Source of the DNA: a virus | Lineage: Duplodnaviria > Heunggongvirae > Uroviricota > Caudoviricetes | Reading direction: 5' to 3' (one strand) | Virus record (IMG/VR): IMGVR_UViG_3300031088_000799 | Length of the DNA: 64,000 nt | In this document: piece after piece, positions 1 through 64,000 of the stretch | Layout: every line of letters begins with the position of its first letter | Position numbering within the stretch: the stretch's first letter is position 1 | Notes under the pieces: model-generated | Databases searched by the model: none | Told to the model about the DNA's origin: nothing | What the model saw: only the letters and a program-made list of their open reading frames with translations | Translations under genes and position numbers: made by a program

Positions 1-68
1 TTTAATGGTAGTTAACATATTGCCTCCTTTTTGTTTTTCATAAATGTAAAAGGCTCCGAAGAGCCTTG

Positions 69-872
69 TTATTGTACAAATGACATTATTTTAAAACGAG
101 TTTTAAGTTTTAACAATTTATCTGCAATATCCAATGGAACACGAGTTAAAACAAGAATATCTTTTTTGTCATCATAATGTTCATCGAGATGGACAACATG
201 GTCAATGTCTCTAAGTTCATTAAGACGATGAGAAATTTGTTCATAATCCATAAACACGGGGTTTACATTCTCCATTGATTTTAGTTGTTCTCTCAGGTCA
301 GCAACCAATGTAGAGCCACTTTTAACATCAATAACTTGGTTTACATCAGCTAAAATGAATCCTTTTTTAGCATGTTTTAACCATTTCTCATTCTTTTTGA
401 GAATAATTTCATTAATAATCTCATAATCACTAGTTTGCATAGCCATTAAGACAGCACACTGGTGAATAATTTTATCAACACGACTCAGAACATCTTCTTT
501 GGAGACTTTTCCCTTATAAGAGCTAGTCGAAACACCAACATATTTTTGAACAGACTCAGCAAACCGACCCACATAACCCGTCAATGTAATAAAAGCCAAA
601 TGCACTTTTTCTGATTGATAATAACGCTTTTCACTGAAAGCATCACTGACAATACTATTCAGGCTATTAAAGTCATCTGTTAAGTCAAGGTGAATAGAAA
701 GAGCTACCAACAGAGTATCAATCGTTTCTTCAAGCATTTCTGAACGATCTGATAGAACGATGGCTTCACCTAGCTCACCCAATTCTTCCGTCAGTTTTGT
801 ATTACGTTGGAACAAGTTTTTTTTATCAAAAATCATTGAATCTTTAACTAGTTTTTCTTGTAAGTCAATCAT
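69..872 (-). CDS. hypothetical protein with MazG-like (EExxE...ExxD) NTP-pyrophosphohydrolase-like motif
   Basis: 267-aa ORF. The segment TEELGELGEAI...EMLEETIDTLL resembles the MazG/HisE-type metal-binding helices. By-eye match only. Confidence 0.35.
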   Translation of the reverse strand: MIDLQEKLVKDSMIFDKKNLFQRNTKLTEELGELGEAIVLSDRSEMLEETIDTLLVALSIHLDLTDDFNSLNSIVSDAFSEKRYYQSEKVHLAFITLTGYVGRFAESVQKYVGVSTSSYKGKVSKEDVLSRVDKIIHQCAVLMAMQTSDYEIINEIILKKNEKWLKHAKKGFILADVNQVIDVKSGSTLVADLREQLKSMENVNPVFMDYEQISHRLNELRDIDHVVHLDEHYDDKKDILVLTRVPLDIADKLLKLKTRFKIMSFVQ

Positions 873-1013
873 TGTAATTCCTCTGAGTATAGTGGTGAAG
901 ACAACCTATGCCTCCACACAGAAATAGGCGACAATTAGTCTTAGCTAAAATATAACAGATAGAGAACTTTTTTTCAAGGTTGTCTAGTCTAAATAAACAA
1001 TTAAAAAATAATA

Positions 1014-1781
1014 TTAAATATTAGACATTTCATTAATTTTAATTATCGACTTATAAATATCTTTTGTAAAAATGGATTTACCTGTATTATTTTCAAAAGT
1101 GTCCAAATGAGGATGCAACGTGAAAAAAGTTTTATAAACTAAATCATCTATCGAATAATAGGATAAAGGTTTATCTGGATTTTCAAAATCTTCTGTAATA
1201 CGACCATTTTCAATCGAAACACCTAAAACACAATCAGAATAATCAGTATAAATATCATCACCATTACCCGCTTTCAGCGATAAGGCAATATTGTATTCCA
1301 TTTGAATAGCAGAAGCACTGATGAATTTACGCACTGTCCACATTTGAATAAAAAATTCGATATTGTTTAATTTGCTAGAATAACTAACATTTGTATTGTT
1401 ATTCTTAAATTTTGCAAAGTCTGGAATAAAAAAGCTTAACTTATCAATATAATCATTAAACAACACTAATGATTGCGAATCATCATGAATAGTAAAGTTT
1501 TCTTTTAAGAAAGAATCAAAATGACCGACTGAGCACATGTAACTGCTTTTAAATTCATTAATATACAAACAATGATCTTGCTCAATAATCAATGAAAGTT
1601 TACCGATAGTGTTGTTAGGCTCCAAATAAAGTTTAACACGACCATCAGATGCAGGTTCATTGCCATTCAAAGGTATTTTGTCATATTGTTTACCATCTTG
1701 AATAATGGTTTTCTTACAATTAATGTAATCACGATTAACAATATCCAACAGCATTCTTTTATGGTTTGAACATTCGGTCAT
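1014..1781 (-). CDS. Ct-motif paralog family member (C-terminus ...YKSIIKINEMSNI)
   Basis: 255-aa ORF in AT-rich DNA. C-terminal tail matches the family motif ..L..M..I. Confidence 0.55.
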   Translation of the reverse strand: MTECSNHKRMLLDIVNRDYINCKKTIIQDGKQYDKIPLNGNEPASDGRVKLYLEPNNTIGKLSLIIEQDHCLYINEFKSSYMCSVGHFDSFLKENFTIHDDSQSLVLFNDYIDKLSFFIPDFAKFKNNNTNVSYSSKLNNIEFFIQMWTVRKFISASAIQMEYNIALSLKAGNGDDIYTDYSDCVLGVSIENGRITEDFENPDKPLSYYSIDDLVYKTFFTLHPHLDTFENNTGKSIFTKDIYKSIIKINEMSNI

Positions 1782-1807
1782 TATATTATATCCTTCAGGT
1801 TAAATTA

Positions 1808-2098
1808 TTAATGAAGACAAACTAAACCAATAACATGACAATCACAATTACAGATTACAATTTCTTTTTCATCAATAATCATTTTATATTTATAATAAAA
1901 AACAGGAGCAGGCATTTTTTTCAAAAACTTAAATCGTCCAGTTTTTTCAGGTTGATAACTATGCTGCTCAGTAATTATCTGTACATCTTCATGTTTATTA
2001 TAATTTTTTTTATAAGAAATTTGTAACTTTTCTTCATTTAAAGTTTGATCAGCATTCAAATATTTATCATATACTAATCGACAACAAGGAGCGACCAT
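1808..2098 (-). CDS. small Cys-rich protein, paralog 1 of 3 (N-terminal CCxxC, C-terminal CxCxCH)
   Basis: 96-aa ORF. Shares MxxxCC..C..KY and ..ELCxCxCHV..H with two adjacent ORFs. Confidence 0.5.
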   Translation of the reverse strand: MVAPCCRLVYDKYLNADQTLNEEKLQISYKKNYNKHEDVQIITEQHSYQPEKTGRFKFLKKMPAPVFYYKYKMIIDEKEIVICNCDCHVIGLVCLH

Positions 2099-2113
2099 AA
2101 AATCTCCTAATAA

Positions 2114-2356
2114 TTAATGTAAACAGGTAATACCTTCAACATGACAAGAACACATACACAATTCTTCTTCTTTTTTCCCTTTAATAATATATGTTTTATC
2201 AAGAAGTGGTAAATTATTTCTGGTAAAGGGATTAGGTACTTGTCGAGAATCAACAATAGCACCTTTTCCAAATTCTTTTTTTACAAAATCTAGATTAAGC
2301 GTTCCATCTTCTTTAATATATTTTGAATAACAACGTTTGCAACACGGAATTGGCAT
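2114..2356 (-). CDS. small Cys-rich protein, paralog 2 of 3
   Basis: 80-aa ORF, MPIPCCKRCYSKY...ELCMCSCHVEGITCLH. Tandem with its neighbours, 12-16 bp gaps. Confidence 0.5.
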   Translation of the reverse strand: MPIPCCKRCYSKYIKEDGTLNLDFVKKEFGKGAIVDSRQVPNPFTRNNLPLLDKTYIIKGKKEEELCMCSCHVEGITCLH

Positions 2357-2370
2357 CAGAATTCTCCTAT

Positions 2371-2622
2371 TTAATGATCAATATGAATATCGGGGTCATT
2401 AACATGACAAGGACAAGAGCACAACTCAGTTTCAGTAGTCCCTTGAACAACATACAATACCGTCAAATCAGGCAACTGTCTCTTAGCTGAATTGAATGGA
2501 TGTGGAACTTTTCGATAAACAGTGGAAGCATCATCTCCAAAATGCTTATTCAAAAAATTTTTATTAACACTTGTATCTTTTTCAATGTATTTAGCACCAC
2601 AATGGTTGCAACACGCCTGCAT
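2371..2622 (-). CDS. small Cys-rich protein, paralog 3 of 3
   Basis: 83-aa ORF, MQACCNHCGAKY...ELCSCPCHVNDPDIH. Confidence 0.5.
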   Translation of the reverse strand: MQACCNHCGAKYIEKDTSVNKNFLNKHFGDDASTVYRKVPHPFNSAKRQLPDLTVLYVVQGTTETELCSCPCHVNDPDIHIDH

Positions 2623-2632
2623 AATTATTCTC

Positions 2633-3025
2633 CTAATTTAAAGGTTTATCTTTCAACAAAAATCCAAAACTCAACACATACCTTGAACCACCTACGACTT
2701 GTGTAACAGAGTGTTTTGACACATCTGGTCGGAAAAACTTAATACGACTCCAATTAATAATACTCGACTCAGAAAGAAATTCACCACCTGAATGAGATTT
2801 TTTCAAAATGATATTTAAACGAAAATGTCGAAAACCTTCATCAGCGGCATCAACATGTTCAGGAATCTTAGAGCCTTCTGGAAATTTAAGTAAATACAAA
2901 TCAAAAGGCAGTGGCCATAGTGATTCCAGTAATGTAATCTTACTATACCCAGAAGACTGACGCCCTGTTTGCCATTTAAATTTATCAAAAAATCGCATTT
3001 TAAAATCGTCCATTTGATGGCTCAT
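2633..3025 (-). CDS. 2OG-Fe(II) oxygenase superfamily protein (small, prolyl-hydroxylase-like)
   Basis: HxD motif at IPEHVDA. Distal His plus the Arg/Ser region KHSVTQVVGGSRYVLSFGF matches the H...RxS core of 2OG oxygenases. Confidence 0.55.
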   Translation of the reverse strand: MSHQMDDFKMRFFDKFKWQTGRQSSGYSKITLLESLWPLPFDLYLLKFPEGSKIPEHVDAADEGFRHFRLNIILKKSHSGGEFLSESSIINWSRIKFFRPDVSKHSVTQVVGGSRYVLSFGFLLKDKPLN

Positions 3026-3146
3026 GTAAAATATATTCTCTATTATACAAGAATCTGAGACTTCTTGTCAATTTAAAAATAAAAAGATGCAAAATTATGA
3101 AAATTATGATATAATCGAACTTGCCAAATTTTTCTAAATAGGATAA

Positions 3147-3782
3147 ATGATGAATAGCAATGATAAATCAAGGCGTTTACTTGAACATCTGAACATATTA
3201 GGAAAAGCTAACGAGTTTGATATTAAGTTGAATGAAAAATATAAAGAAAATATCAATTTTTTTGATAGTGAAGATAAAGGTGTATTACTTAATATTAAAA
3301 ACAATGGCACTATGCTAGAAACGATATTAGGAAACCATCCTGATTTGGATAAACAAGTTGTAATCGATTTAGAAGAAGTAATGCAACCTTACTATAAAGC
3401 TATTGGATTAAAATACAATTTTAAGAATATGCAGTGGGACGAAAACCATAAATTTGGTATGAAAAAAGATTTTGTATTAGTCACTGATATTGATTATTAT
3501 CAAATTACCTTTAAAGACAATAAGGATTTTGCTAATACGCTTATTTTTTTAATTAAATTGTATACAGAACCCATGACAGCTTTTTATAAAACAAGAGATG
3601 AGTATGTGGGCCAATTTATGGTATCCTATGTAGAAATGGGCGTTTACTATAAAGATTTAACTTCGATTATTAAACCTATGCTATCAGTCTATAAAAATAA
3701 AGTTTCCAATCTGTTGTCTTATAATGTTGATGTTATTGACGACAATATTATTAAAGTATTGGACATGATTAAAATTTCATAA
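3147..3782 (+). CDS. hypothetical protein
   Basis: 211-aa ORF preceded by an AT-rich promoter region. No recognisable domain. Confidence 0.5.
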   Translation: MMNSNDKSRRLLEHLNILGKANEFDIKLNEKYKENINFFDSEDKGVLLNIKNNGTMLETILGNHPDLDKQVVIDLEEVMQPYYKAIGLKYNFKNMQWDENHKFGMKKDFVLVTDIDYYQITFKDNKDFANTLIFLIKLYTEPMTAFYKTRDEYVGQFMVSYVEMGVYYKDLTSIIKPMLSVYKNKVSNLLSYNVDVIDDNIIKVLDMIKIS

Positions 3783-3817
3783 TATAGCTTATCAAATATT
3801 AAAAGGATCTATAAACT

Positions 3818-4495
3818 ATGACCAGAACGACAAAAATGACCATTAGTGAAATATTAGAAAAAGATTTACATTTACCAGAAGCCTTTCGTAGCAGAGAAGC
3901 AAAACTTAATTTTGGAGCGATGCTCTATGGGATTGCTACCTCAGAAAAAAATATGGGGAGTGCCTATTTATTTGAGGACGTTACTCTAGAAGATTTTACT
4001 GATAGTTTCTTTGAAGATTATTTGAAAACAATGTTTAGTTTTGGATATCAATTACAACCAATCCCAATGAAACAAGCTTACACGGCTGTTTCTCTTAATG
4101 ATCTCGTTAATAATCTTATTAATATGAATGCATTAAGCCTTAATAAGTCTGGTGTTTCTAAATCTATTATATTCGATAAAGCGTTCGCTGGGTTATATAA
4201 TTCAAAAAACATTGAAAAATATTTAAAAGATTTTTTGTATTTACCAAGAGAAATAAGAGATTTTCATTTTCAAAAAGACTTATTTAAGTTAATTGCTGAG
4301 CGATCTTCAAGAAATGTTCCCTATATCAAACGGCAGCATTATGCCACTGATTATTTTGGACACTGTTTAGTCTATACAGGATTAGTTTTAAGAAAGTCTA
4401 AAAAACAACTCTTTTTCGAGTCTATATTTGATAAAGTATATGATGCGAATGATGAACGAAATAAAATTAGATTGCCTATATTTTTCAGTTCATAA
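3818..4495 (+). CDS. hypothetical protein
   Basis: 225-aa ORF, 35 bp after the previous gene, SD-like AAAGGA upstream. Followed by a terminator. Confidence 0.5.
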   Translation: MTRTTKMTISEILEKDLHLPEAFRSREAKLNFGAMLYGIATSEKNMGSAYLFEDVTLEDFTDSFFEDYLKTMFSFGYQLQPIPMKQAYTAVSLNDLVNNLINMNALSLNKSGVSKSIIFDKAFAGLYNSKNIEKYLKDFLYLPREIRDFHFQKDLFKLIAERSSRNVPYIKRQHYATDYFGHCLVYTGLVLRKSKKQLFFESIFDKVYDANDERNKIRLPIFFSS

Positions 4496-4505
4496 GTAAA
4501 CAATT

Positions 4506-4536
4506 AAAAAACCCGTCTTTCATGACGGGTTTTTAC
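4506..4536. terminator. bidirectional intrinsic terminator (aaaaaacccgtctttcatgacgggttttt)
   Basis: GC stem cccgtc/gacggg flanked by an A-run and a T-run. Lies between convergent genes. Confidence 0.7.
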
Positions 4537-4990
4537 TGTCTTCAATATAACCACTAAGTTTCTTCATAATATCATATTCAAACACATAAACTTCTCTGGT
4601 TTTCTTAATCATCTTATAGAAATCATGAGCGGCTGGCGAAGCAGTCACAATAGCCATATCAAGATCATTAGATAGTTCGAAATCACTGATATATAATGCT
4701 TTGTTATCAATTCGATCAGCTTGCAAAAAGTGATAAGCAATCACGTAAGAAACTGCAAACAAAATTATCATAATACCAAGGCTCATGATGAATGCCAAAG
4801 TAACACTCATGGCATCAGATTCTTTTGTCAACGTGACAATGCTATAAATTAATGGACCAAGACTAAGGAATAAAGAGCCTAACAGCATTGAAATCATTAT
4901 AATGACTCTAGATTTTGCTCTTTTCTTCTTAGCAATAATCGCACGCTCTGTAAAAGGTTTAGATAATACTTTATTTAAATCTATATTCAT
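4520..4990 (-). CDS. small membrane protein (2 predicted TM helices)
   Basis: 156-aa ORF with hydrophobic segments IIMISMLLGSLFLSLGPLIYSIV and LAFIMSLGIMIILFAVSYVIA. Confidence 0.5.
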   Translation of the reverse strand: MNIDLNKVLSKPFTERAIIAKKKRAKSRVIIMISMLLGSLFLSLGPLIYSIVTLTKESDAMSVTLAFIMSLGIMIILFAVSYVIAYHFLQADRIDNKALYISDFELSNDLDMAIVTASPAAHDFYKMIKKTREVYVFEYDIMKKLSGYIEDSKNPS

Positions 4991-5045
4991 AAATCATCCT
5001 CGTGTAGATAAATAGAATCTATCATTTAATAGAAGGTTGTCAAAT

Positions 5046-5072
5046 AAAAAACCCGCATTAAGCGGGCTTTTT
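5046..5072 (-). terminator. intrinsic terminator downstream of tyrS (cccgcattaagcggg + T-run)
   Basis: Hairpin with flanking A/T runs immediately 3' of tyrS. Confidence 0.7.
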
Positions 5073-6332
5073 AATCAGTCTAAACTCTCGTTTACCTCGT
5101 TGGAATACAGCAAATTTTCCAAATCTAAAATCAGTAATTTCAAGAGCGTTCATTTCATCATCATTGACCACTAACTTATGTCCATTGACTTGAACTGCAC
5201 CACTTTGAATAAACTCTCGACCTTGACGCTTAGATTTAGCAAGTCCAGTAGCGACCAGCAAATCCAACACGTTCAATGTTTCGGGGATAACAGCAACCAT
5301 CCCATTTTTTTCAAGATTTACAAAATCATCTTCTTGCAAGCTATCAAAGTTGTTGTCAAACAACGCTTTGATATTACGCAATACAGAGTCCAATGCTGCT
5401 TGACCATGTACAATCAATGTCAATTCTTCTGCCAAAATCTGTTGAGCCAGTGGTTTAGTGCGTTCCTTATCAGCTTCAAGGATAGCTTCAATTTCTTCAA
5501 TAGACTTAAAAGAAAGCATTTTGAAGAACTTTGGAATATCAGCATCAGCCACTTTCAACCAAAATTGGAAGAAATCAAAAGGACTGGTCATCGCTGATGA
5601 AAGCCACACAGCACCACTTTCACTTTTACCAAACTTAGTACCATCAGCCTTAGTCAGCAAAGGAATAGTCAAACCAGTAGCTACAACATCATTCCCTTCT
5701 TTTCGGTGAATAAGGTCAATACCAGCAGTAATATTACCCCACTGATCACTACCACCCAATTGAAGACGGCAGTTCTTTTCTTTCAGCAAATGATGGAAAT
5801 CCATAGACTGCAGAAGCTGGTATGAGAATTCAGTGAAAGAGATACCCTGATCATCACGTTCCAAACGACTACGGACAGAATCTTTACTCATCATTGCATT
5901 TACAGAGAAATGTTTGCCGACATCACGAAGGAAATCAATGATAGACAAGTTAACAGTCCAATCATGGTTATCCACAAGTTCAACATCACCAAGAATACTT
6001 TGAATTTGAGCTGCAATACCTGCTTTAAAACGATTTACAGTGGCAGCATCATTCAATGTGCGTTCTTGTGCTTTAAAGCTAGGATCACCAATCATACCTG
6101 TTGCACCACCAATCAGTGGGAATACAGTATGACCAGCACGCTTAAATCGAAGCATGGTAATCAAAGGCAACAGGCTACCCACATGCAGAGACTCTGCTGT
6201 TGGGTCAAATCCACAGTATAGGGAAAGACCATTATCCATCAAATCGGAAATTTTTGCCTCATCAGTCATCTGAGAGATAAGGCCACGGTCTTTGAGTTCT
6301 TGAATAAATGCGTTCATAATATTTTTCTCCAC
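5058..6332 (-). CDS. tyrS: tyrosyl-tRNA synthetase, bacterial type with C-terminal S4 domain
   Basis: 424 aa. CGFDPTAESLHVGSL (HIGH region), KFGKS (KMSKS), and a C-terminal S4-like GLAKSKRQGREFIQSGAVQVNG. Close to E. coli TyrRS along its whole length. SD GGAGA sits 8 nt upstream. Confidence 0.92.
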   Translation of the reverse strand: MEKNIMNAFIQELKDRGLISQMTDEAKISDLMDNGLSLYCGFDPTAESLHVGSLLPLITMLRFKRAGHTVFPLIGGATGMIGDPSFKAQERTLNDAATVNRFKAGIAAQIQSILGDVELVDNHDWTVNLSIIDFLRDVGKHFSVNAMMSKDSVRSRLERDDQGISFTEFSYQLLQSMDFHHLLKEKNCRLQLGGSDQWGNITAGIDLIHRKEGNDVVATGLTIPLLTKADGTKFGKSESGAVWLSSAMTSPFDFFQFWLKVADADIPKFFKMLSFKSIEEIEAILEADKERTKPLAQQILAEELTLIVHGQAALDSVLRNIKALFDNNFDSLQEDDFVNLEKNGMVAVIPETLNVLDLLVATGLAKSKRQGREFIQSGAVQVNGHKLVVNDDEMNALEITDFRFGKFAVFQRGKREFRLIKKPA

Positions 6333-6547
6333 GAAAATTTAATTGTGTTTTGATTTGTAGCTGAATTTTAGTTAAATTGATGATGCCTCACAAGAGACAT
6401 TGAGTGGAGAAGGTCAATATCGAACAGTGAAAGATTTTTGAAAGTGGAATGTGGTTGAAGCGTTCATGTGTGTATTCCTTTTAAGACGTTTCGTTTAATA
6501 TGGCCATTCTAACAAAAAATGAAAAAGAAAGCAAGAAAAAATCTTGC

Positions 6548-7141
6548 TTAATTATGTGTAGGTTTCCATTTTTTAACAGGTTTAAGCTCTGTTGCTCTAA
6601 AAATATCATTGCTCCCAACCGTATAATTTTTCATTAAATCAATATTAAAGAGTTGTGAATTATTCTTTAAAGCTTCTGAAACAATGGTGTTATAAATAGT
6701 TTTTTGGTTAACAAATTCATTTTGGCTTACTTTACTTTTCTCAATATGTGTTAAGGTGTCATTGGTTAAATATTTACCCACTTCTTGCATTGCAAATTGA
6801 TAGTCATCAACAGTTTTATTCTTGTTGCCAGACATCATAGAATCTATCTGATTATCAGAAATAGCTAAATGACGTGTATTCATCGTTGGAACAGATTTCA
6901 ACCAATCGGATTCAATGCCATCAATTTTAGGATAGAGATCAATAAAATCTCTTCTTAGAACAATAACTTTTAAATCATTGTAATAATTTTCAAAGTAATT
7001 TTTAATACGATCACTTTTAGAAGACTTCATTAATTGATTGATGTTAAACACCTGTTGAAGCACATCTAAGTCAGAAAGCCCTTTTTGATTCAGTGTATTT
7101 AATTCATTATCTTCGATTTTATCTAACATGAAGAGTACCAT
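6548..7141 (-). CDS. hypothetical protein
   Basis: 197-aa ORF followed by a hairpin aagcaag..cttgctt. Confidence 0.5.
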   Translation of the reverse strand: MVLFMLDKIEDNELNTLNQKGLSDLDVLQQVFNINQLMKSSKSDRIKNYFENYYNDLKVIVLRRDFIDLYPKIDGIESDWLKSVPTMNTRHLAISDNQIDSMMSGNKNKTVDDYQFAMQEVGKYLTNDTLTHIEKSKVSQNEFVNQKTIYNTIVSEALKNNSQLFNIDLMKNYTVGSNDIFRATELKPVKKWKPTHN

Positions 7142-7223
7142 TAGTTAATCTATACATTTTAACATAAAACCAAATAAAAAAAAGAGACTTGATTGTCTCT
7201 TTGTATTCTGAAAAACCTTTTAA

Positions 7224-7619
7224 TCACTGAGTGACAGCCAATTCTACAATTTTATAAAGGTTATCTACACCACATTTTTCCAACATATCAATATCAACAT
7301 CAAAGATTTCAACGACTTCTTTTTCAACGGTTCTTGCCTCATAGATTAAATCATCAAATGAGCAGAAAACAAACACTTTAAAGACATCACTTTCAATGGT
7401 GCCTAAACTTGACCAATGATTTAACGTAGTAATTACACCTGTTTCTTCTTTAAATTCACGAAGCATCGCTTGAATAGGTGTTTCCCCAGTTTCAATTTTG
7501 CCGCCAATACCATTTAATAGTCCACGTTGCCATTCTGGAGTTAGTTTACGAATAAGTAATATTTTACGACGATCAGCACTGAGAGCAATACCCAGCACAT
7601 ATTCTTGTTTATTTGTCAT
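7224..7619 (-). CDS. NUDIX hydrolase (MutT-like)
   Basis: Nudix box GIGGKIETGETPIQAMLREFKEETGV, i.e. GX5EX7REUXEEXGU. Confidence 0.85.
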   Translation of the reverse strand: MTNKQEYVLGIALSADRRKILLIRKLTPEWQRGLLNGIGGKIETGETPIQAMLREFKEETGVITTLNHWSSLGTIESDVFKVFVFCSFDDLIYEARTVEKEVVEIFDVDIDMLEKCGVDNLYKIVELAVTQ

Positions 7620-7760
7620 AATAGCACCTCTTTTAGTTAGCGATCTAAAAGATAATACAACAAAAAATAAAGAATAAAAGAGTTGAGTTCAAAATAATTA
7701 TCAAACACACTTTTATAAAATAAAAACTCCCTTCGGTAAGGGATTTATGTAAGATATAAA

Positions 7761-9662
7761 TCAACGATTAAATAATTTAGAAGCTAAGTTTTTTAAAATA
7801 TTTTGTTTTCTTTCTGGTGGTTCTATTTTATTTTTTAAGGTTTCATGTAAATTTGGATAACTTTTCAAATCATGCTTTAAAATATCTACCTGTAATAATT
7901 TAAAATCATCATCGTCATCATAAAACTGGCTATCATTTTTAAAATGGGAAGCACTATGCATTCCATCTTGAGATAAAGTGACACCAATCAATGAACGAAT
8001 ATCAGTAGCATCTTTTGTAAAATCATAAATAAAATATTGATGAGAATCTTCTTTATAACTATTAAAATGAACATCATCTCGTACAATACACCAAGAAGCA
8101 CTACCCAATTTAGAGCTTTGTTCAAAGTTTTCTATCTTTAAAATAACTCGATCAGAATCATTCTGTATTATTTCAGCATTCACATCAATGGCTTTCTGAG
8201 CAATAACTTCATTATTAAAACCACTGTGAATTGAATAAAGTTGTCTCAATGCTTTATTAAAATCATCACTTGTTTTAAAAGAAGCCATTTTTTTACCTAA
8301 ACTTTCCTGCAGTTCACTTGCTGGTATTTTTAGGTCATACAATAATATTATATTTTCAAAAGAACCTTCATTATAAAGATGTCTATATTTATTACTCGCA
8401 ATACTTAATCCATATTGAACAATTTTACGTTCACGAATAAATTCATTCATAGAATCATCTAAGTCTTCAAAGAATAAGTCGTTTATTTCTTCTAACAAGT
8501 TATATTTTTTTGATTTTAAAATAGCTTCATTATCAACATAAGTATTGGCTGCAATAAAGGCTCGTTCACATTCATCAAAATCTTCTTTTAGTTTTTTCAC
8601 AAACATTTTACTAACAGTGGGGCTTTTTCTTAATTTAAAAGCTAATTCTTTACATATCAGATCTTCAAGAAGTGCATTTTTTACTCTTTTAGAAGACACA
8701 TCAACCCAACCACCAGTTGATTTTCCAACAGCAATACTGTGATCTTCAAAAATTTTTAGTTGACTAACATTAGATCCATTAGTCTCAAATTTAATACTTC
8801 TTTTAACATAATTAACAGAATCAAGATCAGTATCATTTCTGGATAATAACATTAACTCTACATCACTAGCCTCTTTCATTTTCTTAGAAAATCTATGAGC
8901 CTGAGAATAAGTGAAGCTTGGTTCATTTTCTATAATGGTATTAATAATTTCTTTTCTTATTTTTTTATAATCTTCAAGATGTTTAAAAATATTACTCTCT
9001 CTGATGAGAGCATTAAGATCATTGTCTTTTTCAAAATATTTTTCCATTAAAGAAACACTTCTTCTAAGGTTAAAGCAACTCTCGGTATATTCTGGAAGAT
9101 CTAATGTATAGGGGACATCTTCGACCAAACGGAAACTGCTTTCAAATGAGATAAGATTGAATTGTATTTTCTCAACTTTCCCAACAATTTCATCAAAAAG
9201 ATTATCTTCTTTGATAGCTTTTAAAACCTTATCGATTTTTTTGAGTTGCGGAGTAATATCAACATCATAATCAGCCGCAACAGAAACCCATCCATTATAG
9301 TTTACTTTTAAGTCTTCAACAATAGATCCCGAACTTAACCTGTTAAGAACTTTAAAAAGATCTTGCATTCTATTACAGTTGTATATCATTTCTCTAACAG
9401 CATCATCATGATCAAAATTTAAATCGTTTTTAATTGACTTAAATTCTTTTATATACTGGTCAAATATATAAGATTGTGCAGTATGTTTGTTATACAAAGA
9501 GTCTAGGTTAGAAAAATAATCATCAAAATTTCTATTAGATTTATAACCAAATTGACTTTTAATCACTTCAAAATGATCATTTAACATAAAGTCTTCGTAA
9601 CTGTCATAATATCTATTTTTATAAGCACGTATCAAATCTTGGATTTCTTCTGGTGTTAGCAT
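7761..9662 (-). CDS. large hypothetical protein; C-terminal ~200 aa paralogous to the ORF at 23302-25503
   Basis: 633 aa. Shared block ...SNKYRHLYN...LYDLKI...LGKK...KLGSASWCIVRDD...QYFIYDF.... Confidence 0.6.
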   Translation of the reverse strand: MLTPEEIQDLIRAYKNRYYDSYEDFMLNDHFEVIKSQFGYKSNRNFDDYFSNLDSLYNKHTAQSYIFDQYIKEFKSIKNDLNFDHDDAVREMIYNCNRMQDLFKVLNRLSSGSIVEDLKVNYNGWVSVAADYDVDITPQLKKIDKVLKAIKEDNLFDEIVGKVEKIQFNLISFESSFRLVEDVPYTLDLPEYTESCFNLRRSVSLMEKYFEKDNDLNALIRESNIFKHLEDYKKIRKEIINTIIENEPSFTYSQAHRFSKKMKEASDVELMLLSRNDTDLDSVNYVKRSIKFETNGSNVSQLKIFEDHSIAVGKSTGGWVDVSSKRVKNALLEDLICKELAFKLRKSPTVSKMFVKKLKEDFDECERAFIAANTYVDNEAILKSKKYNLLEEINDLFFEDLDDSMNEFIRERKIVQYGLSIASNKYRHLYNEGSFENIILLYDLKIPASELQESLGKKMASFKTSDDFNKALRQLYSIHSGFNNEVIAQKAIDVNAEIIQNDSDRVILKIENFEQSSKLGSASWCIVRDDVHFNSYKEDSHQYFIYDFTKDATDIRSLIGVTLSQDGMHSASHFKNDSQFYDDDDDFKLLQVDILKHDLKSYPNLHETLKNKIEPPERKQNILKNLASKLFNR

Positions 9663-9769
9663 AATAAAGTTGTTGTTTTTTATTATTATACCATAAAATG
9701 ATATGATTAAACATCAAACTATATAATTAAGTAGTAGATATTTTGAAAAGGAATTATAAAAATATAAAA

Positions 9770-9796
9770 AAAAGACCTCCGAAGAAGTCTTTTTAA
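9770..9796. terminator. bidirectional intrinsic terminator (aaaaaaaagacctccgaagaagtcttttt)
   Basis: Stem-loop with an A-run before and a T-run after. 3' of the S49 peptidase gene. Confidence 0.6.
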
Positions 9797-9802
9797 CCTA
9801 AC

Positions 9803-10699
9803 TTAGCGAATACTTTCATTAGGGTGAGACATAGAGAACAATTTGGTAATGAATTTTGATACAGCCATTTCCATAACAGCATCAAGCCCCACCAAACCAG
9901 CAAGACCACTACTTTTAGTTTTTACTTCTGTACTTACCTGATACAGTTGAGCACCATCTTTGAATGCTTTGAGAATGGCAGTGCGGCTATCACCAATTTC
10001 ATCAACAAGATTTTGTTCAATAACATCCTGTGCCATATAGAAATCACCTTCCATCAGCTTATTCGCATCAATATTAGGACGATATTTCAATACATGGTTT
10101 TTAAACGCAGTGTGAATATCAGCTAGTTTTTGCTTGAAAACAGTTTCTTCAGCTTCATTTGGAGTTTTAGTTGGAACAACAGAACGCTTATTGGTGCCTG
10201 CAGTATATACACGAACATCAACCCCCACCTTATTCAGAACTTCTTCGAAAATAGGAACCTGTGAAACAACACCAATTGAGCCTACAAAAGCAAACGGCTG
10301 AGCAACGATACGGTCACAAGCAGAAGCCATCATATAACCACCACTCGCAGCAATTTCATCAACAAATGCAGTCACATGTAGACCATGAGCACGCAGACGA
10401 CTAATTTGTTGAGCAGCATTCGCATAAGCGGTCACACTACCACCGGGCGTTTTGATAAGCAGGTAAACCGAATCTTTTGGAGACGAATTAAGAATCGTCA
10501 TATCAACATCACGTTCTAGTTTTTCAAAAGCGTTCCCTTTATCGTCAGCATTGAAACGAATGACAAAGACCTTATTCAAATAAACAACATCTTTCGCTTT
10601 TGCTTTCATCTCACGACGAACATCACGACTCTCAATCTTTTTGATGAGTTCACGGTTGAGATCTTTGATTTCAGTTTTAAAACGAATTTCTTTAGACAT
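9803..10699 (-). CDS. S49-family peptidase (SohB/SppA 36K-like) lacking the N-terminal membrane anchor
   Basis: VDEIAASGGYMMASACDRIVAQPFAFVGSIGVV is near-identical in pattern to the E. coli SohB/SppA catalytic-serine region. The ORF starts at MSKEIRF, with an in-frame stop upstream, so there is no TM segment. Confidence 0.85.
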   Translation of the reverse strand: MSKEIRFKTEIKDLNRELIKKIESRDVRREMKAKAKDVVYLNKVFVIRFNADDKGNAFEKLERDVDMTILNSSPKDSVYLLIKTPGGSVTAYANAAQQISRLRAHGLHVTAFVDEIAASGGYMMASACDRIVAQPFAFVGSIGVVSQVPIFEEVLNKVGVDVRVYTAGTNKRSVVPTKTPNEAEETVFKQKLADIHTAFKNHVLKYRPNIDANKLMEGDFYMAQDVIEQNLVDEIGDSRTAILKAFKDGAQLYQVSTEVKTKSSGLAGLVGLDAVMEMAVSKFITKLFSMSHPNESIR

Positions 10700-11139
10700 T
10701 TATTGCTCCTAAGCATTAGTGAATGTGGGAATTATAATACATTTTGAAAGTGTTGTAAAGCAATGATTTATTTAAATTTATTTCAAATAACGGGAAAATC
10801 TCAAAATTTCACCATCCATCCAATGGACAGCAGCAAGAACAGTAAGGCTTTTATTTTGAGGTTCAAAGATATAACGTCGAACACCAAAGAGCAAACCAGA
10901 ACCATAGCTAAAAATAGAAGCCAACTCATAGAGATTGCCACTGATGGAATAAGTTCCTCCACAAAAGAACTGATAGTGTTTCATCTGATTGAATTCCTTC
11001 TCTCTGTTTAAGTAGAAGGCTATATTAACAAAATTTAGTAACATAAGCAACTGAAATAATCAAAAATTAAGCTTTACTGCTCTGTCATATATTGTTATAA
11101 TCTTTTTCAATTTATTTAATATAAAAGGTCAAAATAATT

Positions 11140-11731
11140 ATGTTAACAACAAAAGAAATTGTCGAAAAAATTAAACAGAAATATGATCATTATGTAGAAG
11201 TCGGTAGTCCTTATGATCTTACGACTCATGCAGATGGTTCCAAAATACGTCTTAACCAAATTGAAAGCATTCGAATGTATAGTGGAATATTTTTAATTAA
11301 TAAATATACTTCAAAAGACTTTTTTAATATTGTATTTGAAAATAATCAAGATCAAGATTTGGAAAATCTTATAAAAATATTTAATATTTATGCTTCGTTC
11401 GATTACCTAATGTTCAGTATTAAACACAATGAATTTTCTGTGAGCAATGGATTCTTTAACGCAAATTTCGTAAAACGATCAAAACCTGTGGAAAAAAAAG
11501 AAGAAGATAGCAATCCTTATAAGACAAATTTGTGTAAAGAAATTGCCTTATCCAATGATGTCAACAACATTAGGCATGAAAGATGTTGGGTTCAGTTATA
11601 AAGAATTGTATGAAAATGTAGTTTATCCACAATTACAATCGATGATTAAAGAATCTATTGATGTAGAAATTACAAATCTTAATGAAGTGAATGAAGATAT
11701 GTTGAATTTAGTCAAAATGGCAAGAATTTAA
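11140..11731 (+). pseudogene. possible frameshifted member of the Ct-motif family (two overlapping frames; second ends ...MLNLVKMARI)
   Basis: ORFs 11140-11601 and 11543-11731 overlap in different frames. The distal one carries the family C-terminal tail. Confidence 0.35.
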
Positions 11732-11764
11732 AGATAAAAGGTGGCATGTCGATTGTCACCTATA

Positions 11765-12559
11765 TTAGATTGTTTGCATCATTAAAAGATCTATTTTATT
11801 AGACACATCCGTAGCTGACATATCCATTACAACAGCATAGATTTCAGGATGAAGATTTTTCAGATACATCATAATAAGATTATCAACGAACTCATTAACA
11901 TCAGCATCGGTTAAAACCGGACTCTTTTCAATGATATCATCAACAGTAGTCATTCCAAACAAATTGTCAGGTATTTTATAAAAAGTATTTGTATTGGTAT
12001 CATAATATAGGGAAAGATAATCTATAAATTTTAGAATAGGAAACGTTACAATTTTATTAGTTCTAGTTACTCCAAAATAACGATAAAGTTGGCACCCAGT
12101 CATATATCGATAAGAACCATTAACAGAAGACGTTATTCGACAACCATCCTTATCAAATAAAGACATAGCATAGGCAGTTCTAACAGGTTTTTCAAACATA
12201 TAAATAGAGTTTTTAGATATACTATTAGATAACATTAAAAAACGTGAAAAATGTTTATTTTTGAAAAAAATAGTAAGAGCCTGATTAAGCTCATAAATTT
12301 TTTCTCTGATCGTTTTATTGATTTCGAATAACTTGTTAAATTTGGAAAAAGCAAAAACACTATTAAGGTAAGGGGATGAAAATAATGGTTGATTAGGCGT
12401 CATCTTAAATCGTAAAAAATCCGCTCCATTGTTCGCATTTGCATTGAAAAAATCAACATGACAGCGTACATCTTCTTTGGGATCATCAAATTCCAAAAAA
12501 CTAATTTTTGAATACGATGTATTAAATGCATTTGAGAAAGCGTCTTTAATATTTTCCAT
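11765..12559 (-). CDS. Ct-motif paralog family member (...NKIDLLMMQTI)
   Basis: 264-aa ORF with the family tail. Confidence 0.55.
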   Translation of the reverse strand: MENIKDAFSNAFNTSYSKISFLEFDDPKEDVRCHVDFFNANANNGADFLRFKMTPNQPLFSSPYLNSVFAFSKFNKLFEINKTIREKIYELNQALTIFFKNKHFSRFLMLSNSISKNSIYMFEKPVRTAYAMSLFDKDGCRITSSVNGSYRYMTGCQLYRYFGVTRTNKIVTFPILKFIDYLSLYYDTNTNTFYKIPDNLFGMTTVDDIIEKSPVLTDADVNEFVDNLIMMYLKNLHPEIYAVVMDMSATDVSNKIDLLMMQTI

Positions 12560-12593
12560 AGTAAATCCTTAAAAATAATCGGTAATTCTATCA

Positions 12594-12866
12594 TTATATG
12601 AGATGCATTTCAACTAAGTTCATAATTTCATCATAATCTGAACATGAATCAAAAATACTGTCTACTAATGGTCTATTTTTCAAAAGTGCATCAATGTAAT
12701 GAAAGAATATCTCATTACCGCTTTTTGAAAAATGATCAAATCTGATCACTAACTATATATGTGAAAAATACCCATTAAATATTCGAGCAACAGCATTAAC
12801 CAATCCAACTTCAACATCAGTTAGGTTAATAACATCACCACGTTGTGAATATAAAGTTGTTGTCAT
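12594..12866 (-). pseudogene. remnant ORF: 35 codons, in-frame TAG, then the 3' end of a Ct-motif family gene (...DYDEIMNLVEMHLI). Interrupted by a solo IS right-end copy.
   Basis: One continuous frame 12866->12594 with a TAG at 12753-12755. Downstream codons are encoded by the IS right-end sequence and then a family C-terminus. Confidence 0.45.
12715..12756 (-). repeat. solo copy of the IS607-like right end (42-nt exact match to 60659-60700)
   Basis: ttaccgctttttgaaaaatgatcaaatctgatcactaactat is the reverse complement of the element's right end. It contains the TGATCA-N4-TGATCA hairpin. Confidence 0.8.
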
Positions 12867-12883
12867 GAGTTAGTGACTCCTAT

Positions 12884-13807
12884 TCAGTAAAGCAACATTT
12901 CAGCAATCTTGAAACGACCAACTAATTCTGCTTTTGGAAGATGAATTAATTGTTTTTTCTCTTTAATTGTTAATTTTTCTGCCCGGCCAATAATATCAAT
13001 AATACATTTTAAAAATTTCTTATCGAATTTTTCAAAGAGTTCATCAATAGCGGCATCCAAATCAGCAGGAAACATAGGAATCGCATATTTGAATTTAATT
13101 GAGGATAAAACAGGCAAATTAAATAAAAACCCCGGCTCAAAATCACCCTTTTTATTTTTTAATAACACAATTTCAGCTTTTGACGGAGAAAACGTAAAAG
13201 ATGCTTGTCTTCGAGCGTTTTCTGCTTTTGACATATTACCATAAAAAGATTTGCAAAGTCGTTGTTCTTTTGTATCTTTAAACGTTTTACTTTTAACAAA
13301 AAAATCTTTTAACTGTTGAGGTTGTTTAAGTTTTTCAAAATGATCAAAGAATTCAAATTCACTGGTTGATTGAATATACCTATCAATAACTTTTTCAAGA
13401 ATATGATAAGGGAAAGCTCTACCATTAATCATTTGCTCAAATAATGTCAAAATAATTTTACTTTTATCAATCTTGTCGTTAACAATAGAATAAACGGGAA
13501 GCCCATCATAAACATTACTATATAAACGAATATACTTGTTATATAGAGAATTCTTTCCTTCTTCAAGAATAATTTTAAAACCATAAGATTGATAACCACT
13601 ATTAAGATCTATTAGATAATCATTAGGGCCATATGCATTAACCAAAATACTTTTAATTTGTTTTATAATTGAGCCATATTCATCCATTATTATCTCTACT
13701 TTTTTGTTATTGATATCATCCTTACATGAATTGTCCAACCTTACAATAGAAGAACTGACTATATCAGATAATGTCATAATTTTATTTGTTGTCATAATTA
13801 GCCTCAA
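12884..13807 (-). CDS. Ct-motif paralog family member (...VGRFKIAEMLLY)
   Basis: 307-aa ORF. 4-bp overlap with the next gene. Confidence 0.5.
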   Translation of the reverse strand: MRLIMTTNKIMTLSDIVSSSIVRLDNSCKDDINNKKVEIIMDEYGSIIKQIKSILVNAYGPNDYLIDLNSGYQSYGFKIILEEGKNSLYNKYIRLYSNVYDGLPVYSIVNDKIDKSKIILTLFEQMINGRAFPYHILEKVIDRYIQSTSEFEFFDHFEKLKQPQQLKDFFVKSKTFKDTKEQRLCKSFYGNMSKAENARRQASFTFSPSKAEIVLLKNKKGDFEPGFLFNLPVLSSIKFKYAIPMFPADLDAAIDELFEKFDKKFLKCIIDIIGRAEKLTIKEKKQLIHLPKAELVGRFKIAEMLLY

Positions 13808-14586
13808 ATATGGTGCATAGCAATCAGCGTTAAATGATCATCTAGTAATGTTTTAGTTAAAGAATCAAAGGCTTCTTCATCAATATCAAATATTCTTTTA
13901 AAGTTGCTTTTAACAGAAGGTTCAATGGCATATTTCATTTTATAAAAAAATCCTGAAAGATCAGTTCTCATTTTTTGAAAACTATAAAGCGACACAGTAT
14001 CTTCCATTGAGCCAAATTTAACATACATGCAAGGATAAGAAATAAACGTATTATTTTCATATACTATCATAATTTTTGTTGATAAAAAGAATAAATTATA
14101 ATGATCTTTATACAGTTTTTTATTCAAAAAATGTATTGAATAATCTTGTTTTGCATAAAAATAAGAATGAGTGCTGTGAGAACGTATAATCCCACATTTT
14201 GGTTTAAATAATGAATGCTCTTTGCTCTGAGTCTTTTCAAATAAACTATATTTAGAAGTAAATGCCAAAAATCTATCATCAAAATCCGAAAGAATCTGCT
14301 CAGCGTCGTTACCCAATAAAGATTTTGAAAAATCATTTAAGAAATCAATACTAATATCGGTACAAATATTAATAGTTTTCTTATCTTGTCGGTTAACATA
14401 AGCATAAATGAATTTGTTTTCATTTTCAATGCATACTGTAAATTTAATGACATCAGTTAATCCATTGTCAGTTTTATGTTTAATGTGCATACGAGTCACA
14501 GTTAAACCCATCTTTTCTTTAAGCATTAGACAGAAATCTTTTTTTATAACAGTCAAATGATTAATTACTTTTTCTTTTTTTATCAT
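13804..14586 (-). CDS. Ct-motif paralog family member (...DDHLTLIAMHHI)
   Basis: 260-aa ORF with the family tail. Confidence 0.55.
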   Translation of the reverse strand: MIKKEKVINHLTVIKKDFCLMLKEKMGLTVTRMHIKHKTDNGLTDVIKFTVCIENENKFIYAYVNRQDKKTINICTDISIDFLNDFSKSLLGNDAEQILSDFDDRFLAFTSKYSLFEKTQSKEHSLFKPKCGIIRSHSTHSYFYAKQDYSIHFLNKKLYKDHYNLFFLSTKIMIVYENNTFISYPCMYVKFGSMEDTVSLYSFQKMRTDLSGFFYKMKYAIEPSVKSNFKRIFDIDEEAFDSLTKTLLDDHLTLIAMHHI

Positions 14587-15365
14587 ACTTTTAACATCTC
14601 CAAAACTTTAAAATCATTAATAGATATAGTTGAATATTGATCAAGGAAATGATCTGTAATGTTAAATTTATCAAGGTAAAAATTATATATGACAGGTGCG
14701 GTTAATAGCATAAATTTATCAATAAAAGAAATAATATCGATAGAATTATCATCAAAAAATTTAATAAATTCACCATCATTTTCAATTTCTAAAACTGAAG
14801 GTTTGATAACGTCTTCACTTTTCTTGCTAAATAGAAGAAATTCTTTATTGACTTCATCAATAAATATACGAGCTTGGCCAAAAAATAACATATTAATATT
14901 AAAATCAACAACAGGTTTAATCGTAAAATCTTTATTAATAAAATATACCATCTCAACAAAAATCAAATGCCAAGCATTGCGGTATTGAAATTTAGAATTC
15001 AGTGTAATACGTTTACCCATGATGTTTCGTTTACCACAAAAATCATCGAAATTAACAGGATCTTTAAAGATTATTTTAACAAGTGGATGCTCAAAAAATA
15101 TTGTAGTAATGTAATTTGAAATAGTCATCTGTTCAAAAGTTGGAAACATCGCTTCCATGATGTCTTTTAGAGAGTCATCAAGTACTTTTGGCGAACTGAG
15201 TTTGTTCGTCTCATTGTCATATTCAATTGTAAACAAAACAGTGTTATCAGAAAGACGAACTAAATTTAAATTTTTAAATTGATTAGAGTATACAAGCTGA
15301 TATTTATCACCAAATTGACGATGGAAGATTTCTTTTATACTATCAAATGCTATAAATTCGCTCAT
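14583..15365 (-). CDS. Ct-motif paralog family member (...INDFKVLEMLKV)
   Basis: 260-aa ORF with the family tail. Confidence 0.55.
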   Translation of the reverse strand: MSEFIAFDSIKEIFHRQFGDKYQLVYSNQFKNLNLVRLSDNTVLFTIEYDNETNKLSSPKVLDDSLKDIMEAMFPTFEQMTISNYITTIFFEHPLVKIIFKDPVNFDDFCGKRNIMGKRITLNSKFQYRNAWHLIFVEMVYFINKDFTIKPVVDFNINMLFFGQARIFIDEVNKEFLLFSKKSEDVIKPSVLEIENDGEFIKFFDDNSIDIISFIDKFMLLTAPVIYNFYLDKFNITDHFLDQYSTISINDFKVLEMLKV

Positions 15366-15416
15366 AATTAAAATCCTTAAAATAAGGAAAAATTATACCA
15401 TATAATAGAAACTAAA

Positions 15417-16253
15417 TCAATACGAAGACATTTCAGTTACAAGAACATAATCAATAAGTTCTTGCATCGAGAAATTAATGACATCGCCTAATGATTGGTG
15501 CTGTTGTAATCCAAGATTGATTCTAATGATTTCATACAATTGTAAACGAATACATTTTTCGTATTTAAATAATAATAGTTGAATATCTTCTTCACTCATA
15601 CCTTTATTAGCATCAATAAAAAATGTAAATTTAATATCAGCTAAAATAGGGACATTTAAAGTATATACAGGAACTAACTTCCCTGATGATGTTGACATAT
15701 CCAAAGACATTGTACAAATGGAGTATTGAGTTTTTTGCTTCTGATAATGATAGGGACGACGTTTCTTAGCTTTCAAACTTCTTGCTGAGTAATAAAACAT
15801 CGCCAAGTGTTTTTTTACTGTGCTTTTTGAATAAGAGTGTTCAGTGGTTAACGATGGGATAGATAAATCTTTTTGATGATAGGCAACAGTATCAAATTGT
15901 TTCCATTGATGACCCACATCAAAGAATCGTTGAATAATAGCATGTAAATAATCGATATCAACAATGCTTTCATAAAAGAGAGACTGATAGAGTTCATGAT
16001 GCTGCTCAACTGTTCCACTCATACCTACTCTTAAAAAGTTACCATTTTTAGCAGGTAAGATATGTGCATTAAGCAAAGTTTTTGAGCCTGCTTTTAACTG
16101 ACTTTTTTTATCTTTATAAATTGAGATGCCATCATGATTGTAATAGACAGGATACACATCAAAAGGTAACTCCAAGCCAGCCTCCAGCACTGTTTTCGAA
16201 TGCTCCAACAGTGGCTGACAGATTTCTTGAACATTTAATTTTGATTTAGGCAC
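15417..16253 (-). CDS. Ct-motif paralog family member (...LIDYVLVTEMSSY), start abuts the serS stop
   Basis: 278-aa ORF. Its start codon is immediately 3' of the serS stop codon. Confidence 0.5.
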   Translation of the reverse strand: MPKSKLNVQEICQPLLEHSKTVLEAGLELPFDVYPVYYNHDGISIYKDKKSQLKAGSKTLLNAHILPAKNGNFLRVGMSGTVEQHHELYQSLFYESIVDIDYLHAIIQRFFDVGHQWKQFDTVAYHQKDLSIPSLTTEHSYSKSTVKKHLAMFYYSARSLKAKKRRPYHYQKQKTQYSICTMSLDMSTSSGKLVPVYTLNVPILADIKFTFFIDANKGMSEEDIQLLLFKYEKCIRLQLYEIIRINLGLQQHQSLGDVINFSMQELIDYVLVTEMSSY

Positions 16254-17564
<1,311 letters not shown>

Positions 17565-17573
17565 CTAATTTAT

Positions 17574-18323
17574 TCAATAGTGATCAATAGTCAAAACAGG
17601 GTAATAATCCATAATCTCTTTATCTGTTAAAGTTTCTGCTTCTTTAAAGTTCATATCATATAATTGACATAATCTACCAATAATATTTGTATGGTGGAGT
17701 TCATAAAAGTTTTTGGAAAAAGTATCGACAGACTTTTGAATGGATGCTTCATTAAACTCGATGGTTTTACAGAATGAGAAATCAAGACCATAAGAAGTAA
17801 AATAAAACTGGTCATTCAGTAATAATTGATTATTTTCAAAAATGAATTTTGGAATTCTAAATACATCAAAGGTTTCAAAAGGTGTAGTAACTTTAGCATG
17901 AACAGCAAATGTCATTATTGTTGATGTGGAACTATCTTTAAATTTCAAAACACGTTTAGCATAAGGCAACACTTTGATATCAGTAATCAAATTTAAATGA
18001 GCAGATTTCTCCTTTGCTGCTGTCATATAAAGTGAAAAAGAGTCAGAACTTCGTTCTTTATAGTATTTAAGAAACTTATTATAAAGAGGGCAATATTTTT
18101 TATCTAAAATATCAATAAGCACTTTATTAACTACGGAATGATCCATTTGAACTTCACTTTCGACTTTTAAAACAAAAATAATTTTAGCTGCTTTTGTAGT
18201 GACATTAATCTGATGAACTCTTGTTCCTAATTTTATATGAAAGATAGGAGTTTCCCTCAGTTCTTTCTTAAAAAAGGGACTGATTGCTTTTACAATAGAT
18301 TGGCATAATTCATTACCTTTCAA
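17574..18323 (-). CDS. Ct-motif family member, sub-clade ending ...YYPVLTIDHY
   Basis: 249 aa. Close paralog of the next gene (TTPFETFDVFRIPKFIFENNQ vs TTPFENIIVYKTPRFIFENDK). Confidence 0.55.
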   Translation of the reverse strand: MKGNELCQSIVKAISPFFKKELRETPIFHIKLGTRVHQINVTTKAAKIIFVLKVESEVQMDHSVVNKVLIDILDKKYCPLYNKFLKYYKERSSDSFSLYMTAAKEKSAHLNLITDIKVLPYAKRVLKFKDSSTSTIMTFAVHAKVTTPFETFDVFRIPKFIFENNQLLLNDQFYFTSYGLDFSFCKTIEFNEASIQKSVDTFSKNFYELHHTNIIGRLCQLYDMNFKEAETLTDKEIMDYYPVLTIDHY

Positions 18324-18340
18324 CTTAACTTCTCCTATTG

Positions 18341-19102
18341 TTAATAACGTTCCATAACTAAAACTGGATAATATTCAAGAAATTGTTTACGGCTCCAATT
18401 TTTAAAATCGTCAAATGGGATATCATAAATTTCATGTAATTTTTTAGTAATTTCTCGATAATGATCATCATAAAACTCATCAACCATTTTTTGTATTTCA
18501 TCATTTTGATGATTACTATCAATTTCACTTTTATTCTGAAAAGTATAATCCATCTTCATTGATGAAAATTGAAAACGATCATGCAAATAGAATTTATCAT
18601 TTTCAAAAATAAATCGTGGCGTTTTATAGACAATAATATTTTCAAAAGGCGTTGTAATAATAGCATGTTTTGCAGGTTTAATCAAATAAGATCGAGACTT
18701 TGGTTCAATTTCACGATATTCATTTTGCAATAATTCAACCGATGTAATAATACCGATTTTCTTTGTCTTTTTATTTAATTGATTGATAAGTAATTGAAAT
18801 ACATCTGTACTTTCACTGCATGCAAATTTAATAAAAGCATTAAATATAGGCAAAGACGCTTCTGAATCTAAACGAATATCTATTGCTTTATCAGAATGCT
18901 GATAAATACGCCTATCTTTTAGAATAACAAAAGATAACAAAAGTTGGCCATTGAAAGAATACATTTTTAAAATGTCTTCTGACATACCACTAGGTTTTGT
19001 TATATTTAAGGTTTCTTTAAAATCAACGTTGCAATTAAGGTAATTATAAGCAAACCCCTCTAACACTCGTTTCATTTCTCTAAAAAGCACAACAGTTCTC
19101 AT
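18341..19102 (-). CDS. Ct-motif family member, sub-clade ending ...YYPVLVMERY
   Basis: 253 aa, tandem duplicate of 17574-18323. SD GAGG upstream. Confidence 0.55.
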   Translation of the reverse strand: MRTVVLFREMKRVLEGFAYNYLNCNVDFKETLNITKPSGMSEDILKMYSFNGQLLLSFVILKDRRIYQHSDKAIDIRLDSEASLPIFNAFIKFACSESTDVFQLLINQLNKKTKKIGIITSVELLQNEYREIEPKSRSYLIKPAKHAIITTPFENIIVYKTPRFIFENDKFYLHDRFQFSSMKMDYTFQNKSEIDSNHQNDEIQKMVDEFYDDHYREITKKLHEIYDIPFDDFKNWSRKQFLEYYPVLVMERY

Positions 19103-19120
19103 ATTACAACCTCATCAAAT

Positions 19121-19855
19121 TTAAATATTAGCCATCGCAGCTAACTGAATATAACGCACCAGATCTTCATCTGTTATTGTTTTTGGATCAAGAGCAATTT
19201 TTAATTCGCTTCGAATTTTAGAAATAGTGGAAGAACGCACCACATTATAGATTTCTTTTTCCAAATTAATATAAAAATTTTCATTATTCGCTAATAATGC
19301 TGGATGTGAACTAATAATACGATCTGAATAGTCTACTGAATATCGAAACCTTAAATCTAGATGTAGTTCATTGTTATAAATCGTAAACACATGTTCAGAG
19401 AAAATAGCTGTATCAACTAAACCAAAATCTACACGAGCGAGTAATGTCCCATTCATTTTTTTAAATTCATTAACATCATTAAATTTCATTGATTTAAATG
19501 CATTAAACAACCTGTGTTCTGGGATGATTTCAATAGCATTATGAATATTAAATTTTTGTTTTACGTCTGTAAATATCTGAAACACTTTTGAATAGTGATT
19601 AACATCACGTTTAGCATATCTCATAATATCTAACATTTGTTTAGTTGATTCTTCATAATGATAAATATTTAATACTGGCAAAATACCAGATCGTTCATTG
19701 GTGTAAACAATAAATAGCTGAACCATTTGCTTACCATCATGATGGCTAACTGTAAATGTAGGGTTAATAGCTGGCATATTATCGACAACTACATCCATAT
19801 TAAAATGGTCTTTAAAAAATCTTGTTAGCACTGGAATCACATTGTCTTTAAGCAT
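19121..19855 (-). CDS. Ct-motif paralog family member (...DEDLVRYIQLAAMANI)
   Basis: 244 aa. The sequence taatagaggttgttATG gives an SD 8 nt upstream of the ATG. Confidence 0.6.
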   Translation of the reverse strand: MLKDNVIPVLTRFFKDHFNMDVVVDNMPAINPTFTVSHHDGKQMVQLFIVYTNERSGILPVLNIYHYEESTKQMLDIMRYAKRDVNHYSKVFQIFTDVKQKFNIHNAIEIIPEHRLFNAFKSMKFNDVNEFKKMNGTLLARVDFGLVDTAIFSEHVFTIYNNELHLDLRFRYSVDYSDRIISSHPALLANNENFYINLEKEIYNVVRSSTISKIRSELKIALDPKTITDEDLVRYIQLAAMANI

Positions 19856-19866
19856 AACAACCTCTA

Positions 19867-20676
19867 TTAAATGTTTGACATGTCGATAATATCAAGATAT
19901 TTTTTAAACAATTCTGGTGTTACTGTTGTTAAATCAACATCCATATCTGTAAATTTTTTTTGAATTCGCGTTTTAAAATATTCATAAAAAAAAGAATACA
20001 TCTCATCAGGAGTTAACACAATAGTTCCATCACTATTTGGTTCGTAGACTAAAATATAATCTTCACCATTACCATAAAACATAAAAGTAGCTTGATCAAA
20101 AAACATTGCAATCAACTGAAATGTTGTTGTAAATTTATCATCTTCAAAATTTAAAGTGTTCTTACATTTAAATTTTAACTGCTTCTCCTTTATCAAGGGG
20201 CGAATGATTTCTTTATAATCAATATTATTCAAAAGAAGACTAAAAGATTCTTTCATGCTTGTAGCTTCATAATGATTCAGTAAAAGAGATCGATTAAATT
20301 CAATAACATCATCTTGAACAAGAAGCCCAATATCCAGCCCAGCTTTGATATAGCTATTATGAATTTTTTCTATATAATTGAAGTCAATATTAAAAATAGA
20401 TGACAAATAATGAATAGTCCGTTCTGTTTTAACTCTTTCATCCATCGTATTAATTGAAAATAGAATTTTATAATCTGGATTATTACCCGTTTTCTCATTA
20501 GCCATTTGTTCGATATGTAACAAATCACCCAAAGAATGCGGAATAGTCAACATACTAAGAATTTTGCCACTGAATGGCTCAGAAACATTGATGGTGGCTT
20601 GTTCATAAAGAAAACCAGTAGATATCAGTTTTTCTTCGTATGATAAACGAAAACTATTAAGAAATTCGGTATCCAT
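19867..20676 (-). CDS. Ct-motif paralog family member (...KKYLDIIDMSNI)
   Basis: 269 aa. Confidence 0.6.
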   Translation of the reverse strand: MDTEFLNSFRLSYEEKLISTGFLYEQATINVSEPFSGKILSMLTIPHSLGDLLHIEQMANEKTGNNPDYKILFSINTMDERVKTERTIHYLSSIFNIDFNYIEKIHNSYIKAGLDIGLLVQDDVIEFNRSLLLNHYEATSMKESFSLLLNNIDYKEIIRPLIKEKQLKFKCKNTLNFEDDKFTTTFQLIAMFFDQATFMFYGNGEDYILVYEPNSDGTIVLTPDEMYSFFYEYFKTRIQKKFTDMDVDLTTVTPELFKKYLDIIDMSNI

Positions 20677-20717
20677 AAAATCCTCTTAAATAATGCCGAT
20701 TATAACATAAAAAGAGT

Positions 20718-21452
20718 TTAAATTTCAATCATTTTATAGAGTTCAATAGCTTTTTTAACGACTTCTTCTGATTGTCCGACAATTTGTATTTCGACCTTAT
20801 TAAGAATCTCTTCATGAATAGTATCAATCAATAGAGAATAGAAAAGTTCTTCTAATTCATCTTCTTTGTAATAAGTTCCACCATGAAAATACACATCGTT
20901 ATTGCTAGAAAATACAAAATGACCATCAGTAAAACCAAAATAAGTTCTAGCTGTATGATACAATTTACCATCTGTCGTTAAGTTTGTTGTAAAGTTGTTT
21001 AATCGAGAGACTTTTTTAGAGCAAAAAGGTCGAATAAATCCAAGATCAACATGAAAAAATTTATTAGGAACATACTGATGATAGAATGTTGCGTTATAAG
21101 TTTGTGCATCAATCGATTCATCTTCAATATAAAGACCAAGACGAAGCCCAACTCTTTTTTGAATAGTATCAAGGGTGTGATGTTTTGAAAAATCTAAAGA
21201 TATAAAAGATAATTCTTCTTTTAAAATACTATTTTTATCTCCAACTTTAAAAGTTTTTTCGTTTGGAATTAAATCAATGACCAATCGATAAGGTAGCTCA
21301 TTAAAAAAAGAAAAGATCAAAAAATAATGATTAGATTTCATTTTGAGCACAGAAACACTAGGTGACTGTTCATTTGAATAAAAGGAATAGCCACCAGCAC
21401 TCAAATTAGTGCCATAATGACTTAAAAATTTATTAACAATATCTTTAAACAT
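20718..21452 (-). CDS. Ct-motif paralog family member (...KKAIELYKMIEI)
   Basis: 244 aa. Confidence 0.55.
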   Translation of the reverse strand: MFKDIVNKFLSHYGTNLSAGGYSFYSNEQSPSVSVLKMKSNHYFLIFSFFNELPYRLVIDLIPNEKTFKVGDKNSILKEELSFISLDFSKHHTLDTIQKRVGLRLGLYIEDESIDAQTYNATFYHQYVPNKFFHVDLGFIRPFCSKKVSRLNNFTTNLTTDGKLYHTARTYFGFTDGHFVFSSNNDVYFHGGTYYKEDELEELFYSLLIDTIHEEILNKVEIQIVGQSEEVVKKAIELYKMIEI

Positions 21453-21461
21453 AAACCATCC

Positions 21462-22277
21462 TTAGATCATAACCATTTCAATAATTTTTAATTGGTCTTT
21501 AAACTGTTCGTTAAATTCAATATCCATGCTTATATTAGATTTTTTCAAAATTTTATTAAGATCTCCTTGAATAATCAACTGACGCTCTTTCTTTATATAA
21601 TTAAACAATTCATCTTTAGTCATATTAATATTATTACAAAGATAAGTGCCTTTCTTATAATCAAGAGAAATAGAAATATTTCGTTTGGGAGCTAACATAA
21701 GTTCAAAATAATATCTGACATCAATATTCATTTCATCATCAAAACATAGTTTTAAATTAATAGGTATCTTAATTTTAGACTTTTTATGGAGTTTCTTATA
21801 AAAGGTTTTATATTTTAGTTCATAAGTAACCAGCATATGCTCCAATGTCAGGAAAAAATCAGAATTACAAAATGAAATGTTATTATAACATTTTAATGTC
21901 TGAATAGAATCATAATTAAAGTCATCTTTTTGAAGAAAATCGAAAATTTCATAAACTTTACTATAATCAATGGGAACAAATGGAATAATTGACAACATCT
22001 TTTTATAGTCAGCCAAATCATAAACTGAGCGATTTTCATCAATGTAATTAAGTTCGATAGTTTTTTGTTCTGGATCAATTACAATTTGATAATATGAATG
22101 ATCTTCAAATTCAAAACAAACCTCTGAGCGTAAATCAGAAGAATAACCATATGAAACAAACTCATCGCTCATTACACCATTTGGAATGGCGTTTTGAATA
22201 ATAGGGCAATATTTCTGTATGAATAGAGAAGTATAACGAACCATATCAGCGTATAAAGATCCCATATTACACCTCAA
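21462..22277 (-). CDS. Ct-motif paralog family member (...KDQLKIIEMVMI)
   Basis: 271 aa. Confidence 0.55.
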   Translation of the reverse strand: MRCNMGSLYADMVRYTSLFIQKYCPIIQNAIPNGVMSDEFVSYGYSSDLRSEVCFEFEDHSYYQIVIDPEQKTIELNYIDENRSVYDLADYKKMLSIIPFVPIDYSKVYEIFDFLQKDDFNYDSIQTLKCYNNISFCNSDFFLTLEHMLVTYELKYKTFYKKLHKKSKIKIPINLKLCFDDEMNIDVRYYFELMLAPKRNISISLDYKKGTYLCNNINMTKDELFNYIKKERQLIIQGDLNKILKKSNISMDIEFNEQFKDQLKIIEMVMI

Positions 22278-22881
22278 TCATTTCACAAAGAGTTAAATGG
22301 TCACGAATAGTTGTGGAAGGCAAAGCAGAAAATTCCTTCTTAGTCATTCTCAAATGCGTTGATTTTTTAACAATATAATGAATCGAACCCATTGTTTCTA
22401 CATAACATAGATTCAATAATTCATCCATAGTAATTATTTTATGGTATTCAATAAATGCTTCTGGACTACTATAAGCCATCCAAATTTCACCAGTTTTCAG
22501 ATTAAACCAGAGATCTTTTTTGTTCATCAAATGAACAGGCCAGCAAAGTCTTAGAAATACGCCATATTGAGTTGTTGGAGTGCCATTGATATTAGCAACG
22601 AACTCAATATCAAATCGATAAAAAAGAATAGAAGTTTTGGCGATTTTACCACTACTTGATTTACGGCGATAAGCAGGAGTATAAGCTATTCGTTCAAAAT
22701 TCTTAGACTGAGCTTTAATATAGCTAAAAGTAGGCTCAAAACCATTTTCTATTAAACGATTCATAAATTTATCAACCGAAAAACCATCATCAATAAAAGC
22801 ACCCAATTCAACGCTTTTAGAAAAAGCAGCCTGAATAAATGTTTTTACCTGTGTATAGTCAAATAAATTTAAGTCTTGCAT
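22267..22881 (-). CDS. Ct-motif paralog family member (...RDHLTLCEMIEV)
   Basis: 204 aa. 11-nt overlap with the upstream gene. Confidence 0.55.
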   Translation of the reverse strand: MQDLNLFDYTQVKTFIQAAFSKSVELGAFIDDGFSVDKFMNRLIENGFEPTFSYIKAQSKNFERIAYTPAYRRKSSSGKIAKTSILFYRFDIEFVANINGTPTTQYGVFLRLCWPVHLMNKKDLWFNLKTGEIWMAYSSPEAFIEYHKIITMDELLNLCYVETMGSIHYIVKKSTHLRMTKKEFSALPSTTIRDHLTLCEMIEV

Positions 22882-22988
22882 AAATTAGCTGCTCCAAAAT
22901 TAATAACTTATCATACCATAAAAAACGCTATAAAACAATAATAAAAAAGGCAACCATGATAGGTTGCCTGTGTAAAAAACAATTAAGG

Positions 22989-23144
22989 TCAATAACCTAG
23001 TGCTTTTTCTCGTAGCTGTTCAAATCGTTCCCATGCTTGTTCTTTTGAAATGCGTGGAGCAAATTTTGCTTCATGCTGTTTCCATGCCAATTCAATTTCA
23101 CGTTCTTTGCGTTCTGATTTATTGTTCACTACAATTTTAGCCAT
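22989..23144 (-). CDS. small basic protein, 51 aa (MAKIVVNNKSERKEREIELAWKQHEAKFAPRISKEQAWERFEQLREKALGY)
   Basis: Not in the ORF track (<60 aa). SD GAGGA sits 9 nt upstream of the ATG. Followed by the terminator hairpin ggcaacc..ggttgcc plus T-run at 22943-22980. Confidence 0.45.
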   Translation of the reverse strand: MAKIVVNNKSERKEREIELAWKQHEAKFAPRISKEQAWERFEQLREKALGY

Positions 23145-23301
23145 ATATGAATCCTCATGTAATTAGACTATCTGGTTGAGCCTTAAATATATCAATAATT
23201 TTTTTTATTGTCAATACCTTTAAAATATGCAAATCGGAAAACAAACAAATTGACAGGATTGTCATTTTTTTGATAGAATATAGCACATTTAACAGAGGTG
23301 T

Positions 23302-25503
23302 ATGAGTATGTATATTAATCCTAAAACGATAAAAGAGCTAGAAACCTTATGCTTCATTAAATATAACCAATTTAACCATAATTACAATTATTACAATCAT
23401 CGCCATCAACATAACTACATAGATCATATGTTTTTTAATCATGGTGCTCGACATGAAGAAAAAAAATATAATTTGTTTAAAATAATAAATGAAAATGAGC
23501 TAAAAGAATGTCTGGGTATTAAATTTTTAATAATGGACCCCTCTATTATTGAGTGTCACAAAGAAAATTTATTTCATGATGAAAATTTCTATGATAATGG
23601 ACATGGTGGGCGTTCCAGACCAACTATGATGAATCATTTTAGAAAATTTATAGGTGCAACAATAAATGATAATGATTTTGAATCAGAAGTCATGAAAATA
23701 GAAGAATCTATACAAATCCTTTCGAATAAGATGTCTCAGGTTGCTTTTGTTAAGGATACATTAGACTACACAGCCCTTATCAATGAATGGAAATCTTTTG
23801 CACAGCACCATAAAATCAATCTAGATTCTGAATTTAAAGAGATTTTAGATTCCATCGAAAATGATAAACTCAATAATCAAGAATGGTCAGATTTAAAAAA
23901 TAAATTCATAGAATTGCAAGAGATGACATTTGATCTTGTCAGGAACGCTCAGCGTTTCATAAGACTTTTTTACGATAATAATTTTAAACATAAATTTGGT
24001 GAAAATAAATTTTATGAAACAATGCAAAGAGATTCCGATTTCGAAAAAATTAATATCGAATTTAATCAAAAAATTGAAGAATTACAACTACTACCGAAAA
24101 TGGAAAGGATCAAAAAAGAAATCAGAGAATTTCAGGTATTAATAAATGAGAAATTAAAAGAATTTAATACTGAAATCAGTTATCTAACTACTAATGTCAT
24201 TAGTAAAAATAACATCCTGTTATTAGCTGCTATTGAAAAGGCTTATATTATTATGAAAGATAAAATCGATGAGCAAATGAAAGATTTCGGGTACCGAAAT
24301 ATGGCCATCGATTTTTTGAATAAATTGAGCCAAAAAGATTATAGCGAGCAAAGAATTAGTAATTATTTGGAAGAAAATAAAAAAAATATAATGTTGATAG
24401 CAGACAATTTTACATTCGAATCAACTAAATATAAGAAAATAGTTATTTTTACTGATGAGAGCTGTGCTGTATTAATTGAAGGACAAGAAAAAATCGAATG
24501 GTTTATGAATATACAGTCACTAAACAAAATTGTCAAAACTGCAATGATTGTTTATCTGAAAAACGTATTAAGAAAAAATCCTACGATTGCTAAGGTAATG
24601 AGTTCTCAATTTAATCAACGTGTTGAAAGAGAAAGCCAAGATACTCTTTATAAATATTACTCTACTCCACTACATTACGATAAATTATTATTATGTATCA
24701 ATACCTACTTTAAAAATGAGAATATTTTAAAGTCTGAAAAGTTTAATTTTATTGAAGCAATAGAAAAATCAACAGCTTATGAAAAACTGGACGATAAAAT
24801 GAATAAAGTTATTCGTGAACATAATATTAGAAAGTATGCTGAAAGCATTGTAAGCAATAAATATAAACACCTCTATAATGCTCAAAGCTACAAACTATTT
24901 AAAGAACTTTATGACTTGAAAATTGATACAAAGGTTATTCAAGAAATGTTAGGTAAAAAACTGGCTGCTGTTGAGTCTGAAACGATGTTTAATGACAACA
25001 TTAAAAATTTAATAAATAGTTTTAACGATTTTAATATGGATGCGATTAAGAAAAAAGCTGAATCAGTAAATGCTAAAATAATTTCAGATACTGATGATAT
25101 GCTTATTTTGGAAATTAGCAATTATACGCAATCAAAAAAACTAGGAAGTGGTTCATGGTGCATCACTCGAAATAAGGCTTATTTTGATCAATACACCGAA
25201 CAAGGAGCTAAGCAGTATTTTATTTATGATTTCAAACAGTCTTCAAAGAATACTAAATCTCTAATAGGTATCACTTTAGCAAAAACACTGAAAGTTAAAG
25301 CAGCTCATACTAAAAGTGACGCTCAACTAAAGGACAATAAAGTGGTAGAATATTTGACTTTAAAGGTGAAAGCAATTGAAGATGCTAAAAAAACAAAGAT
25401 GAAAATACCAGCAGATGGTATTAAGAAATCAAAAAAAACCAGCGACACCAACAGCAAAAACGTTAATGATGTAAACCAAAATGGAATGATTATTGGATTT
25501 TAA
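23302..25503 (+). CDS. large hypothetical protein; C-terminal ~200 aa paralogous to the ORF at 7761-9662
   Basis: 733 aa. N-terminus is His/Asn/Tyr-rich low complexity. C-terminal block ...SNKYKHLYN...LYDLKI...LGKK...KLGSGSWCITRNK...QYFIYDF.... Confidence 0.6.
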   Translation: MSMYINPKTIKELETLCFIKYNQFNHNYNYYNHRHQHNYIDHMFFNHGARHEEKKYNLFKIINENELKECLGIKFLIMDPSIIECHKENLFHDENFYDNGHGGRSRPTMMNHFRKFIGATINDNDFESEVMKIEESIQILSNKMSQVAFVKDTLDYTALINEWKSFAQHHKINLDSEFKEILDSIENDKLNNQEWSDLKNKFIELQEMTFDLVRNAQRFIRLFYDNNFKHKFGENKFYETMQRDSDFEKINIEFNQKIEELQLLPKMERIKKEIREFQVLINEKLKEFNTEISYLTTNVISKNNILLLAAIEKAYIIMKDKIDEQMKDFGYRNMAIDFLNKLSQKDYSEQRISNYLEENKKNIMLIADNFTFESTKYKKIVIFTDESCAVLIEGQEKIEWFMNIQSLNKIVKTAMIVYLKNVLRKNPTIAKVMSSQFNQRVERESQDTLYKYYSTPLHYDKLLLCINTYFKNENILKSEKFNFIEAIEKSTAYEKLDDKMNKVIREHNIRKYAESIVSNKYKHLYNAQSYKLFKELYDLKIDTKVIQEMLGKKLAAVESETMFNDNIKNLINSFNDFNMDAIKKKAESVNAKIISDTDDMLILEISNYTQSKKLGSGSWCITRNKAYFDQYTEQGAKQYFIYDFKQSSKNTKSLIGITLAKTLKVKAAHTKSDAQLKDNKVVEYLTLKVKAIEDAKKTKMKIPADGIKKSKKTSDTNSKNVNDVNQNGMIIGF

Positions 25504-25519
25504 TAAAAGCGAATGATAG

Positions 25520-25544
25520 AAAAGGCACTTAGGTGCCTTTTTTA
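25520..25544 (+). terminator. intrinsic terminator aaaaggcacttaggtgccttttttt (repeated at 34099)
   Basis: Perfect 8-bp stem plus T-run. An identical core occurs again at 34099-34120. Confidence 0.7.
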
Positions 25545-25615
25545 CTGTAATTAAATTGAAAAAATAGAAACAATATATTATAATATTTAAAACAACAAAA
25601 AATAATAATAAGAAT

Positions 25616-26056
25616 ATGAATAGTAAAGATCGCTCAACATTAACGACAATTTATAGAACATTAATAGGTTTGACAATAAGTGGACCAATAATAGCATTAT
25701 ACATCACGCTACCATTAAATCTCCCAGTAGTACTAACAATAGCTTTAATAGCTAACTTAATTATATCGAAAAAATATTATACCGATTTAGTTCGTAATTC
25801 GTTTGATAGAGAAATTAAAAAACTACTAGATTTTTGTATTCGCTCAATTACTATTTTATTCCTAACTTCTATCCCAGCTTTCATTATGTCGTATGTTGTA
25901 ATGAATGAATACACTGTTAGCATACATATAATTGCTGAATTAATAGACTTTTTAGGATCTATCGCAGCATGGGGGTATTACTTAATAATGGTCACAAAAG
26001 AATATATACAGTTTAACAAAACAAAAAATAAAAAAATAGGAATATTCATAGCATGA
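25616..26056 (+). CDS. 4-TM small membrane protein, tandem paralog 1 of 4
   Basis: 146 aa. Shared architecture with the next three genes: ..IY..LI.L...P(I/M)IA.YI. followed by 3 more TM segments. Confidence 0.5.
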   Translation: MNSKDRSTLTTIYRTLIGLTISGPIIALYITLPLNLPVVLTIALIANLIISKKYYTDLVRNSFDREIKKLLDFCIRSITILFLTSIPAFIMSYVVMNEYTVSIHIIAELIDFLGSIAAWGYYLIMVTKEYIQFNKTKNKKIGIFIA

Positions 26057-26146
26057 AAATATATTTAAATATCTTTTTATTTGCTTCTAATTGTAAAAGC
26101 TAAACTCCATATTATAATAATATAAATGACAATATAATTATCTAAA

Positions 26147-26596
26147 ATGGAAACATATAATAGAAATGCAATCTTAAATAATATTTACAAAATTTTAATA
26201 AGCTTAAGCGTTGCTGCCCCTATGATAGCTTCCTATATTGCAGCAAGATCGTATATGTTTGCTATTTTTGTATTGTTAATGACGATAATGATCCCACACA
26301 TTATTATCTGGCATAAATATTACAACAAATTAGACAATAATAACTTCCAAAAACATATAAAAACGATATTAAAAACATTTATCATTTCTATAGTTATTTT
26401 AATAATAATATTTCTACCAACATTCATTGGAGTGTATGAAGATAATGGCACAGAAAAATATAATATCATGCCATTTGTAGAAGCATTTTTCTGGATTGTA
26501 GGATCTTTTATTGCATGGTTTTATTATGTTTCAAAAATAGTAAAAGGATTAAAATTATTAAATAAACAAATGGAGCGTAAGCATGAACAATTTTAA
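26147..26596 (+). CDS. 4-TM small membrane protein, tandem paralog 2 of 4
   Basis: 149 aa. Confidence 0.5.
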   Translation: METYNRNAILNNIYKILISLSVAAPMIASYIAARSYMFAIFVLLMTIMIPHIIIWHKYYNKLDNNNFQKHIKTILKTFIISIVILIIIFLPTFIGVYEDNGTEKYNIMPFVEAFFWIVGSFIAWFYYVSKIVKGLKLLNKQMERKHEQF

Positions 26597-27065
26597 TGAA
26601 TATGAACGATTAAGAAATCTATATCTTAAGATGATAATAATAGCAGCAACGGTTACTCCACTACTATTTATCCTATTTAAAGCATACTATTTTTTAGTAT
26701 TAACGCCAGTTGTATTAATAGCCAATCTGTATGTGTATTTGAGATATTACAAAAAAAATGATATGGGATTATTTCAAGAGAATATTAAGAAAATAATAAA
26801 AAAATTCTTAGTCTGCATGGTTATAACTGCAGTTTCTCTTCTTCCGTTAGGTTACACTTTTTTAATTATTGGTAGTGGTCAATATTATTCAACTATGATG
26901 ATTGCAGGATTGTCATTCTTAATAGGTACAATAATTTCTTTTATTTACTATTTATATAGTCTAATAAAATCACTAATGGATCTCAATAAAAATGACTTCT
27001 ATCAAGATATGGAAATAACCGAAAAAACTAAGACAATAGGTGCAGATAATGCAAACACAAAGTGA
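26583..27065 (+). CDS. 4-TM small membrane protein, tandem paralog 3 of 4
   Basis: 160 aa. Start overlaps the previous gene's stop. Confidence 0.5.
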   Translation: MNNFNEYERLRNLYLKMIIIAATVTPLLFILFKAYYFLVLTPVVLIANLYVYLRYYKKNDMGLFQENIKKIIKKFLVCMVITAVSLLPLGYTFLIIGSGQYYSTMMIAGLSFLIGTIISFIYYLYSLIKSLMDLNKNDFYQDMEITEKTKTIGADNANTK

Positions 27066-27477
27066 GTTCGAATGCTTAAAGAATATATACTCAAGAATGA
27101 CTATGTTAACAGCAATAGCACCGATTGCTATTGCTTTTTTTGGTCCATTTTTATTGTTATATATTTTAATTCCTAATCTTTTTATTTACTGTAAATATTA
27201 TAAAAATAAAGAAAATAATAGTGAAGTTTTTAATGCCCATATTAAAAATTTACTAAAAAGATCAATGTATTCTGTAATTATTTTGTTTGTTTTTTTATTA
27301 CCATTTATCTCAATGACTTTTATAGATTTTTCTAAAATATATCAAGGAACTGCATATCTTATTTTAATGATTTCAATGGTTTCACTATTTTTTGGCCTAT
27401 TAATTTCTTGGTCTTATTATCTATGGAGTTTAACAAAGTTATCATCAAGTTTTGATAAATCAATGTTTACAAAATGA
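27040..27477 (+). CDS. 4-TM small membrane protein, tandem paralog 4 of 4
   Basis: 145 aa. Overlaps the previous gene. Confidence 0.5.
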   Translation: MQIMQTQSEFECLKNIYSRMTMLTAIAPIAIAFFGPFLLLYILIPNLFIYCKYYKNKENNSEVFNAHIKNLLKRSMYSVIILFVFLLPFISMTFIDFSKIYQGTAYLILMISMVSLFFGLLISWSYYLWSLTKLSSSFDKSMFTK

Positions 27478-27505
27478 AAAAGACACATAAGTGTCTTTTT
27501 TAATG

Positions 27506-27915
27506 TTATTTTCCATGCCATAGATAACAAGGTTTAATCGCACAAATAGCATAGTGATTACTGCCAACATGTCCCCAGTCTTCGACATAAACTCGCCAAC
27601 CGAGGCTATTATCGCCATCATGATCACAATCACCTTCCCAACGCTCATTCAGTTCAATAAGTTTTGCATCCCTTCCTTGTAACCATGTTTTCGCAAAATC
27701 ATAGGCTTCTGCCGCATAAATAGGCTCAGGAAAAGCAACAGCATCTTTTGTCAAAGACCAGAGGAATACCAATCCTTTATTTGGCAGGACTACATATCCT
27801 TTTGCAGTTGCACCATCATCGTTATAACTGTCTAAACGGAATGCTAAATTAATAGCCATTTCCAGATGTTCATCTTTTGCACCATTGACATTAAAAATAC
27901 GGTTATCAAATCCCA
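27506..27915 (-). CDS. hypothetical protein (136 aa; start at MGFDNRIF with SD GAGGA)
   Basis: The ORF-track start at 27976 is probably an extension. The internal ATG at 27915 has a good SD. Confidence 0.45.
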
Positions 27916-27972
27916 TTACTAAATCCTCTAAAAATAGGTGAACATTGTATAACAAAAGGAAAAAATGGTCAA

Positions 27973-28788
27973 TCAAATAATATGCATTGATAATAAATCC
28001 AAGAAACGAGATTTTACATCATTGTCTAATGTCTGAAAAGATTCAACAGTTTCACCCAACTCTTTTTCCAGCATTAAACAAACCTCTTTATCAAAAAAAG
28101 CCTCAATCGCTGATTTAATATCAACACAAATGCGATCAGCCGTATTATTTCTTAAAGTAATGCATATTGATTTACGACAATTAACAGGAATATACATGTT
28201 ATATTTAAAATCAATAACTCCATCAATATAAACTAAATTGAAGTGGACTTTAAAAAAAGGTGAATAAAGATTATTTGCCATGTTTTCATATAAGACAAAA
28301 ATAGGTTTACTGTAATTGGTGGAGAGCGTATGTTCTTTGCAATAAACTATATCACCATCCTTGAATTGATTGTTAACAAATTCAATAGGATCTTGAAAAT
28401 TATAATAATTATCAAAGAACCGATATTGAACGCCTAAATCTGCATAAATTTTGTTAACTTTTGCAAGTAAATCAATATCTAAAAGACTTTTAAAAGACTC
28501 ATTGTAATCTAATATTTTATCATTTTTGGACATATGTATATTAAGCATTTCATTGCCTAAAAGATCAAAAATAAACGTAAATAGCATTCCATCAACACTA
28601 GAAGCTGTCGTAATCACCTTATGACTTTTTGCTTTAAAAATAATACTCGCCACCATAGGACTTGCGGGCGATAACTTACATTCTTCTTCATGAGTTTCTT
28701 CTTGAATAGAAATAAATTCAAGATTCTTTCTTGAAAGAAATGACATCATTGATTGTTTAAAGTCTTCGAACTTAATAGATTCACTCAT
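27973..28788 (-). CDS. Ct-motif paralog family member (...KSRFLDLLSMHII)
   Basis: 271 aa. Confidence 0.55.
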   Translation of the reverse strand: MSESIKFEDFKQSMMSFLSRKNLEFISIQEETHEEECKLSPASPMVASIIFKAKSHKVITTASSVDGMLFTFIFDLLGNEMLNIHMSKNDKILDYNESFKSLLDIDLLAKVNKIYADLGVQYRFFDNYYNFQDPIEFVNNQFKDGDIVYCKEHTLSTNYSKPIFVLYENMANNLYSPFFKVHFNLVYIDGVIDFKYNMYIPVNCRKSICITLRNNTADRICVDIKSAIEAFFDKEVCLMLEKELGETVESFQTLDNDVKSRFLDLLSMHII

Positions 28789-29564
28789 ATCATTTTCATC
28801 TCGGCTAATGTAATGTATCTTGTTAAATCATCTGAATCTTTTGACAATTCATTTTTATCCAGCTTAAGCAATTTCATTAAAATGGTACGTAAACGACGAA
28901 AAGCATAACGTTTCATGTGGTTATATAATTGATCTTCATTAACCAATTTATAATTTTTTCGAGAACGACCTATAGAATCTTTGGTTGAAATGGTACTAAT
29001 TCGCATTTCTAGATCACCATTAATAGGTTTGGTCAACTCCAATCTAACAACATGCTTAAAATAAACAATAAAATCAATGTTAACTAATAAGGTAGGTCTT
29101 TCTTTAAAATTAAAATGGCTACTACAAAATATTTTTTGATTATCCTTGATGTAATCTTGTCTATAAAAAGAAGGTCTATCATAATTGTTTAATGTTGTCA
29201 GGTCAACAGAAATATGAGACTCTTCTATATTTGGAAACTGATTTAAGCTTTTTTCGTATGAAATATAATCAAATAAATGATATTTATCAAAAATTTTAGC
29301 AACATTTGAAATCATACTAATGACATAATTCAATTGTAATCCAAAGTAATTATAAAAATGTTCCATCTCTGGTTTATTAGCTCTAATATAAAAACTATCT
29401 TTATTTGCATTACAAAAAAAACGGTTATTCGGAGCATCATAATGACGATAACGAGGTAACAAATCACTCAGATGATGTTCATGGGCAAATGGCATCACAG
29501 ATGACAAATGCTTTTGAAATGCTACAACATTATTAACAGTTTGTTCAGTGGGTATGTTTTTCAT
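28785..29564 (-). CDS. Ct-motif paralog family member (...DLTRYITLAEMKMI)
   Basis: 259 aa. Confidence 0.6.
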   Translation of the reverse strand: MKNIPTEQTVNNVVAFQKHLSSVMPFAHEHHLSDLLPRYRHYDAPNNRFFCNANKDSFYIRANKPEMEHFYNYFGLQLNYVISMISNVAKIFDKYHLFDYISYEKSLNQFPNIEESHISVDLTTLNNYDRPSFYRQDYIKDNQKIFCSSHFNFKERPTLLVNIDFIVYFKHVVRLELTKPINGDLEMRISTISTKDSIGRSRKNYKLVNEDQLYNHMKRYAFRRLRTILMKLLKLDKNELSKDSDDLTRYITLAEMKMI

Positions 29565-29572
29565 ATATAATC

Positions 29573-30280
29573 CTAAATACTATCCATAGCCAATAGTGTC
29601 ATAAATCGGCCAATATCTTCAAATTCAGCTTCCTGAATATCTTTCTTTGTAAACGTCTTAATTCGCTTAGTGGTTAACAAACAGATGATTCGTTGACGAA
29701 TAGCTTTTTTAATAATGTTATCAACTTCTTCCATATTGAAGCCTGTACTGATTGGAACCAAAAAACGTTCCTTACGAGCCAATGGCAATTCAACAAGAAT
29801 ATTAGGTTCAAAAATATCACCTGTCACATTCACCTGCATTGAAACTCTAACAGTTGGGTAAACTTCATAATATTTTCTAACAGTATAAATAGTTTCCTTA
29901 TTAGCAATAACATTTCTATCCTTCAAAGGAATAATCATATCTAGAAAACGATTATCTGAGCGAAAGTTTTCAATATCAAATGTTGGCATATTAGCCACAG
30001 TGGTAGTTAACTCTGTATTGTTCATATGTTCCATGTATCGATCTATGATTTGTCGAATACAACTCAAATCTAAATAGAATAGAGAATAAATTTCTTTAAC
30101 CATATCAAGTGGTAACGAAGTAATGTCAACATTAAATTTATTTTTACACAACTTATTTAAAATAATATAATGTTGATAACTATCTAATTCAAAAGGAAAT
30201 TTCTGAATTGAAGATCTATTATCATCAAATAATTCAAAATCTTTGATATATTGATAAATGCGTTCTTTAAAGTCTTTCAT
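29573..30280 (-). CDS. Ct-motif paralog family member (...DIGRFMTLLAMDSI)
   Basis: 235 aa. Confidence 0.6.
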   Translation of the reverse strand: MKDFKERIYQYIKDFELFDDNRSSIQKFPFELDSYQHYIILNKLCKNKFNVDITSLPLDMVKEIYSLFYLDLSCIRQIIDRYMEHMNNTELTTTVANMPTFDIENFRSDNRFLDMIIPLKDRNVIANKETIYTVRKYYEVYPTVRVSMQVNVTGDIFEPNILVELPLARKERFLVPISTGFNMEEVDNIIKKAIRQRIICLLTTKRIKTFTKKDIQEAEFEDIGRFMTLLAMDSI

Positions 30281-31020
30281 TAAATTTTATCCATGCTGAT
30301 AACGGTTAAGTATTGTTTCAAGGTTTCTTCATCAAAAGTAATCACATCAGAGCATTCATCAGGATAACGATCAATCAGAAAAGCTTTGAATTCACTCATT
30401 ACACCTAATTTAACAACTTGTTCAGCTACTGAATACAAATTATCATTGCCTAGAATTACTGAAAAATAGCCTTCTTCTGATAATGGGAATGTTAATTTTG
30501 CTCGCGGCTCGATGACTCCATTTTGATAATACAAAAATAATTGAATAAAAATACGTGAATCTCGTAAGTTCAAGCCGCCACTAAATTCTTTTGAATAGTA
30601 ATTTGCACCAGAAGCAATTCCAAAAAATGAGTCATACTTTGCTGCAAATTCTTCACAAAAATTAGCTTTAACATAAAAATGATTATAAGTATGCAATTTA
30701 AATTCACGCATACCTTCCATGTAAGATTTGCAAATGCTTTCTACTTTTTCAAAATCGAAGCCTAATTTTTTATAAATTTCACGCTCTACCTGTGAAAATT
30801 TACCAGAGAATACATAAATGACAGAATAATCTTTAAAAAAATTATTATCAACATTCAAGGAAGTAAAATGGTCTAACTCTGACCATGTAGATTTAAATTT
30901 TTTCAATTTTAAAGTTGTTGGATGCAGACCTCTAAATAGTAACTCATCATTATCGAAAGCAAATGCATTCAATGCAGAAATAATGTTATCTAATCCGCTG
31001 TTCTGTTCACTCATTTTCAA
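30280..31020 (-). CDS. Ct-motif paralog family member (...TLKQYLTVISMDKI)
   Basis: 246 aa. Confidence 0.6.
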   Translation of the reverse strand: MKMSEQNSGLDNIISALNAFAFDNDELLFRGLHPTTLKLKKFKSTWSELDHFTSLNVDNNFFKDYSVIYVFSGKFSQVEREIYKKLGFDFEKVESICKSYMEGMREFKLHTYNHFYVKANFCEEFAAKYDSFFGIASGANYYSKEFSGGLNLRDSRIFIQLFLYYQNGVIEPRAKLTFPLSEEGYFSVILGNDNLYSVAEQVVKLGVMSEFKAFLIDRYPDECSDVITFDEETLKQYLTVISMDKI

Positions 31021-31429
31021 ATCCTACACTTGATTCAGCTTTTTTAATAGAAATCCAATCATTAAGACTCAAAATACTAAAATCACAAACGGTATCATTT
31101 TGAATAAAAGTGTTTAAAGAAATTTTGAATTCTCCATGTTTAAATACACTATAATGCTGTTCAAAATGCAATTGTTCATCAAATGACTGAGAGAAGACTT
31201 GGAGTCTAATTCTATAATCATTTGAGCCTTCTTCAAATTGCTCATAAGCCAAACGATTATCTTTGACTTCATTTTTAAGATCTTGGAGACAAGTTAAGAA
31301 TTTACCTAATTTACTACGAAACAGGTCATCAAAATCCAGCACAGATAATGTAGAATCAATCACAATAACAGCAGTTTCAATCATTTTACCATGTTGAGTT
31401 TCTGTTTTAGAAATAACAATCTGAGTCAT
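31007..31429 (-). CDS. hypothetical protein, first gene of the same co-directional block
   Basis: 140 aa. Overlaps the next gene by 14 nt. Confidence 0.4.
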   Translation of the reverse strand: MTQIVISKTETQHGKMIETAVIVIDSTLSVLDFDDLFRSKLGKFLTCLQDLKNEVKDNRLAYEQFEEGSNDYRIRLQVFSQSFDEQLHFEQHYSVFKHGEFKISLNTFIQNDTVCDFSILSLNDWISIKKAESSVGFENE

Positions 31430-31492
31430 AAGTAATCTCTCTTTAAAATATTGTTGAAATTATAACACAAACGCTAAGTTTAGGCAATAAAA

Positions 31493-31520
31493 AAAGAACC
31501 CGAGGGTTCTCTTATAATAA
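31493..31520 (-). terminator. intrinsic terminator 3' of the SPFH gene (gaaccc gag gggttc + T-run on minus strand)
   Basis: Hairpin with an A-run upstream on the plus strand. Confidence 0.6.
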
Positions 31521-31529
31521 TCATTTAGA

Positions 31530-32435
31530 TTAAGCAGATTTCTGAGAAAGGTCAGTTGAACGTAATCCTGCAACAAGACTTGTTAATTCTTTCAATTCAG
31601 AGTTTGTGCCAGCATCACTGATAATGAGTGACCCTTTTGCGTTTGCAACATCACGCAATGTATCAAACTTGTTAAGTTGAAGAATCATAGCCAAAGCAAT
31701 TTCATTAGATACACCCAAAGATTCTGACAAGCTTTCAATGGATTCTTTGAAACCACAGCTAATAGCTAAACGTTGATCTGCAATACCTTCACCTTGTAAT
31801 TTCTTAGATTCTTTTTGTGCTTGTGCTTCTGCAACCGTTACAATTCGGGAAGCTTCTGCACGGTTCTTAGCGGCTTCTTTTTCACGTTCAGATGCAGTTA
31901 CAGAGTTATAAGAATCTTGAACGTCACTAGTAGGGATTGGTTCATCTACTAAGACAGCAACAATTCTGAAACCAAATTCTTTCATTTTTGAAGATAATAC
32001 TTCTTCAATGACATCTTGAATTTCATCACGAACATTATAAAGTTCCAAGAATGTTTTTTTACCCACTTCAGAACGTACAAGATTGCTGACATAGCTGATA
32101 ATTTGAGTTTCTGGATCATCAAGTTCATATGCTGCTTTTTCTGCATCAACAACATGGTATTGCACATTGATTGGATACTTAATGAACAAGTTATCATTAG
32201 TTTTTAACTCAAGCGTTGTACTCAATTGCAAAATATTGAGAGGCACCACTTTATCAACTGCTTGAATTGGCCAAGGCAATTTGAAAGACAACCCAGCACC
32301 TTTGATGGCAGCAAATTTACCAAATGTAACAATAACTGAGACATGTTTGTTTTTGGTAATAACAATACATGAATAGGCTAAAAAGCCAATAATACCTAAA
32401 AGCACAATTGTAATAAAAGCTGTTCCCATATGCAT
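31530..32435 (-). CDS. SPFH/band-7 (stomatin/HflKC-like) membrane protein
   Basis: N-terminal TM helix, then the SPFH core. Ala/Glu-rich coiled-coil tail. Confidence 0.8.
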   Translation of the reverse strand: MHMGTAFITIVLLGIIGFLAYSCIVITKNKHVSVIVTFGKFAAIKGAGLSFKLPWPIQAVDKVVPLNILQLSTTLELKTNDNLFIKYPINVQYHVVDAEKAAYELDDPETQIISYVSNLVRSEVGKKTFLELYNVRDEIQDVIEEVLSSKMKEFGFRIVAVLVDEPIPTSDVQDSYNSVTASEREKEAAKNRAEASRIVTVAEAQAQKESKKLQGEGIADQRLAISCGFKESIESLSESLGVSNEIALAMILQLNKFDTLRDVANAKGSLIISDAGTNSELKELTSLVAGLRSTDLSQKSA

Positions 32436-32580
32436 ATTCTCCTTTTTAATAATACAAGACAGTCTAACTTAGACAAAAAAGTCCATTTTAGATTAAATAG
32501 TCTAAGTTGAATTATAAAAAAGTCAAATAACTAATAGATACAATAAAAATGAGGCCGAAGCCTCATTATTAAAATACTAA

Positions 32581-33111
32581 TTAAAAGTTGTCGGGAAGTG
32601 TAATTTTTTCACGCGATGTCAGCTCCCAAAAGCTTGTATAAATCATAGAATTTGTGAGTTTCCTTATTTCCTGTTCACGATAAATATACTGACAAATAGA
32701 TTGCACAGCACACTCTGCATCACGATATCCCCTTACAAATGATTCCCAGTAATAATTTTGGACAGTAGACAATTGTTGGTAAAGTTGGAAAATAAATTCA
32801 AGTTCACGTTCCTTTGAGACAAACAGTTTAAATTCTCTTACATTCTCATCGTTGGCACCTTGTGCTGAAATATGACGCTGAATACTAGAAAATTTATTAA
32901 GGATACTATCAATGGCAAAGACATAAGCCATAGTGTAGTATTTAAATGAATCAGCAGAATCAGATATATTATAAAGTGTAACTGAGTGTTCAAACAAAAT
33001 ATGAATATCTACCAATTTTTTAGAAATAGGAGCCTCAATAACATCAACTTCAGAATAATGAACACTGCTACTTTTTGATGAATTAAAAAGTTTATTAAGC
33101 GAGGTGTGCAT
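32581..33111 (-). CDS. hypothetical protein
   Basis: 176 aa. Followed by the terminator tgaggccgaagcctca. Confidence 0.5.
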   Translation of the reverse strand: MHTSLNKLFNSSKSSSVHYSEVDVIEAPISKKLVDIHILFEHSVTLYNISDSADSFKYYTMAYVFAIDSILNKFSSIQRHISAQGANDENVREFKLFVSKERELEFIFQLYQQLSTVQNYYWESFVRGYRDAECAVQSICQYIYREQEIRKLTNSMIYTSFWELTSREKITLPDNF

Positions 33112-33215
33112 GGTTAGCTCCTATCATTTGATTAGAAAACTATTATAGCACACTTTAAGAAAAAATAAAATATTTTAATGCTATCTTATCTTAAAGAAAA
33201 TTTATGATATAATAA

Positions 33216-34097
33216 ATGTATACAAAACAAATAATTAGGAAAATCATGTCATTGTTTAGAAAAAAAACAGCCGATGAAATGCAGGATAAAATGATTGAAT
33301 TGATAGAAAATTATAAAGATTCTGTTAATTTAGAAAATAATCATAAAGCCAAGATGCAGGCCAGTGACGTAAAGGCTCAGATAGGACTTGGAGTAATGGG
33401 TGTTTCTGGATTAGGGGCACTTGGTGGTATAATTGCTATTGGAACTGCCGCCATTGCAGTGCCTACAGCTGTTGCTCTCACAACAGGTGCCGTTACAGTA
33501 GGCTTTGCTGCTATGGGATATATGGGAATACAAAGACTTATTCAAAAACATCATGAAAAAGTTTTAATGAAAAATGATCAAGATGATTTTGTCCGCAAAG
33601 CAGGAAATACTTTTGAGAAAAAAATGAATGCATTACTTAATAAAACTGAAGGACAAAAATCTTTGAATCATGATGATATGTTCAAATTACAATCTGCTGT
33701 ATTATATGACAATGGAACATCATTGGATGCGGCATTAAAGAACATGAGCCTACCAGATACCAAACACAAAAAAGTATTCAAAGAAAATATTTCAGGTCAA
33801 TTAGAATCAAGTATAGAAAGAATTCTACCAAAATCGTTCTACTCAACTAGAAAAGAAAGCTTAAAAACTGGATTAGGTTTAACTGTTGCTGCTGGTGGTG
33901 CAATAGCTGCAGTTGGTGGATTGACAGCAGCATCTTTAATGGCTACCGGCTTAGGAACAATAGCATTAGTGGGCGGAACGGCTTGGTCTGGGATTAGATT
34001 AGCTGCTGAAGCTTTGGAAAATCGCCAAATCAAGAAACACTTTGAAAAACAAAATAATGATGAAGTTGGAAACAAAAAAGCAAAATTAGCAATATAA
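33216..34097 (+). CDS. glycine-zipper membrane protein (two GxxxG/AxxxA-rich hydrophobic segments)
   Basis: 293 aa. Segments GLGVMGVSGLGALGGIIAIGTAAIAV and GLGLTVAAGGAIAAVGGLTAASLMATGLG. Confidence 0.5.
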   Translation: MYTKQIIRKIMSLFRKKTADEMQDKMIELIENYKDSVNLENNHKAKMQASDVKAQIGLGVMGVSGLGALGGIIAIGTAAIAVPTAVALTTGAVTVGFAAMGYMGIQRLIQKHHEKVLMKNDQDDFVRKAGNTFEKKMNALLNKTEGQKSLNHDDMFKLQSAVLYDNGTSLDAALKNMSLPDTKHKKVFKENISGQLESSIERILPKSFYSTRKESLKTGLGLTVAAGGAIAAVGGLTAASLMATGLGTIALVGGTAWSGIRLAAEALENRQIKKHFEKQNNDEVGNKKAKLAI

Positions 34098-34098
34098 A

Positions 34099-34122
34099 AA
34101 AGGCACTTAGGTGCCTTATTTT
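34099..34122. terminator. bidirectional intrinsic terminator aaaaaggcacttaggtgccttatttt (copy of 25520)
   Basis: Same stem as at 25521. Lies between convergent genes. Confidence 0.7.
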
Positions 34123-34421
34123 ACTGCCTTCAGATTTGATTTAAACCATTCATCAAGTGTTTGAATACGTGGTTCAGAAAACTCAAAACCTTTTCTTTTT
34201 TCTGGATAATTAAAATATCCAAAATATTGAAGTTCGAACTCATGACCAATAAAATGGAAAACATATTCTTTCTTTTCAGCAGCTTCTAATGCGGCTGTCA
34301 TCATATCATAAACAAATTTTTCATAGCTCTCATACTCAAACGGAACAACTTCAGTGCCATACCAAGAGTAACCATCACCTGTTGAATACTCCATAACAAA
34401 TCGCATAGAAAAAACCCTCAA
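34116..34421 (-). CDS. hypothetical small protein
   Basis: 101 aa. Confidence 0.45.
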   Translation of the reverse strand: MRVFSMRFVMEYSTGDGYSWYGTEVVPFEYESYEKFVYDMMTAALEAAEKKEYVFHFIGHEFELQYFGYFNYPEKRKGFEFSEPRIQTLDEWFKSNLKAVK

Positions 34422-34872
34422 TGAATTAATGTGAATACTATATCACAAATCAAAATTTTTGTAATCTTTTTTTTTAAAATATTTTATATCACGAAAAAAT
34501 GATAATATACAACAAATAAATGAAGAAGCTAAAACAATATATCAAAATGCAATTGATGAGTTAATCAAAAAATTTCAGACCGATAGACAAATAAGTTATA
34601 GACAATCAATTTAAATTACATTTTTAAAAATTTTGGTAAATTTAATATACTTAATTATCGTTCAATTATAAAAATAGTTGAAGAAAGGCTGAACCAAATA
34701 TTATAAACTGATGTCATTTTGTTAATAAAATATGGTAAAATCTTATATTACATTAACTGAAATGTTTAATATTTGACGTCATTATTTTATCCTCTATAAA
34801 TAGGATAAGTAGTTGACTTTTATAATAAAAAAAGTAATATGAATTATATCAAATATAATAATGTAGGTTTAT

Positions 34873-35640
34873 ATGTCGAAAATAATAAAAAGAACAGCTT
34901 TGATAGCCGCAGCAATTACGTTAGTACCAGTGATGGCTGGATATAGAGTATCACTACCATTAGAAAATGCTCAAGGTGGATCACTTCCAAATGGAAGCAT
35001 CATCATTGGTCAAGGGAATGGAAATTCTAGTAATGAAAACAATGATACAGATACGACTGGAAAAACATGTACGTATATTCCAGAAGGATCGATGGTTACA
35101 GAATTTAAACAAGCAATGGGAGCTTTAAAAGCCGGTGATAAAGGTTATGTATATAACGGAAACATTATAGGGTTTTATAGTCCATCCAATGGATACAGTG
35201 GCCCACCAAGTGGTGTAGCTAGTGGCTCATTAAAAGAAAGCAATCCAGAAATGAACAATTATGAAATTTGTGTGGATGAAAATAAATCATATCCGACCGT
35301 ACCAATGCCAATGCCAGAAGATGACAATGATTTTCCTCCATATGTTCCACCTGAACAAGAGGATCACACAGGGCCAGATTGGACACCAGAATGCATATTT
35401 AATATAAACTCAGACTATTCAGCTTATGATAAAGTGAATCGTCAATATGTAATGCAATCATCACAATTTGGAATATCAATAATATCAAGAACATGGTACC
35501 ATGTCCCAGCAGATTATAATCCAGACAGAGCCGGATCTTATATATACTTAGATAACTCATATAAAACAGGAAAATTTAGTGGGCCTAACCCTGATTATGA
35601 ATATGCTGGAATATGTCGAGTTAGAAAAATGGAGTTATAA
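34873..35640 (+). CDS. secreted hypothetical protein (signal peptide; N-terminal AGYRVSLPLE motif shared with 37818-38867)
   Basis: Hydrophobic N-terminus MSKIIKRTALIAAAITLVPVMA. Followed by the terminator agtgctttgaaaagcact plus T-run. Confidence 0.55.
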   Translation: MSKIIKRTALIAAAITLVPVMAGYRVSLPLENAQGGSLPNGSIIIGQGNGNSSNENNDTDTTGKTCTYIPEGSMVTEFKQAMGALKAGDKGYVYNGNIIGFYSPSNGYSGPPSGVASGSLKESNPEMNNYEICVDENKSYPTVPMPMPEDDNDFPPYVPPEQEDHTGPDWTPECIFNINSDYSAYDKVNRQYVMQSSQFGISIISRTWYHVPADYNPDRAGSYIYLDNSYKTGKFSGPNPDYEYAGICRVRKMEL

Positions 35641-35763
35641 TTCAAAAAAAATATAAAAAGTGCTTTGAAAAGCACTTTTTTTTCAAATGTAATATTTGTG
35701 TAAACCTTATTGTAAATGATTCTCAATTTGATATAATATGATCAACATAACAGCTATAAGGAG

Positions 35764-36183
35764 TTGACTATGAAAAAGATAATCACTGGATTAGTTTTAG
35801 CAAGCACCATTTTGTCAGTAGGTGTAGCTCAAGCACGCGGTGGTCATTATCATGGCGGCGGAAATGATTTTGGAAGATTTGTAGGATATACTGCTGCAGC
35901 CGCATTGACCGTTGGTGCAGTTTCCTATGCTATTAACTCTGGAAATAATAATGCCTATAATCGAGGATATAACAGAGGTTATAATGACAATTATAGATAC
36001 GAAGCTGCAAGACAGCAAGCTGCTTATGATTACGAAATGAGCAGACGATATCAACAACCAGTCTATTATCCACAACCTGTTTATTATGCTCCACCAGTTA
36101 GACAGCAAGTGATATATGTCAATCAACCTGCATATTATGTACCTCCTGTGCAAAGAGTTTATTACAATACTTATTATCCTTAA
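35764..36183 (+). CDS. secreted low-complexity Gly/Tyr/Pro-rich protein
   Basis: Signal peptide MTMKKIITGLVLASTILSVGVAQA. Repeats NRGYNRGYN and YYPQPVYYAPPV. Confidence 0.5.
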   Translation: MTMKKIITGLVLASTILSVGVAQARGGHYHGGGNDFGRFVGYTAAAALTVGAVSYAINSGNNNAYNRGYNRGYNDNYRYEAARQQAAYDYEMSRRYQQPVYYPQPVYYAPPVRQQVIYVNQPAYYVPPVQRVYYNTYYP

Positions 36184-36190
36184 AAAATAG

Positions 36191-36216
36191 AAAAGACCCC
36201 GAAAGGTCTTTTTTAT
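36191..36216 (+). terminator. intrinsic terminator aaaagaccccgaaaggtcttttttatt
   Basis: 6-7 bp GC stem plus T-run. Confidence 0.7.
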
Positions 36217-36413
36217 TATCTTTTTACTTGTAATGAGCTTTAATTCTTTCCATGTCTTCTGGAGTTAAATCTTTACCTTCCCAATCAAGAATGCCTAAAC
36301 GATCATCAATACGCCATTGAGATTCAGCATCTAGCTTATGATAATTAGTTGGACGTTAAAAACTCTTCTCAAACATTTCACGTTGATTCATATCGTCTCT
36401 CCTATAAAATAAG

Positions 36414-36524
36414 TTAGGACCGTCATGCTTTGCACCATGCACTGAAGGAGTCGAACCTTTCTAGTTTGGGGACTCGAACCCCTCTGCACATAATAGACTA
36501 CTGCCGTTCGCCATCACGTCCTAA
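36414..36524 (-). ncRNA. tRNA-like structured RNA with two tandem T-arm-like hairpins closed by a long-range ~12-bp stem. Not a canonical tRNA.
   Basis: On the minus strand the two hairpins are AGGGGTTCGAGTCCCCA and AAGGTTCGACTCCTT (both GTTCGA-type T-loops). Flanking UUAGGACGUGAUGG pairs with GCAUGACGGUCCUAA. Confidence 0.4.
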
Positions 36525-36556
36525 ATCTGGTGAATGAGTGTAGCATACAGCTCATT

Positions 36557-37414
36557 CTATATATTAATCATTTCAAAAAGTTTTAATGTATCTTTATAAT
36601 TACAACTAAAATCAATACCATCATAATGTTTACTAGGTTTTAATTTTTCACATGCTAGTGTGTAACAGTAGTTATACACATAATCAAGCATTTCATCCTT
36701 GTCAATCTTCAACGAATAGGAAGAAACTAGCTCTTCATTAGCAAAATCAGCATTTTTATACTTATCACGACATTCTCCATTAATTGTTAAAACATTAGAA
36801 TCACGATCATAAACCATAAATACATCAGTCCATTTCAAATAAAGAATAAACAAAGTTTTATTAGAATTTAAACTTTCATAAAACTCAAAAAGACATGATG
36901 AATATTTACTAATAAATAAAAAAAGAGTCAAATGTCGTTTAACATCGTCAGTAGTGCTACAATAGGTTTCACCTTTATATTTCAATAATCCCATTTCTTT
37001 CTGATTGCTGAATTCAGCAGCATCTTTATAATTAAAAAAATAAAGCATTTCTTTCGGGTGTAACACAAAGCTAATATTTTGTTTATCTTTTAAGAATTCA
37101 AAAATTTTAGCAGCTACATCTTCTTCTACATGAAAAAAAATAGGAAACTCTAAATAATTAGTAACCGCATCAATATTAGAATTCGGCCCAACATAGGTGT
37201 TACGAGCTACTGTTTGCAATACACAAATATTATTTTTGTAAAAATAAATATCTTTTAAATCTTTTAATGCACAGGCGATACCGTTATTTGCAATGGCATA
37301 AATAATACTAAAATTATCATTTGAATAAAAAGAAATTTCTGCACCATATACAAATGATGTTTTAATAAAAAGGTGTTTTTTCATTTCTGGAAGAAGTTGC
37401 ATCGTTGATAACAT
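36557..37414 (-). CDS. Ct-motif paralog family member (...KDTLKLFEMINI)
   Basis: 285 aa. Confidence 0.55.
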   Translation of the reverse strand: MLSTMQLLPEMKKHLFIKTSFVYGAEISFYSNDNFSIIYAIANNGIACALKDLKDIYFYKNNICVLQTVARNTYVGPNSNIDAVTNYLEFPIFFHVEEDVAAKIFEFLKDKQNISFVLHPKEMLYFFNYKDAAEFSNQKEMGLLKYKGETYCSTTDDVKRHLTLFLFISKYSSCLFEFYESLNSNKTLFILYLKWTDVFMVYDRDSNVLTINGECRDKYKNADFANEELVSSYSLKIDKDEMLDYVYNYCYTLACEKLKPSKHYDGIDFSCNYKDTLKLFEMINI

Positions 37415-37464
37415 TCACCACCTCAAAAAAAACCATACAGGATGTATGATTTAACAGAATATTG

Positions 37465-37539
37465 TTGAAGAGGAAGGATTTGAACCCCCGACATACCCGC
37501 CCAAAATGCAGGCTGCTCTACCCACTGAGCTACCCTTCA
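37465..37539 (-). tRNA. tRNA gene, anticodon probably UUU (Lys), with non-canonical spacing
   Basis: Canonical D-arm GCTCAGTGGGTAGAGC and T-arm GGGGGTTCAAATCCTTC. Acceptor stem TGAAGGG/CTCTTCA. 2 nt between the D and anticodon stems, 6-nt variable loop. No encoded CCA. Confidence 0.6.
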
Positions 37540-37587
37540 AACACTTTAAAAAACAATAGAGCAACTAAGTTACTCTATTTTTCAAAT

Positions 37588-37664
37588 TGGTCGGAGTGGC
37601 AAGATTCGAACTTGCGGCATCTTGCTCCCAAAGCAAGCGGTCTACCGGGCTGACCTACACTCCG
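37588..37664 (-). tRNA. tRNA-Pro (anticodon TGG) with encoded CCA
   Basis: Perfect cloverleaf: acceptor CGGAGTG/CACTCCG, D GGTC/GACC, anticodon stem CTTGC/GCAAG, loop TTTGGGA, T-arm GCAAGTTCGAATCTTGC, 3' ACCA. Confidence 0.9.
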
Positions 37665-37817
37665 TTTCGATAATCAAATAATACGATATTTATGACAGCT
37701 TGTCAATATTTTTTTTCTTCATCTTTCATCTAGTTTTCTTAAATATATTAAAAGAAAAAATGCTATCAATTTGATATAATTTTAATGAATGTTATATTAT
37801 AATAAAACAATAATAAA

Positions 37818-38867
37818 ATGAATATGAAATTAAGTAAAATAGCCATAGTGATTGGTATTTTATCCATATATGGTATTTCTAATGCTGGTTATTCAATAAA
37901 AATTCCATTAGAACCCAATATGATTACTTTGAAAGAACCAAGCAACAATGGAGAGAATCCAGAGACACCAACTGATCCTGAACCACCAGTTGAACCGGCT
38001 CCATTAGCTGAAATGACATCTGCACATGGGCCTCAAAGTGTATTTTTCAATTATCCATTTGAAATTGCTATAGATGCAATCAATGCAACTAAATATAAAA
38101 TTAAAAGTAATAATGGAAATTCAGGTGTTTCATCATCTGGTATAATCATTGATAACGTATCAACTTACAGTGTAACACCAACCCAACCGGGAAATTATGA
38201 ATACTCAATAAGTGCCATTAACGAAGACGGGAAAGAATCAACCAGCATGAACGTTGCGGTTAACGTAGAAAACTATCCTACTATTGACAACATCACTGTA
38301 AATGGCTCATCTAGCTTCTTGCATACTACAAAAGGGAATGCACTAAATCTATCAGCATCAGTGTCAGAAGGATCTCAACTTGTACAGAATGTGCCAGCTA
38401 CTGCTTCTACTGATCCGGGTGAATATACTTATAAACTTTATGCTGAAAAAACATTAAATGGCATTACAAAAAAATCAACAGATTCAAATTTTATTGTAGC
38501 TACTGGAACATTAATTACAGTTGGTGTCGGACAATATAAAAATGGTTCAACACAAGTAGTTGGCTATGTAGACACTTCAAAATCTGTCTATGTTGCAGAA
38601 ACTACAGGTAACATCTCCATAAATAAGATTAGTGGAAATCCTATCTATCATCTCTATCAAAATATCAATGGTGGTTCTGTTGTGTTTGGTTTCGCACCAA
38701 GTTCTCCAGATGGATTCTTTGCGGGTGGTAAAATCTGGATTAACAACCAGTTATGCGGACAAACGACAACATCATATGGTAGCACAGTAGACAGTTACCT
38801 ATTTGCTGGATGTGCATTACGACTTGGAAGTGCCAGTGTGGGAAATAATGTAAAAATTTATTATTAA
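37818..38867 (+). CDS. secreted hypothetical protein (signal peptide; N-terminal AGYSIKIPLE motif; Pro/Glu-rich linker; Thr/Ser/Gly-rich beta-like body)
   Basis: 349 aa. MNMKLSKIAIVIGILSIYGISNA, then PETPTDPEPPVEPAP. Confidence 0.55.
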   Translation: MNMKLSKIAIVIGILSIYGISNAGYSIKIPLEPNMITLKEPSNNGENPETPTDPEPPVEPAPLAEMTSAHGPQSVFFNYPFEIAIDAINATKYKIKSNNGNSGVSSSGIIIDNVSTYSVTPTQPGNYEYSISAINEDGKESTSMNVAVNVENYPTIDNITVNGSSSFLHTTKGNALNLSASVSEGSQLVQNVPATASTDPGEYTYKLYAEKTLNGITKKSTDSNFIVATGTLITVGVGQYKNGSTQVVGYVDTSKSVYVAETTGNISINKISGNPIYHLYQNINGGSVVFGFAPSSPDGFFAGGKIWINNQLCGQTTTSYGSTVDSYLFAGCALRLGSASVGNNVKIYY

Positions 38868-39067
38868 GTAAAGAAAATAATTTAATGATTTTATAAAAAA
38901 TGTTTTATAGTTGATTAAAAAATATACAAAAATATATATTAAAATACATATCTGCAATAAATTTCTTATTGCTAAAATATAGAAAAACATGTATAGATTT
39001 TGGACGAGCACCTACCAAGTTTGTAGACAACCGATTACCAACTACAGCAGTTAACTGGTTTTCAGAA

Positions 39068-39097
39068 AAACAAAAACCGCAACAATGCGGTTTTATG
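39068..39097. terminator. bidirectional intrinsic terminator aaccgcaacaatgcggtt
   Basis: 6-bp stem, A-run before and T-run after. Confidence 0.6.
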
Positions 39098-39112
39098 TTG
39101 TTCTCATTATAA

Positions 39113-39751
39113 TCAGATTGAAAGCATTTCCATTGTCATAAGTAATGATTCATAGTCCATAGATTCTGCATCTACCTGATATTTTAAATCATCTGGAATA
39201 TCATCAAATTTACTTTTTAGCAAAGCTTTAAATGCATTTCTTTGATCAAATGCTCCATGTCCCATAAAAATATCACCTTTACTAAAATAATCTGATTTAT
39301 AAATATTACATTTTTCATTTTCTTCATATAAAAAGAATGTTCCAACATTTTTATCAAAATTAATGCAATGGTGAAAACCATGATGCCAACGAAGAAGAAT
39401 GCGGCTAGGCTTTAACACATCATGAATCACATTAGAGTCATAATAAATGTAGACAGTACAACCAAAATTATTCGTATGAGACATAGGATAATTAAGCATC
39501 TTTGAAAACGAATTATACTTTTCCATAAAACGTAAGCTGTATTCAAAGCAAGAGTGTGTTGTAACACCATTGGTTTTTAAAATATCATTAACCAAATCAT
39601 ACCAACCAGAATAAGAACCATCTTTAACAATTCTTTTATTTTTCCAGTAAAAATGAAATCTGTTTACTTTATATTTTGAAGGTGTTTTAAAATTAATAGT
39701 ACTGTCATGCTTAACATAATGTGAGCTAAGTAATTTGTCGAATTTTTTCAT
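39113..39751 (-). CDS. Ct-motif paralog family member (...YESLLMTMEMLSI)
   Basis: 212 aa. Confidence 0.55.
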   Translation of the reverse strand: MKKFDKLLSSHYVKHDSTINFKTPSKYKVNRFHFYWKNKRIVKDGSYSGWYDLVNDILKTNGVTTHSCFEYSLRFMEKYNSFSKMLNYPMSHTNNFGCTVYIYYDSNVIHDVLKPSRILLRWHHGFHHCINFDKNVGTFFLYEENEKCNIYKSDYFSKGDIFMGHGAFDQRNAFKALLKSKFDDIPDDLKYQVDAESMDYESLLMTMEMLSI

Positions 39752-39785
39752 TATTAATCCTACTCTGTAAAAGGAAAAAACCTAA

Positions 39786-40121
39786 TTAATGAAGTGTTTT
39801 AACCTTAGATGCATTATAAAAACTGAGCTTTTGAGCCAGTTCTCCTATAAGTGATGTTCGTGTAACATGGCAGATAGGATGAAAGATAGATTGAAGATGT
39901 TCCAACGTTAGATTGTTATATTCTATCACTCGTTGCATCTCAGTAAATTCATCGGCTGTTTTAGGCTCAACAAAAATCATGAGCAGGAAATCCCCTACTT
40001 CAGAAGCATCTGTAACACATGCTTCTGGATGGCCGAGTGCTTCAAGAATAAGCAACGTCTCTTTTTCAAAAATATCAACTAAATCACTATCTGCTTGCTC
40101 AACATCGACTTTGTTATTCAT
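39786..40121 (-). CDS. hypothetical acidic small protein
   Basis: 111 aa. Confidence 0.45.
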   Translation of the reverse strand: MNNKVDVEQADSDLVDIFEKETLLILEALGHPEACVTDASEVGDFLLMIFVEPKTADEFTEMQRVIEYNNLTLEHLQSIFHPICHVTRTSLIGELAQKLSFYNASKVKTLH

Positions 40122-40242
40122 GATGAACTCCTAATACTATTGTCTAATAATAGCAGAAAAAGTCCTAACTGTCAATTTTAATGAAACTTGAATTATGTCT
40201 AAAAAGATGTTAAAATAATGAAAATTAAAAAGGAATAAATGC

Positions 40243-41016
40243 ATGAAGATTAGAACTGGACTATTGAAAAATGATTATAAAGAAGAAACTGTTTATGATT
40301 GGCCGGAAGGTGCTGCTTCACAAGCGGGCGGTGGTGCCATTGATGGTCTTGGTCCATTAGTGTTTTTCGAAGTATTCATCGAAGGTATGTCTTATATCCG
40401 TGGCGAAGGAAAAAGCCTTCCAGAAGCTGAAAAAGCTGCTTGGGATAAATATCAAGTATATATGAATTGCAATCATGAATTCGAACGCTTTGGAGCGACC
40501 AGCCAACTGGGTAAATGCAAACATTGCAATATGAAAAAAGACAAAATGTTTAAAATGTTGACCACTTGTAACTCTTGTGGCAAACATGAAGTTATCCATA
40601 ATATTGGTCAAGAATACTATTGCTATGAGCATTACATGATTAAGCTTGTGAATAAAATCAATGATGCTAAAAATAAAGATGAACTGCTCGGAGAAGAAAA
40701 ATGGCTATGGTGTCATAATGTGCTTGAAGAACTAGGCCAATTTGATGGATTAAGTGATGTTGAAATTCACTCAACCTATTATAAAAACTACAATAAATTC
40801 TTTGATTATATGGTAGAAGTATGTCAAAAGCTTCAAATGGAACATAACCCAACCAGTAAAACACATTACGTTGATGTTCTTGAAATGATGGAACATGATG
40901 AAAAAGCGTTGAAAGCATTTTTTAATCTGTATCTGTATGAATATAAAGGCATTAAAATTAATCGTAGCACAACAGATCTTGAAAATTTGTTAATTGAATT
41001 TGTTATTACTCACTAA
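40243..41016 (+). CDS. hypothetical protein with Cys4 zinc-ribbon-like motif (CKHCN...CNSCGKH)
   Basis: 257 aa. Confidence 0.5.
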   Translation: MKIRTGLLKNDYKEETVYDWPEGAASQAGGGAIDGLGPLVFFEVFIEGMSYIRGEGKSLPEAEKAAWDKYQVYMNCNHEFERFGATSQLGKCKHCNMKKDKMFKMLTTCNSCGKHEVIHNIGQEYYCYEHYMIKLVNKINDAKNKDELLGEEKWLWCHNVLEELGQFDGLSDVEIHSTYYKNYNKFFDYMVEVCQKLQMEHNPTSKTHYVDVLEMMEHDEKALKAFFNLYLYEYKGIKINRSTTDLENLLIEFVITH

Positions 41017-41175
41017 AAAACAAAGTTAGACTAATGCAACCTGTTAATTGTGAAACCATTCATGATTTTGCCATTAAAAAAATTGATTAATATTTGAGTA
41101 TTTAAATTCTTAAAGTTTTGATTTATTACCTTTACTATGGTATAATAAATCATAATTTTTCAAAGGAGTATCATC

Positions 41176-42270
41176 ATGGGTGGTAATGCACTGGCTCTAG
41201 CCGTAGTAAACGGCAAACCTGAACGAGTAGGTGTTCAATCTAAACGCCTACATAAAAAAGATTTTGATAACTTGACTGCCCAAGTAGTTAAAGTACTGAA
41301 CATCGCTATTCAAAAAGCTAATAGTCTTGGTGCTAGCATTGTTGATGCTCCACATGAAGTAAAAGCTTATCGTCAAAAAGAAACCTTTGGCGATCTTGAC
41401 CTATTGGTAGATGGTGAACTATTCCAATTTGTATCATATGATGAAATCATGGAAATGCTGCGTGTTGAATTCAATCATACAGGACCACTTCCTTACAAAC
41501 CAAAAGACAAAAATGATATGGTAATGAGTATTGGTTTGCCTTCCGACGAATCCAATGTGTATTTTCAATTGGACTTGATTGCCTCCAATCGAGATTACTA
41601 TAACTTCCAATCTTCTTATTTGAACTGGAATGATTTAGGCAACTTGGTTGGTGTAGTGGCCAGCTCTAATGGGTTCCTTAAATATGGTCATGATGGTCTA
41701 AGATATCTATTCAGAGATGGTGATAACCTCTTTGAAAGTATCGTATTAACCAATGATTGGAACAAAGCCTTGGATTTCTTTGGTTATTCAAAAGAGCGTT
41801 ATTATGCTGGTTTTGATAACCTGTTGGAAATCTATGAGTATGCAGCATCTAGTCGGTATTTCAGTCCAAGCCTGTATGCTTTTGAGAATCGTAACCATAC
41901 ACAGAGGACTCGTGACCGTAAACGTCCAACCTATAATGGTTTCTTAACTTGGATTGAAGAACAAGATGCGGTGGGTTATTTCAACAGTAAAACACCCATG
42001 AACAGTGAAAAATGGAAAGAAAGGGTCTATGAATTCTTCCCAGAGTTTAAAAAAGTGGAAAAAGAGACTTGGAATAAACTGGAACGTAGAAAGCTGTTCA
42101 AAGAATATTTCAATGGCACAAGATTATTAAAGTTCAAGACAGAACTGAAAAATAAAGAAATTAGTGATTATTTGAAAATACTTGAAAAAAGCGTTCCTAA
42201 TATTGAAGATTTCGTACTTCAAAACAAAGAAAATGCAATGGAAATGTTGGTAAAAATGAAAGAGTGCTGA
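41176..42270 (+). CDS. putative Pol-beta-superfamily nucleotidyltransferase
   Basis: TFGDLDLLVDG resembles the Pol-beta GDxDxL catalytic diad. A possible third acidic residue at FQLDLIA lies about 55 aa later. By-eye only. Confidence 0.35.
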   Translation: MGGNALALAVVNGKPERVGVQSKRLHKKDFDNLTAQVVKVLNIAIQKANSLGASIVDAPHEVKAYRQKETFGDLDLLVDGELFQFVSYDEIMEMLRVEFNHTGPLPYKPKDKNDMVMSIGLPSDESNVYFQLDLIASNRDYYNFQSSYLNWNDLGNLVGVVASSNGFLKYGHDGLRYLFRDGDNLFESIVLTNDWNKALDFFGYSKERYYAGFDNLLEIYEYAASSRYFSPSLYAFENRNHTQRTRDRKRPTYNGFLTWIEEQDAVGYFNSKTPMNSEKWKERVYEFFPEFKKVEKETWNKLERRKLFKEYFNGTRLLKFKTELKNKEISDYLKILEKSVPNIEDFVLQNKENAMEMLVKMKEC

Positions 42271-42301
42271 GCACTCTTTTTTACTAGAGATCAAATTAAA
42301 T

Positions 42302-43060
42302 ATGTTCAAAATATTAATGCCACCAGAAAATTATCACGATAACATTCAACATAAATTTTTATCTATAGATACAGAAGATAACGACTGTAAAAGTTTGTTT
42401 AAAGCTATCAGTAGAAACATGAAGCATTATTTTTCTATGCATTTAAATACGATTGAAAAAAATCATGAATCTTATCGAATCATAGGGGATAGATGGGCGG
42501 ATATGAATGTAGGTGCCGCCCCTAAGAAAGATGAGTGTATTGAAATTTCTGATGTAAAGAATAACAATTCGTATATCTATAAAAATTTTATAGAAAATCT
42601 TATGCGTAAAGCTCATGATAGAATGAACTTACCATTTCTTAACTACATCCCTGAAAAACATAAGAAAGCAGAATTTGTATTTTCAGACTTCTATAATGAT
42701 AAAAAAATAAGAGTTACATACTATACATCACCTGTTATGTTGACTATGTGCTTTAACAAAGACAGCTTAACAATTGTATATTTAATGAACTATGATACTC
42801 AAAAAATGATGCTAGAGATTCAATTGGATCATAATAAAAGTATTATTTCAACCGAAGTTTACTTTAATGATGCCCGCTCAAATGAAACCGAAATGATTTC
42901 ACTTAATACAAAACAATTAGACTGCTTAATCATACTCAGTCACTATACAGATAATGAAGAAATTGATTTCAATATAGAGCAATATGTAGATGCTATTTTA
43001 GAAGAAAATTATGATGTTTTTTTTAATTATGTGAAACTTAAAGAAATGATATATATTTAA
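42302..43060 (+). CDS. Ct-motif paralog family member on plus strand (...FNYVKLKEMIYI)
   Basis: 252 aa. Confidence 0.5.
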   Translation: MFKILMPPENYHDNIQHKFLSIDTEDNDCKSLFKAISRNMKHYFSMHLNTIEKNHESYRIIGDRWADMNVGAAPKKDECIEISDVKNNNSYIYKNFIENLMRKAHDRMNLPFLNYIPEKHKKAEFVFSDFYNDKKIRVTYYTSPVMLTMCFNKDSLTIVYLMNYDTQKMMLEIQLDHNKSIISTEVYFNDARSNETEMISLNTKQLDCLIILSHYTDNEEIDFNIEQYVDAILEENYDVFFNYVKLKEMIYI

Positions 43061-43081
43061 GGATAAAAAAATAAAAAACAG

Positions 43082-43110
43082 TTGACATTTTTGAAAATAA
43101 AGATCACAAT
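43082..43110 (+). promoter_or_regulatory. sigma70-like promoter of the thr-leader/thrS unit (TTGACA, 17-nt spacer, CACAAT)
   Basis: TTGACA at 43082-43087. -10-like hexamer 17 nt downstream. Confidence 0.45.
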
Positions 43111-43133
43111 ATAAGTAATTGGAGAAAATTCAG

Positions 43134-43211
43134 ATGAAATTATTTGCAGTAAACACAACGACTACAACAACTCAGTTTAATAGCTGGGATGGTCGATTGT
43201 TGCTGTCATAA
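43134..43211 (+). CDS. Thr-codon-rich leader peptide MKLFAVNTTTTTTQFNSWDGRLLLS (25 aa)
   Basis: SD GGAGA 9 nt upstream. Six consecutive Thr codons at 43155-43172. Followed by alternative antiterminator/terminator pairings. Confidence 0.55.
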   Translation: MKLFAVNTTTTTTQFNSWDGRLLLS

Positions 43212-43228
43212 AATAATCGGAACCATAG

Positions 43229-43257
43229 AACCCAGCTAAACGGCTGGGTTTTTTTAT
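43229..43257 (+). terminator. attenuator terminator (gaacccagc taaacg gctgggttt + T-run). Alternative antiterminator pairs 43181-43188 (tagctggg) with 43231-43238 (cccagcta).
   Basis: Strong hairpin plus T7 run 48 nt before the thrS start. An 8-bp competing stem lies upstream. Confidence 0.6.
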
Positions 43258-43304
43258 GCCTAAAATAAATGATTTACACAACGAAACTAACTAGGAGATA
43301 TAAA

Positions 43305-44483
43305 ATGAACGACAAATTAAACGAAGAAAAGAGATACATGCAAGTGGCCAAGGAAATGAATTTGTTCATGTTAGCAGAAAGTGCTGGAGTAGTGTACTGG
43401 AAACCAGAAGGTCTTAAATTGTATGAGAATTTAAAGTCTTTTATCCGTAAACACCATGAAGATGCTGGATACCTTGAAGTTAAAAGTCCATCTATTGTGG
43501 TACCTAATCTATTTGAACAATCTGGACATATGGATAAGTATAAAGACAACATGTTTTTCCTTAACTCATCCGAATCCAGTAACTACGCTTTACGTCCAAT
43601 GAGCTGTCCTAACCATATCCTTATCTATCAATCTGAAAAAAGAAGCTATCGTGAACTTCCACTCCCTATTTTTGAATTTGGTGAAGTATTCCGTAATGAA
43701 GCATCAGGTGCTCTACAAGTTTTATTTAGACAAAGACAATTCTGCCAAGATGATAGCCATGTTTTTGTAAATGAAGAAAATTTAATCAACTCCGTTAACC
43801 AATATATTCAGATGAGCCAAAAGGCATATGAAGAATTGGGGTTTAAAAAGATTAAATATGCAATTGCCCTACGACCAGAAAAACGTTTTGGTGATGATAA
43901 CTTATGGGATAAAGCAGAAGAATCATTAAGAGAAGCCTGCAGAATGAATAATCTTGACTTTGTAGAGAACGAAAATGACGGTGCTTTTTATGGGCCTAAA
44001 CTAGAACTTCAAGTTGAAGATAAACTGGGTAGATCATGGCAGCTCGGTGTTATTCAATTGGATTATGTATTACCAGAACGTTTTGGTCTTGAATACATTG
44101 ACGCTGACAACAAACCTAAGCGTCCTATTATTTTACACCATGCGGTTTTAGGTTCACTTGAAAGAATGATTGGTATTTTGTTAGAATCCTTTGGAAAAGA
44201 AATACCTGATTTCTTACATCCAGTGAAATCAGTTGTTATTCCTGTATCTGAAAAATCTATGAACTATGCACAAGTTGTGCTGTCACATTTAGATAAGAAG
44301 TCATCAAAGTTGGATCAAAGTGCAGATTCATTAGGTAAAAAAATACGCTACTGGAAAGAACGTGGTGTTCCTGAAATTATTGTAGTAGGAGAAGCTGAAC
44401 AACAAAAATATGAGCAAGAAGGCATTATTAGTTTTGTAGTGAATCGTGGAAATGTAAAAGAGGTCAAAGAAATAAAAAAGTAA
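43305..44483 (+). CDS. thrS: threonyl-tRNA synthetase, catalytic + anticodon-binding domains only (N-terminal TGS/editing domains absent)
   Basis: FRNEASGALQVLFRQRQFCQDDSHVFV matches ThrRS motif 2/3. Start MNDKLNE has SD AGGAGA. The protein corresponds to E. coli ThrRS residues ~240-642. Confidence 0.8.
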   Translation: MNDKLNEEKRYMQVAKEMNLFMLAESAGVVYWKPEGLKLYENLKSFIRKHHEDAGYLEVKSPSIVVPNLFEQSGHMDKYKDNMFFLNSSESSNYALRPMSCPNHILIYQSEKRSYRELPLPIFEFGEVFRNEASGALQVLFRQRQFCQDDSHVFVNEENLINSVNQYIQMSQKAYEELGFKKIKYAIALRPEKRFGDDNLWDKAEESLREACRMNNLDFVENENDGAFYGPKLELQVEDKLGRSWQLGVIQLDYVLPERFGLEYIDADNKPKRPIILHHAVLGSLERMIGILLESFGKEIPDFLHPVKSVVIPVSEKSMNYAQVVLSHLDKKSSKLDQSADSLGKKIRYWKERGVPEIIVVGEAEQQKYEQEGIISFVVNRGNVKEVKEIKK

Positions 44484-44492
44484 TGTAATCAG

Positions 44493-44520
44493 AAAAAGAG
44501 GCTTCGGCCTCTTTCTTATT
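44493..44520 (+). terminator. intrinsic terminator agaggcttcggcctct + T-run
   Basis: GC stem with a tetraloop-like ttcg. Confidence 0.65.
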
Positions 44521-45136
44521 GATAAAACATAATAATAGCTCTTTTTTCATCATCTGTCATTTCATTAACAGGCTTATCAAGAACCTGTTTAAAATAATAA
44601 TGTCTAAAAGCTTCATTAATAATATTGATTTGCTCATTAATATTATTAAATTTTAGATAACTGAATTCAAAGCGAATAATGCCAGCAGGTGTTTTCATTG
44701 CCATATATGGCAATGCAATAGGCCGTGGATTATCAGGTCTGAGAAAAAATACATTACTAAAAAAGAAACTTTTAGTATCTAATGTCAGATTTTCTTTATC
44801 TCTGGTATGTTTTTCAATCAAAATGACATTTTCTAAACAAGCTAAAAATAGTTTACGTGATTGAATATGTTCCGCCATATTCATAACAATATTACTTTCA
44901 TTTTTAGCATTTTTATAAAATTTAAATGTATTTTGAAAAAATAAATCATTTTCATCCAGCATATGCTCATCCATATCAAAAAATGATTCACCAACAATAA
45001 TGAAATTATTTTCAGCTAAAGCATCGTCAAAAGAAATTGTATTTAAATGCCTGTATATTTCACCATCACAATGTGTATAAGTATATTTATTGTTATTTAA
45101 GTTTTCCCTTAAAAAACGTTCAAAATTTTTAATCAT
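44516..45136 (-). CDS. Ct-motif family member, sub-clade (...DDEKRAIIMFYQ)
   Basis: 206 aa. One of three tandem paralogs. Confidence 0.5.
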   Translation of the reverse strand: MIKNFERFLRENLNNNKYTYTHCDGEIYRHLNTISFDDALAENNFIIVGESFFDMDEHMLDENDLFFQNTFKFYKNAKNESNIVMNMAEHIQSRKLFLACLENVILIEKHTRDKENLTLDTKSFFFSNVFFLRPDNPRPIALPYMAMKTPAGIIRFEFSYLKFNNINEQINIINEAFRHYYFKQVLDKPVNEMTDDEKRAIIMFYQ

Positions 45137-45145
45137 AAAAAGCCC

Positions 45146-45808
45146 TCAATAATAATACATCTTAACGATTTGCTTTTCTGATTTAGTAAGCTTATCTGTT
45201 GCACCCTTTTTTTCAATAACTTTTGAATAGTATCTAATAAAAAATTGATTGTCAATATTATTTCTTGCTGTTTCAAAACTATCTTTATCATTTTTGACAA
45301 CAACAAAGCATTCTGGAAACTGTTGAAAAGCTTTAAATTTAAATATTATTTTTTGATATACTTGTTTTTTTAAAGAATCAAAAACATAGACGGGAAATAT
45401 TTCAAATTGTTCAAAATCATAATAACCAAGTAATAAACGATTAGGAATATCAGTATTTATTAGGCGTAAATGATTTAAAATTAATCGGAATGATTGTTTA
45501 GCATAGAGGTTATCAATATGGCCTAAATAGACTTTATTTTTAGATGGTTTTGTAGATAAAAACTTTTTAGAAATTTCAAATGAGCATTCATGCTCAGTAT
45601 CATGTTTAAAATAAAATAAACGACCAATGGGATAATACTGATCAAACCCATCACTCAGTTTTGGAGTTCCATCAGGATTAATTCGTTCTTGGACAATGCT
45701 ATAACCAGCCGCAATATGATACCGATAACAATGATTACTTGTATCATTAAGTAAATAATCATTAAAAAATTGAACGTATGAAAGCAATGAAAGATCACTT
45801 TGTTCCAT
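45146..45808 (-). CDS. Ct-motif family member, sub-clade (...SEKQIVKMYYY)
   Basis: 220 aa. Confidence 0.5.
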   Translation of the reverse strand: MEQSDLSLLSYVQFFNDYLLNDTSNHCYRYHIAAGYSIVQERINPDGTPKLSDGFDQYYPIGRLFYFKHDTEHECSFEISKKFLSTKPSKNKVYLGHIDNLYAKQSFRLILNHLRLINTDIPNRLLLGYYDFEQFEIFPVYVFDSLKKQVYQKIIFKFKAFQQFPECFVVVKNDKDSFETARNNIDNQFFIRYYSKVIEKKGATDKLTKSEKQIVKMYYY

Positions 45809-46491
45809 TAAAAGTAAACCATCTTGATAAGATCTTGTTCCTGCTTGTTAAAAAATTTACCACGCTCAATTGTTTTACGCTCAATAATACCATCATAGAA
45901 GCGTTGTTGAAATTCTTTCTCCATTTCATCCATTGCTATTAAAAATTTATGATCATCATTTAAGATGGTAACAGTAACGTCTGGAAAGCCTTTAATAGCT
46001 TTAAAGGTAATGTTTGCACATTGACTTACAATATGACGAACATAACTGTATCGATAAAAATATGTCACTTTTATTTCTTGTGTTTCAAAGTTTGACACTT
46101 TGTGTTTTCGCTGCATAGCACCCGCAATGTTAAGTAGTTTTAGATGTCTTTTCAATCGACTGAAAAATTCTTTTGCGTGAAAGTCATTCAAATAATCAAA
46201 TTTAAAAGAATCTGTATTTTTTATTAATTGAAATGAAATTTCCTTATCAACTTCATCATGATAAGGGCAGTAGCTACTCAATAGAGCAATACAAACATAT
46301 TCATAATATTGATTATGTTTACCAGTATACACATCAAATGCTGATTTTATAATTTTAGAGCCATTTCTTAAAGGAAAACGAACAACCCCAGAGCTTTGAC
46401 CTTCGTATAAACAATCGGAAGTATTGTATTTAGACGAAAAATATTCTGCAAGCCTATCTCGATTTTTATTGTCACTCTGATAATTATTCAT
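45808..46491 (-). CDS. Ct-motif family member, sub-clade (...QEQDLIKMVYF)
   Basis: 227 aa. Confidence 0.5.
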   Translation of the reverse strand: MNNYQSDNKNRDRLAEYFSSKYNTSDCLYEGQSSGVVRFPLRNGSKIIKSAFDVYTGKHNQYYEYVCIALLSSYCPYHDEVDKEISFQLIKNTDSFKFDYLNDFHAKEFFSRLKRHLKLLNIAGAMQRKHKVSNFETQEIKVTYFYRYSYVRHIVSQCANITFKAIKGFPDVTVTILNDDHKFLIAMDEMEKEFQQRFYDGIIERKTIERGKFFNKQEQDLIKMVYF

Positions 46492-46577
46492 AATCGGTCC
46501 TTTTTAAATATAGTGATTATAACAGGAATAAACTCTGACATCAAGTTTTAAAAAACTGATAATTTAGACAAATAAAA

Positions 46578-46607
46578 AAACGGATGGAGAACCATCCGTT
46601 AATTCTA
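46578..46607 (-). terminator. intrinsic terminator 3' of the BI-1 gene (cggatgg agaa ccatccg)
   Basis: 7-bp stem. T-run on the minus strand. Confidence 0.65.
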
Positions 46608-46616
46608 AGTTATTGG

Positions 46617-47270
46617 TTAGTCTTTCTTACCCATAATTTCAAGGATTCGAAGGAACAAGTTAACAATGTCCATATACAAGATAGCTGCCGAGTCCACAGC
46701 GTTATCAACTGTTTTAGGCAAAGCTGCAGCTTTACCCCAATCATAACCAATATACCCACAGAAAATAGCAGCCACAATCCAATCCATAATAGGCAAGTCC
46801 ATTTTGAAAACAAATACCAAGACCAACTCAGCGATAATAGCAGCCAACAAGCCCCAGAACAAACCAGAAGCAATGCTTTCAAAGAACTTTGGATACGCAA
46901 CCCCCAATGCCATCATAATACAGGTAACAACCGTTGTAACTTGCATTGCATTGATTACAATATCTGGCGAATATTGAGAAGTTACAATATTAATGACCAG
47001 TCCAAAAGGAACTGCAACAAAGTTAAATCCAATAAAACTTACCACTGGATTTTCTGATTTGCTAAACAGGTATAGTCCAAAGAAACAACTTGCAAAATAG
47101 CCAACCAAGAAAACCCACATAGGCACAGCTAAAAGGCTTGATACTGGAATAGTTTTAACCATCATAATATTCATCAAAAAACCATACAACAGGACAGCAC
47201 CAATGATTAAATTATACATTCGAGCAGAAATAGTATTATCTGATGTGTAAGTAGTTCTTGCTGTTTTCAT
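46617..47270 (-). CDS. Bax-inhibitor-1/YccA (TMBIM) family membrane protein
   Basis: 7-TM profile. C-terminal signature GYDWGKAA...AILYMDIVNLFLRILEIMG is typical of the BI-1/YccA family. Confidence 0.75.
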   Translation of the reverse strand: MKTARTTYTSDNTISARMYNLIIGAVLLYGFLMNIMMVKTIPVSSLLAVPMWVFLVGYFASCFFGLYLFSKSENPVVSFIGFNFVAVPFGLVINIVTSQYSPDIVINAMQVTTVVTCIMMALGVAYPKFFESIASGLFWGLLAAIIAELVLVFVFKMDLPIMDWIVAAIFCGYIGYDWGKAAALPKTVDNAVDSAAILYMDIVNLFLRILEIMGKKD

Positions 47271-47339
47271 TTAAATTTAAAACTCCATTAGTTAATGTAA
47301 AGGCCATATTATAGCAAAAAATTAAGAGATGCACAATCT

Positions 47340-47897
47340 TTAAATACACACCATGCGAACTAAATCTCGCTCAGCTTCTGTCATAGTGCTAATAGGTTTA
47401 ATCAATTCTGCTGGCAATTCTTTAGCGAAAGAACTGGCATAATATTCTAAAATTTCTTGTTCAAATGATGCAATATCAGTATCTTTTGTTTCTAAAAGAG
47501 ACATATAATCATGACCATTGATAATTTCATCAAAATCAAAAGCATAAACTTTTTCAATTTTTCCATATACCGTAACAAAATGATAATCATAAGCTTTATA
47601 ACATTCTTGTCCTGATTGATTGAAAAGTTCATCATATGCTTTAATAAGATGACTCAATTGAGATTTAAAATGAAACTTTTCGGCAAGGTGTAACCCAAAT
47701 TTATGCCAAAGATTATGACGATAATCAAGACTGAAAGCATGAAACTCATTGCCAGTGTCAGAATACGCAATAGTTTGCTGCTGAATGAGGTTGGGTCTTT
47801 CTTTTTTGAAAGTTGATTTCTCAATACCATGAGCAACAAAGAAATCTTTAAGTTGGTCATAAATAATATTGTGTGAAAATGGATGCGTATCAATCAT
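47340..47897 (-). CDS. Ct-motif paralog family member (...MTEAERDLVRMVCI)
   Basis: 185 aa. Confidence 0.5.
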   Translation of the reverse strand: MIDTHPFSHNIIYDQLKDFFVAHGIEKSTFKKERPNLIQQQTIAYSDTGNEFHAFSLDYRHNLWHKFGLHLAEKFHFKSQLSHLIKAYDELFNQSGQECYKAYDYHFVTVYGKIEKVYAFDFDEIINGHDYMSLLETKDTDIASFEQEILEYYASSFAKELPAELIKPISTMTEAERDLVRMVCI

Positions 47898-48032
47898 ATT
47901 TTTGGTACCTTATGTTGAGCAGATAGTATAGCAAAATATACACGATAACACAACTTTGAAATAGACATCCCATTGTATTGAATTAATAGCAAACCATGTT
48001 AAAATTATTATAATATAACATCGATTATTATT

Positions 48033-48716
48033 ATGGCACACGAATATGTTGGAATGAAAAATTTTATTAGCACCGCTAACGAACTAAAAGATGCTCTTAT
48101 AGACCTTTACAAACAAAATGGGACACTGGAACAGTTTAAAAAAGTATTTGAAGATCTCAATCTTGTTGTGGATGATGGTCATTATGAAGTATTTAGCTTA
48201 CACAAAAAAGCACACATTCCATTTAATAGAGCGGCTGAAGAAATGGCGTTAACTACACTGTCAATCAGTGATTTGTATTATGAAAATTTACACACGAGTC
48301 CAGAACCATTAATGAATCCATCGTTTTCATCTACTGCCTTAAAAGAAGATGTCAATAAAATCTTAAAAGAGTATAGAGCGAATAATGAAGAAATTAAAGC
48401 TATACCTAACAAAAACGTGATGGGTAATCTAAAAAAATCAATGTTAGTAGATGCCTATGAAAAAACTGAATCAGATCTCTCTAAAGTCTTCAACAAATAT
48501 GGTATTACAACTACTTATGAGAACAATAAAACCATAATAAAGGCGTCTAAATATATTGATAAATTTCCTATTGGTGTTTTTGTAAATGTAAATAATTTGA
48601 TTTCTAGAAGCATCAACGAAAGTAACTTGTTGGATAAAAATTCAATAGATATGACCCATAACAAAGATCTTAAATTTGACGCAAAAGACAGAAAGAAAGG
48701 AATATTTTTAGCATAA
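48033..48716 (+). CDS. hypothetical protein
   Basis: 227 aa. Followed by the terminator aggcccattgaaatgggctt plus T-run (48714-48746). Confidence 0.5.
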   Translation: MAHEYVGMKNFISTANELKDALIDLYKQNGTLEQFKKVFEDLNLVVDDGHYEVFSLHKKAHIPFNRAAEEMALTTLSISDLYYENLHTSPEPLMNPSFSSTALKEDVNKILKEYRANNEEIKAIPNKNVMGNLKKSMLVDAYEKTESDLSKVFNKYGITTTYENNKTIIKASKYIDKFPIGVFVNVNNLISRSINESNLLDKNSIDMTHNKDLKFDAKDRKKGIFLA

Positions 48717-48757
48717 AAAAAGGCCCATTGAAATGGGCTTTTTTACTATCACCGTAA

Positions 48758-49378
48758 TTAAATTACATACATTAAGAAGACTTGCAACTCGTCAGCATTC
48801 ATCTTAGTAAGAGGTTTACGAAGTTCATGTGGAAGGTCTGCCATATATCTAATATAAACTTGATAAAAAAATTCATTGATAACATCATCATAAGCATTAT
48901 CATCCATGCCATCATATAAGATAATCTCAATTCCGTCATCATTTTCATCAAACGGATCAACTAAACGAACAATGCGAGCAACTTTTAGCAAACCATCCAA
49001 GTCAAAATAAAAATACTCTTCATAGTCATCAAAAGGGTCATTTGTTACATGGAGTATTTTAGCTATATCATGAATTTTTGTTAATACTGGAAATTGTATT
49101 TCACCCTCTATGACAATTTTATGGTTAGCGGAAGCATGAGAAACCAGTAGTTGTTCACAATTAGAAAGTCTCCAAAAAATACTGAAACAATCTACTGAAA
49201 TTTTGCCATAATCACAATAATTATTTTGTGTAGTCAGATCTTCCATAATGGCATCAATAGAATAAGTTGTTTCATTTGTTTTAAAAGTAATCGAAGAAAG
49301 ATAATGACGAATATCATCACGAGTATATTCACTCGAAATCTTGGGATAGTTCTTGTATTGAAAGAAATCAGAACTCAT
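48758..49378 (-). CDS. Ct-motif paralog family member (...MNADELQVFLMYVI)
   Basis: 206 aa. Confidence 0.5.
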   Translation of the reverse strand: MSSDFFQYKNYPKISSEYTRDDIRHYLSSITFKTNETTYSIDAIMEDLTTQNNYCDYGKISVDCFSIFWRLSNCEQLLVSHASANHKIVIEGEIQFPVLTKIHDIAKILHVTNDPFDDYEEYFYFDLDGLLKVARIVRLVDPFDENDDGIEIILYDGMDDNAYDDVINEFFYQVYIRYMADLPHELRKPLTKMNADELQVFLMYVI

Positions 49379-50265
49379 ATTGATTCCATCATCAGTAATG
49401 AGAAATAACGATTACGCATTTCTATATCATCTAAATCAATTTCATTTTTAGTTAACCCATAACGCTTTTTAATCACAGGGATCAGTCGGCTCATAAATTG
49501 ATCTACCATAGATTTTTCTAGTGTTTCCTTACAAACTGGGCGAGACATTGAAATCAAATCTTCATAGCATCGAGCAGCCAGTAAAGTTCGTGTAGTGTAG
49601 ATTTTATCTTCATGAATATCAATGATAAAACTAGCTTGATAATGTTGATCGAAATAAACATTAAAATCAAACATAGGTTTAACCTGATTATCTTTATCAT
49701 AATAAAAATGAATTCTTCCGAAAACTCTTGAATTTACAGGATGTTGATACAATCTGTTTTTCTTATAAGCCTTATTAAAAATTAATCTAGCTATCGTATA
49801 ATCATTACAAATATTCTCTTGAGTGTAAGAAGAATTAAAATAAACATAATTAAAAGGTTTTTTTTCAAAATTATTAGAGAAGTCTGAATGCAACGTTAAC
49901 AAACCTGCCGATTCAAGTTGAACAGCGACTGCAAAATACGCATTCGCCACTTTATCAATAGTATCTACATTGATTTTGAATGCGTTACAAAAATCTTTAT
50001 TAATGGTTGGAAAAGATTTACCATCAAAGTTATCAATTTTAAAAATAATTCTGGATTTATGAATAAAAGCATTAAAATAGTTAGCTTTTAGTGGGCTATC
50101 TAAATGAAAAACAAAATGACCAAACTGACCGTTCACGCCAACCCCTTCATGCGGGAATGAAACTGGAATATAATCTTTTAGACTATTGTAGATATTATGA
50201 GCCACCTGTCGCTCATTTTTAAAAAGGTCATTTTCAACGGACATAAATACTCCAAATTTTTGCAA
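49375..50265 (-). CDS. Ct-motif paralog family member (...MRNRYFSLLMMESI)
   Basis: 296 aa. 4-bp overlap with the downstream gene. Confidence 0.55.
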   Translation of the reverse strand: MQKFGVFMSVENDLFKNERQVAHNIYNSLKDYIPVSFPHEGVGVNGQFGHFVFHLDSPLKANYFNAFIHKSRIIFKIDNFDGKSFPTINKDFCNAFKINVDTIDKVANAYFAVAVQLESAGLLTLHSDFSNNFEKKPFNYVYFNSSYTQENICNDYTIARLIFNKAYKKNRLYQHPVNSRVFGRIHFYYDKDNQVKPMFDFNVYFDQHYQASFIIDIHEDKIYTTRTLLAARCYEDLISMSRPVCKETLEKSMVDQFMSRLIPVIKKRYGLTKNEIDLDDIEMRNRYFSLLMMESI

Positions 50266-50293
50266 TTATATCAAATCGAGAAACGATTGGCAA

Positions 50294-50326
50294 GAAAAAA
50301 GCCTCCTGAGAGGCTTTATGTTTTAC
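50294..50326 (-). terminator. intrinsic terminator 3' of ligA (gcctcctgagaggc)
   Basis: Hairpin. T-run on the minus strand. Confidence 0.6.
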
Positions 50327-50335
50327 TATTTTTTA

Positions 50336-52210
50336 TTAGGCTGAAATGTATTTTGCAATAAATTCAGCTTCGGTCAAGATTTCAATGTCAATACCTTTCG
50401 CTTTCAAGGCTTGAGCATCAGCGAGTTTACTGCCAGCACTTTCACCATAGACAAGGATTTGGGTGGTTTTACTCGCTTTACTTTGAATTTTAGCACCTTT
50501 TGAAGTAAAGAATGCTTCAATTTCTTTTCGAGAGTAACTAACCATTGTGCCAGTTACAACCACGTTCTTACCTGAGAACGGACTATCCGTATCTACAACT
50601 ATTTGTGACGACAATTCAAGGTTGAACAAAGGACGCATTGTGTTAATCAAATCCAGCTTCTCACGAATACCAGCAGGAATGAGAACGCTGTTAACTTTGC
50701 CATAACCCTTCATAGCAATCAATTTGTCAGCTTCCACTTCATGCAAGGCATCAATATTGAAAACTTTAAGCAACTTTTTAGAGTCGCCTTTACCAAGGCT
50801 TTCGATACCAAATGCGGCAAGGAAACGCCAATCTTCAATTTGGCTTGACTTACTGAGTTCAAGAGCAGCGACCAAATTAGGACTTTCACCTTTACCAAAA
50901 CCAGCATTCAAGAAATCTTGCTCTTTCATTGCGTAAATTTTTTCCAAAGAGTCAAATCCCGCTTCAACCAACTTAGTAATTGTTTTACCACCAAAACCAT
51001 CATTGTTAGCCAATGTTGCAAAGAAGTGCAACAAAGTCTGAACTACTTGCTCTGAACAACCACTATGGTTTGGGCAGAACAGGAAATGACTGTCCCATTT
51101 CAATTCAGTTGCACAGCAAGGGCAATGAGTCGGAACGACATATTCTGCTGGTGTAATCACTTTTTCAATTTTTGGAATAACTTCACCACTACGGATAATT
51201 TCAATAACTGCACCCGGACCAATTTTGTTAGTTCGAACGTTATTCATATGGTGAGCAGTCACATTACTAATCGTTGCACCCGAGACAAGCACTGGCGAAA
51301 GAGCCAACACAGGCGTTACAGTACCAGTTCGACCAACTTGAAGTTTAACATCAAGCACGGTAGTTTGTGCAGTTTCACCACGTTCTTTAAATGCACACTG
51401 CCATTTGTTATGATGGTTATTATAACCCATGTATTCTTTGATTTCTGGAACAACAGACTCAATTACAAACCCATCAATCAGATAAGGAATTTTCGAACGC
51501 AAATCATTGTTGATTTGTTCAAGGTTATCAAGAATGTCAATTGCTGTGCCGACATAAGCTTCCAAAGTGGTATAAGGCACAAAGTGAATAGCACCGTCAT
51601 CCAAAGCCTTCTGAGTTTCAGCACGAGTGTCTTCCTGAGACAATACGCTACTCATCATGTTACGCGGATGCGGGAAAATAGCCGCAAGATTTTCTGAGAA
51701 ATAATCCTTTTCAACTACAAGTTCACCACGACCTACTGCATTATCCTTACGAATAACACCTTTGTCGAAAATGTAAGTAATGTCGTTACCACGCAGACCA
51801 TCACCACGAGTAGCCAGCTTATCAAATTCATAAGAACCTGCAAAACCATCAAGTTTACAAGTTACTTTGTATTTTGCTTGAATATGAAGATCGTGTGCAA
51901 CATCTTCTACACGCTTAAACCATTTAGCCAATTTTTCTTTGGTATAGAATTTTTCAGTAGACAGCATAGGCGAAGAGTGAGAGATAGCGTTTTCACCAAC
52001 TTCTTCTTTATCAATGTCTTCAAACCAACCTGATTCTGGAAACTTCTCACGGAAATCTTCAACAATGGCATCATAACTTTCGTCTTCAATAGGATCTAGA
52101 CCAAATACTTCTGTTTTAGGAAGGGATTTTACATAGCATTTACTGTAGTCATCAAGCAGTGCAATAAATTCTGCTTCGGTTACTGGGTATTTTACGTCAT
52201 TGATATTCAT
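50336..52210 (-). CDS. ligA: NAD-dependent DNA ligase
   Basis: Adenylation motif KLDG. Cys4 zinc finger CPCC...CPNHSGC. HhH region. C-terminal BRCT (GKNVVVTGTM..RKEIEAFF). A TGnTATAAT extended -10 and a GGAG SD lie upstream. Confidence 0.9.
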   Translation of the reverse strand: MNINDVKYPVTEAEFIALLDDYSKCYVKSLPKTEVFGLDPIEDESYDAIVEDFREKFPESGWFEDIDKEEVGENAISHSSPMLSTEKFYTKEKLAKWFKRVEDVAHDLHIQAKYKVTCKLDGFAGSYEFDKLATRGDGLRGNDITYIFDKGVIRKDNAVGRGELVVEKDYFSENLAAIFPHPRNMMSSVLSQEDTRAETQKALDDGAIHFVPYTTLEAYVGTAIDILDNLEQINNDLRSKIPYLIDGFVIESVVPEIKEYMGYNNHHNKWQCAFKERGETAQTTVLDVKLQVGRTGTVTPVLALSPVLVSGATISNVTAHHMNNVRTNKIGPGAVIEIIRSGEVIPKIEKVITPAEYVVPTHCPCCATELKWDSHFLFCPNHSGCSEQVVQTLLHFFATLANNDGFGGKTITKLVEAGFDSLEKIYAMKEQDFLNAGFGKGESPNLVAALELSKSSQIEDWRFLAAFGIESLGKGDSKKLLKVFNIDALHEVEADKLIAMKGYGKVNSVLIPAGIREKLDLINTMRPLFNLELSSQIVVDTDSPFSGKNVVVTGTMVSYSRKEIEAFFTSKGAKIQSKASKTTQILVYGESAGSKLADAQALKAKGIDIEILTEAEFIAKYISA

Positions 52211-52294
52211 GTATTAAGCTCCGTTTGATTTCATATATTATACCATTTACCATTGTCTAAATCAAGCAAATTAAGGCTTCACGACAATTTTTTA

Positions 52295-53104
52295 TTAAAT
52301 TTTTGTCATGTCAAAAAGCATATTAATATTGGATACATCAAATTGATCGAAAGTAATGGGGCTACCAGTATACGCTTCATATTGAGCTTTGTAATTGATA
52401 TTAAATAATTCACGTTTCAGAGAATAAGTCATATCATCAATAAATTGTTCAAAACTTTCACAGTTGCGTGATGATTTAAATAATTGTTGAGTTCGATTTC
52501 TATTCCCTAATTGAAGAATCTTAATTTGGTAATAAAAATTGTTTTGCATTTTTCGGACATCAATAACTAGCTCCTGCTGGACTTTATCATCCCAACCATT
52601 TGTTACAAATTTAGTAGGAATATGGAAGGTGTTTTGAATACCTGCAAAACTTTCATTGAATACAATATCATAAGATAACGAAACAGGAATCGTAACATCA
52701 CGATGACCTTTTTCATAAAATTCATGAATTTCAGCAGGAACCGTCATACAAGGAGTTTGTTTAGAGTACCAAAATGATGACAACTTATCACTCATGCGTT
52801 CTGGTGTTTTAAACCGACTTTCAAATCCACTGCCAGAAGTCAACAATCTATAATCAAACATAATGGAAAATAGGTTTGAACAAATTTCAAACATCTCACG
52901 CTGAGTAAAGGTGTCATCATGATCAATGGCATTAAGTAATGTCACATAGCTTCCATTAAAAAACACCTGATTGCCTTTTTGCTCTTTATCTAGCATAAAA
53001 ACAAATACTCCATCCTTTTCAATAAAATATGGTTTTAAAGAAGATAGAAAATCAGATGGAAGATTAGTGCCTTTTTTATAATGTTTTTCAATGAGTGTAA
53101 TCAT
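52295..53104 (-). CDS. Ct-motif paralog family member (...SNINMLFDMTKI)
   Basis: 269 aa. Confidence 0.55.
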   Translation of the reverse strand: MITLIEKHYKKGTNLPSDFLSSLKPYFIEKDGVFVFMLDKEQKGNQVFFNGSYVTLLNAIDHDDTFTQREMFEICSNLFSIMFDYRLLTSGSGFESRFKTPERMSDKLSSFWYSKQTPCMTVPAEIHEFYEKGHRDVTIPVSLSYDIVFNESFAGIQNTFHIPTKFVTNGWDDKVQQELVIDVRKMQNNFYYQIKILQLGNRNRTQQLFKSSRNCESFEQFIDDMTYSLKRELFNINYKAQYEAYTGSPITFDQFDVSNINMLFDMTKI

Positions 53105-53215
53105 ATAAATTGACCTCTAAATTTTTCAAATAGTATAGCAAAAATTACAAAAAAAGTCACCCTTTTCTGGATGACTTTTACAATGTTAACAAATTAACAT
53201 ATCAAATTATTCTAA

Positions 53216-54484
53216 TTAAAGACAATTTCTCGCCAGTAGCTTAGCCTCAATTTGTTGCAAATCGTTATCAGTGACTTCACAAACATCCAATTTTTTACGA
53301 TATTTAGATACAAATGTAAAAGATTTCACAACCAAATCTAGCCATTCAGGCTCAATATCACCTTGTTCTGGAATTGTATTCATCGGACTTTTAAAATGAT
53401 AATCAGTGATATAACCATAATTCTTGCCACCATGAACCATTGGGCTGTTTCTTTTTTTAATGCTTAACATATCATCTGTAAATTCAATATAATACCGACC
53501 ATGCTCATTTTTCTTCCATTTTGCCTTACTTGTCCACAAGCCATAAGTATATACTAAATTAATATTGTCACTAAACATATAATCCATAACAGAAGTTAAA
53601 CTGGTGACATCATAAGGAACTTGGGTTTGAATAGAGTATTCATCAGCCAAAGTTGATGCCACAAAACAAGATGTCAAAACAACATGTGGGTTTTCATTTT
53701 TAATAACAACACTATTTTCAATTACGGCACAAGGCTCTGTATTCTCAATATAATGTTGAACAATTTTTGGATAACGACCAATAATAATAGTATCATGCGG
53801 AAATTTTTTATCATCGACGTTCTCTTCAAGTTCTTCAAAAATGCGAATATTCCCCGTTTCTAGGTCACGCTCATATAGAATAAAAGTAGTCACACAAGCG
53901 GAATCACTTGTATAGGCAACAACTTCTTTGTTTTCAAATACATATTTATTAAAATGGTCACTACCCAGTGTGAGCTTACGCTTAAAGTGAGTAGCTGCTT
54001 CAAAAACAACATTAACGTCACTTTTAAAACCAAAATCATAAAGAGCCATATCTTGTTCAAAATAATGATATTTATCATCAAAATGATTAAGATTGAGATC
54101 TACCATCATTTGTTTTAAATGTTTTATAGAAGAAATATGAAAACCATATGACGACATTAACTTAAATTCACCATCTTTTTTAAATTTTTCTAGAGCAGAA
54201 GGACTGGCAATCAACGTGCTCATAATATGTTCACGATACATATCTTGTTTTTCAACTTTATCTTTTTGAATGCGATAAATAGTTAACATATCATCTAATT
54301 TAAAAATGTACTGAAATCCATTATAAGGATTCTGTGTAATAAGTGTAGTTTCTGTTTTATTATTATAATTCTTAATTTGTGATAGTTTTTTCATATCTCC
54401 ATTTTTGAGTGCAGTCAAAAACATATCTTCCATAACCATCACAACCGCACCAGAAAAAGTAGGTAGTTCAATTTCACGCATCAT
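53216..54484 (-). CDS. hypothetical protein (422 aa)
   Basis: Long ORF, no recognised domain. Confidence 0.5.
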   Translation of the reverse strand: MMREIELPTFSGAVVMVMEDMFLTALKNGDMKKLSQIKNYNNKTETTLITQNPYNGFQYIFKLDDMLTIYRIQKDKVEKQDMYREHIMSTLIASPSALEKFKKDGEFKLMSSYGFHISSIKHLKQMMVDLNLNHFDDKYHYFEQDMALYDFGFKSDVNVVFEAATHFKRKLTLGSDHFNKYVFENKEVVAYTSDSACVTTFILYERDLETGNIRIFEELEENVDDKKFPHDTIIIGRYPKIVQHYIENTEPCAVIENSVVIKNENPHVVLTSCFVASTLADEYSIQTQVPYDVTSLTSVMDYMFSDNINLVYTYGLWTSKAKWKKNEHGRYYIEFTDDMLSIKKRNSPMVHGGKNYGYITDYHFKSPMNTIPEQGDIEPEWLDLVVKSFTFVSKYRKKLDVCEVTDNDLQQIEAKLLARNCL

Positions 54485-54499
54485 AAATGAATCCTCTTG

Positions 54500-55081
54500 T
54501 TAAGCCTTAGCTTGTTGAATAAGAAAAGCAATCATTTTAGCTTCTGGATCTTTACTTTTTTTCAAGTATGTCGCACAAAGATCGAGCAACGCTTCATTAC
54601 TCAGCACTGATGTAGCATTATGAAGTTCACTCCGAATAACAAATTCGTAAAGAGCAATTTCAGCCAGATCCGCCGCTTCTTTATCCCCTGCATTGTAAGC
54701 TGACGCAATATTTGAAACCATCATTTGAAATGTGTCAAAATTCAAAGTATTAAAATTAAAATTTTTCTTACCATTAAAATCAAGACCAACAAATTCAAGT
54801 ACACTGGCTGGAACCATCAATTTAACATCAAGATCTAAACGTTCAATCAGAGCTTTAACAGACTTAAGGTCACCATTTGAAAGTGCCACAGCAACTTCAA
54901 CTAATTTGAGTTTAATACTATCAGCTAAAGCAATATCATCAGCACCCAAATCATTAGCGGTAAAAAATTGAAGTAATGATTTTCTGGCTTCGAAATATTG
55001 TTTATCTTTAACAATCTCCGCACTGAGGGTAGTAATGACACGATTAAGATCATTGCTGGCTCGTTTAAATAGGTAAATCAT
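54500..55081 (-). CDS. hypothetical protein (193 aa, Ala/Leu-rich helical)
   Basis: ORF with a short intergenic gap to its neighbours. Confidence 0.5.
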   Translation of the reverse strand: MIYLFKRASNDLNRVITTLSAEIVKDKQYFEARKSLLQFFTANDLGADDIALADSIKLKLVEVAVALSNGDLKSVKALIERLDLDVKLMVPASVLEFVGLDFNGKKNFNFNTLNFDTFQMMVSNIASAYNAGDKEAADLAEIALYEFVIRSELHNATSVLSNEALLDLCATYLKKSKDPEAKMIAFLIQQAKA

Positions 55082-55108
55082 TTTAGCTCTCCGTAAAGTA
55101 GATGCGTA

Positions 55109-55543
55109 TTATACCACATCATTACTGTTTTTGCTTCTTTTTAATGTTAAAATAAATCTTTTTTTATCTGTTTTTGCAACATTTTGAATAGAATCAAAGC
55201 TTAATAATGTCTTGAATACACAATATTGCTGATAATTGATACGATAATTTAATGTATAATCCAATGCCAAAGGTTCAGCAAATGAAAAGAATTTATTAAC
55301 ATCATTGGCAAAACTCTCAATTTCGAATAAGCTATTAATGTTTTTAATGGTCAGAGTTCCAAGATATTGTACTGTCAATACATGACCAATATTGTCCATA
55401 AAAATAGAAACATCGTCGGTTTCATTGTAATTGTTGTTCAACGCCTTAATCACGGAGGCCAGATAGTCATTAGGATATCCATCTTGCTCACATTGCAGTC
55501 TGTATTTAATCAATTGAACCCATGCTGGTGTTGTATTTTTCAT
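55109..55543 (-). CDS. hypothetical protein (144 aa)
   Basis: ORF in the same co-directional unit. Confidence 0.45.
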   Translation of the reverse strand: MKNTTPAWVQLIKYRLQCEQDGYPNDYLASVIKALNNNYNETDDVSIFMDNIGHVLTVQYLGTLTIKNINSLFEIESFANDVNKFFSFAEPLALDYTLNYRINYQQYCVFKTLLSFDSIQNVAKTDKKRFILTLKRSKNSNDVV

Positions 55544-55665
55544 TTTTCTACCTCTACTTTACACACTACAACAAAAATATTAACAAAAAAATATAAAAAT
55601 CGCAATATCTTTTTTGCGAATAAGTGATATAATAAGAATTATCCAACAGAAAAGGTTTTTAAAAT

Positions 55666-56112
55666 ATGAGCACAATTGATGACGTAAAAGTAAAAATTGA
55701 AAGCAACGAAGCACTGGACAAAGCACTCAGCGATTCATTTAGTGGAGTGTTTTCTTGCACCAGAGTGTTGTCAGCATGGGGTTACAATACCATGACACCT
55801 GATGACTTTGCACCATTCGAAAAAGGTGACGAAGCGTTCGATGAATTTTCTAAAAATATAAAGAAATCGTTAACAACAGAAAAAGTTGATAATATGGATA
55901 AGCTTTATAGTATAATTGAAAAACATTTAGAAGCGTATGAGTTGTTCTATAACCCAAACATTGACAGTGAGTTTTATCCAGACGCATTTAGAGAAGACTT
56001 TATTGGTGAACTCGATTTTGATAAAGTCTTGCCAGCGATGAAAAAATATCAAGAAATTAATCTTCCAACAGTTGATGTGCCAAAAGTAAAAATAGCAAAA
56101 AATAAAATGTAA
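55666..56112 (+). CDS. hypothetical acidic protein (148 aa)
   Basis: ORF with an upstream AT-rich promoter region. Confidence 0.45.
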   Translation: MSTIDDVKVKIESNEALDKALSDSFSGVFSCTRVLSAWGYNTMTPDDFAPFEKGDEAFDEFSKNIKKSLTTEKVDNMDKLYSIIEKHLEAYELFYNPNIDSEFYPDAFREDFIGELDFDKVLPAMKKYQEINLPTVDVPKVKIAKNKM

Positions 56113-56158
56113 TATGGTAAGTTATTAAAAGAACTACATCAGGAGATGTGGTTTTTTA

Positions 56159-56905
56159 TTAGATATAAGTCATAGCTATAATAGCTTGTTCTCGTTTATT
56201 AAACATTTTATATGTTTGCAGAAACTGCGTATAATCTGTACCTAATAACTTTGAACTGCTAAAGGAACAATCAGTGATAATATCAGAAAGGCTTAATGTT
56301 GAATTTGTCCTTGATCTGGGCCGCAAATAAGTGACATCATAAATACTTATATTTTCCAAAACAAGGCCATCATCATTTACTCTTTTAATAGGTCTTTCAG
56401 TAATCGCGTAAATACAACCATTGATACATTTTTGATACTTTCGACCATCATCAAATCTATAAGTAATTGTTGCAATTTGGAGATTTTTTTTATCTATATC
56501 ATAATCAATAGCAATCAATTTCAAACTCTTTAAAATTATTTTTTGAGAAAAAACAACTCTGACTGGAATACCACTGGTGTTATAAGTAATACGAAATCCT
56601 TCTTTATAAATTTCATTTTCATTAAACACGATTTCCTGAAAAATATAATAATTTTGAAAAAGACCATCAACAATAGGAAAGCTTAAATATAATATACATC
56701 CTTGGTTATTAGTATAAGTTAAGGAATCATCTGAAATTTTTTCAAAACCAATAGATTTAAATAATAGAATTAACTCATTACTATCTAAATGAAACTCTAT
56801 TAAATTTGAAGATTGTTTTATCATTTTAGGTAAAATTAAAATGTAATCCTGCATATTATTTTTATTAATAATATGTCTTTCTATGGAATGAAAATCAATT
56901 CTCAT
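56159..56905 (-). CDS. Ct-motif paralog family member (...NKREQAIIAMTYI); intact homolog of the IS-disrupted gene
   Basis: 248 aa. Its C-terminal region aligns with both halves of the split gene at 57858-58012 / 60680-61297. Confidence 0.55.
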   Translation of the reverse strand: MRIDFHSIERHIINKNNMQDYILILPKMIKQSSNLIEFHLDSNELILLFKSIGFEKISDDSLTYTNNQGCILYLSFPIVDGLFQNYYIFQEIVFNENEIYKEGFRITYNTSGIPVRVVFSQKIILKSLKLIAIDYDIDKKNLQIATITYRFDDGRKYQKCINGCIYAITERPIKRVNDDGLVLENISIYDVTYLRPRSRTNSTLSLSDIITDCSFSSSKLLGTDYTQFLQTYKMFNKREQAIIAMTYI

Positions 56906-57022
56906 TGTTATAACCTCATCTAAAAATTGCTTAAATTATAACATAATCAAGAAATAAAAACAATTTTAATATTGATATCTTCTTTAAATTTGGTATCATA
57001 GGACCATCAAAAGGATACAGCC

Positions 57023-57856
57023 ATGCTAAAGAAAAATTTAAACATGCGAAAAGTAAAATTAGCTGACGTTTTTAGTCAGTTCGGCTGTAAATTAATAGCT
57101 AATCAATATCTCAGAAAGAAAAATAAAATATGGTTAGATTTTGATAATTATGGGTTTCATTATTATGTTAACTATCAAGCTAGCATAGACAATGGAATTA
57201 AATTTACTATCCAGAAAAGAATAGGTAAAAGATATATTGATCATATCAATATATTTTCATCAATAACAGAAATCATGGAAAGTTACTATCAATCATTTAA
57301 AACTGATTGCCAAACACTAACAGAGTATCATACAAGTGAATTGAACTATTTAGGAAAAGTAGGATTTATTAATAGTTTTATATACAAAGATAAAAAAGAT
57401 AAAATCAAATATCATGAAGATAAATTACAAACACTTCTTAATTTACAAGAAGAAATAGAAAAATATCGCAAATTACCTGATGAGAAGAAAATACCATACT
57501 ATTCTTTACCAGAAGTATCACTAAGAAAATGGGATACAATGGTTGTCATTGATATTAGAGATATAAACAATATAAAAATAGAACAAGTTATGGTTAACAA
57601 GTTAATTCCATTTATTGATAAAAAAAATCAAATAAGTCTTAAAATAGATATAACTTCTTTTGATTTAGATAAACTTGAAATGATAAATGTAGCTTTCACT
57701 GATAATCATGCTGAAATAGAGTCAGGGTATCATGTTTTTCTATGCAGGGAGAAAGCATATGATTTTGCTATTGAAGAGTTAATGAAGACTCAATATAAAG
57801 ATAAAATTAAAATGAGAGTTAAGGTTGCAAAAAAAATAGACAGTATTTTTGGTTAA
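57023..57856 (+). CDS. hypothetical protein (277 aa, Lys-rich)
   Basis: ORF on the plus strand. Confidence 0.45.
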   Translation: MLKKNLNMRKVKLADVFSQFGCKLIANQYLRKKNKIWLDFDNYGFHYYVNYQASIDNGIKFTIQKRIGKRYIDHINIFSSITEIMESYYQSFKTDCQTLTEYHTSELNYLGKVGFINSFIYKDKKDKIKYHEDKLQTLLNLQEEIEKYRKLPDEKKIPYYSLPEVSLRKWDTMVVIDIRDINNIKIEQVMVNKLIPFIDKKNQISLKIDITSFDLDKLEMINVAFTDNHAEIESGYHVFLCREKAYDFAIEELMKTQYKDKIKMRVKVAKKIDSIFG

Positions 57857-57857
57857 G

Positions 57858-58012
57858 CATACGTCATTTCAATAATTTTTAATTCATCTTCGTTAAAAAT
57901 ATTCCTTATATCAAGTAAATTGTTAACATCAATGTTGATCAATTTATCAACATTAAATTGACAGGATGTTACTATTTCTGATAAACAAATAACATGATGA
58001 AATGAATTATTT
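57858..58012 (-). pseudogene. 3' fragment of a Ct-motif family gene (...KPKNNSFHHVICLSEIVTSCQFNVDKLINIDVNNLLDIRNIFNEDELKIIEMTYA), separated from its 5' part by the IS insertion
   Basis: No start codon. Aligns with the C-terminus of 56159-56905 and abuts the IS left end. Confidence 0.55.
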
Positions 58013-58094
58013 TTGGGTTTTTAACTGCGTCTCATTTTCTTGATCAAATCTGATCATTTATGTTAAAATAGAGGTATTAACCTCTATTTTTTAT

Positions 58095-58669
58095 ATGATT
58101 AAATCTCTTTCTATTGGTAAATCTGCTTCTTTTCTTGGCCTTTCTGTTGTTACCCTTCGTCGTTGGGAACGACTTGGTAAAATTAGTTCTTTTCGAACCC
58201 TTGGCAATCATCGAAGATTCTTCTTCGATGACTTGCTTAAACTTCACAATTCTAACAAATTGCATGTTGGTTATGCTAGAGTTTCTTCTCACGATCAAAA
58301 AAAAACTTAGAAACCCAAATCAAATTTTTAGATAAATATATTCAAAATGACAATAAGATTGTCATTTCTGATCTTGGCAGTGGATTAAATTTTAATAAAA
58401 AAGGTTTAATTTTTCTTCTTTCTTTAATTGTTTCTCGTAAAATTTATACCCTTTATCTCACTCACAAAGAACGTTTATTAAGATTTGGCTCGGATCTAAT
58501 CTTTAAATTATGCTCAACATTTGGCACAAATGTTGTCATAATTAACAGTTCTGAATCTAAATCTTTTGAAGTGACTTTAGCAGAAGATGTTATTGAGCTT
58601 ATGACTGTCTTTTCGGCTAAACTTTATGGTAAACGTTCTCATAAGAATAAAAAATCAATAACTACTTGA
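58095..58669 (+). pseudogene. tnpA: IS607-type serine recombinase (MerR-like HTH + resolvase catalytic domain), interrupted by a -1 frameshift at an A9 tract (58296-58304)
   Basis: Frame 1 ends ...VGYARVSSHDQKKT*. The frame continues as NLETQIKFLDKYI...KLYGKRSHKNKK if one A is added. Confidence 0.6.
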
Positions 58670-58722
58670 CTTTTAATAGTTTTTTATTTATTATTGTGGC
58701 ATTATTGAGTATTTATTTATCC

Positions 58723-60651
58723 ATGAAAAAGAAATCCAACATCAAAGAGTTGTTTGGTACTACATTAGATGATGATGTAGCATTGAACAACACCATCACT
58801 GTTCAGGCAAAGTTCAAACTTTGTCCTGAGCAGGATGTGATCTTGAACAAAATCATGGAACATCTTACTTACGCTAAACTCATGTACTTTAACTATCTCG
58901 TTTATTCAACTAAAATGAATAAATTCATGAAAGATAATGCTCTTTATATTACTAAAGAGATAAAAGTGAAAGATGAATTAACAGGTTTAACATTATCACA
59001 AAGCGTTACAACCCTTGAAACTTTTAAAGTGGCTTTTTGTCGTGTCTATGGTCTATCATCTCGCCAATTCAATTCTATTGATTTTCTCATTAAAGGTCTT
59101 ATTAAGGCTAATAAGACTTTAATGCAAGATAGATTAATAAACTTTAATGACCAACTTGATAGAAAATTAGCCAAACAGAAAAAACTTATTGGTGAGATTC
59201 ATCTTTTATCTATAAGTGATGCTTTTAAGACTAAGAAAGATACTGCTCTTTCTAGTCATAATAAAAATAAAATAGCTTTAATTAAGTTAAAAGAAGAAAT
59301 TGAAAGAAAACAAGCCGCTATTGTTCGGTTAGAACATAACATTAAAACAAACAAAGTGTCTGTTTGTTTTGGTGATCGAAAAATATTGAATCGGCTTTCT
59401 TCTTTATTCAATGATAGCAATTATGATCATGGAAAATACAAACATATCAGTAATGACGCTCGAAAAAGCTATCATACTGCATACAGAAAGCTCTGGCATG
59501 ATTCTCGGTTTAATCAATTTTTCTTATTGGGTTCAAAAGATGAAAACAATGGCAATGCTTCTTGTGTGTTTTCAAAACAGAGTGAAAGCCTTTATTCTGT
59601 TAAGATTTCAATTCCACAATGTGTTAGAGATGAACTGGGTTTATCTCAAAAGCATTTGGTGATTGACAATATTAATTTTAAACACAATGAAAAAGAAATC
59701 TTAAACAGTTTTGCTTTAAATGAACAAAGAAAACAAAAAGAAATTGAGTACACTCAAAAACTAAAAGACAAAGATCCATCATTATTTGATGATAAAGGCG
59801 AAGTTATAAGTAAAGCGACTTACTTGGAAGATGAAGGTGTTGCTATTTCATTTAGATTCATAAAAGACACTTTTGCCGATCCTAAAAGAGTTTCAAGCTC
59901 TTGGAGAATTCTTACTTCAATGGATGAAACCAAACATCAGAAAGCTATTGTGTCAAAAGCAACAGGTGTTATTGCTATTGATACTAATGTCGATCATTTT
60001 GCTGTTGCTGAACTGAATAGTCAAAGAAACCTAAAGAAAGCTTTCAACGTGCATTTTGGTTTCACTGATAGTGAACAGAATTCAAATAAAACGCTTCGCA
60101 AAGAAGCAATATTGAAATCAGCTAAAAAGATTATTAACTATGCAATAGAGACTAAAAAACCTATTGTAATCGAACGTTTAGATTTCAAAACTAAGCGAGC
60201 ATCATTAAAAGAAGAAAATACATTATTTGGTGATGCTGCCAAAAAGAAAAACCGTATACTGTCATCATTTGCATACTCATTGATGATAGAGACGATAAAG
60301 CAATTGGCCTATCGTAACGGCATAGCCGTTTACGAGGTCAATCCAGCCTTTACGTCTCAAATAGGTTGGTTAAAGTATGCAAAAAAATATGGTATATCAC
60401 GACATATGGCAGCAGCTTATGTAATCGGAAGAAGAACCTATGCCATAGAAGAATTGTTTGACCGGAATGAGCAAGTTATTGTAAAAAGCCAAATAAGAAC
60501 AATCCCTTTACTAGTAGATAGAGAAGATTGTAAAACTTATTTTGAGTACTGCAGTAAAAACTTGCGAAATTTCCTAAAAAGACAGGTTCATGAAAGCCGA
60601 GGAAAGTTGGACAGTACTCAGGTTATTAGTGGATCGGTAATAACTATTTAG
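58723..60651 (+). CDS. tnpB: TnpB/OrfB-family (IS605/IS607 accessory, RuvC-like) protein. Long variant without a CxxC zinc finger.
   Basis: N-terminal VQAKFKLCPEQDVILNKIMEHL..YAKLMYFNYLV (TnpB N-terminal motif). RuvC-I IAIDTNVDHF, RuvC-II KPIVIERLDFK. The distal motif reads RHMAAAYVIGRR. No Cys pairs near the C-terminus. Confidence 0.65.
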   Translation: MKKKSNIKELFGTTLDDDVALNNTITVQAKFKLCPEQDVILNKIMEHLTYAKLMYFNYLVYSTKMNKFMKDNALYITKEIKVKDELTGLTLSQSVTTLETFKVAFCRVYGLSSRQFNSIDFLIKGLIKANKTLMQDRLINFNDQLDRKLAKQKKLIGEIHLLSISDAFKTKKDTALSSHNKNKIALIKLKEEIERKQAAIVRLEHNIKTNKVSVCFGDRKILNRLSSLFNDSNYDHGKYKHISNDARKSYHTAYRKLWHDSRFNQFFLLGSKDENNGNASCVFSKQSESLYSVKISIPQCVRDELGLSQKHLVIDNINFKHNEKEILNSFALNEQRKQKEIEYTQKLKDKDPSLFDDKGEVISKATYLEDEGVAISFRFIKDTFADPKRVSSSWRILTSMDETKHQKAIVSKATGVIAIDTNVDHFAVAELNSQRNLKKAFNVHFGFTDSEQNSNKTLRKEAILKSAKKIINYAIETKKPIVIERLDFKTKRASLKEENTLFGDAAKKKNRILSSFAYSLMIETIKQLAYRNGIAVYEVNPAFTSQIGWLKYAKKYGISRHMAAAYVIGRRTYAIEELFDRNEQVIVKSQIRTIPLLVDREDCKTYFEYCSKNLRNFLKRQVHESRGKLDSTQVISGSVITI

Positions 60652-60679
60652 CCGTTGAATAGTTAGTGATCAGATTTGA

Positions 60680-61297
60680 TCATTTTTCAAAAAGCGGTAA
60701 AAAGTAAACAACATCAAAAATAGAGACATCTTCAATCGATTTATTCTCAACAATAAATGAATCCAATACATATTCATGAATGTGAGATATATTATTATTC
60801 AATAAATCAATAAAGTTAGAGTTTTTATTTAAAATATTTTTAGATGGAATATTGGCATAACTAATATATTTAATTTGATTTAAATTGTCACATTTAACAG
60901 AGTAATCAAGAAAATCAGAAGAAATATTTTGAGTATTGTAAGCATAATGAATATTATACAGATCACACCAATGAAAATTGATTTGTTGAGTACCTTTTTT
61001 AAGTTCACTAATGTAATATCCTTTAATGTCTTGACTAACACAACTTAAAGTAAGTAAAAAGGTGATGCCAGATTCATGTGTGAACATTAAATCATCTTTT
61101 TTTATAAATCCTAAAATATTAAGAAATTCTTCAATTTTTGAAATGGATAATTGAAAAATAACAAAAAAATATTTTTGATTAAGTATGTTTAAAAAATCTT
61201 GTTCTGAGCAGTCTAAGAAAGATTGCTCATTAAAAAAATATTCTTTCACTTTTGACTTTACAGGTTGTTGAAGACGTTCAATAACTAATTTAACCAT
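60680..61297 (-). CDS. 5' portion of the IS-disrupted Ct-motif family gene. Its last 6 codons and stop (LPLFEK*) are encoded by the IS right end.
   Basis: ...SIEDVSIFDVVYF then LPLFEK from the IS end. The homolog 56159-56905 continues ...YDVTYLRPRS... at the same point. Confidence 0.55.
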   Translation of the reverse strand: MVKLVIERLQQPVKSKVKEYFFNEQSFLDCSEQDFLNILNQKYFFVIFQLSISKIEEFLNILGFIKKDDLMFTHESGITFLLTLSCVSQDIKGYYISELKKGTQQINFHWCDLYNIHYAYNTQNISSDFLDYSVKCDNLNQIKYISYANIPSKNILNKNSNFIDLLNNNISHIHEYVLDSFIVENKSIEDVSIFDVVYFLPLFEK

Positions 61298-61312
61298 ATA
61301 CGTGACCCCGTA

Positions 61313-61966
61313 TCAGCAAAGTGCCATTTCTAAAACCAACGAGTCCTCATCTGAAAATAAGTCTACCAAAGATAAATAATCTTCGACTTTTGTAACTTCT
61401 CTATTTGGTTTACCCATTGCATTTAACAATACATTTAATTCATATGTATGTTCTTTAAGAATATATAGAACCTTTGTAATAACTCCATTTTCCTCTAAAA
61501 AAGAATCCATATAACATTTTTTATCATGACTTTTGCCAACACCATATCTATAGTAAATGGCACCATCATGTAATCGTGTTAACGCCGTTTTCTTAACAAT
61601 CGAAAACTTATCTTTTTTCCTGTATTCTGTTTCATACAAAGTGCCATCATAATTGAAACAATGAGAAAATACTGGTCCTTCGAAATAATAAATCATCAAA
61701 ATATTAAAGTATGATTTTTTACCTACAGAAACTCTTTGAAAAGTAATGCTATACTGATCATTTTCAACTTTTACTGTTTTGGATTTTGCAGGCATAGGAG
61801 TTTTATCTACTGAAAACCCATTAAGTTCCATAAAAAAACAAAAATCATCCTTGCTCATCTCAATAGCTAAGTTAGTTTTTGAAATATTAGTAGGATGCAA
61901 AATTTCATCAAAATTTGAAATTCTGGCAGTAAGATCTGTCATTGTACGCATGCAAAGAGTCTCCAA
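61313..61966 (-). CDS. hypothetical protein, possibly a divergent Ct-motif family member (...SLVDLFSDEDSLVLEMALC)
   Basis: 217 aa. Confidence 0.45.
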   Translation of the reverse strand: METLCMRTMTDLTARISNFDEILHPTNISKTNLAIEMSKDDFCFFMELNGFSVDKTPMPAKSKTVKVENDQYSITFQRVSVGKKSYFNILMIYYFEGPVFSHCFNYDGTLYETEYRKKDKFSIVKKTALTRLHDGAIYYRYGVGKSHDKKCYMDSFLEENGVITKVLYILKEHTYELNVLLNAMGKPNREVTKVEDYLSLVDLFSDEDSLVLEMALC

Positions 61967-62267
61967 AAATGAAACAGATGTTTAGACAACATCTGTTGGG
62001 TTACGCATAGCTCCAGCACATGGCACTTCAAGCTCAATCCATTCACTATCATTACGAGAAACGAATGCTTCCTTTACATCATAATCCAGTTCTTCTACAT
62101 CGGATTCACTTGCCACAGACTCTGCAATATCAGCCATCAATGATTGTTTCATAATAGTTAACTCCATCTATGTATAGATCATCATAATACCACAAATTAA
62201 ATTAAAGATAAAGGTTTTTTCAAGGTTGACGTATTAAAAAAAATAAGGTATTATAAAATCCTTAATT

Positions 62268-63377
62268 ATGGGGATTTTTATGGATGGAAAAATAGTTTTT
62301 TGTAAAGATGGTATATTAAGATTTCAATCTGACGTTGATCCAAATCGACTAGTACCTTTTGTTGCTATTCAAAAAGCATTGAAAATTGATGGATACAAAT
62401 TTTTCATCCAAAATATCAAAAAAACAATCGTGCTTGAAAAAGGCAGCACAATGGGTTCGTTCATGATTTGTTTAGAACCTTGGGCAGAAGTTGCTGGTGA
62501 TTTATTAGACATGGATATTGAAGCTTACATTAAAGAAGCTCGTAAACCATCCACTGCAGAAAATGTTTTTGATAGAATTGAAGTCAGACGTAGTATGTCT
62601 ATTAGCCGAGAAATAGACTTTGGTGAAAGAGATAAAAATATGGATCTTCTTGAATGGTTAAATACACCAAAAACACCAACCTATTTAAATGTATTCGATA
62701 TAGAATCATCATTTGATATTAATGGATACACTGATGGTGATCCAAGCAACTATTCAATGTCAATGACCAGTATCGATAAACTTAAAAATGTGCCATTAGT
62801 ATTAAATCGTTCTATTGTTTTAATGGAATTTGAAAGTGCAAACGCAGAAGAAAAAGGACTGGTTGTCAATAAAGAAACAATAGGCGTTAATCACTATGAT
62901 TATATTAATTACATTGAAAGTTCATCTGAAGATAGTTTTTCTTTATATGAAATTATAAAAGTAGTATTCTGTGATGGATTATGGAGTTATTCACCAGAAA
63001 GTGCAGCCATACAAACAGAAATGATAAAAGGGTCCATTAAAGATCTTGAAGAAAAAAGAGAACAAGATAAAAAAATCAAAGAAAATGAAGATGCTAAACC
63101 AAAGTTAAAAGTAGTTGCATCAGATGGAGAACGTATCCATGAGGAATCCGATGAAGATGATGAATCTACTAAAAAACCATTAAAAGTCGAAATAGCAGAA
63201 GGTGCATTTAGTTCAATTGGTAGACATTATGAACGCGAAGGTGAAGAATGGAAATATATCAGTAATCTAGTTGATAAAAGTGATATTATGATTGGTGTAG
63301 TTGATGAAGATATTGTTAAAGATCGTCGTCTTCGTGGATGTCTACTTGATGAACCACCAAAACAAAAAGAATGGTAA
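62268..63377 (+). CDS. hypothetical protein with acidic Lys/Glu-rich C-terminus (369 aa)
   Basis: Long ORF. Terminator follows. Confidence 0.5.
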   Translation: MGIFMDGKIVFCKDGILRFQSDVDPNRLVPFVAIQKALKIDGYKFFIQNIKKTIVLEKGSTMGSFMICLEPWAEVAGDLLDMDIEAYIKEARKPSTAENVFDRIEVRRSMSISREIDFGERDKNMDLLEWLNTPKTPTYLNVFDIESSFDINGYTDGDPSNYSMSMTSIDKLKNVPLVLNRSIVLMEFESANAEEKGLVVNKETIGVNHYDYINYIESSSEDSFSLYEIIKVVFCDGLWSYSPESAAIQTEMIKGSIKDLEEKREQDKKIKENEDAKPKLKVVASDGERIHEESDEDDESTKKPLKVEIAEGAFSSIGRHYEREGEEWKYISNLVDKSDIMIGVVDEDIVKDRRLRGCLLDEPPKQKEW

Positions 63378-63380
63378 CTA

Positions 63381-63408
63381 AAAGAGCAACTACAGTTGCT
63401 CTTTTTGC
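63381..63408. terminator. bidirectional intrinsic terminator agagcaactacagttgctct + T-run
   Basis: 8-bp stem between convergent genes. Confidence 0.7.
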
Positions 63409-63836
63409 ATTCGTCCTTGTAATGTTTTTGCCGAGGCTAACATTACAATTTCCAAACATCCGATAATAATAGCAAAAGACTTAGATAATGGTCCAGCAGA
63501 TTCAATTAGAAATGGAGCTACCAACCCTACTAACAATAACGCATGGTAAATAATAAAACTAAAATCCAATTTAAGTGAAGTTGAAATAGCAGAATATAAA
63601 GCGACTTTTACACGCTCGGATGAGGCAGATATCATTAACATTCTATAAATAATCATAAGAGCCATACCTACAAGATACAACGTGGCCAGAAAGTAAACAC
63701 AACGTGCAAGATGATATCCATACAATAAATATAGAATGGCAGATCCTGAATAGAGACTTGCAACTAAATAGCCAGCAATGTCAGAAGCTGACTTTATTTT
63801 TTTTTCGAAATCTTTATCTATTGATTGAACGGTCAT
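63390..63836 (-). CDS. small multi-TM membrane protein (148 aa)
   Basis: Hydrophobic segments throughout. Confidence 0.5.
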   Translation of the reverse strand: MTVQSIDKDFEKKIKSASDIAGYLVASLYSGSAILYLLYGYHLARCVYFLATLYLVGMALMIIYRMLMISASSERVKVALYSAISTSLKLDFSFIIYHALLLVGLVAPFLIESAGPLSKSFAIIIGCLEIVMLASAKTLQGRMQKEQL

Positions 63837-64000
63837 AATCTTCTCCTGATTCTTTTAGTATAGCATAATCACCAAAAAAAGCATAGTAAAAGAAAACAAA
63901 ATAATAATGTTAAACAAAAAAATATTGTAAATATAAGATTATTAAATATTACAATATTATTACAGGAAAATAATATTGCGGCAGACAATCAATGTTAAAA

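Follow-up and report, generated by a model that had tools for sequence, protein, structure and literature searches.

The window analyzed here, a 64-kb stretch of a genome that is at least 257 kb long and has a GC content of about 30%, encodes a threonyl-tRNA synthetase (ThrRS) that lacks the N-terminal part and is preceded by its own promoter, leader ORF and terminator (Table 1). A listing of longest frames gives the ORF as 43269..44483 (404 aa), the codon preceding 43269 being TAA; the true start is the ATG at 43305, because AGGAG is located 8 nt upstream and the closest homologs share this Met (P0001 and P0004, each 392 aa, both begin with MNDKLNEEKRY). Distant members of the family start a few residues further in, at MNEEKRY. 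The unit is monocistronic and is closed by the terminator at 44495..44514 which, with the ThrRS gene on one side and the convergent ORF 44516-45136 on the other, could work both ways.

Table 1 Features of the ThrRS locus (positions in the 64-kb window)
Feature	Position	Strand	Details
Sigma70-like promoter	43082..43110	+	TTGACA, 17 nt spacer, CACAAT; ends 23 nt before the leader ATG
Leader peptide ORF	43134..43211	+	MKLFAVNTTTTTTQFNSWDGRLLLS followed by a stop; 25 codons, own GGAG Shine-Dalgarno
Six consecutive Thr codons	43155-43172	+	ACA ACG ACT ACA ACA ACT
Antiterminator (predicted)	43182..43236	+	AGCUGGG-AUGG-UCGAUU pairs with AAUCGG-CCAU-CCCAGCU
Attenuator intrinsic terminator	43226..43254	+	11-bp GC-rich stem AGAACCCAGCU / GGCUGGGUUUU, AAAC loop, seven T; -16.0 kcal/mol
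Shine-Dalgarno of ThrRS gene	43293..43297	+	AGGAG, 8 nt before the ATG
Truncated ThrRS gene	43305..44483	+	392 aa, threonyl-tRNA synthetase without N-terminal part
ThrRS domains			class II catalytic, residues ~1-300; anticodon-binding, residues ~301-392
Intrinsic terminator	44495..44514		AAAGAGGC-TTCG-GCCTCTTT; also kept in L004

Pfam searches identified tRNA-synt_2b (residues 88-295, E 6e-43) and HGTP_anticodon (PF03129; residues 309-368, E 3e-11, profile positions 2-66 of 94) in this protein, which also scored above the curated equivalog cutoff of TIGR00418 thrS (395.8 bits against 383.65; profile positions 173-536 of 565). In a phmmer search of PDB, residues 9-367 aligned with residues 242-602 of Escherichia coli ThrRS (1qf6), and the truncated crystal construct 1evk was matched from its residue 3 onward. 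The original prediction, that the product aligns with the C-terminal part of ThrRS, starting near the beginning of the catalytic domain, is borne out by these matches, which confirm a complete bacterial-type class IIa core consisting of the catalytic and anticodon-binding domains.

Class II motifs 1, 2, and 3 are intact. The string FRNEASGALQVLFRQRQFCQDDSHVFV, previously thought to show motifs 2 and 3, is present and spans motif 2 along with the zinc ligand H385, but does not include motif 3, which is found, intact, in the separate sequence GSLERMIGILLE. The zinc ligands C101, H152, and H278, equivalent to E. coli C334, H385, and H511, are invariant in alignments of 14 and 54 sequences; the role of Cys334, His385, and His511 in the ThrRS active site has been described (PMC7373986). 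R130 and R287 (E. coli R363 and R520) are likewise invariant across 54 family members, and the 14-sequence alignment adds P296, E365, R375, D383, Y462, K465, Q479, Q484, S517, and E600 (E. coli numbering) to the invariant positions. Several changes near the active site are specific to the family: the canonical CHRNE, WQCGT, and HGLMRVRGF are replaced by VFRNE, WQLGV, and QVLFRQRQF, respectively. The AF2 model of the protein (pLDDT 92.3) contains a complete anticodon-binding fold and superposes on the truncated E. coli ThrRS structure 1EVK over 386 columns (Foldseek TM 0.92/0.90, rmsd 1.8 A). By homology, the window ThrRS is probably a catalytically active, working enzyme.

The missing N-terminal half comprises the TGS domain (N1, PF02824) and the editing domain N2 (tRNA_SAD, PF07973), which hydrolyzes Ser-tRNA-Thr. 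Pfam searches detected neither of these in the ThrRS protein or in the 73 window ORFs, nor any trans-editing family among the latter. When the first 240 residues of each of three full-length ThrRS were compared by tblastn, in all frames, to the window and nine related loci (~250 kb), the best E-value was 0.33, with no remnant found, whereas the ThrRS core was detected in the same search at each of the 10 loci with E-values of 1e-83 to 1e-92. The claim that this ThrRS is devoid of the TGS and editing domains thus stands, and an upstream in-frame exon that could restore these domains is not there: the upstream sequence is taken up by the promoter, leader, and terminator. Judging from the domain absence and from how the engineered deltaN form of E. 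coli ThrRS behaves, the window ThrRS is predicted to be unable to edit and would be expected to mischarge Ser.

The region upstream of the gene has the architecture of a threonine attenuator. The 5' arm of the predicted antiterminator lies inside the leader ORF, its 3' partner is the 5' arm of the terminator, and the leader stop codon is in the loop; with the ribosome on Thr codons 1-4 and the 3' arm of the terminator still untranscribed, the antiterminator is calculated at -22.4 kcal/mol. Folding of the complete 143-nt leader region scores z = -4.2 relative to shuffled sequences. The complete cassette, that is, promoter, Thr leader, antiterminator/terminator, and truncated ThrRS, was found in 10/10 loci examined, with GC content from 22 to 61%. 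All 10 loci contain an equivalent promoter (at least 9/12 matches, spacer 17) located 9-34 nt 5' of the leader ATG, a leader with 5-8 consecutive Thr codons, and an intrinsic terminator between the leader and ThrRS. A mutually exclusive antiterminator was predicted thermodynamically for all of them, with the same layout and other sequences in the nine remaining loci (-14 to -33 kcal/mol); the arms vary, yet stay complementary (AGCUGGG/CCCAGCU, CUGGGC/GCCCAG, UGCUGG/CCAGCA, and CCUCGGGC/GCCCGAGG). The attenuator is therefore retained in every locus even though sequence and GC content wholly differ between the loci. We conclude that the threonine attenuator upstream of ThrRS is real and infer that it would respond accordingly in vivo. 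This conservation supports the original suggestion of a regulated auxiliary ThrRS; nothing was found in favor of the proposed 'resistance-associated' option. An Rfam search of the window yielded two tRNAs only, without a T-box or known thrS leader model. Of the other synthetase genes in the window, that for TyrRS is preceded by a candidate Tyr-type leader which we do not find convincing, as it consists of an ORF of 17 codons with Tyr at the end and lacks a terminator, and there is no room for a leader upstream of the SerRS gene.

The truncated ThrRS family includes at least 120 clusters, the best 120 of which all encode proteins of 376-421 aa consisting of the two core domains only, and is known only from metagenomes. 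The window protein is 95% identical to its counterpart in L004, with synonymous sites near saturation (pS 0.64) and dN/dS of 0.027; other family pairs with measurable dS gave values of 0.06-0.16. The ThrRS is thus under strong purifying selection. A megablast search of 50,697 phage records with the gene region and the surrounding 25 kb produced no match, and tblastn with the ThrRS against phage records and PLSDB plasmids yielded at best 39-42% identity, so that neither collection contains a member of the family. Among the matches listed in a metagenome scan, most were canonical thrS, with at least one family locus. We found nothing specific in the literature on truncation of phage ThrRS or on megabase-sized phages carrying this family.

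Around 63 of the 73 window ORFs (~85%) are ORFans without a Pfam match, about 10 having one, and in ~100 kb of contiguous sequence, where the proportion of ORFs lacking Pfam matches is the same, no ribosomal or core metabolic genes were found. The same 64 kb that contains ThrRS also encodes TyrRS, SerRS, two tRNAs, and an NAD-dependent ligase, and in relatives, ThrRS adjoins ArgRS or GluRS. The window has a Pol-beta-like protein in common with Pseudomonas phage pPa_SNUABM_DT01, Acinetobacter phage ME3, and the LR7565xx huge phages, a C-terminal domain also occurs in LR756502 and LR745206, and PNKP-like and R2K domains are encoded in the flanks. One relative is the 437-kb IMG/VR UViG 3300031133_000383, classed as viral. 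Of the virion hallmark genes (major capsid, portal, terminase), the window yielded only a weak portal-like PHROG match (E 7e-6); an S49 peptidase matches the head-maturation protease PHROG, but adjoins a Band_7 gene. In our assessment, the ThrRS gene most likely belongs to a huge-phage-like genome rich in ORFans, not to a recognizable bacterial chromosome, its phage nature being suggested by the gene content.

The sizes of some related contigs (1,851,360, 1,539,155, and 1,042,066 bp), which exceed almost any published phage genome, count against a phage origin; a 'megabasephage' of ~1.03 Mb is claimed in the abstract of a 2022 bioRxiv preprint (10.1101/2022.07.03.498593). The ThrRS gene is present once per contig, and accordingly, we rejected concatemers as the source of the contigs longer than 1 Mb. 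An origin from Nucleocytoviricota, that is, giant eukaryotic viruses, which was raised by the size, GC content, NAD-dependent ligase, HSP70, and ankyrin genes, was rejected as well because the Shine-Dalgarno sequence is enriched about 20-fold (GGAG/GAGG before 29/73 window ORFs compared to 1.9% of random positions) and both the sigma70 promoters and the intrinsic terminators are retained among the loci; the mimivirus promoter AAAATTGA precedes only 2/73 ORFs.

A cellular origin deserves more attention. The gene could encode the only ThrRS, in a housekeeping role, of a fast-evolving, uncultivated bacterium with a reduced, AT-rich genome of 1-2 Mb, perhaps intracellular, that has lost editing, in which case the attenuator would be the normal thrS control of that bacterium. 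Mycoplasma, indeed, has effectively lost ThrRS editing. The single copy on the three contigs above 1 Mb, the dN/dS of 0.03 at near-saturated dS, as in essential genes, the OmpA, OprD, HSP70, RuvA, GatB, and ankyrin proteins encoded near ThrRS in relatives, including some of the >1 Mb contigs, and the presence of Shine-Dalgarno sequences and sigma70 promoters throughout all fit such a bacterium. It would, however, have to possess ~100 kb of sequence dominated by ORFs without Pfam matches and free of ribosomal and core metabolic genes, and a density of aaRS genes (three in 64 kb, with ThrRS beside ArgRS or GluRS in relatives) far above that in cells. The occurrence of the cassette in elements with GC content from 22% to 61% fits a mobile gene better than one cellular lineage, and the viral classification of one relative in IMG/VR, along with the phage-type genes (the Pol-beta-like gene of jumbo phages, PNKP, R2K), also points away from a bacterial chromosome, as does the absence of family members from the plasmid and phage collections searched. 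On balance, we regard the bacterial housekeeping origin as unlikely.

Comparison to other huge phages is compatible with placement of the window ThrRS in a huge-phage-like genome. As many as 15 aaRS genes are known from huge phages (PMC7162821). Among the 14 ThrRS genes examined on IMG/VR contigs of at least 200 kb, 13 are N-truncated, the truncated forms falling into at least three sequence groups of a rough NJ tree. Other huge-phage ThrRS (LR756504.1, 636 kb; IMG/VR UViGs of 289-578 kb) are likewise short, 386-435 aa, and start, like the window protein, at the DHRxIG motif that corresponds to E. coli residue 242. They are, however, only 36-44% identical to the window family, are located elsewhere in the rough tree and have no clear Thr-run leader upstream, L020 and L066 being weak candidates; the LR756504 gene, unlike that in the window, is flanked by tRNA-Thr(GGU) and tRNA-Thr(UGU) genes. 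Sinorhizobium phage Phosso, in contrast, encodes a full-length ThrRS of 640 aa.

Taken together, these observations make it likely that the ThrRS in the window is an auxiliary one, predicted to be incapable of editing, that belongs to a huge-phage-like genome and is turned on by a shortage of charged tRNA-Thr. Under this scenario, host sigma70 RNA polymerase would transcribe the self-contained ThrRS unit, and the leader with its run of Thr codons would be translated during transcription. When charged tRNA-Thr is ample, the ribosome would cover the 5' arm of the antiterminator, so that the terminator forms and transcription stops before ThrRS; when it is scarce, whether owing to phage demand, breakdown or shutdown of the host ThrRS, or threonine limitation, the ribosome would stall at the Thr codons, allowing the antiterminator to form and transcription to read through. 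The ThrRS produced would recharge tRNA-Thr, closing a negative feedback loop. Without N2, Ser-tRNA-Thr would not be cleared in cis, and fidelity might then depend on the zinc site or on host trans-editing, or else be relaxed. A further point counts against this reading: the C-terminus is ~20 residues shorter than that of the E. coli enzyme and the anticodon-binding domain is divergent, so that the tRNA specificity could differ.

The protein might, alternatively, have a different main role, as an RNA-binding decoy that titrates the host thrS operator or tRNA-Thr, a deliberately error-prone enzyme that inserts more Ser for Thr, or an inhibitor-insensitive bypass when ThrRS is attacked by the host or a competitor. 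In E. coli, deltaN-ThrRS retains operator binding but is incapable of repression. Deletion of the N-terminus of E. coli ThrRS abolishes its regulatory function (Caillet 2003, as cited in PMC7373986), in line with such a role, and the recurrent loss of the N-terminus in several groups of huge-phage ThrRS suggests that the loss itself is selected; the family-specific VFRNE, WQLGV, and QVLFRQRQF substitutions near the active site could be read in favor of such a role. A pure RNA-binding decoy, however, would not need catalytic residues, yet every one tested is invariant; control by Thr codons makes a simple feedback only if the product raises Thr-tRNA-Thr; and no inhibitor or toxin system is indicated in the neighborhood. 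We find a different main role improbable. The weakest explanation, an artefact or pseudogene in which a full-length thrS was shortened by a frameshift, assembly error or recent deletion, has the short protein as the sole point in its favor and is already refuted by the identical protein on independent ENA, JGI, and Logan assemblies, the more than 120 family clusters of like size, the conserved promoter, leader, and terminator in the 220 nt 5' of the gene, the lack of an N-terminal remnant in any frame, and the dN/dS of 0.03.

Returning to the auxiliary, regulated enzyme, the closest structural parallel is a laboratory construct, the engineered E. coli deltaN-ThrRS (residues 242-642; 1EVK, 1EVL, 1FYF, 1KOG), which has the same domain boundary at ~242, the same fold, the same zinc triad, and the same motifs 2 and 3. 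Dock-Bregeon and colleagues (2000, as cited in PMC7373986) reportedly found that it charges tRNA-Thr but mischarges Ser. The window ThrRS, by contrast, is a natural, evolutionarily stable gene with its own attenuator, and its product is 37-38% identical to the construct, with a shorter, more divergent C-terminus. Among natural proteins, yeast mitochondrial MST1 (3UGQ, 3UH0, 4EO4, 4YYE; TM 0.89) is also an editing-less ThrRS with catalytic and anticodon-binding domains, but is 31-32% identical, eukaryotic, and organellar, serves a small proteome, and has no attenuator. The crenarchaeal ThrRS-cat naturally lacks the N-terminal editing domain (PMC7373986). These split enzymes, such as Aeropyrum pernix ThrRS-1 (3A31; TM 0.84 to the window model), are unlike the bacterial-type window ThrRS and edit in trans via a DTD-like ThrRS-ed, none of which was found in the window or the related loci. 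In Anabaena, ThrRS T2 is a stress-induced duplicate with impaired proofreading that is induced solely upon failure of the main enzyme, the accurate ThrRS restoring fidelity in trans (PMC4787780). T2 resembles the window ThrRS as a second ThrRS with impaired proofreading (predicted, in the case of the window protein), but differs in that it retains a degenerate editing domain, responds to zinc limitation, lacks a Thr-codon attenuator, and is chromosomal.

The regulatory region has its own parallels in E. coli thrL-thrABC and pheM-pheST, where, similarly, a short ORF with tandem regulatory codons is followed by antiterminator and terminator hairpins that preclude each other; among aaRS genes, pheM-pheST is the classical case of such an attenuator. 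In E. coli, thrS is regulated through translational operator mimicry, T-boxes being the mechanism in Firmicutes. A thrL-thrS arrangement, with a two-Thr leader upstream of thrS, has been proposed for Streptomyces lividans (PMC8079986). The window attenuator differs in its location in a phage-like genome, the association with a truncated ThrRS, and the 5-8 consecutive Thr codons with no Ile.

A broader proposition, which we put forward only tentatively, is that loss of the TGS and editing domains is a general, selected trait of huge phages, given that 13/14 ThrRS on viral contigs of at least 200 kb, from at least three sequence groups, are N-truncated, and that the clade described here adds the first described phage-borne, amino acid-specific, ribosome-sensing aaRS attenuator. 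The phage would then take over the charging of tRNA-Thr as needed, its enzyme being neither subject to host thrS autoregulation nor capable of proofreading, and the 1.0-1.85 Mb single-copy contigs could be phage-like genomes. If so, these genomes would surpass the ~1.03 Mb 'megabasephage' claimed in the preprint abstract (10.1101/2022.07.03.498593) and would be more than twice the size of the 735-kb genome of PMC7162821. The truncated ThrRS family is, in any case, a handy marker for an uncharacterized group of very large, ORFan-rich genomes, and the ~1.4 kb cassette, with its promoter, sensor, and minimal synthetase, may serve synthetic biology. ThrRS is the textbook case of a 'double sieve' that discriminates threonine from serine. 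A large natural family, conserved strongly, that lacks the second sieve and has a perfect active site raises the questions of how much proofreading virus-driven translation needs and whether host trans-editing is borrowed. The Thr-codon attenuator predicts that the phage ThrRS is expressed when charged tRNA-Thr is scarce, and suggests that phage-like genomes can link auxiliary translation genes to classical ribosome-sensing feedback.

The window ThrRS comprises only the enzyme core. Its sole Pfam matches are tRNA-synt_2b (residues 88–295) and HGTP_anticodon (309–368), the NCBIfam thrS equivalog TIGR00418 is hit with 395.8 bits (cutoff 383.65) over profile positions 173–536 of 565 only, and in a PDB sequence search, residues 9–367 correspond to residues 242–602 of E. 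coli ThrRS, all in agreement with the original prediction of a 392-aa protein lacking the TGS and editing domains. Motifs 2 and 3 had been located in a single quoted peptide; this peptide does contain motif 2 along with one zinc ligand, but motif 3, although intact, lies further on. The PDB search also aligned the protein with the crystallised truncated enzyme 1EVK, from residue 3 of the latter onward. A high-confidence AlphaFold2 model (pLDDT 92.3, pTM 0.90), based on 54 sequences of the family, matches 1EVK over 386 columns (TM 0.92/0.90, rmsd 1.8 Å); it further resembles Aeropyrum ThrRS-1 (TM 0.84) and yeast mitochondrial MST1 (TM 0.89), which naturally lacks editing. The start codon is preceded by AGGAG 8 nt upstream and is shared by the closest homologs, P0001 and P0004 (392 aa each), with distant family members starting a few residues downstream. 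An alternative ATG at 43269, directly following a TAA and the T-run of the terminator, has no ribosome-binding site and was rejected.

The N-terminal truncation is genuine because the upstream region holds regulatory elements, no N-terminal match and no editing family were found, and independent assemblies agree. Where a lost exon had been considered as a possible source of the missing domains, the 220 nt upstream of the gene are occupied by the promoter, translated leader ORF and terminator instead. Three full-length ThrRS, namely those of E. coli, of an IMG/VR contig and of Sinorhizobium phage Phosso, served as tblastn queries with their first 240 residues. Across ~250 kb, comprising the window plus nine related loci, the best E-value was 0.33, and the ThrRS core was detected at every locus with E-values of 1e-83 to 1e-92. 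No TGS, tRNA_SAD or trans-editing families were detected among the 73 window ORFs of at least 90 aa. The identical ThrRS protein is present in the independent ENA, JGI and Logan assemblies.

The anticipated attenuator was recovered as well, with a Thr-codon leader, a terminator and a switch in all 10 family loci compared (the window, L004, L017, L007, L009, L013, L014, L177, L178 and L179). With a ribosome placed on Thr codons 1–4 and the 3′ terminator arm untranscribed, the leader segment AGCUGGGAUGGUCGAUU is predicted to pair with AAUCGG..CCAU..CCCAGCU, the 5′ arm of the terminator (-22.4 kcal/mol), with the leader stop codon in the antiterminator loop. A ribosome that reaches this stop codon would cover the 5′ arm of the antiterminator, so that only the terminator could form. 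The cassette persists across a GC range of 22–61% and at protein identity down to 57%; each leader has 5–8 consecutive Thr codons, and a sigma70-like promoter whose spacer is 17 nt precedes the leader ATG by 9–34 nt at every locus. The sequences of the switch arms change between the loci, with complementarity retained. Of all the evidence that charged tRNA-Thr is what the unit senses, this comparison between loci is the strongest, and it implies that the ThrRS product acts on tRNA-Thr charging.

Features of the window and of the compared huge phage locus
Feature	Coordinates	Strand	Remarks
TyrRS, bacterial-type	5058-6332	-	
Two large ORFan paralogs, 633 and 733 aa	7761-9662; 23302-25503	-; +	common C-terminal domain GSxSWCI...YFIYDF
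S49/NfeD-type membrane protease, Band_7 (stomatin-like), Bax-inhibitor-1/YccA-family membrane protein	9803-10699 and neighbors; 46617-47270	-; -	
Tandem arrays of ORFan paralogs, ~200-270 aa	12884-22881, 27506-31020, 44516-46491, 47340-47897	-	
SerRS	16254-17558	-	52% identical to serS of the record labelled 'Acinetobacter phage MD-2021a', best phage-collection match
tRNA-Lys(UUU) and tRNA-Pro(UGG)	37464-37664	-	
Pol-beta-superfamily nucleotidyltransferase-like protein	41176-42270	+	~1 kb upstream of ThrRS cassette
Sigma70-like promoter	43082-43110	+	TTGACA-17-CACAAT
Leader ORF MKLFAVNTTTTTTQFNSWDGRLLLS	43134-43211	+	25 codons, own GGAG
Intrinsic terminator	43226-43254	+	11-bp stem, run of seven T
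N-truncated ThrRS	43305-44483	+	392 aa from ATG at 43305
TnpB/OrfB-type C-terminal region in 661-aa protein	58666-60651	+	30-32% identical to TnpB-family transposases of Thermus phages
ThrRS neighborhood in LR756504.1 131305-138357 (L012)	2911-4330 of L012		

Among the 5.8 billion clustered proteins searched, a ThrRS family of at least 120 clusters was delineated, 57–96% identical and 376–421 aa long, all carrying just the two core domains. With clustering at 50%, identity is ~56% inside the family vs at most 45% to every other full-length or near-full-length ThrRS, a clear gap. No members were found in the INPHARED phage set or among PLSDB plasmids; the family is therefore known from metagenomes alone. 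The invariant residues (E. coli numbering) include the zinc ligands C334, H385 and H511 along with R363, E365, R375, D383, Y462, K465, Q479, Q484, S517, R520 and E600, and across 54 family members neither the zinc triad nor the two motif arginines vary. Around the active site, the family shows distinctive substitutions (VFRNE for CHRNE, QVLFRQRQF for HGLMRVRGF, WQLGV for WQCGT), and its anticodon-binding C-terminus is shorter and more divergent. Between the window and L004, the proteins are 95% identical, with 64% of the synonymous sites different (dN/dS 0.027); further pairs with estimable dS gave values of 0.06–0.16. The family evolves under very strong purifying selection; the gene encodes a working protein and is no remnant.

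The window (30.6% GC) contains about 63 ORFs, out of 73, without a Pfam match, as well as NAD-dependent ligase, MazG-type and NUDIX-type genes and tandem paralog arrays. The SerRS gene is embedded within one such array, and the paralogs beside ThrRS share a C-terminal motif (..E/D.R/K.I/V.M.Y/F). The grouping of TyrRS, SerRS, ThrRS and tRNAs resembles a translation-gene island; in relatives, ArgRS, GluRS or GatB is encoded 2–10 kb from ThrRS. Upstream of TyrRS (6333–6547, minus strand), there is a 17-codon ORF, MNASTTFHFQKSFTVRY*, with Tyr as the last codon and no clear terminator after it, which could be another type of leader or a chance occurrence. The 661-aa TnpB-like protein may represent an IS200/IS605-type or RNA-guided nuclease element, and the S49/NfeD, Band_7 and Bax-inhibitor-1/YccA proteins are odd cargo for a phage. 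Sequence outside the window encodes PNKP-like, R2K ATP-grasp and nucleoside deoxyribosyltransferase proteins along with further ORFans.

Our reading is that the window comes from a huge phage or from a giant element resembling one. The Pol-beta-like protein, which may be an enzyme of the CCA-adding or tRNA-repair type, is shared with the jumbo phages pPa_SNUABM_DT01 (Pseudomonas) and vB_AbaM_ME3 (Acinetobacter) and the 636–735 kb LR7565xx phages; its gene, separated from the ThrRS cassette by an ORF (42302–43060), adjoins ThrRS also in L004, L007 and L009. The domain common to the two large ORFan paralogs recurs in two uncultured huge phages, LR756502 (642 kb) and LR745206 (635 kb), and IMG/VR UViG 3300031133_000383 (437 kb) carries an 84%-identical relative. 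GGAG/GAGG precedes 40% of the window ORFs vs 1.9% of random sites, with no enrichment of the mimivirus promoter motif before these ORFs; the expression signals are prokaryotic. A cellular origin of the ThrRS-bearing genome seems improbable, although relatives occur as single copies on contigs of 1,851,360, 1,539,155 and 1,042,066 bp, and some of their neighborhoods encode OmpA, OprD, HSP70, RuvA, GatB, ArgRS and GluRS. The syntenic relatives on these metagenomic contigs, L004 (JGI 3300028584 Ga0308423_1259934), L007 (JGI 3300024308 Ga0247725_1000001) and L009 (JGI 3300034072 Ga0310127_000002), lie among ~85% ORFans with prokaryotic expression signals. These contigs could be phage-like genomes, a cell of a new kind or chimeric assemblies; if phage-like, they would equal or exceed the 'megabasephage' of ~1.03 Mb that a bioRxiv abstract claimed in 2022 (10.1101/2022.07.03.498593).

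Truncated ThrRS is not confined to this family. Among ThrRS genes of 14 IMG/VR contigs of at least 200 kb, 13 encode N-truncated forms of 386–435 aa that start at the DHRxIG motif (E. coli residue 242); the remaining one, on a 222 kb contig, is full-length, with a T-box-like leader. About 25 of the best 150 representatives at 50% identity are N-truncated and complete-looking. In a rough neighbor-joining tree, indicative only, truncated forms fall into at least three groups, and the window family stands apart on a long branch. The published 636-kb huge phage LR756504 encodes an N-truncated ThrRS of 386 aa flanked by tRNA-Thr genes: tRNA-Thr(GGU) ends 1 nt before the start codon, and tRNA-Asn and tRNA-Thr(UGU) lie downstream. 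Further upstream lie an intrinsic terminator and a small ORF with Thr codons. In contrast, ThrRS of the cultured Sinorhizobium phage Phosso is still full-length. Upstream of the other truncated phage ThrRS sampled, there was no clear Thr-run leader, with weak candidates at two loci; as far as sampled, the Thr-run attenuator is specific to the window family.

Engineered deltaN-ThrRS reportedly charges tRNA-Thr and mischarges serine (work attributed to Dock-Bregeon, 2000). The ThrRS zinc site excludes valine but not serine, and the N2 domain removes Ser-tRNA-Thr; in some archaea, editing resides in a separate protein, ThrRS-ed, Mycoplasma tolerates degenerate editing, and E. coli ThrRS represses its own mRNA only with the N-terminus (PMC7373986). 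Anabaena T2, an editing-impaired ThrRS duplicate, is induced on failure of the main enzyme and is rescued in trans by accurate ThrRS (PMC4787780). Leader-peptide control of aaRS genes has precedents in E. coli pheM-pheST and, as proposed, in Streptomyces thrL-thrS (PMC8079986), and huge-phage aaRS genes in general are already known (PMC7162821). Our literature search found no paper on N-truncated huge-phage ThrRS or on the Thr-run attenuator of this family; what is new is that a truncated ThrRS, a long run of Thr codons and a phage-like genome occur together. By analogy, the window enzyme should be an on-demand, non-proofreading ThrRS, whose misacylation the host enzyme would correct or which would be tolerated in the course of infection.

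Follow-up and report, generated by a model that had tools for sequence, protein, structure and literature searches.

The 64,000-nt stretch of viral DNA analysed here (the window) carries at 58723-60651 a gene whose product resembles TnpB but departs from it in its RuvC-III region. A preliminary description, made from the letters alone, had left open whether this gene encodes a diverged, active nuclease or an attenuated, TldR-like RNA-guided binder. The best explanation overall, and one that we regard as probable, is that a 2.7-kb IS607 element carries it as accessory gene and that its product is a RIIIr-4 TnpB with a conserved D420-E484-H561 site.

The 58723-60651 gene encodes a TnpB/Cas12 homolog

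58723..60651 (+): tnpB-like gene, uninterrupted ORF, 642 aa from ATG, RIIIr-4-type

An interrupted ORF, and hence a pseudogene, had been considered. The 642-aa frame is unbroken in DNA of 30% GC, and 17 further full-length proteins, in which every motif is retained, share 47-98% identity with its product. An alternative TTG start at 58666 would extend the protein to 661 aa and sits within the conserved -35 box of the promoter described below. The motifs quoted in the preliminary description were all located in the translation: KFKLCPEQ...YAKLMYFNYLV at the N-terminus (aa 30-58), IDTNVDH in RuvC-I (aa 419-425), IVIERLDF in RuvC-II (aa 481-488) and the RuvC-III-region segment PAFTSQIGWLKYAKKYGISRHMAAAYVIGRR (aa 541-571), which contains no cysteine, as had been stated. 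The protein is also as long as reported, with 642 aa against about 400 in canonical TnpB.

Its identification as a TnpB homolog is borne out by profile searches. NCBIfam guided_TnpB matched with an E value of 4e-12 and TIGR01766 with 42 bits for a cutoff of 32; Pfam OrfB models stayed below threshold for the 642-aa protein. When the PDB was searched with a family profile, Cas12f was retrieved (E 1e-7) in an alignment that ends at NPxYTS, the expected starting point of the zinc finger. A family profile was required for this match, a single-sequence PDB search having given nothing meaningful. The AF2 model (pLDDT 85, pTM 0.80) and the profile and structure matches give a WED/REC lobe in which helices 113-208 form a long coiled-coil, followed by RuvC without a zinc-finger/TNB insertion. 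Structural matches aligned this WED+REC+RuvC architecture with Cas12f, Cas12k and TnpB across 280-380 residues, and the highest-ranking ones include Cas12k and Cas12m. The bilobed WED-REC arrangement joined to a RuvC domain of RNase H fold, which characterizes the TnpB/Cas12 superfamily, is present. Together, these results place the homology of the 58723-60651 product to TnpB/Cas12 far above chance.

The RuvC site is conserved and the zinc finger is absent

59980..59982 (+): D420 codon (RuvC-I), invariant in 136/136 aligned members; at the end of predicted strand 416-421
60172..60174 (+): E484 codon (RuvC-II), invariant in 136/136; at the end of predicted strand 481-484; pairs with the Cas12f RuvC-II Glu in PDB profile alignments
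60403..60405 (+): H561 codon, in the column of the TnpB RuvC-III Asp; His in 135/136, Asp in 1/136; opens predicted helix 560-571

In the alignment of 136 members, D420, N422, E484, H561 and E577 are conserved family-wide. The histidine was also found in 237 of 238 regex-matched relatives, always 15 residues past T-S in the NPxxTS motif, and a CxxC in the zinc-finger position is missing from all 238 proteins. A search across all 642 aa of the window protein detected no CxxC either, the only C-terminal cysteines being C603 and C610, with a CX6C spacing. In the AF2 model, a 15-residue helix stands in place of the C4 zinc finger. The missing finger and the substitution of His for the RuvC-III Asp had been read by eye; both persisted in the comparison with relatives, and no overlooked Asp or zinc finger came to light. 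Neither the RuvC-III Asp nor the C4 zinc finger (TNB), which are traits of typical and derived TnpB (DRDxN and NADxN clades), is found in this protein. Some distant loci (L015-L018) read SKDVAAAYVIGRR, with Asp occupying the H561 column, and this supports the register of the alignment.

D, E and H are nearly invariant, the pattern expected of an active site and not of a degenerate one. The D-E-H site is rather likely to be catalytically competent. That the protein would make a double-strand DNA break like canonical TnpB is a more tentative suggestion, which we hold to be somewhat doubtful. We propose that the zinc-finger/TNB insertion was never present in this lineage or was lost long ago.

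The protein very probably belongs to the RIIIr-4 clade

Altae-Tran et al. (PNAS 2023; PMC10691335) described a major TnpB clade, RIIIr-4, in which the C4 zinc finger is absent and the RuvC-III Asp is replaced by a conserved His, and judged it likely active. Both defining traits are found in the 58723-60651 protein and its relatives. The unusual features pointed out in the preliminary description are thus real, but they are those of a published clade and not a peculiarity or decay of one gene. Moreover, the family profile aligned with the RIIIr-4-labelled Nocardiopsis dassonvillei ortholog #39 (first 399 aa, from Suppl. S2 of PMC10278001) over 336 columns, with an hhalign probability of 99.3% and an E value of 7.7e-21. 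By its defining traits and this profile match, 58723-60651 is very probably a RIIIr-4 TnpB within an IS607 element.

No fewer than 2,799 clusters at 90% identity, and at least 2,135 at 50%, make up the family, under the NCBI cluster name 'IS200/IS605 family accessory protein TnpB-related protein'. This wider family was recovered by a profile of distant members only; an alignment including the lysine-rich window family gave the close family alone. The subfamily of the window protein is a single 50%-identity cluster, its next relative scoring 252 against 1,068 bits. The protein lies about 110 aa above the family median of 528 aa among regex-matched relatives, owing to extra segments in its N-terminal lobe.

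The sole assayed RIIIr-4 ortholog (#39) showed a clear omega-RNA processing site and no dsDNA cleavage in a TAM screen. The authors of this IVTT screen noted that missing activity may stem from the conditions. In AmaTnpB, omega-RNA processing depends on RuvC.

The gene lies within a complete IS607-family element

58015..60697 (+): complete insertion sequence of the IS607 family, 2,683 bp, with left end, tnpA pseudogene, tnpB-like gene and right end
58015..58027 (+): left terminus GGGTTTTTAACTG, identical or with 1-2 mismatches in L025, L027, L050, L051 and L057
58041..58056 (+): left subterminal site TGATCAAATCTGATCA with a pair of TGATCA half-sites; matched by a perfect inverted copy at 60667-60682, conserved in relatives
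58095..58669 (+): tnpA pseudogene, IS607-type serine recombinase with N-terminal MerR-like HTH (domain matches, tblastn, DNA comparison)
58666..58694 (+): predicted sigma-70-like promoter TTGACT-17-TATTAT, 10/12 consensus match, conserved in every relative upstream of the gene
60667..60682 (+): right subterminal site TGATCAGATTTGATCA, inverted partner of 58041-58056
12718..12756 (-): solo right-end copy, terminal 39 nt (ATAGTTAG-TGATCAGATTTGATCA-TTTTTCAAAAAGCGG); blastn 100% over 39 nt, E 5e-14

Element boundaries were taken from an alignment to which 6 loci contributed both ends and 16 loci right ends. Conservation begins at GG(G/T)TTTYTAACTG and ends abruptly after ...AAAAGCGG, the flanks being unrelated between loci, and the elements of the relatives measure 2,650-2,733 bp. 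The initial GG of the left terminus is also the final dinucleotide of the right end and, by analogy with IS607, is presumed to be the crossover core. In the 6 complete copies the flanks share only this GG (T/GG...GG/T) and no target-site duplication is seen, as in IS607. The subterminal site occurs three times within the 64-kb window for 0.34 expected, and the two sites at the element ends are presumed, again by analogy, to be TnpA binding sites. Near-identical copies (proteins at least 87% identical) were found at four different flanks, indicating recent mobility.

The recombinase gene is frameshifted in the window copy by a 1-nt deletion beside the A9 run at 58297-58305, which leads to a stop at 58308-58310. 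Its N-terminal piece matches Pfam MerR (1.7e-9) and NCBIfam transpos_IS607 (5.6e-10), and tblastn with the intact TnpA of L027 as query retrieved it in two frames (58092-58304 and 58298-58666). An intact MerR+Resolvase tnpA stands directly upstream of the gene in L027, L030, L050, L051 and L057 (198 aa in L050, L051 and L057); in L025 it is likewise frameshifted, with an additional N-terminal deletion. The MerR-HTH serine recombinase upstream of tnpB that is typical of IS607 is therefore recognisable in the window, although frameshifted, and its inactivation suggests that the element may be heading to decay. In four tnpA-less loci, homology begins exactly at the -35 box of the promoter. The flanking ORFs 56159-56905, 60680-61297 and 61313-61966 were considered as paralogs, which BLASTP did not support.

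A solo right end had been noted elsewhere in the window and proposed as a second guide-bearing locus. It is a genuine copy, identical over 39 nt, and the 8 nt internal to its palindrome are common to the right end. Neither an empty target site nor a second guide locus was retained as its explanation, no scaffold, tnpA or tnpB remnants being found there; the lack of the scaffold region of about 200 nt makes a guide function unlikely. No further element or protein fragments were detected within the 64-kb window.

The 3' end of the gene overlaps a putative omega-RNA scaffold

60499..60697 (+): putative omega-RNA scaffold, conserved and structured; overlaps the last ~50 codons and extends to the right-end boundary
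60698..60717 (+): flank outside the right end, presumed guide part of the omega-RNA TAAAAAGTAAACAACATCAA, of assumed length

The preliminary description had suggested that the ORF's 3' end and the right end encode an RNA scaffold, and this region does look structured. Over the last 45 codons synonymous codon identity reaches 0.80-0.89, compared with an overall value of 0.70, and amino-acid identity drops there. The consensus obtained with RNAalifold from 14 loci has 46 pairs, 18 of them with compensatory changes, and includes helices 60499-60512/60516-60531, 60582-60590/60630-60638 and 60595-60601/60617-60624. In this sample of 14 sequences from about 5 clades, taken over a region within coding sequence, the covariation score was 0.319 against 0.175 ± 0.012 in shuffles, none of the 500 shuffles equalling it. 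The score was also above all slid controls, and 8 of the 9 pairs of helix 4 covary. The 3' region of the window element gave an MFE z of -2.5 and had no match in Rfam. Another stem, predicted by the MFE fold of the window sequence by itself and formed by GAGUACUGC and the conserved AGUACUC, shows changes that are not compensatory by eye, and the consensus structure was preferred for this reason.

Across 16 loci, conservation is lost sharply after 60697. The structured region thus stops exactly at the between-loci conservation boundary, as would fit an omega-RNA scaffold. If the element resembles other OMEGA systems (PMC10691335), the flank after 60697 would be the guide. The 58723-60651 protein is probably RNA-guided.

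Proposed mechanism and alternative explanations

The IS607/RIIIr-4 explanation can be written as a series of steps. The TnpA serine recombinase would move the element by a crossover at the GG core between the ends, each carrying TGATCA-N4-TGATCA; this anatomy is observed, and the chemistry is transposed from IS607. Because tnpA is frameshifted in the window copy, TnpA would be needed in trans. The tnpB-like mRNA would be made from its own promoter and its last ~200 nt, a predicted RNA with a structure suggested by covariation, would fold into the conserved scaffold. The protein would bind this RNA and the D-E-H RuvC domain would trim it to an omega-RNA with the flank after 60697 as guide, a step suggested by the processing site of the RIIIr-4 ortholog and by the need for RuvC in the processing by AmaTnpB. 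The ribonucleoprotein may then find copies of the insertion site without the element and act there, with the outcome that the element is kept or restored by copying.

The same observations could be explained, with a rather low probability in our view, by an RNA-guided DNA binder that does not cut and works in a Cas12k-, Cas12m- or TldR-like manner. D-E-H would then be kept only for omega-RNA maturation or for nicking or single-strand cutting, and the protein would aid the transposon as a marker of sites or a repressor of transcription, and not through DNA breakage. Such a role would agree with ortholog #39, which processed RNA and did not cleave dsDNA, with the absent TNB/zinc-finger domain, with Cas12k and Cas12m as top structural matches and with the related tnpA-less copies fixed beside tRNA genes, as in L001 and L028. 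However, a negative IVTT screen of a single ortholog, for which its authors allow an effect of conditions, is weak evidence; D, E and H behave as active-site residues, Altae-Tran et al. (PMC10691335) consider the clade likely active, and the window copy belongs to a mobile IS without host-operon linkage. The frameshifted tnpA of the window copy and L025, as well as the decay of copies evident from the 39-nt solo end, could also suggest a functionless relic whose tnpB-like ORF is intact merely for lack of time. This we hold to be very improbable in view of the 642 intact codons at 30% GC, the motifs kept in 17 full-length proteins 47-98% identical to it, the conserved promoter and scaffold, and the tnpA-less orthologs that are intact at a syntenic locus while flanking proteins are just 58-82% identical. 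Hardly any credence is given to a protein that is not RNA-guided and assists the serine recombinase on DNA junctions as a RuvC-like, structure-specific (resolvase-type) nuclease. Against it stand the 280-380 residues over which its WED+REC+RuvC architecture can be aligned with Cas12f, Cas12k and TnpB, the conserved structured RNA that stops at the border of the element, and the processed omega-RNA of the assayed clade member.

In L001 and L028 the gene persists in the absence of tnpA, at a single syntenic locus following tRNA-Cys, across genomes with flanking proteins 58-82% identical, the putative guide being a conserved 3' fragment of tRNA-Cys. Both loci could fit a broader, speculative and on balance unlikely idea, in which RIIIr-4 TnpBs, the window protein among them, are not homing double-strand nucleases: their D-E-H RuvC domain, devoid of a zinc finger, would act only on RNA, in omega-RNA maturation, or on single strands, the ribonucleoprotein would be an RNA-guided binder or nickase, and the lineage may already be exapted in L001/L028. 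If so, the L001/L028 protein could work at a tRNA gene as an RNA-guided factor.

For the genome itself, the element of the preferred IS607/RIIIr-4 explanation is an ordinary insertion sequence. Its interest comes from the clade: RIIIr-4 is one of five major TnpB clades and counts thousands of clusters, yet is without demonstrated DNA activity. Whether DNA can be cut by a RuvC domain with His for Asp and without the DNA-loading zinc-finger domain bears on the flexibility of the TnpB/Cas12 active site, and also on whether RIIIr-4 could supply binders, nickases or RNases as tools. The window element is a handy test case, with clear IS boundaries, a promoter, a putative omega-RNA scaffold and guide junction, close relatives with intact tnpA, and relatives seemingly immobilised beside tRNA genes.

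Comparison with known systems

Canonical TnpB of IS200/IS605/IS607 (ISDra2, ISFba1; PDB 8h1j, 8exa, 8iaz) has about 400 aa, whereas the window protein has 642, is without the CxxC...CxxC TNB domain, carries His instead of Asp in RuvC-III and contains a long REC coiled-coil. In contrast to Cas12f and Cas12k (PDB 8dzj, 7c7l, 8bd5), no CRISPR array, Cas or Tn7 genes are found near the gene; Cas12k has lost its catalytic residues, while D, E and H are conserved in the window family. Fanzor2 of giant viruses (PDB 9b0l) is eukaryotic or viral, whereas the window family has bacterial-type promoters and bacterial genes on the relatives' contigs. A giant-virus/Fanzor2 origin had been prompted by the low GC, the many ORFans, the presence of aaRS genes and a contig of 1.84 Mb poor in Pfam matches; it was rejected on account of the sigma-70-like promoter, of the stem-loop and T-run after the tRNA gene in relatives, and of LpxC, SecB, PBP and ExoVII on their contigs.

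TldRs are reportedly TnpB-like, nuclease-dead repressors with degraded or truncated RuvC sites. They are not enclosed by transposon ends and show linkage to host genes, fliC or oppF for instance. The window protein resembles them in being TnpB-derived with a non-canonical RuvC-III region, and L001/L028 seem immobilised, as TldRs are. It differs from them by its position inside IS607 ends, its near-invariant site residues and the absence of a conserved host partner, the neighbours differing between loci; a degraded site, a location outside transposon ends and host-operon linkage are not seen in the window copy. The TldR-like reading of the preliminary description finds no support in this copy, which is part of a mobile IS607 with conserved ends, four insertion sites and nearly invariant D-E-H.

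The element corresponds to the IS607 family as outlined by Chen et al. (eLife 2018; PMC6188088), with a serine recombinase TnpA of MerR-type HTH followed by tnpB, nothing duplicated past the GG core and short subterminal repeats as presumed binding sites. It stands out from that family by subterminal sites forming a perfect 16-nt inverted pair, by an inactivated tnpA and by a TnpB of RIIIr-4 type. With RIIIr-4 the protein shares the lack of a C4 zinc finger, the conserved RuvC-III His, a length above that of typical TnpB and the association with a transposase, here a serine recombinase; within the clade, its subfamily is set apart as one 50% cluster about 110 aa over the family median.

ORF, motifs and fold of the tnpB-like protein

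The features of the window on which the analysis rests are:
58015-60697: IS607-family insertion sequence (IS) with tnpA and the tnpB-like gene
58092-58304 and 58298-58666: tnpA, in two frames
58666-58694: predicted promoter
58723-60651 (+): tnpB-like gene
12718-12756 (-): solo right end

The tnpB-like ORF is intact and, counted from its ATG, encodes 642 aa, in line with the preliminary description of a protein of about 640 aa, long for TnpB. An alternative upstream TTG at 58666 (661 aa) overlaps the conserved -35 box. The N-terminal TnpB signature (KFKLCPEQ...YAKLMYFNYLV), RuvC-I (IDTNVDH, D420), RuvC-II (IVIERLDF, E484) and the RuvC-III region (PAFTSQIGWLKYAKKYGISRHMAAAYVIGRR, bearing H561) are all present in the translation as they had been quoted, and the reported lack of a zinc finger is borne out, with no CxxC anywhere in the protein. 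The sole Pfam match was Cas12f1-like_TNB, sub-threshold. Two NCBIfam models matched as well: guided_TnpB at E 4e-12 but short of its cutoff, and TIGR01766 ('TnpB-related protein') with its cutoff exceeded.

A profile including distant relatives matched PDB chains of Cas12f and of TnpB-like proteins (best E 1e-7). The alignment spans RuvC-II to NPxYTS and ends exactly where the zinc finger of these chains starts. Structural comparison of the predicted model gave the matches listed below, and Foldseek agreed (CasX, Cas12k, Cas12m; T. thermophilus RuvC at TM 0.65).

Structural comparison of the predicted model: match, followed by the two values obtained
AsCas12f: 13.6; 318
Cas12k: 12.4; 376
Cas12f1: 11.0; 305
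ISFba1 TnpB: 9.9; 284
Mimivirus Fanzor2: 9.8; 279
ISDra2 TnpB: 9.5; 242
cellular RuvC resolvases: ~11.5; 126-129

In the model, strands 416-421 and 481-484 terminate at D420 and E484 respectively, strand 536-539 is followed by one helix (544-556) at the position of the TnpB zinc finger, and the last RuvC helix (560-571) begins with H561. The C-terminal 20 residues are predicted to be disordered. Together, profile alignment and structure prediction show that this is a TnpB/Cas12-fold protein.

Conservation of the RuvC site

D420, E484 and H561 are invariant across the close family (18 clusters at 90% identity; 47-98% identical, 620-670 aa each). In a library clustered at 50% identity the close family forms one cluster (1,068 bits; next match 252 bits), and the wider family, which is very large, comprises 2,135 clusters at E <= 1e-3, of which 1,403 reach E <= 1e-10; a separate search with distant members, counted in clusters at 90% identity, returned at least 2,799. 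Family proteins are named 'IS605 OrfB family transposase' or 'IS200/IS605 family accessory protein TnpB-related protein' at source, and no precomputed Pfam match was found among those listed.

A strict motif pattern matched 238 of 286 fetched family proteins (median length 528 aa among those matched). The RuvC-III column is His in 237 of these 238, always 15 residues (+/-1) past the T-S of NPxxTS, and none has a CxxC in the intervening segment. An alignment of 136 sequences shows D420, N422, E484, G557, R571 and E577 invariant, with His in 135 sequences and Asp in one at H561. Asp occupies this column in some distant loci of viral contigs, where the segment is LSKDVAAAYVIGRR; this confirms the register with RDxNAAxNI of TnpB. 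Such zinc-finger-less loci that keep Asp are L015 (4356-5924), L017 (1060-2646), L016 and L018, reading SKDVAAAYVIGRR; they form a natural D/H comparison set against the His-bearing rest of the family.

Family members of about 570-585 aa also occur in Bacillaceae (L004-L010, L040-L044), in several copies per genome, with three loci in Paraliobacillus quinghaiensis. A tblastn search for IS607 tnpA gave no match at any of these loci, whose lifestyle is IS1341-like, TnpB-only. The neighbours of the family gene at L006 are an ArsR-like gene and genes for membrane proteins.

The IS607 element and its mobility

An IS607-type serine recombinase gene, tnpA, with a MerR-like HTH lies directly upstream of the tnpB-like gene; many distant family members, too, have an IS607 tnpA upstream. 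The tnpA of the window is in two frames because 1 nt has been lost adjoining an A9 run (58290-58310; intact relatives read CAAAAAAAAGAYCTT), and five relatives (L027, L030, L050, L051 and L057) carry an intact 198-aa MerR+Resolvase gene in this position. The same stretch is 1 nt short in L025 (3568-3590), which nevertheless occupies another insertion site; this suggests either mobilisation in trans of frameshifted copies or their rescue through slippage.

Aligned loci delimit an element of 2,683 bp that begins GGGTTTTTAACTG and terminates ...TTTTTCAAAAAGCGG; similarity between loci is lost immediately beyond. TGATCA-N4-TGATCA occurs at both ends (58041-58056 and 60667-60682) as a perfect 16-nt inverted pair, and the junctions read T|GG...GG|T with no further duplication. 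Copies with 87-98% identical proteins have four different flanks, indicating recent movement. The predicted promoter, TTGACT-17-TATTAT, is found upstream of the tnpB-like gene in every relative.

A 205-aa ORF (60680-61297, -) extends into the right end, its last six residues (LPLFEK) and TGA stop being IS-encoded. Its true C-terminus was probably clipped or replaced by the insertion; BLASTP within the window found no paralog.

Copies without tnpA at tRNA genes

At L001 (9808-11965, on a 1.84-Mb contig) and L028 (3834-5965) the tnpB-like gene lies directly behind tRNA-Cys, and neither tnpA nor the IS left end was found. These loci are syntenic in diverged genomes (flanking proteins 58-82%, TnpB-like proteins 76% identical), and both have an identical flank behind the decayed right-end palindrome, made up of a tRNA-Cys 3' fragment plus T-run. 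The tnpA-less L054 (854-3025) is arranged similarly, but the fragment that comes after its right end is from the variable/T-arm of tRNA-Ser. The tnpA-less L052 copy (4957-5251) adjoins three tRNA-Gln genes. IS similarity starts exactly at the -35 box in all four. The L054 and L052 copies are inserted after CGG inside a tRNA, suggesting a target preference. Judged from sequence, the four seem to be copies that have become immobile and are kept by selection, and the L001 and L028 genes may have been exapted.

The window has 30% GC and encodes Tyr-, Ser- and another class II aaRS, an NAD-dependent ligase and tRNA-Lys/Pro, besides many ORFs without Pfam match and small tandem paralog groups (e.g. 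25616-27477). LpxC, SecB and PBP, encoded on contigs of relatives, point to an AT-rich Gram-negative bacterium as the probable host.

A putative omega-RNA scaffold at the 3' end

In 13 coding sequences the mean synonymous-codon identity is 0.70. The final two windows (codons 597-642) reach 0.80 and 0.89, more than any other of the 27, although their amino-acid identity is low. Within 60634-60666 the stop is TAG here; in some relatives TTG replaces it and the ORF is five codons longer, adding ILPLNS, yet conservation of the nucleotides persists. What constrains the disordered C-terminal tail seems to be its RNA or DNA, not its protein sequence.

For the last 220 nt of 14 loci, RNAalifold predicts 46 pairs, 18 with compensatory changes; 92% of cells pair, versus 84.5% in shuffles and <=42% with slid partners. 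The covariation score is 0.319 versus 0.175 +/- 0.012 shuffled (reached by 0/500) and <=0.152 slid, in an alignment of about five clades and within coding sequence. In helix 60582-60590 / 60630-60638, 8 of 9 pairs covary. Folding of the window sequence by itself gives z = -2.5, and no Rfam family matches the region. The edge of the structured block coincides exactly with that of conservation between loci, the criterion by which omega-RNA scaffold/guide junctions are recognised. In keeping with the suggestion that the ORF 3' end plus right end would encode a guide scaffold, the predicted structure is conserved, covaries and reaches the element boundary; the RNA itself is putative.

The solo right end is real (the terminal 39 nt, 100% identical), with no other element parts found nearby. 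Lacking the ~200-nt scaffold region, it is probably a deletion remnant rather than the second guide-bearing locus once proposed.

Function and relation to clade RIIIr-4

TnpB has been split into five major clades (Altae-Tran et al., PNAS 2023, PMC10691335), whose authors took the conserved change in one of them, RIIIr-4, to imply retained activity and noted its enrichment in viruses. The missing zinc finger and RuvC-III His are defining features of this clade and so are not peculiar to the present gene, whose product, as its sequence indicates, is a new, longer RIIIr-4 member within an IS607 element. One of 59 TnpB orthologs tested by Nety et al. (CRISPR J 2023, PMC10278001) is labelled RIIIr-4: #39, from Nocardiopsis dassonvillei (529 aa). 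Aligned to the first 399 of its 529 aa, our family profile matches over 336 columns (probability 99.3%, E 7.7e-21). We found no later characterisation of the clade in the literature beyond these two papers.

Most likely, the element carries an RNA-guided RIIIr-4 TnpB whose D-E-H site would be catalytically competent at least for maturation of its own RNA. Ortholog #39 shows a clear omega-RNA 5' processing site (scaffold 466 nt), and in AmaTnpB the RuvC site does the RNA processing (PMC10278001). That the protein makes double-strand breaks can be put forward only tentatively. An RNA-guided binder or nickase, the main rival, is favored by the negative dsDNA TAM screen of #39 (PMC10278001), the lack of a TNB domain and the similarity to Cas12k; we consider it rather improbable. 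Since the ORF is long and intact and conservation extends across the family, pure decay is unlikely. A domesticated repressor of the TldR type is, for the window copy, at odds with the mobile context, the conserved site and the absence of a host partner.

The well-delimited element could help to test the function of RIIIr-4, a clade known to specialists. The right end of ortholog #39, as implied by a reverse primer (PMC10278001, Suppl. S2), reads ...TCTGATCACTGTTCAGGAACGGT; although the proteins are very distant, it has a TGATCA site and a CGG(T) tip, as in the window element.
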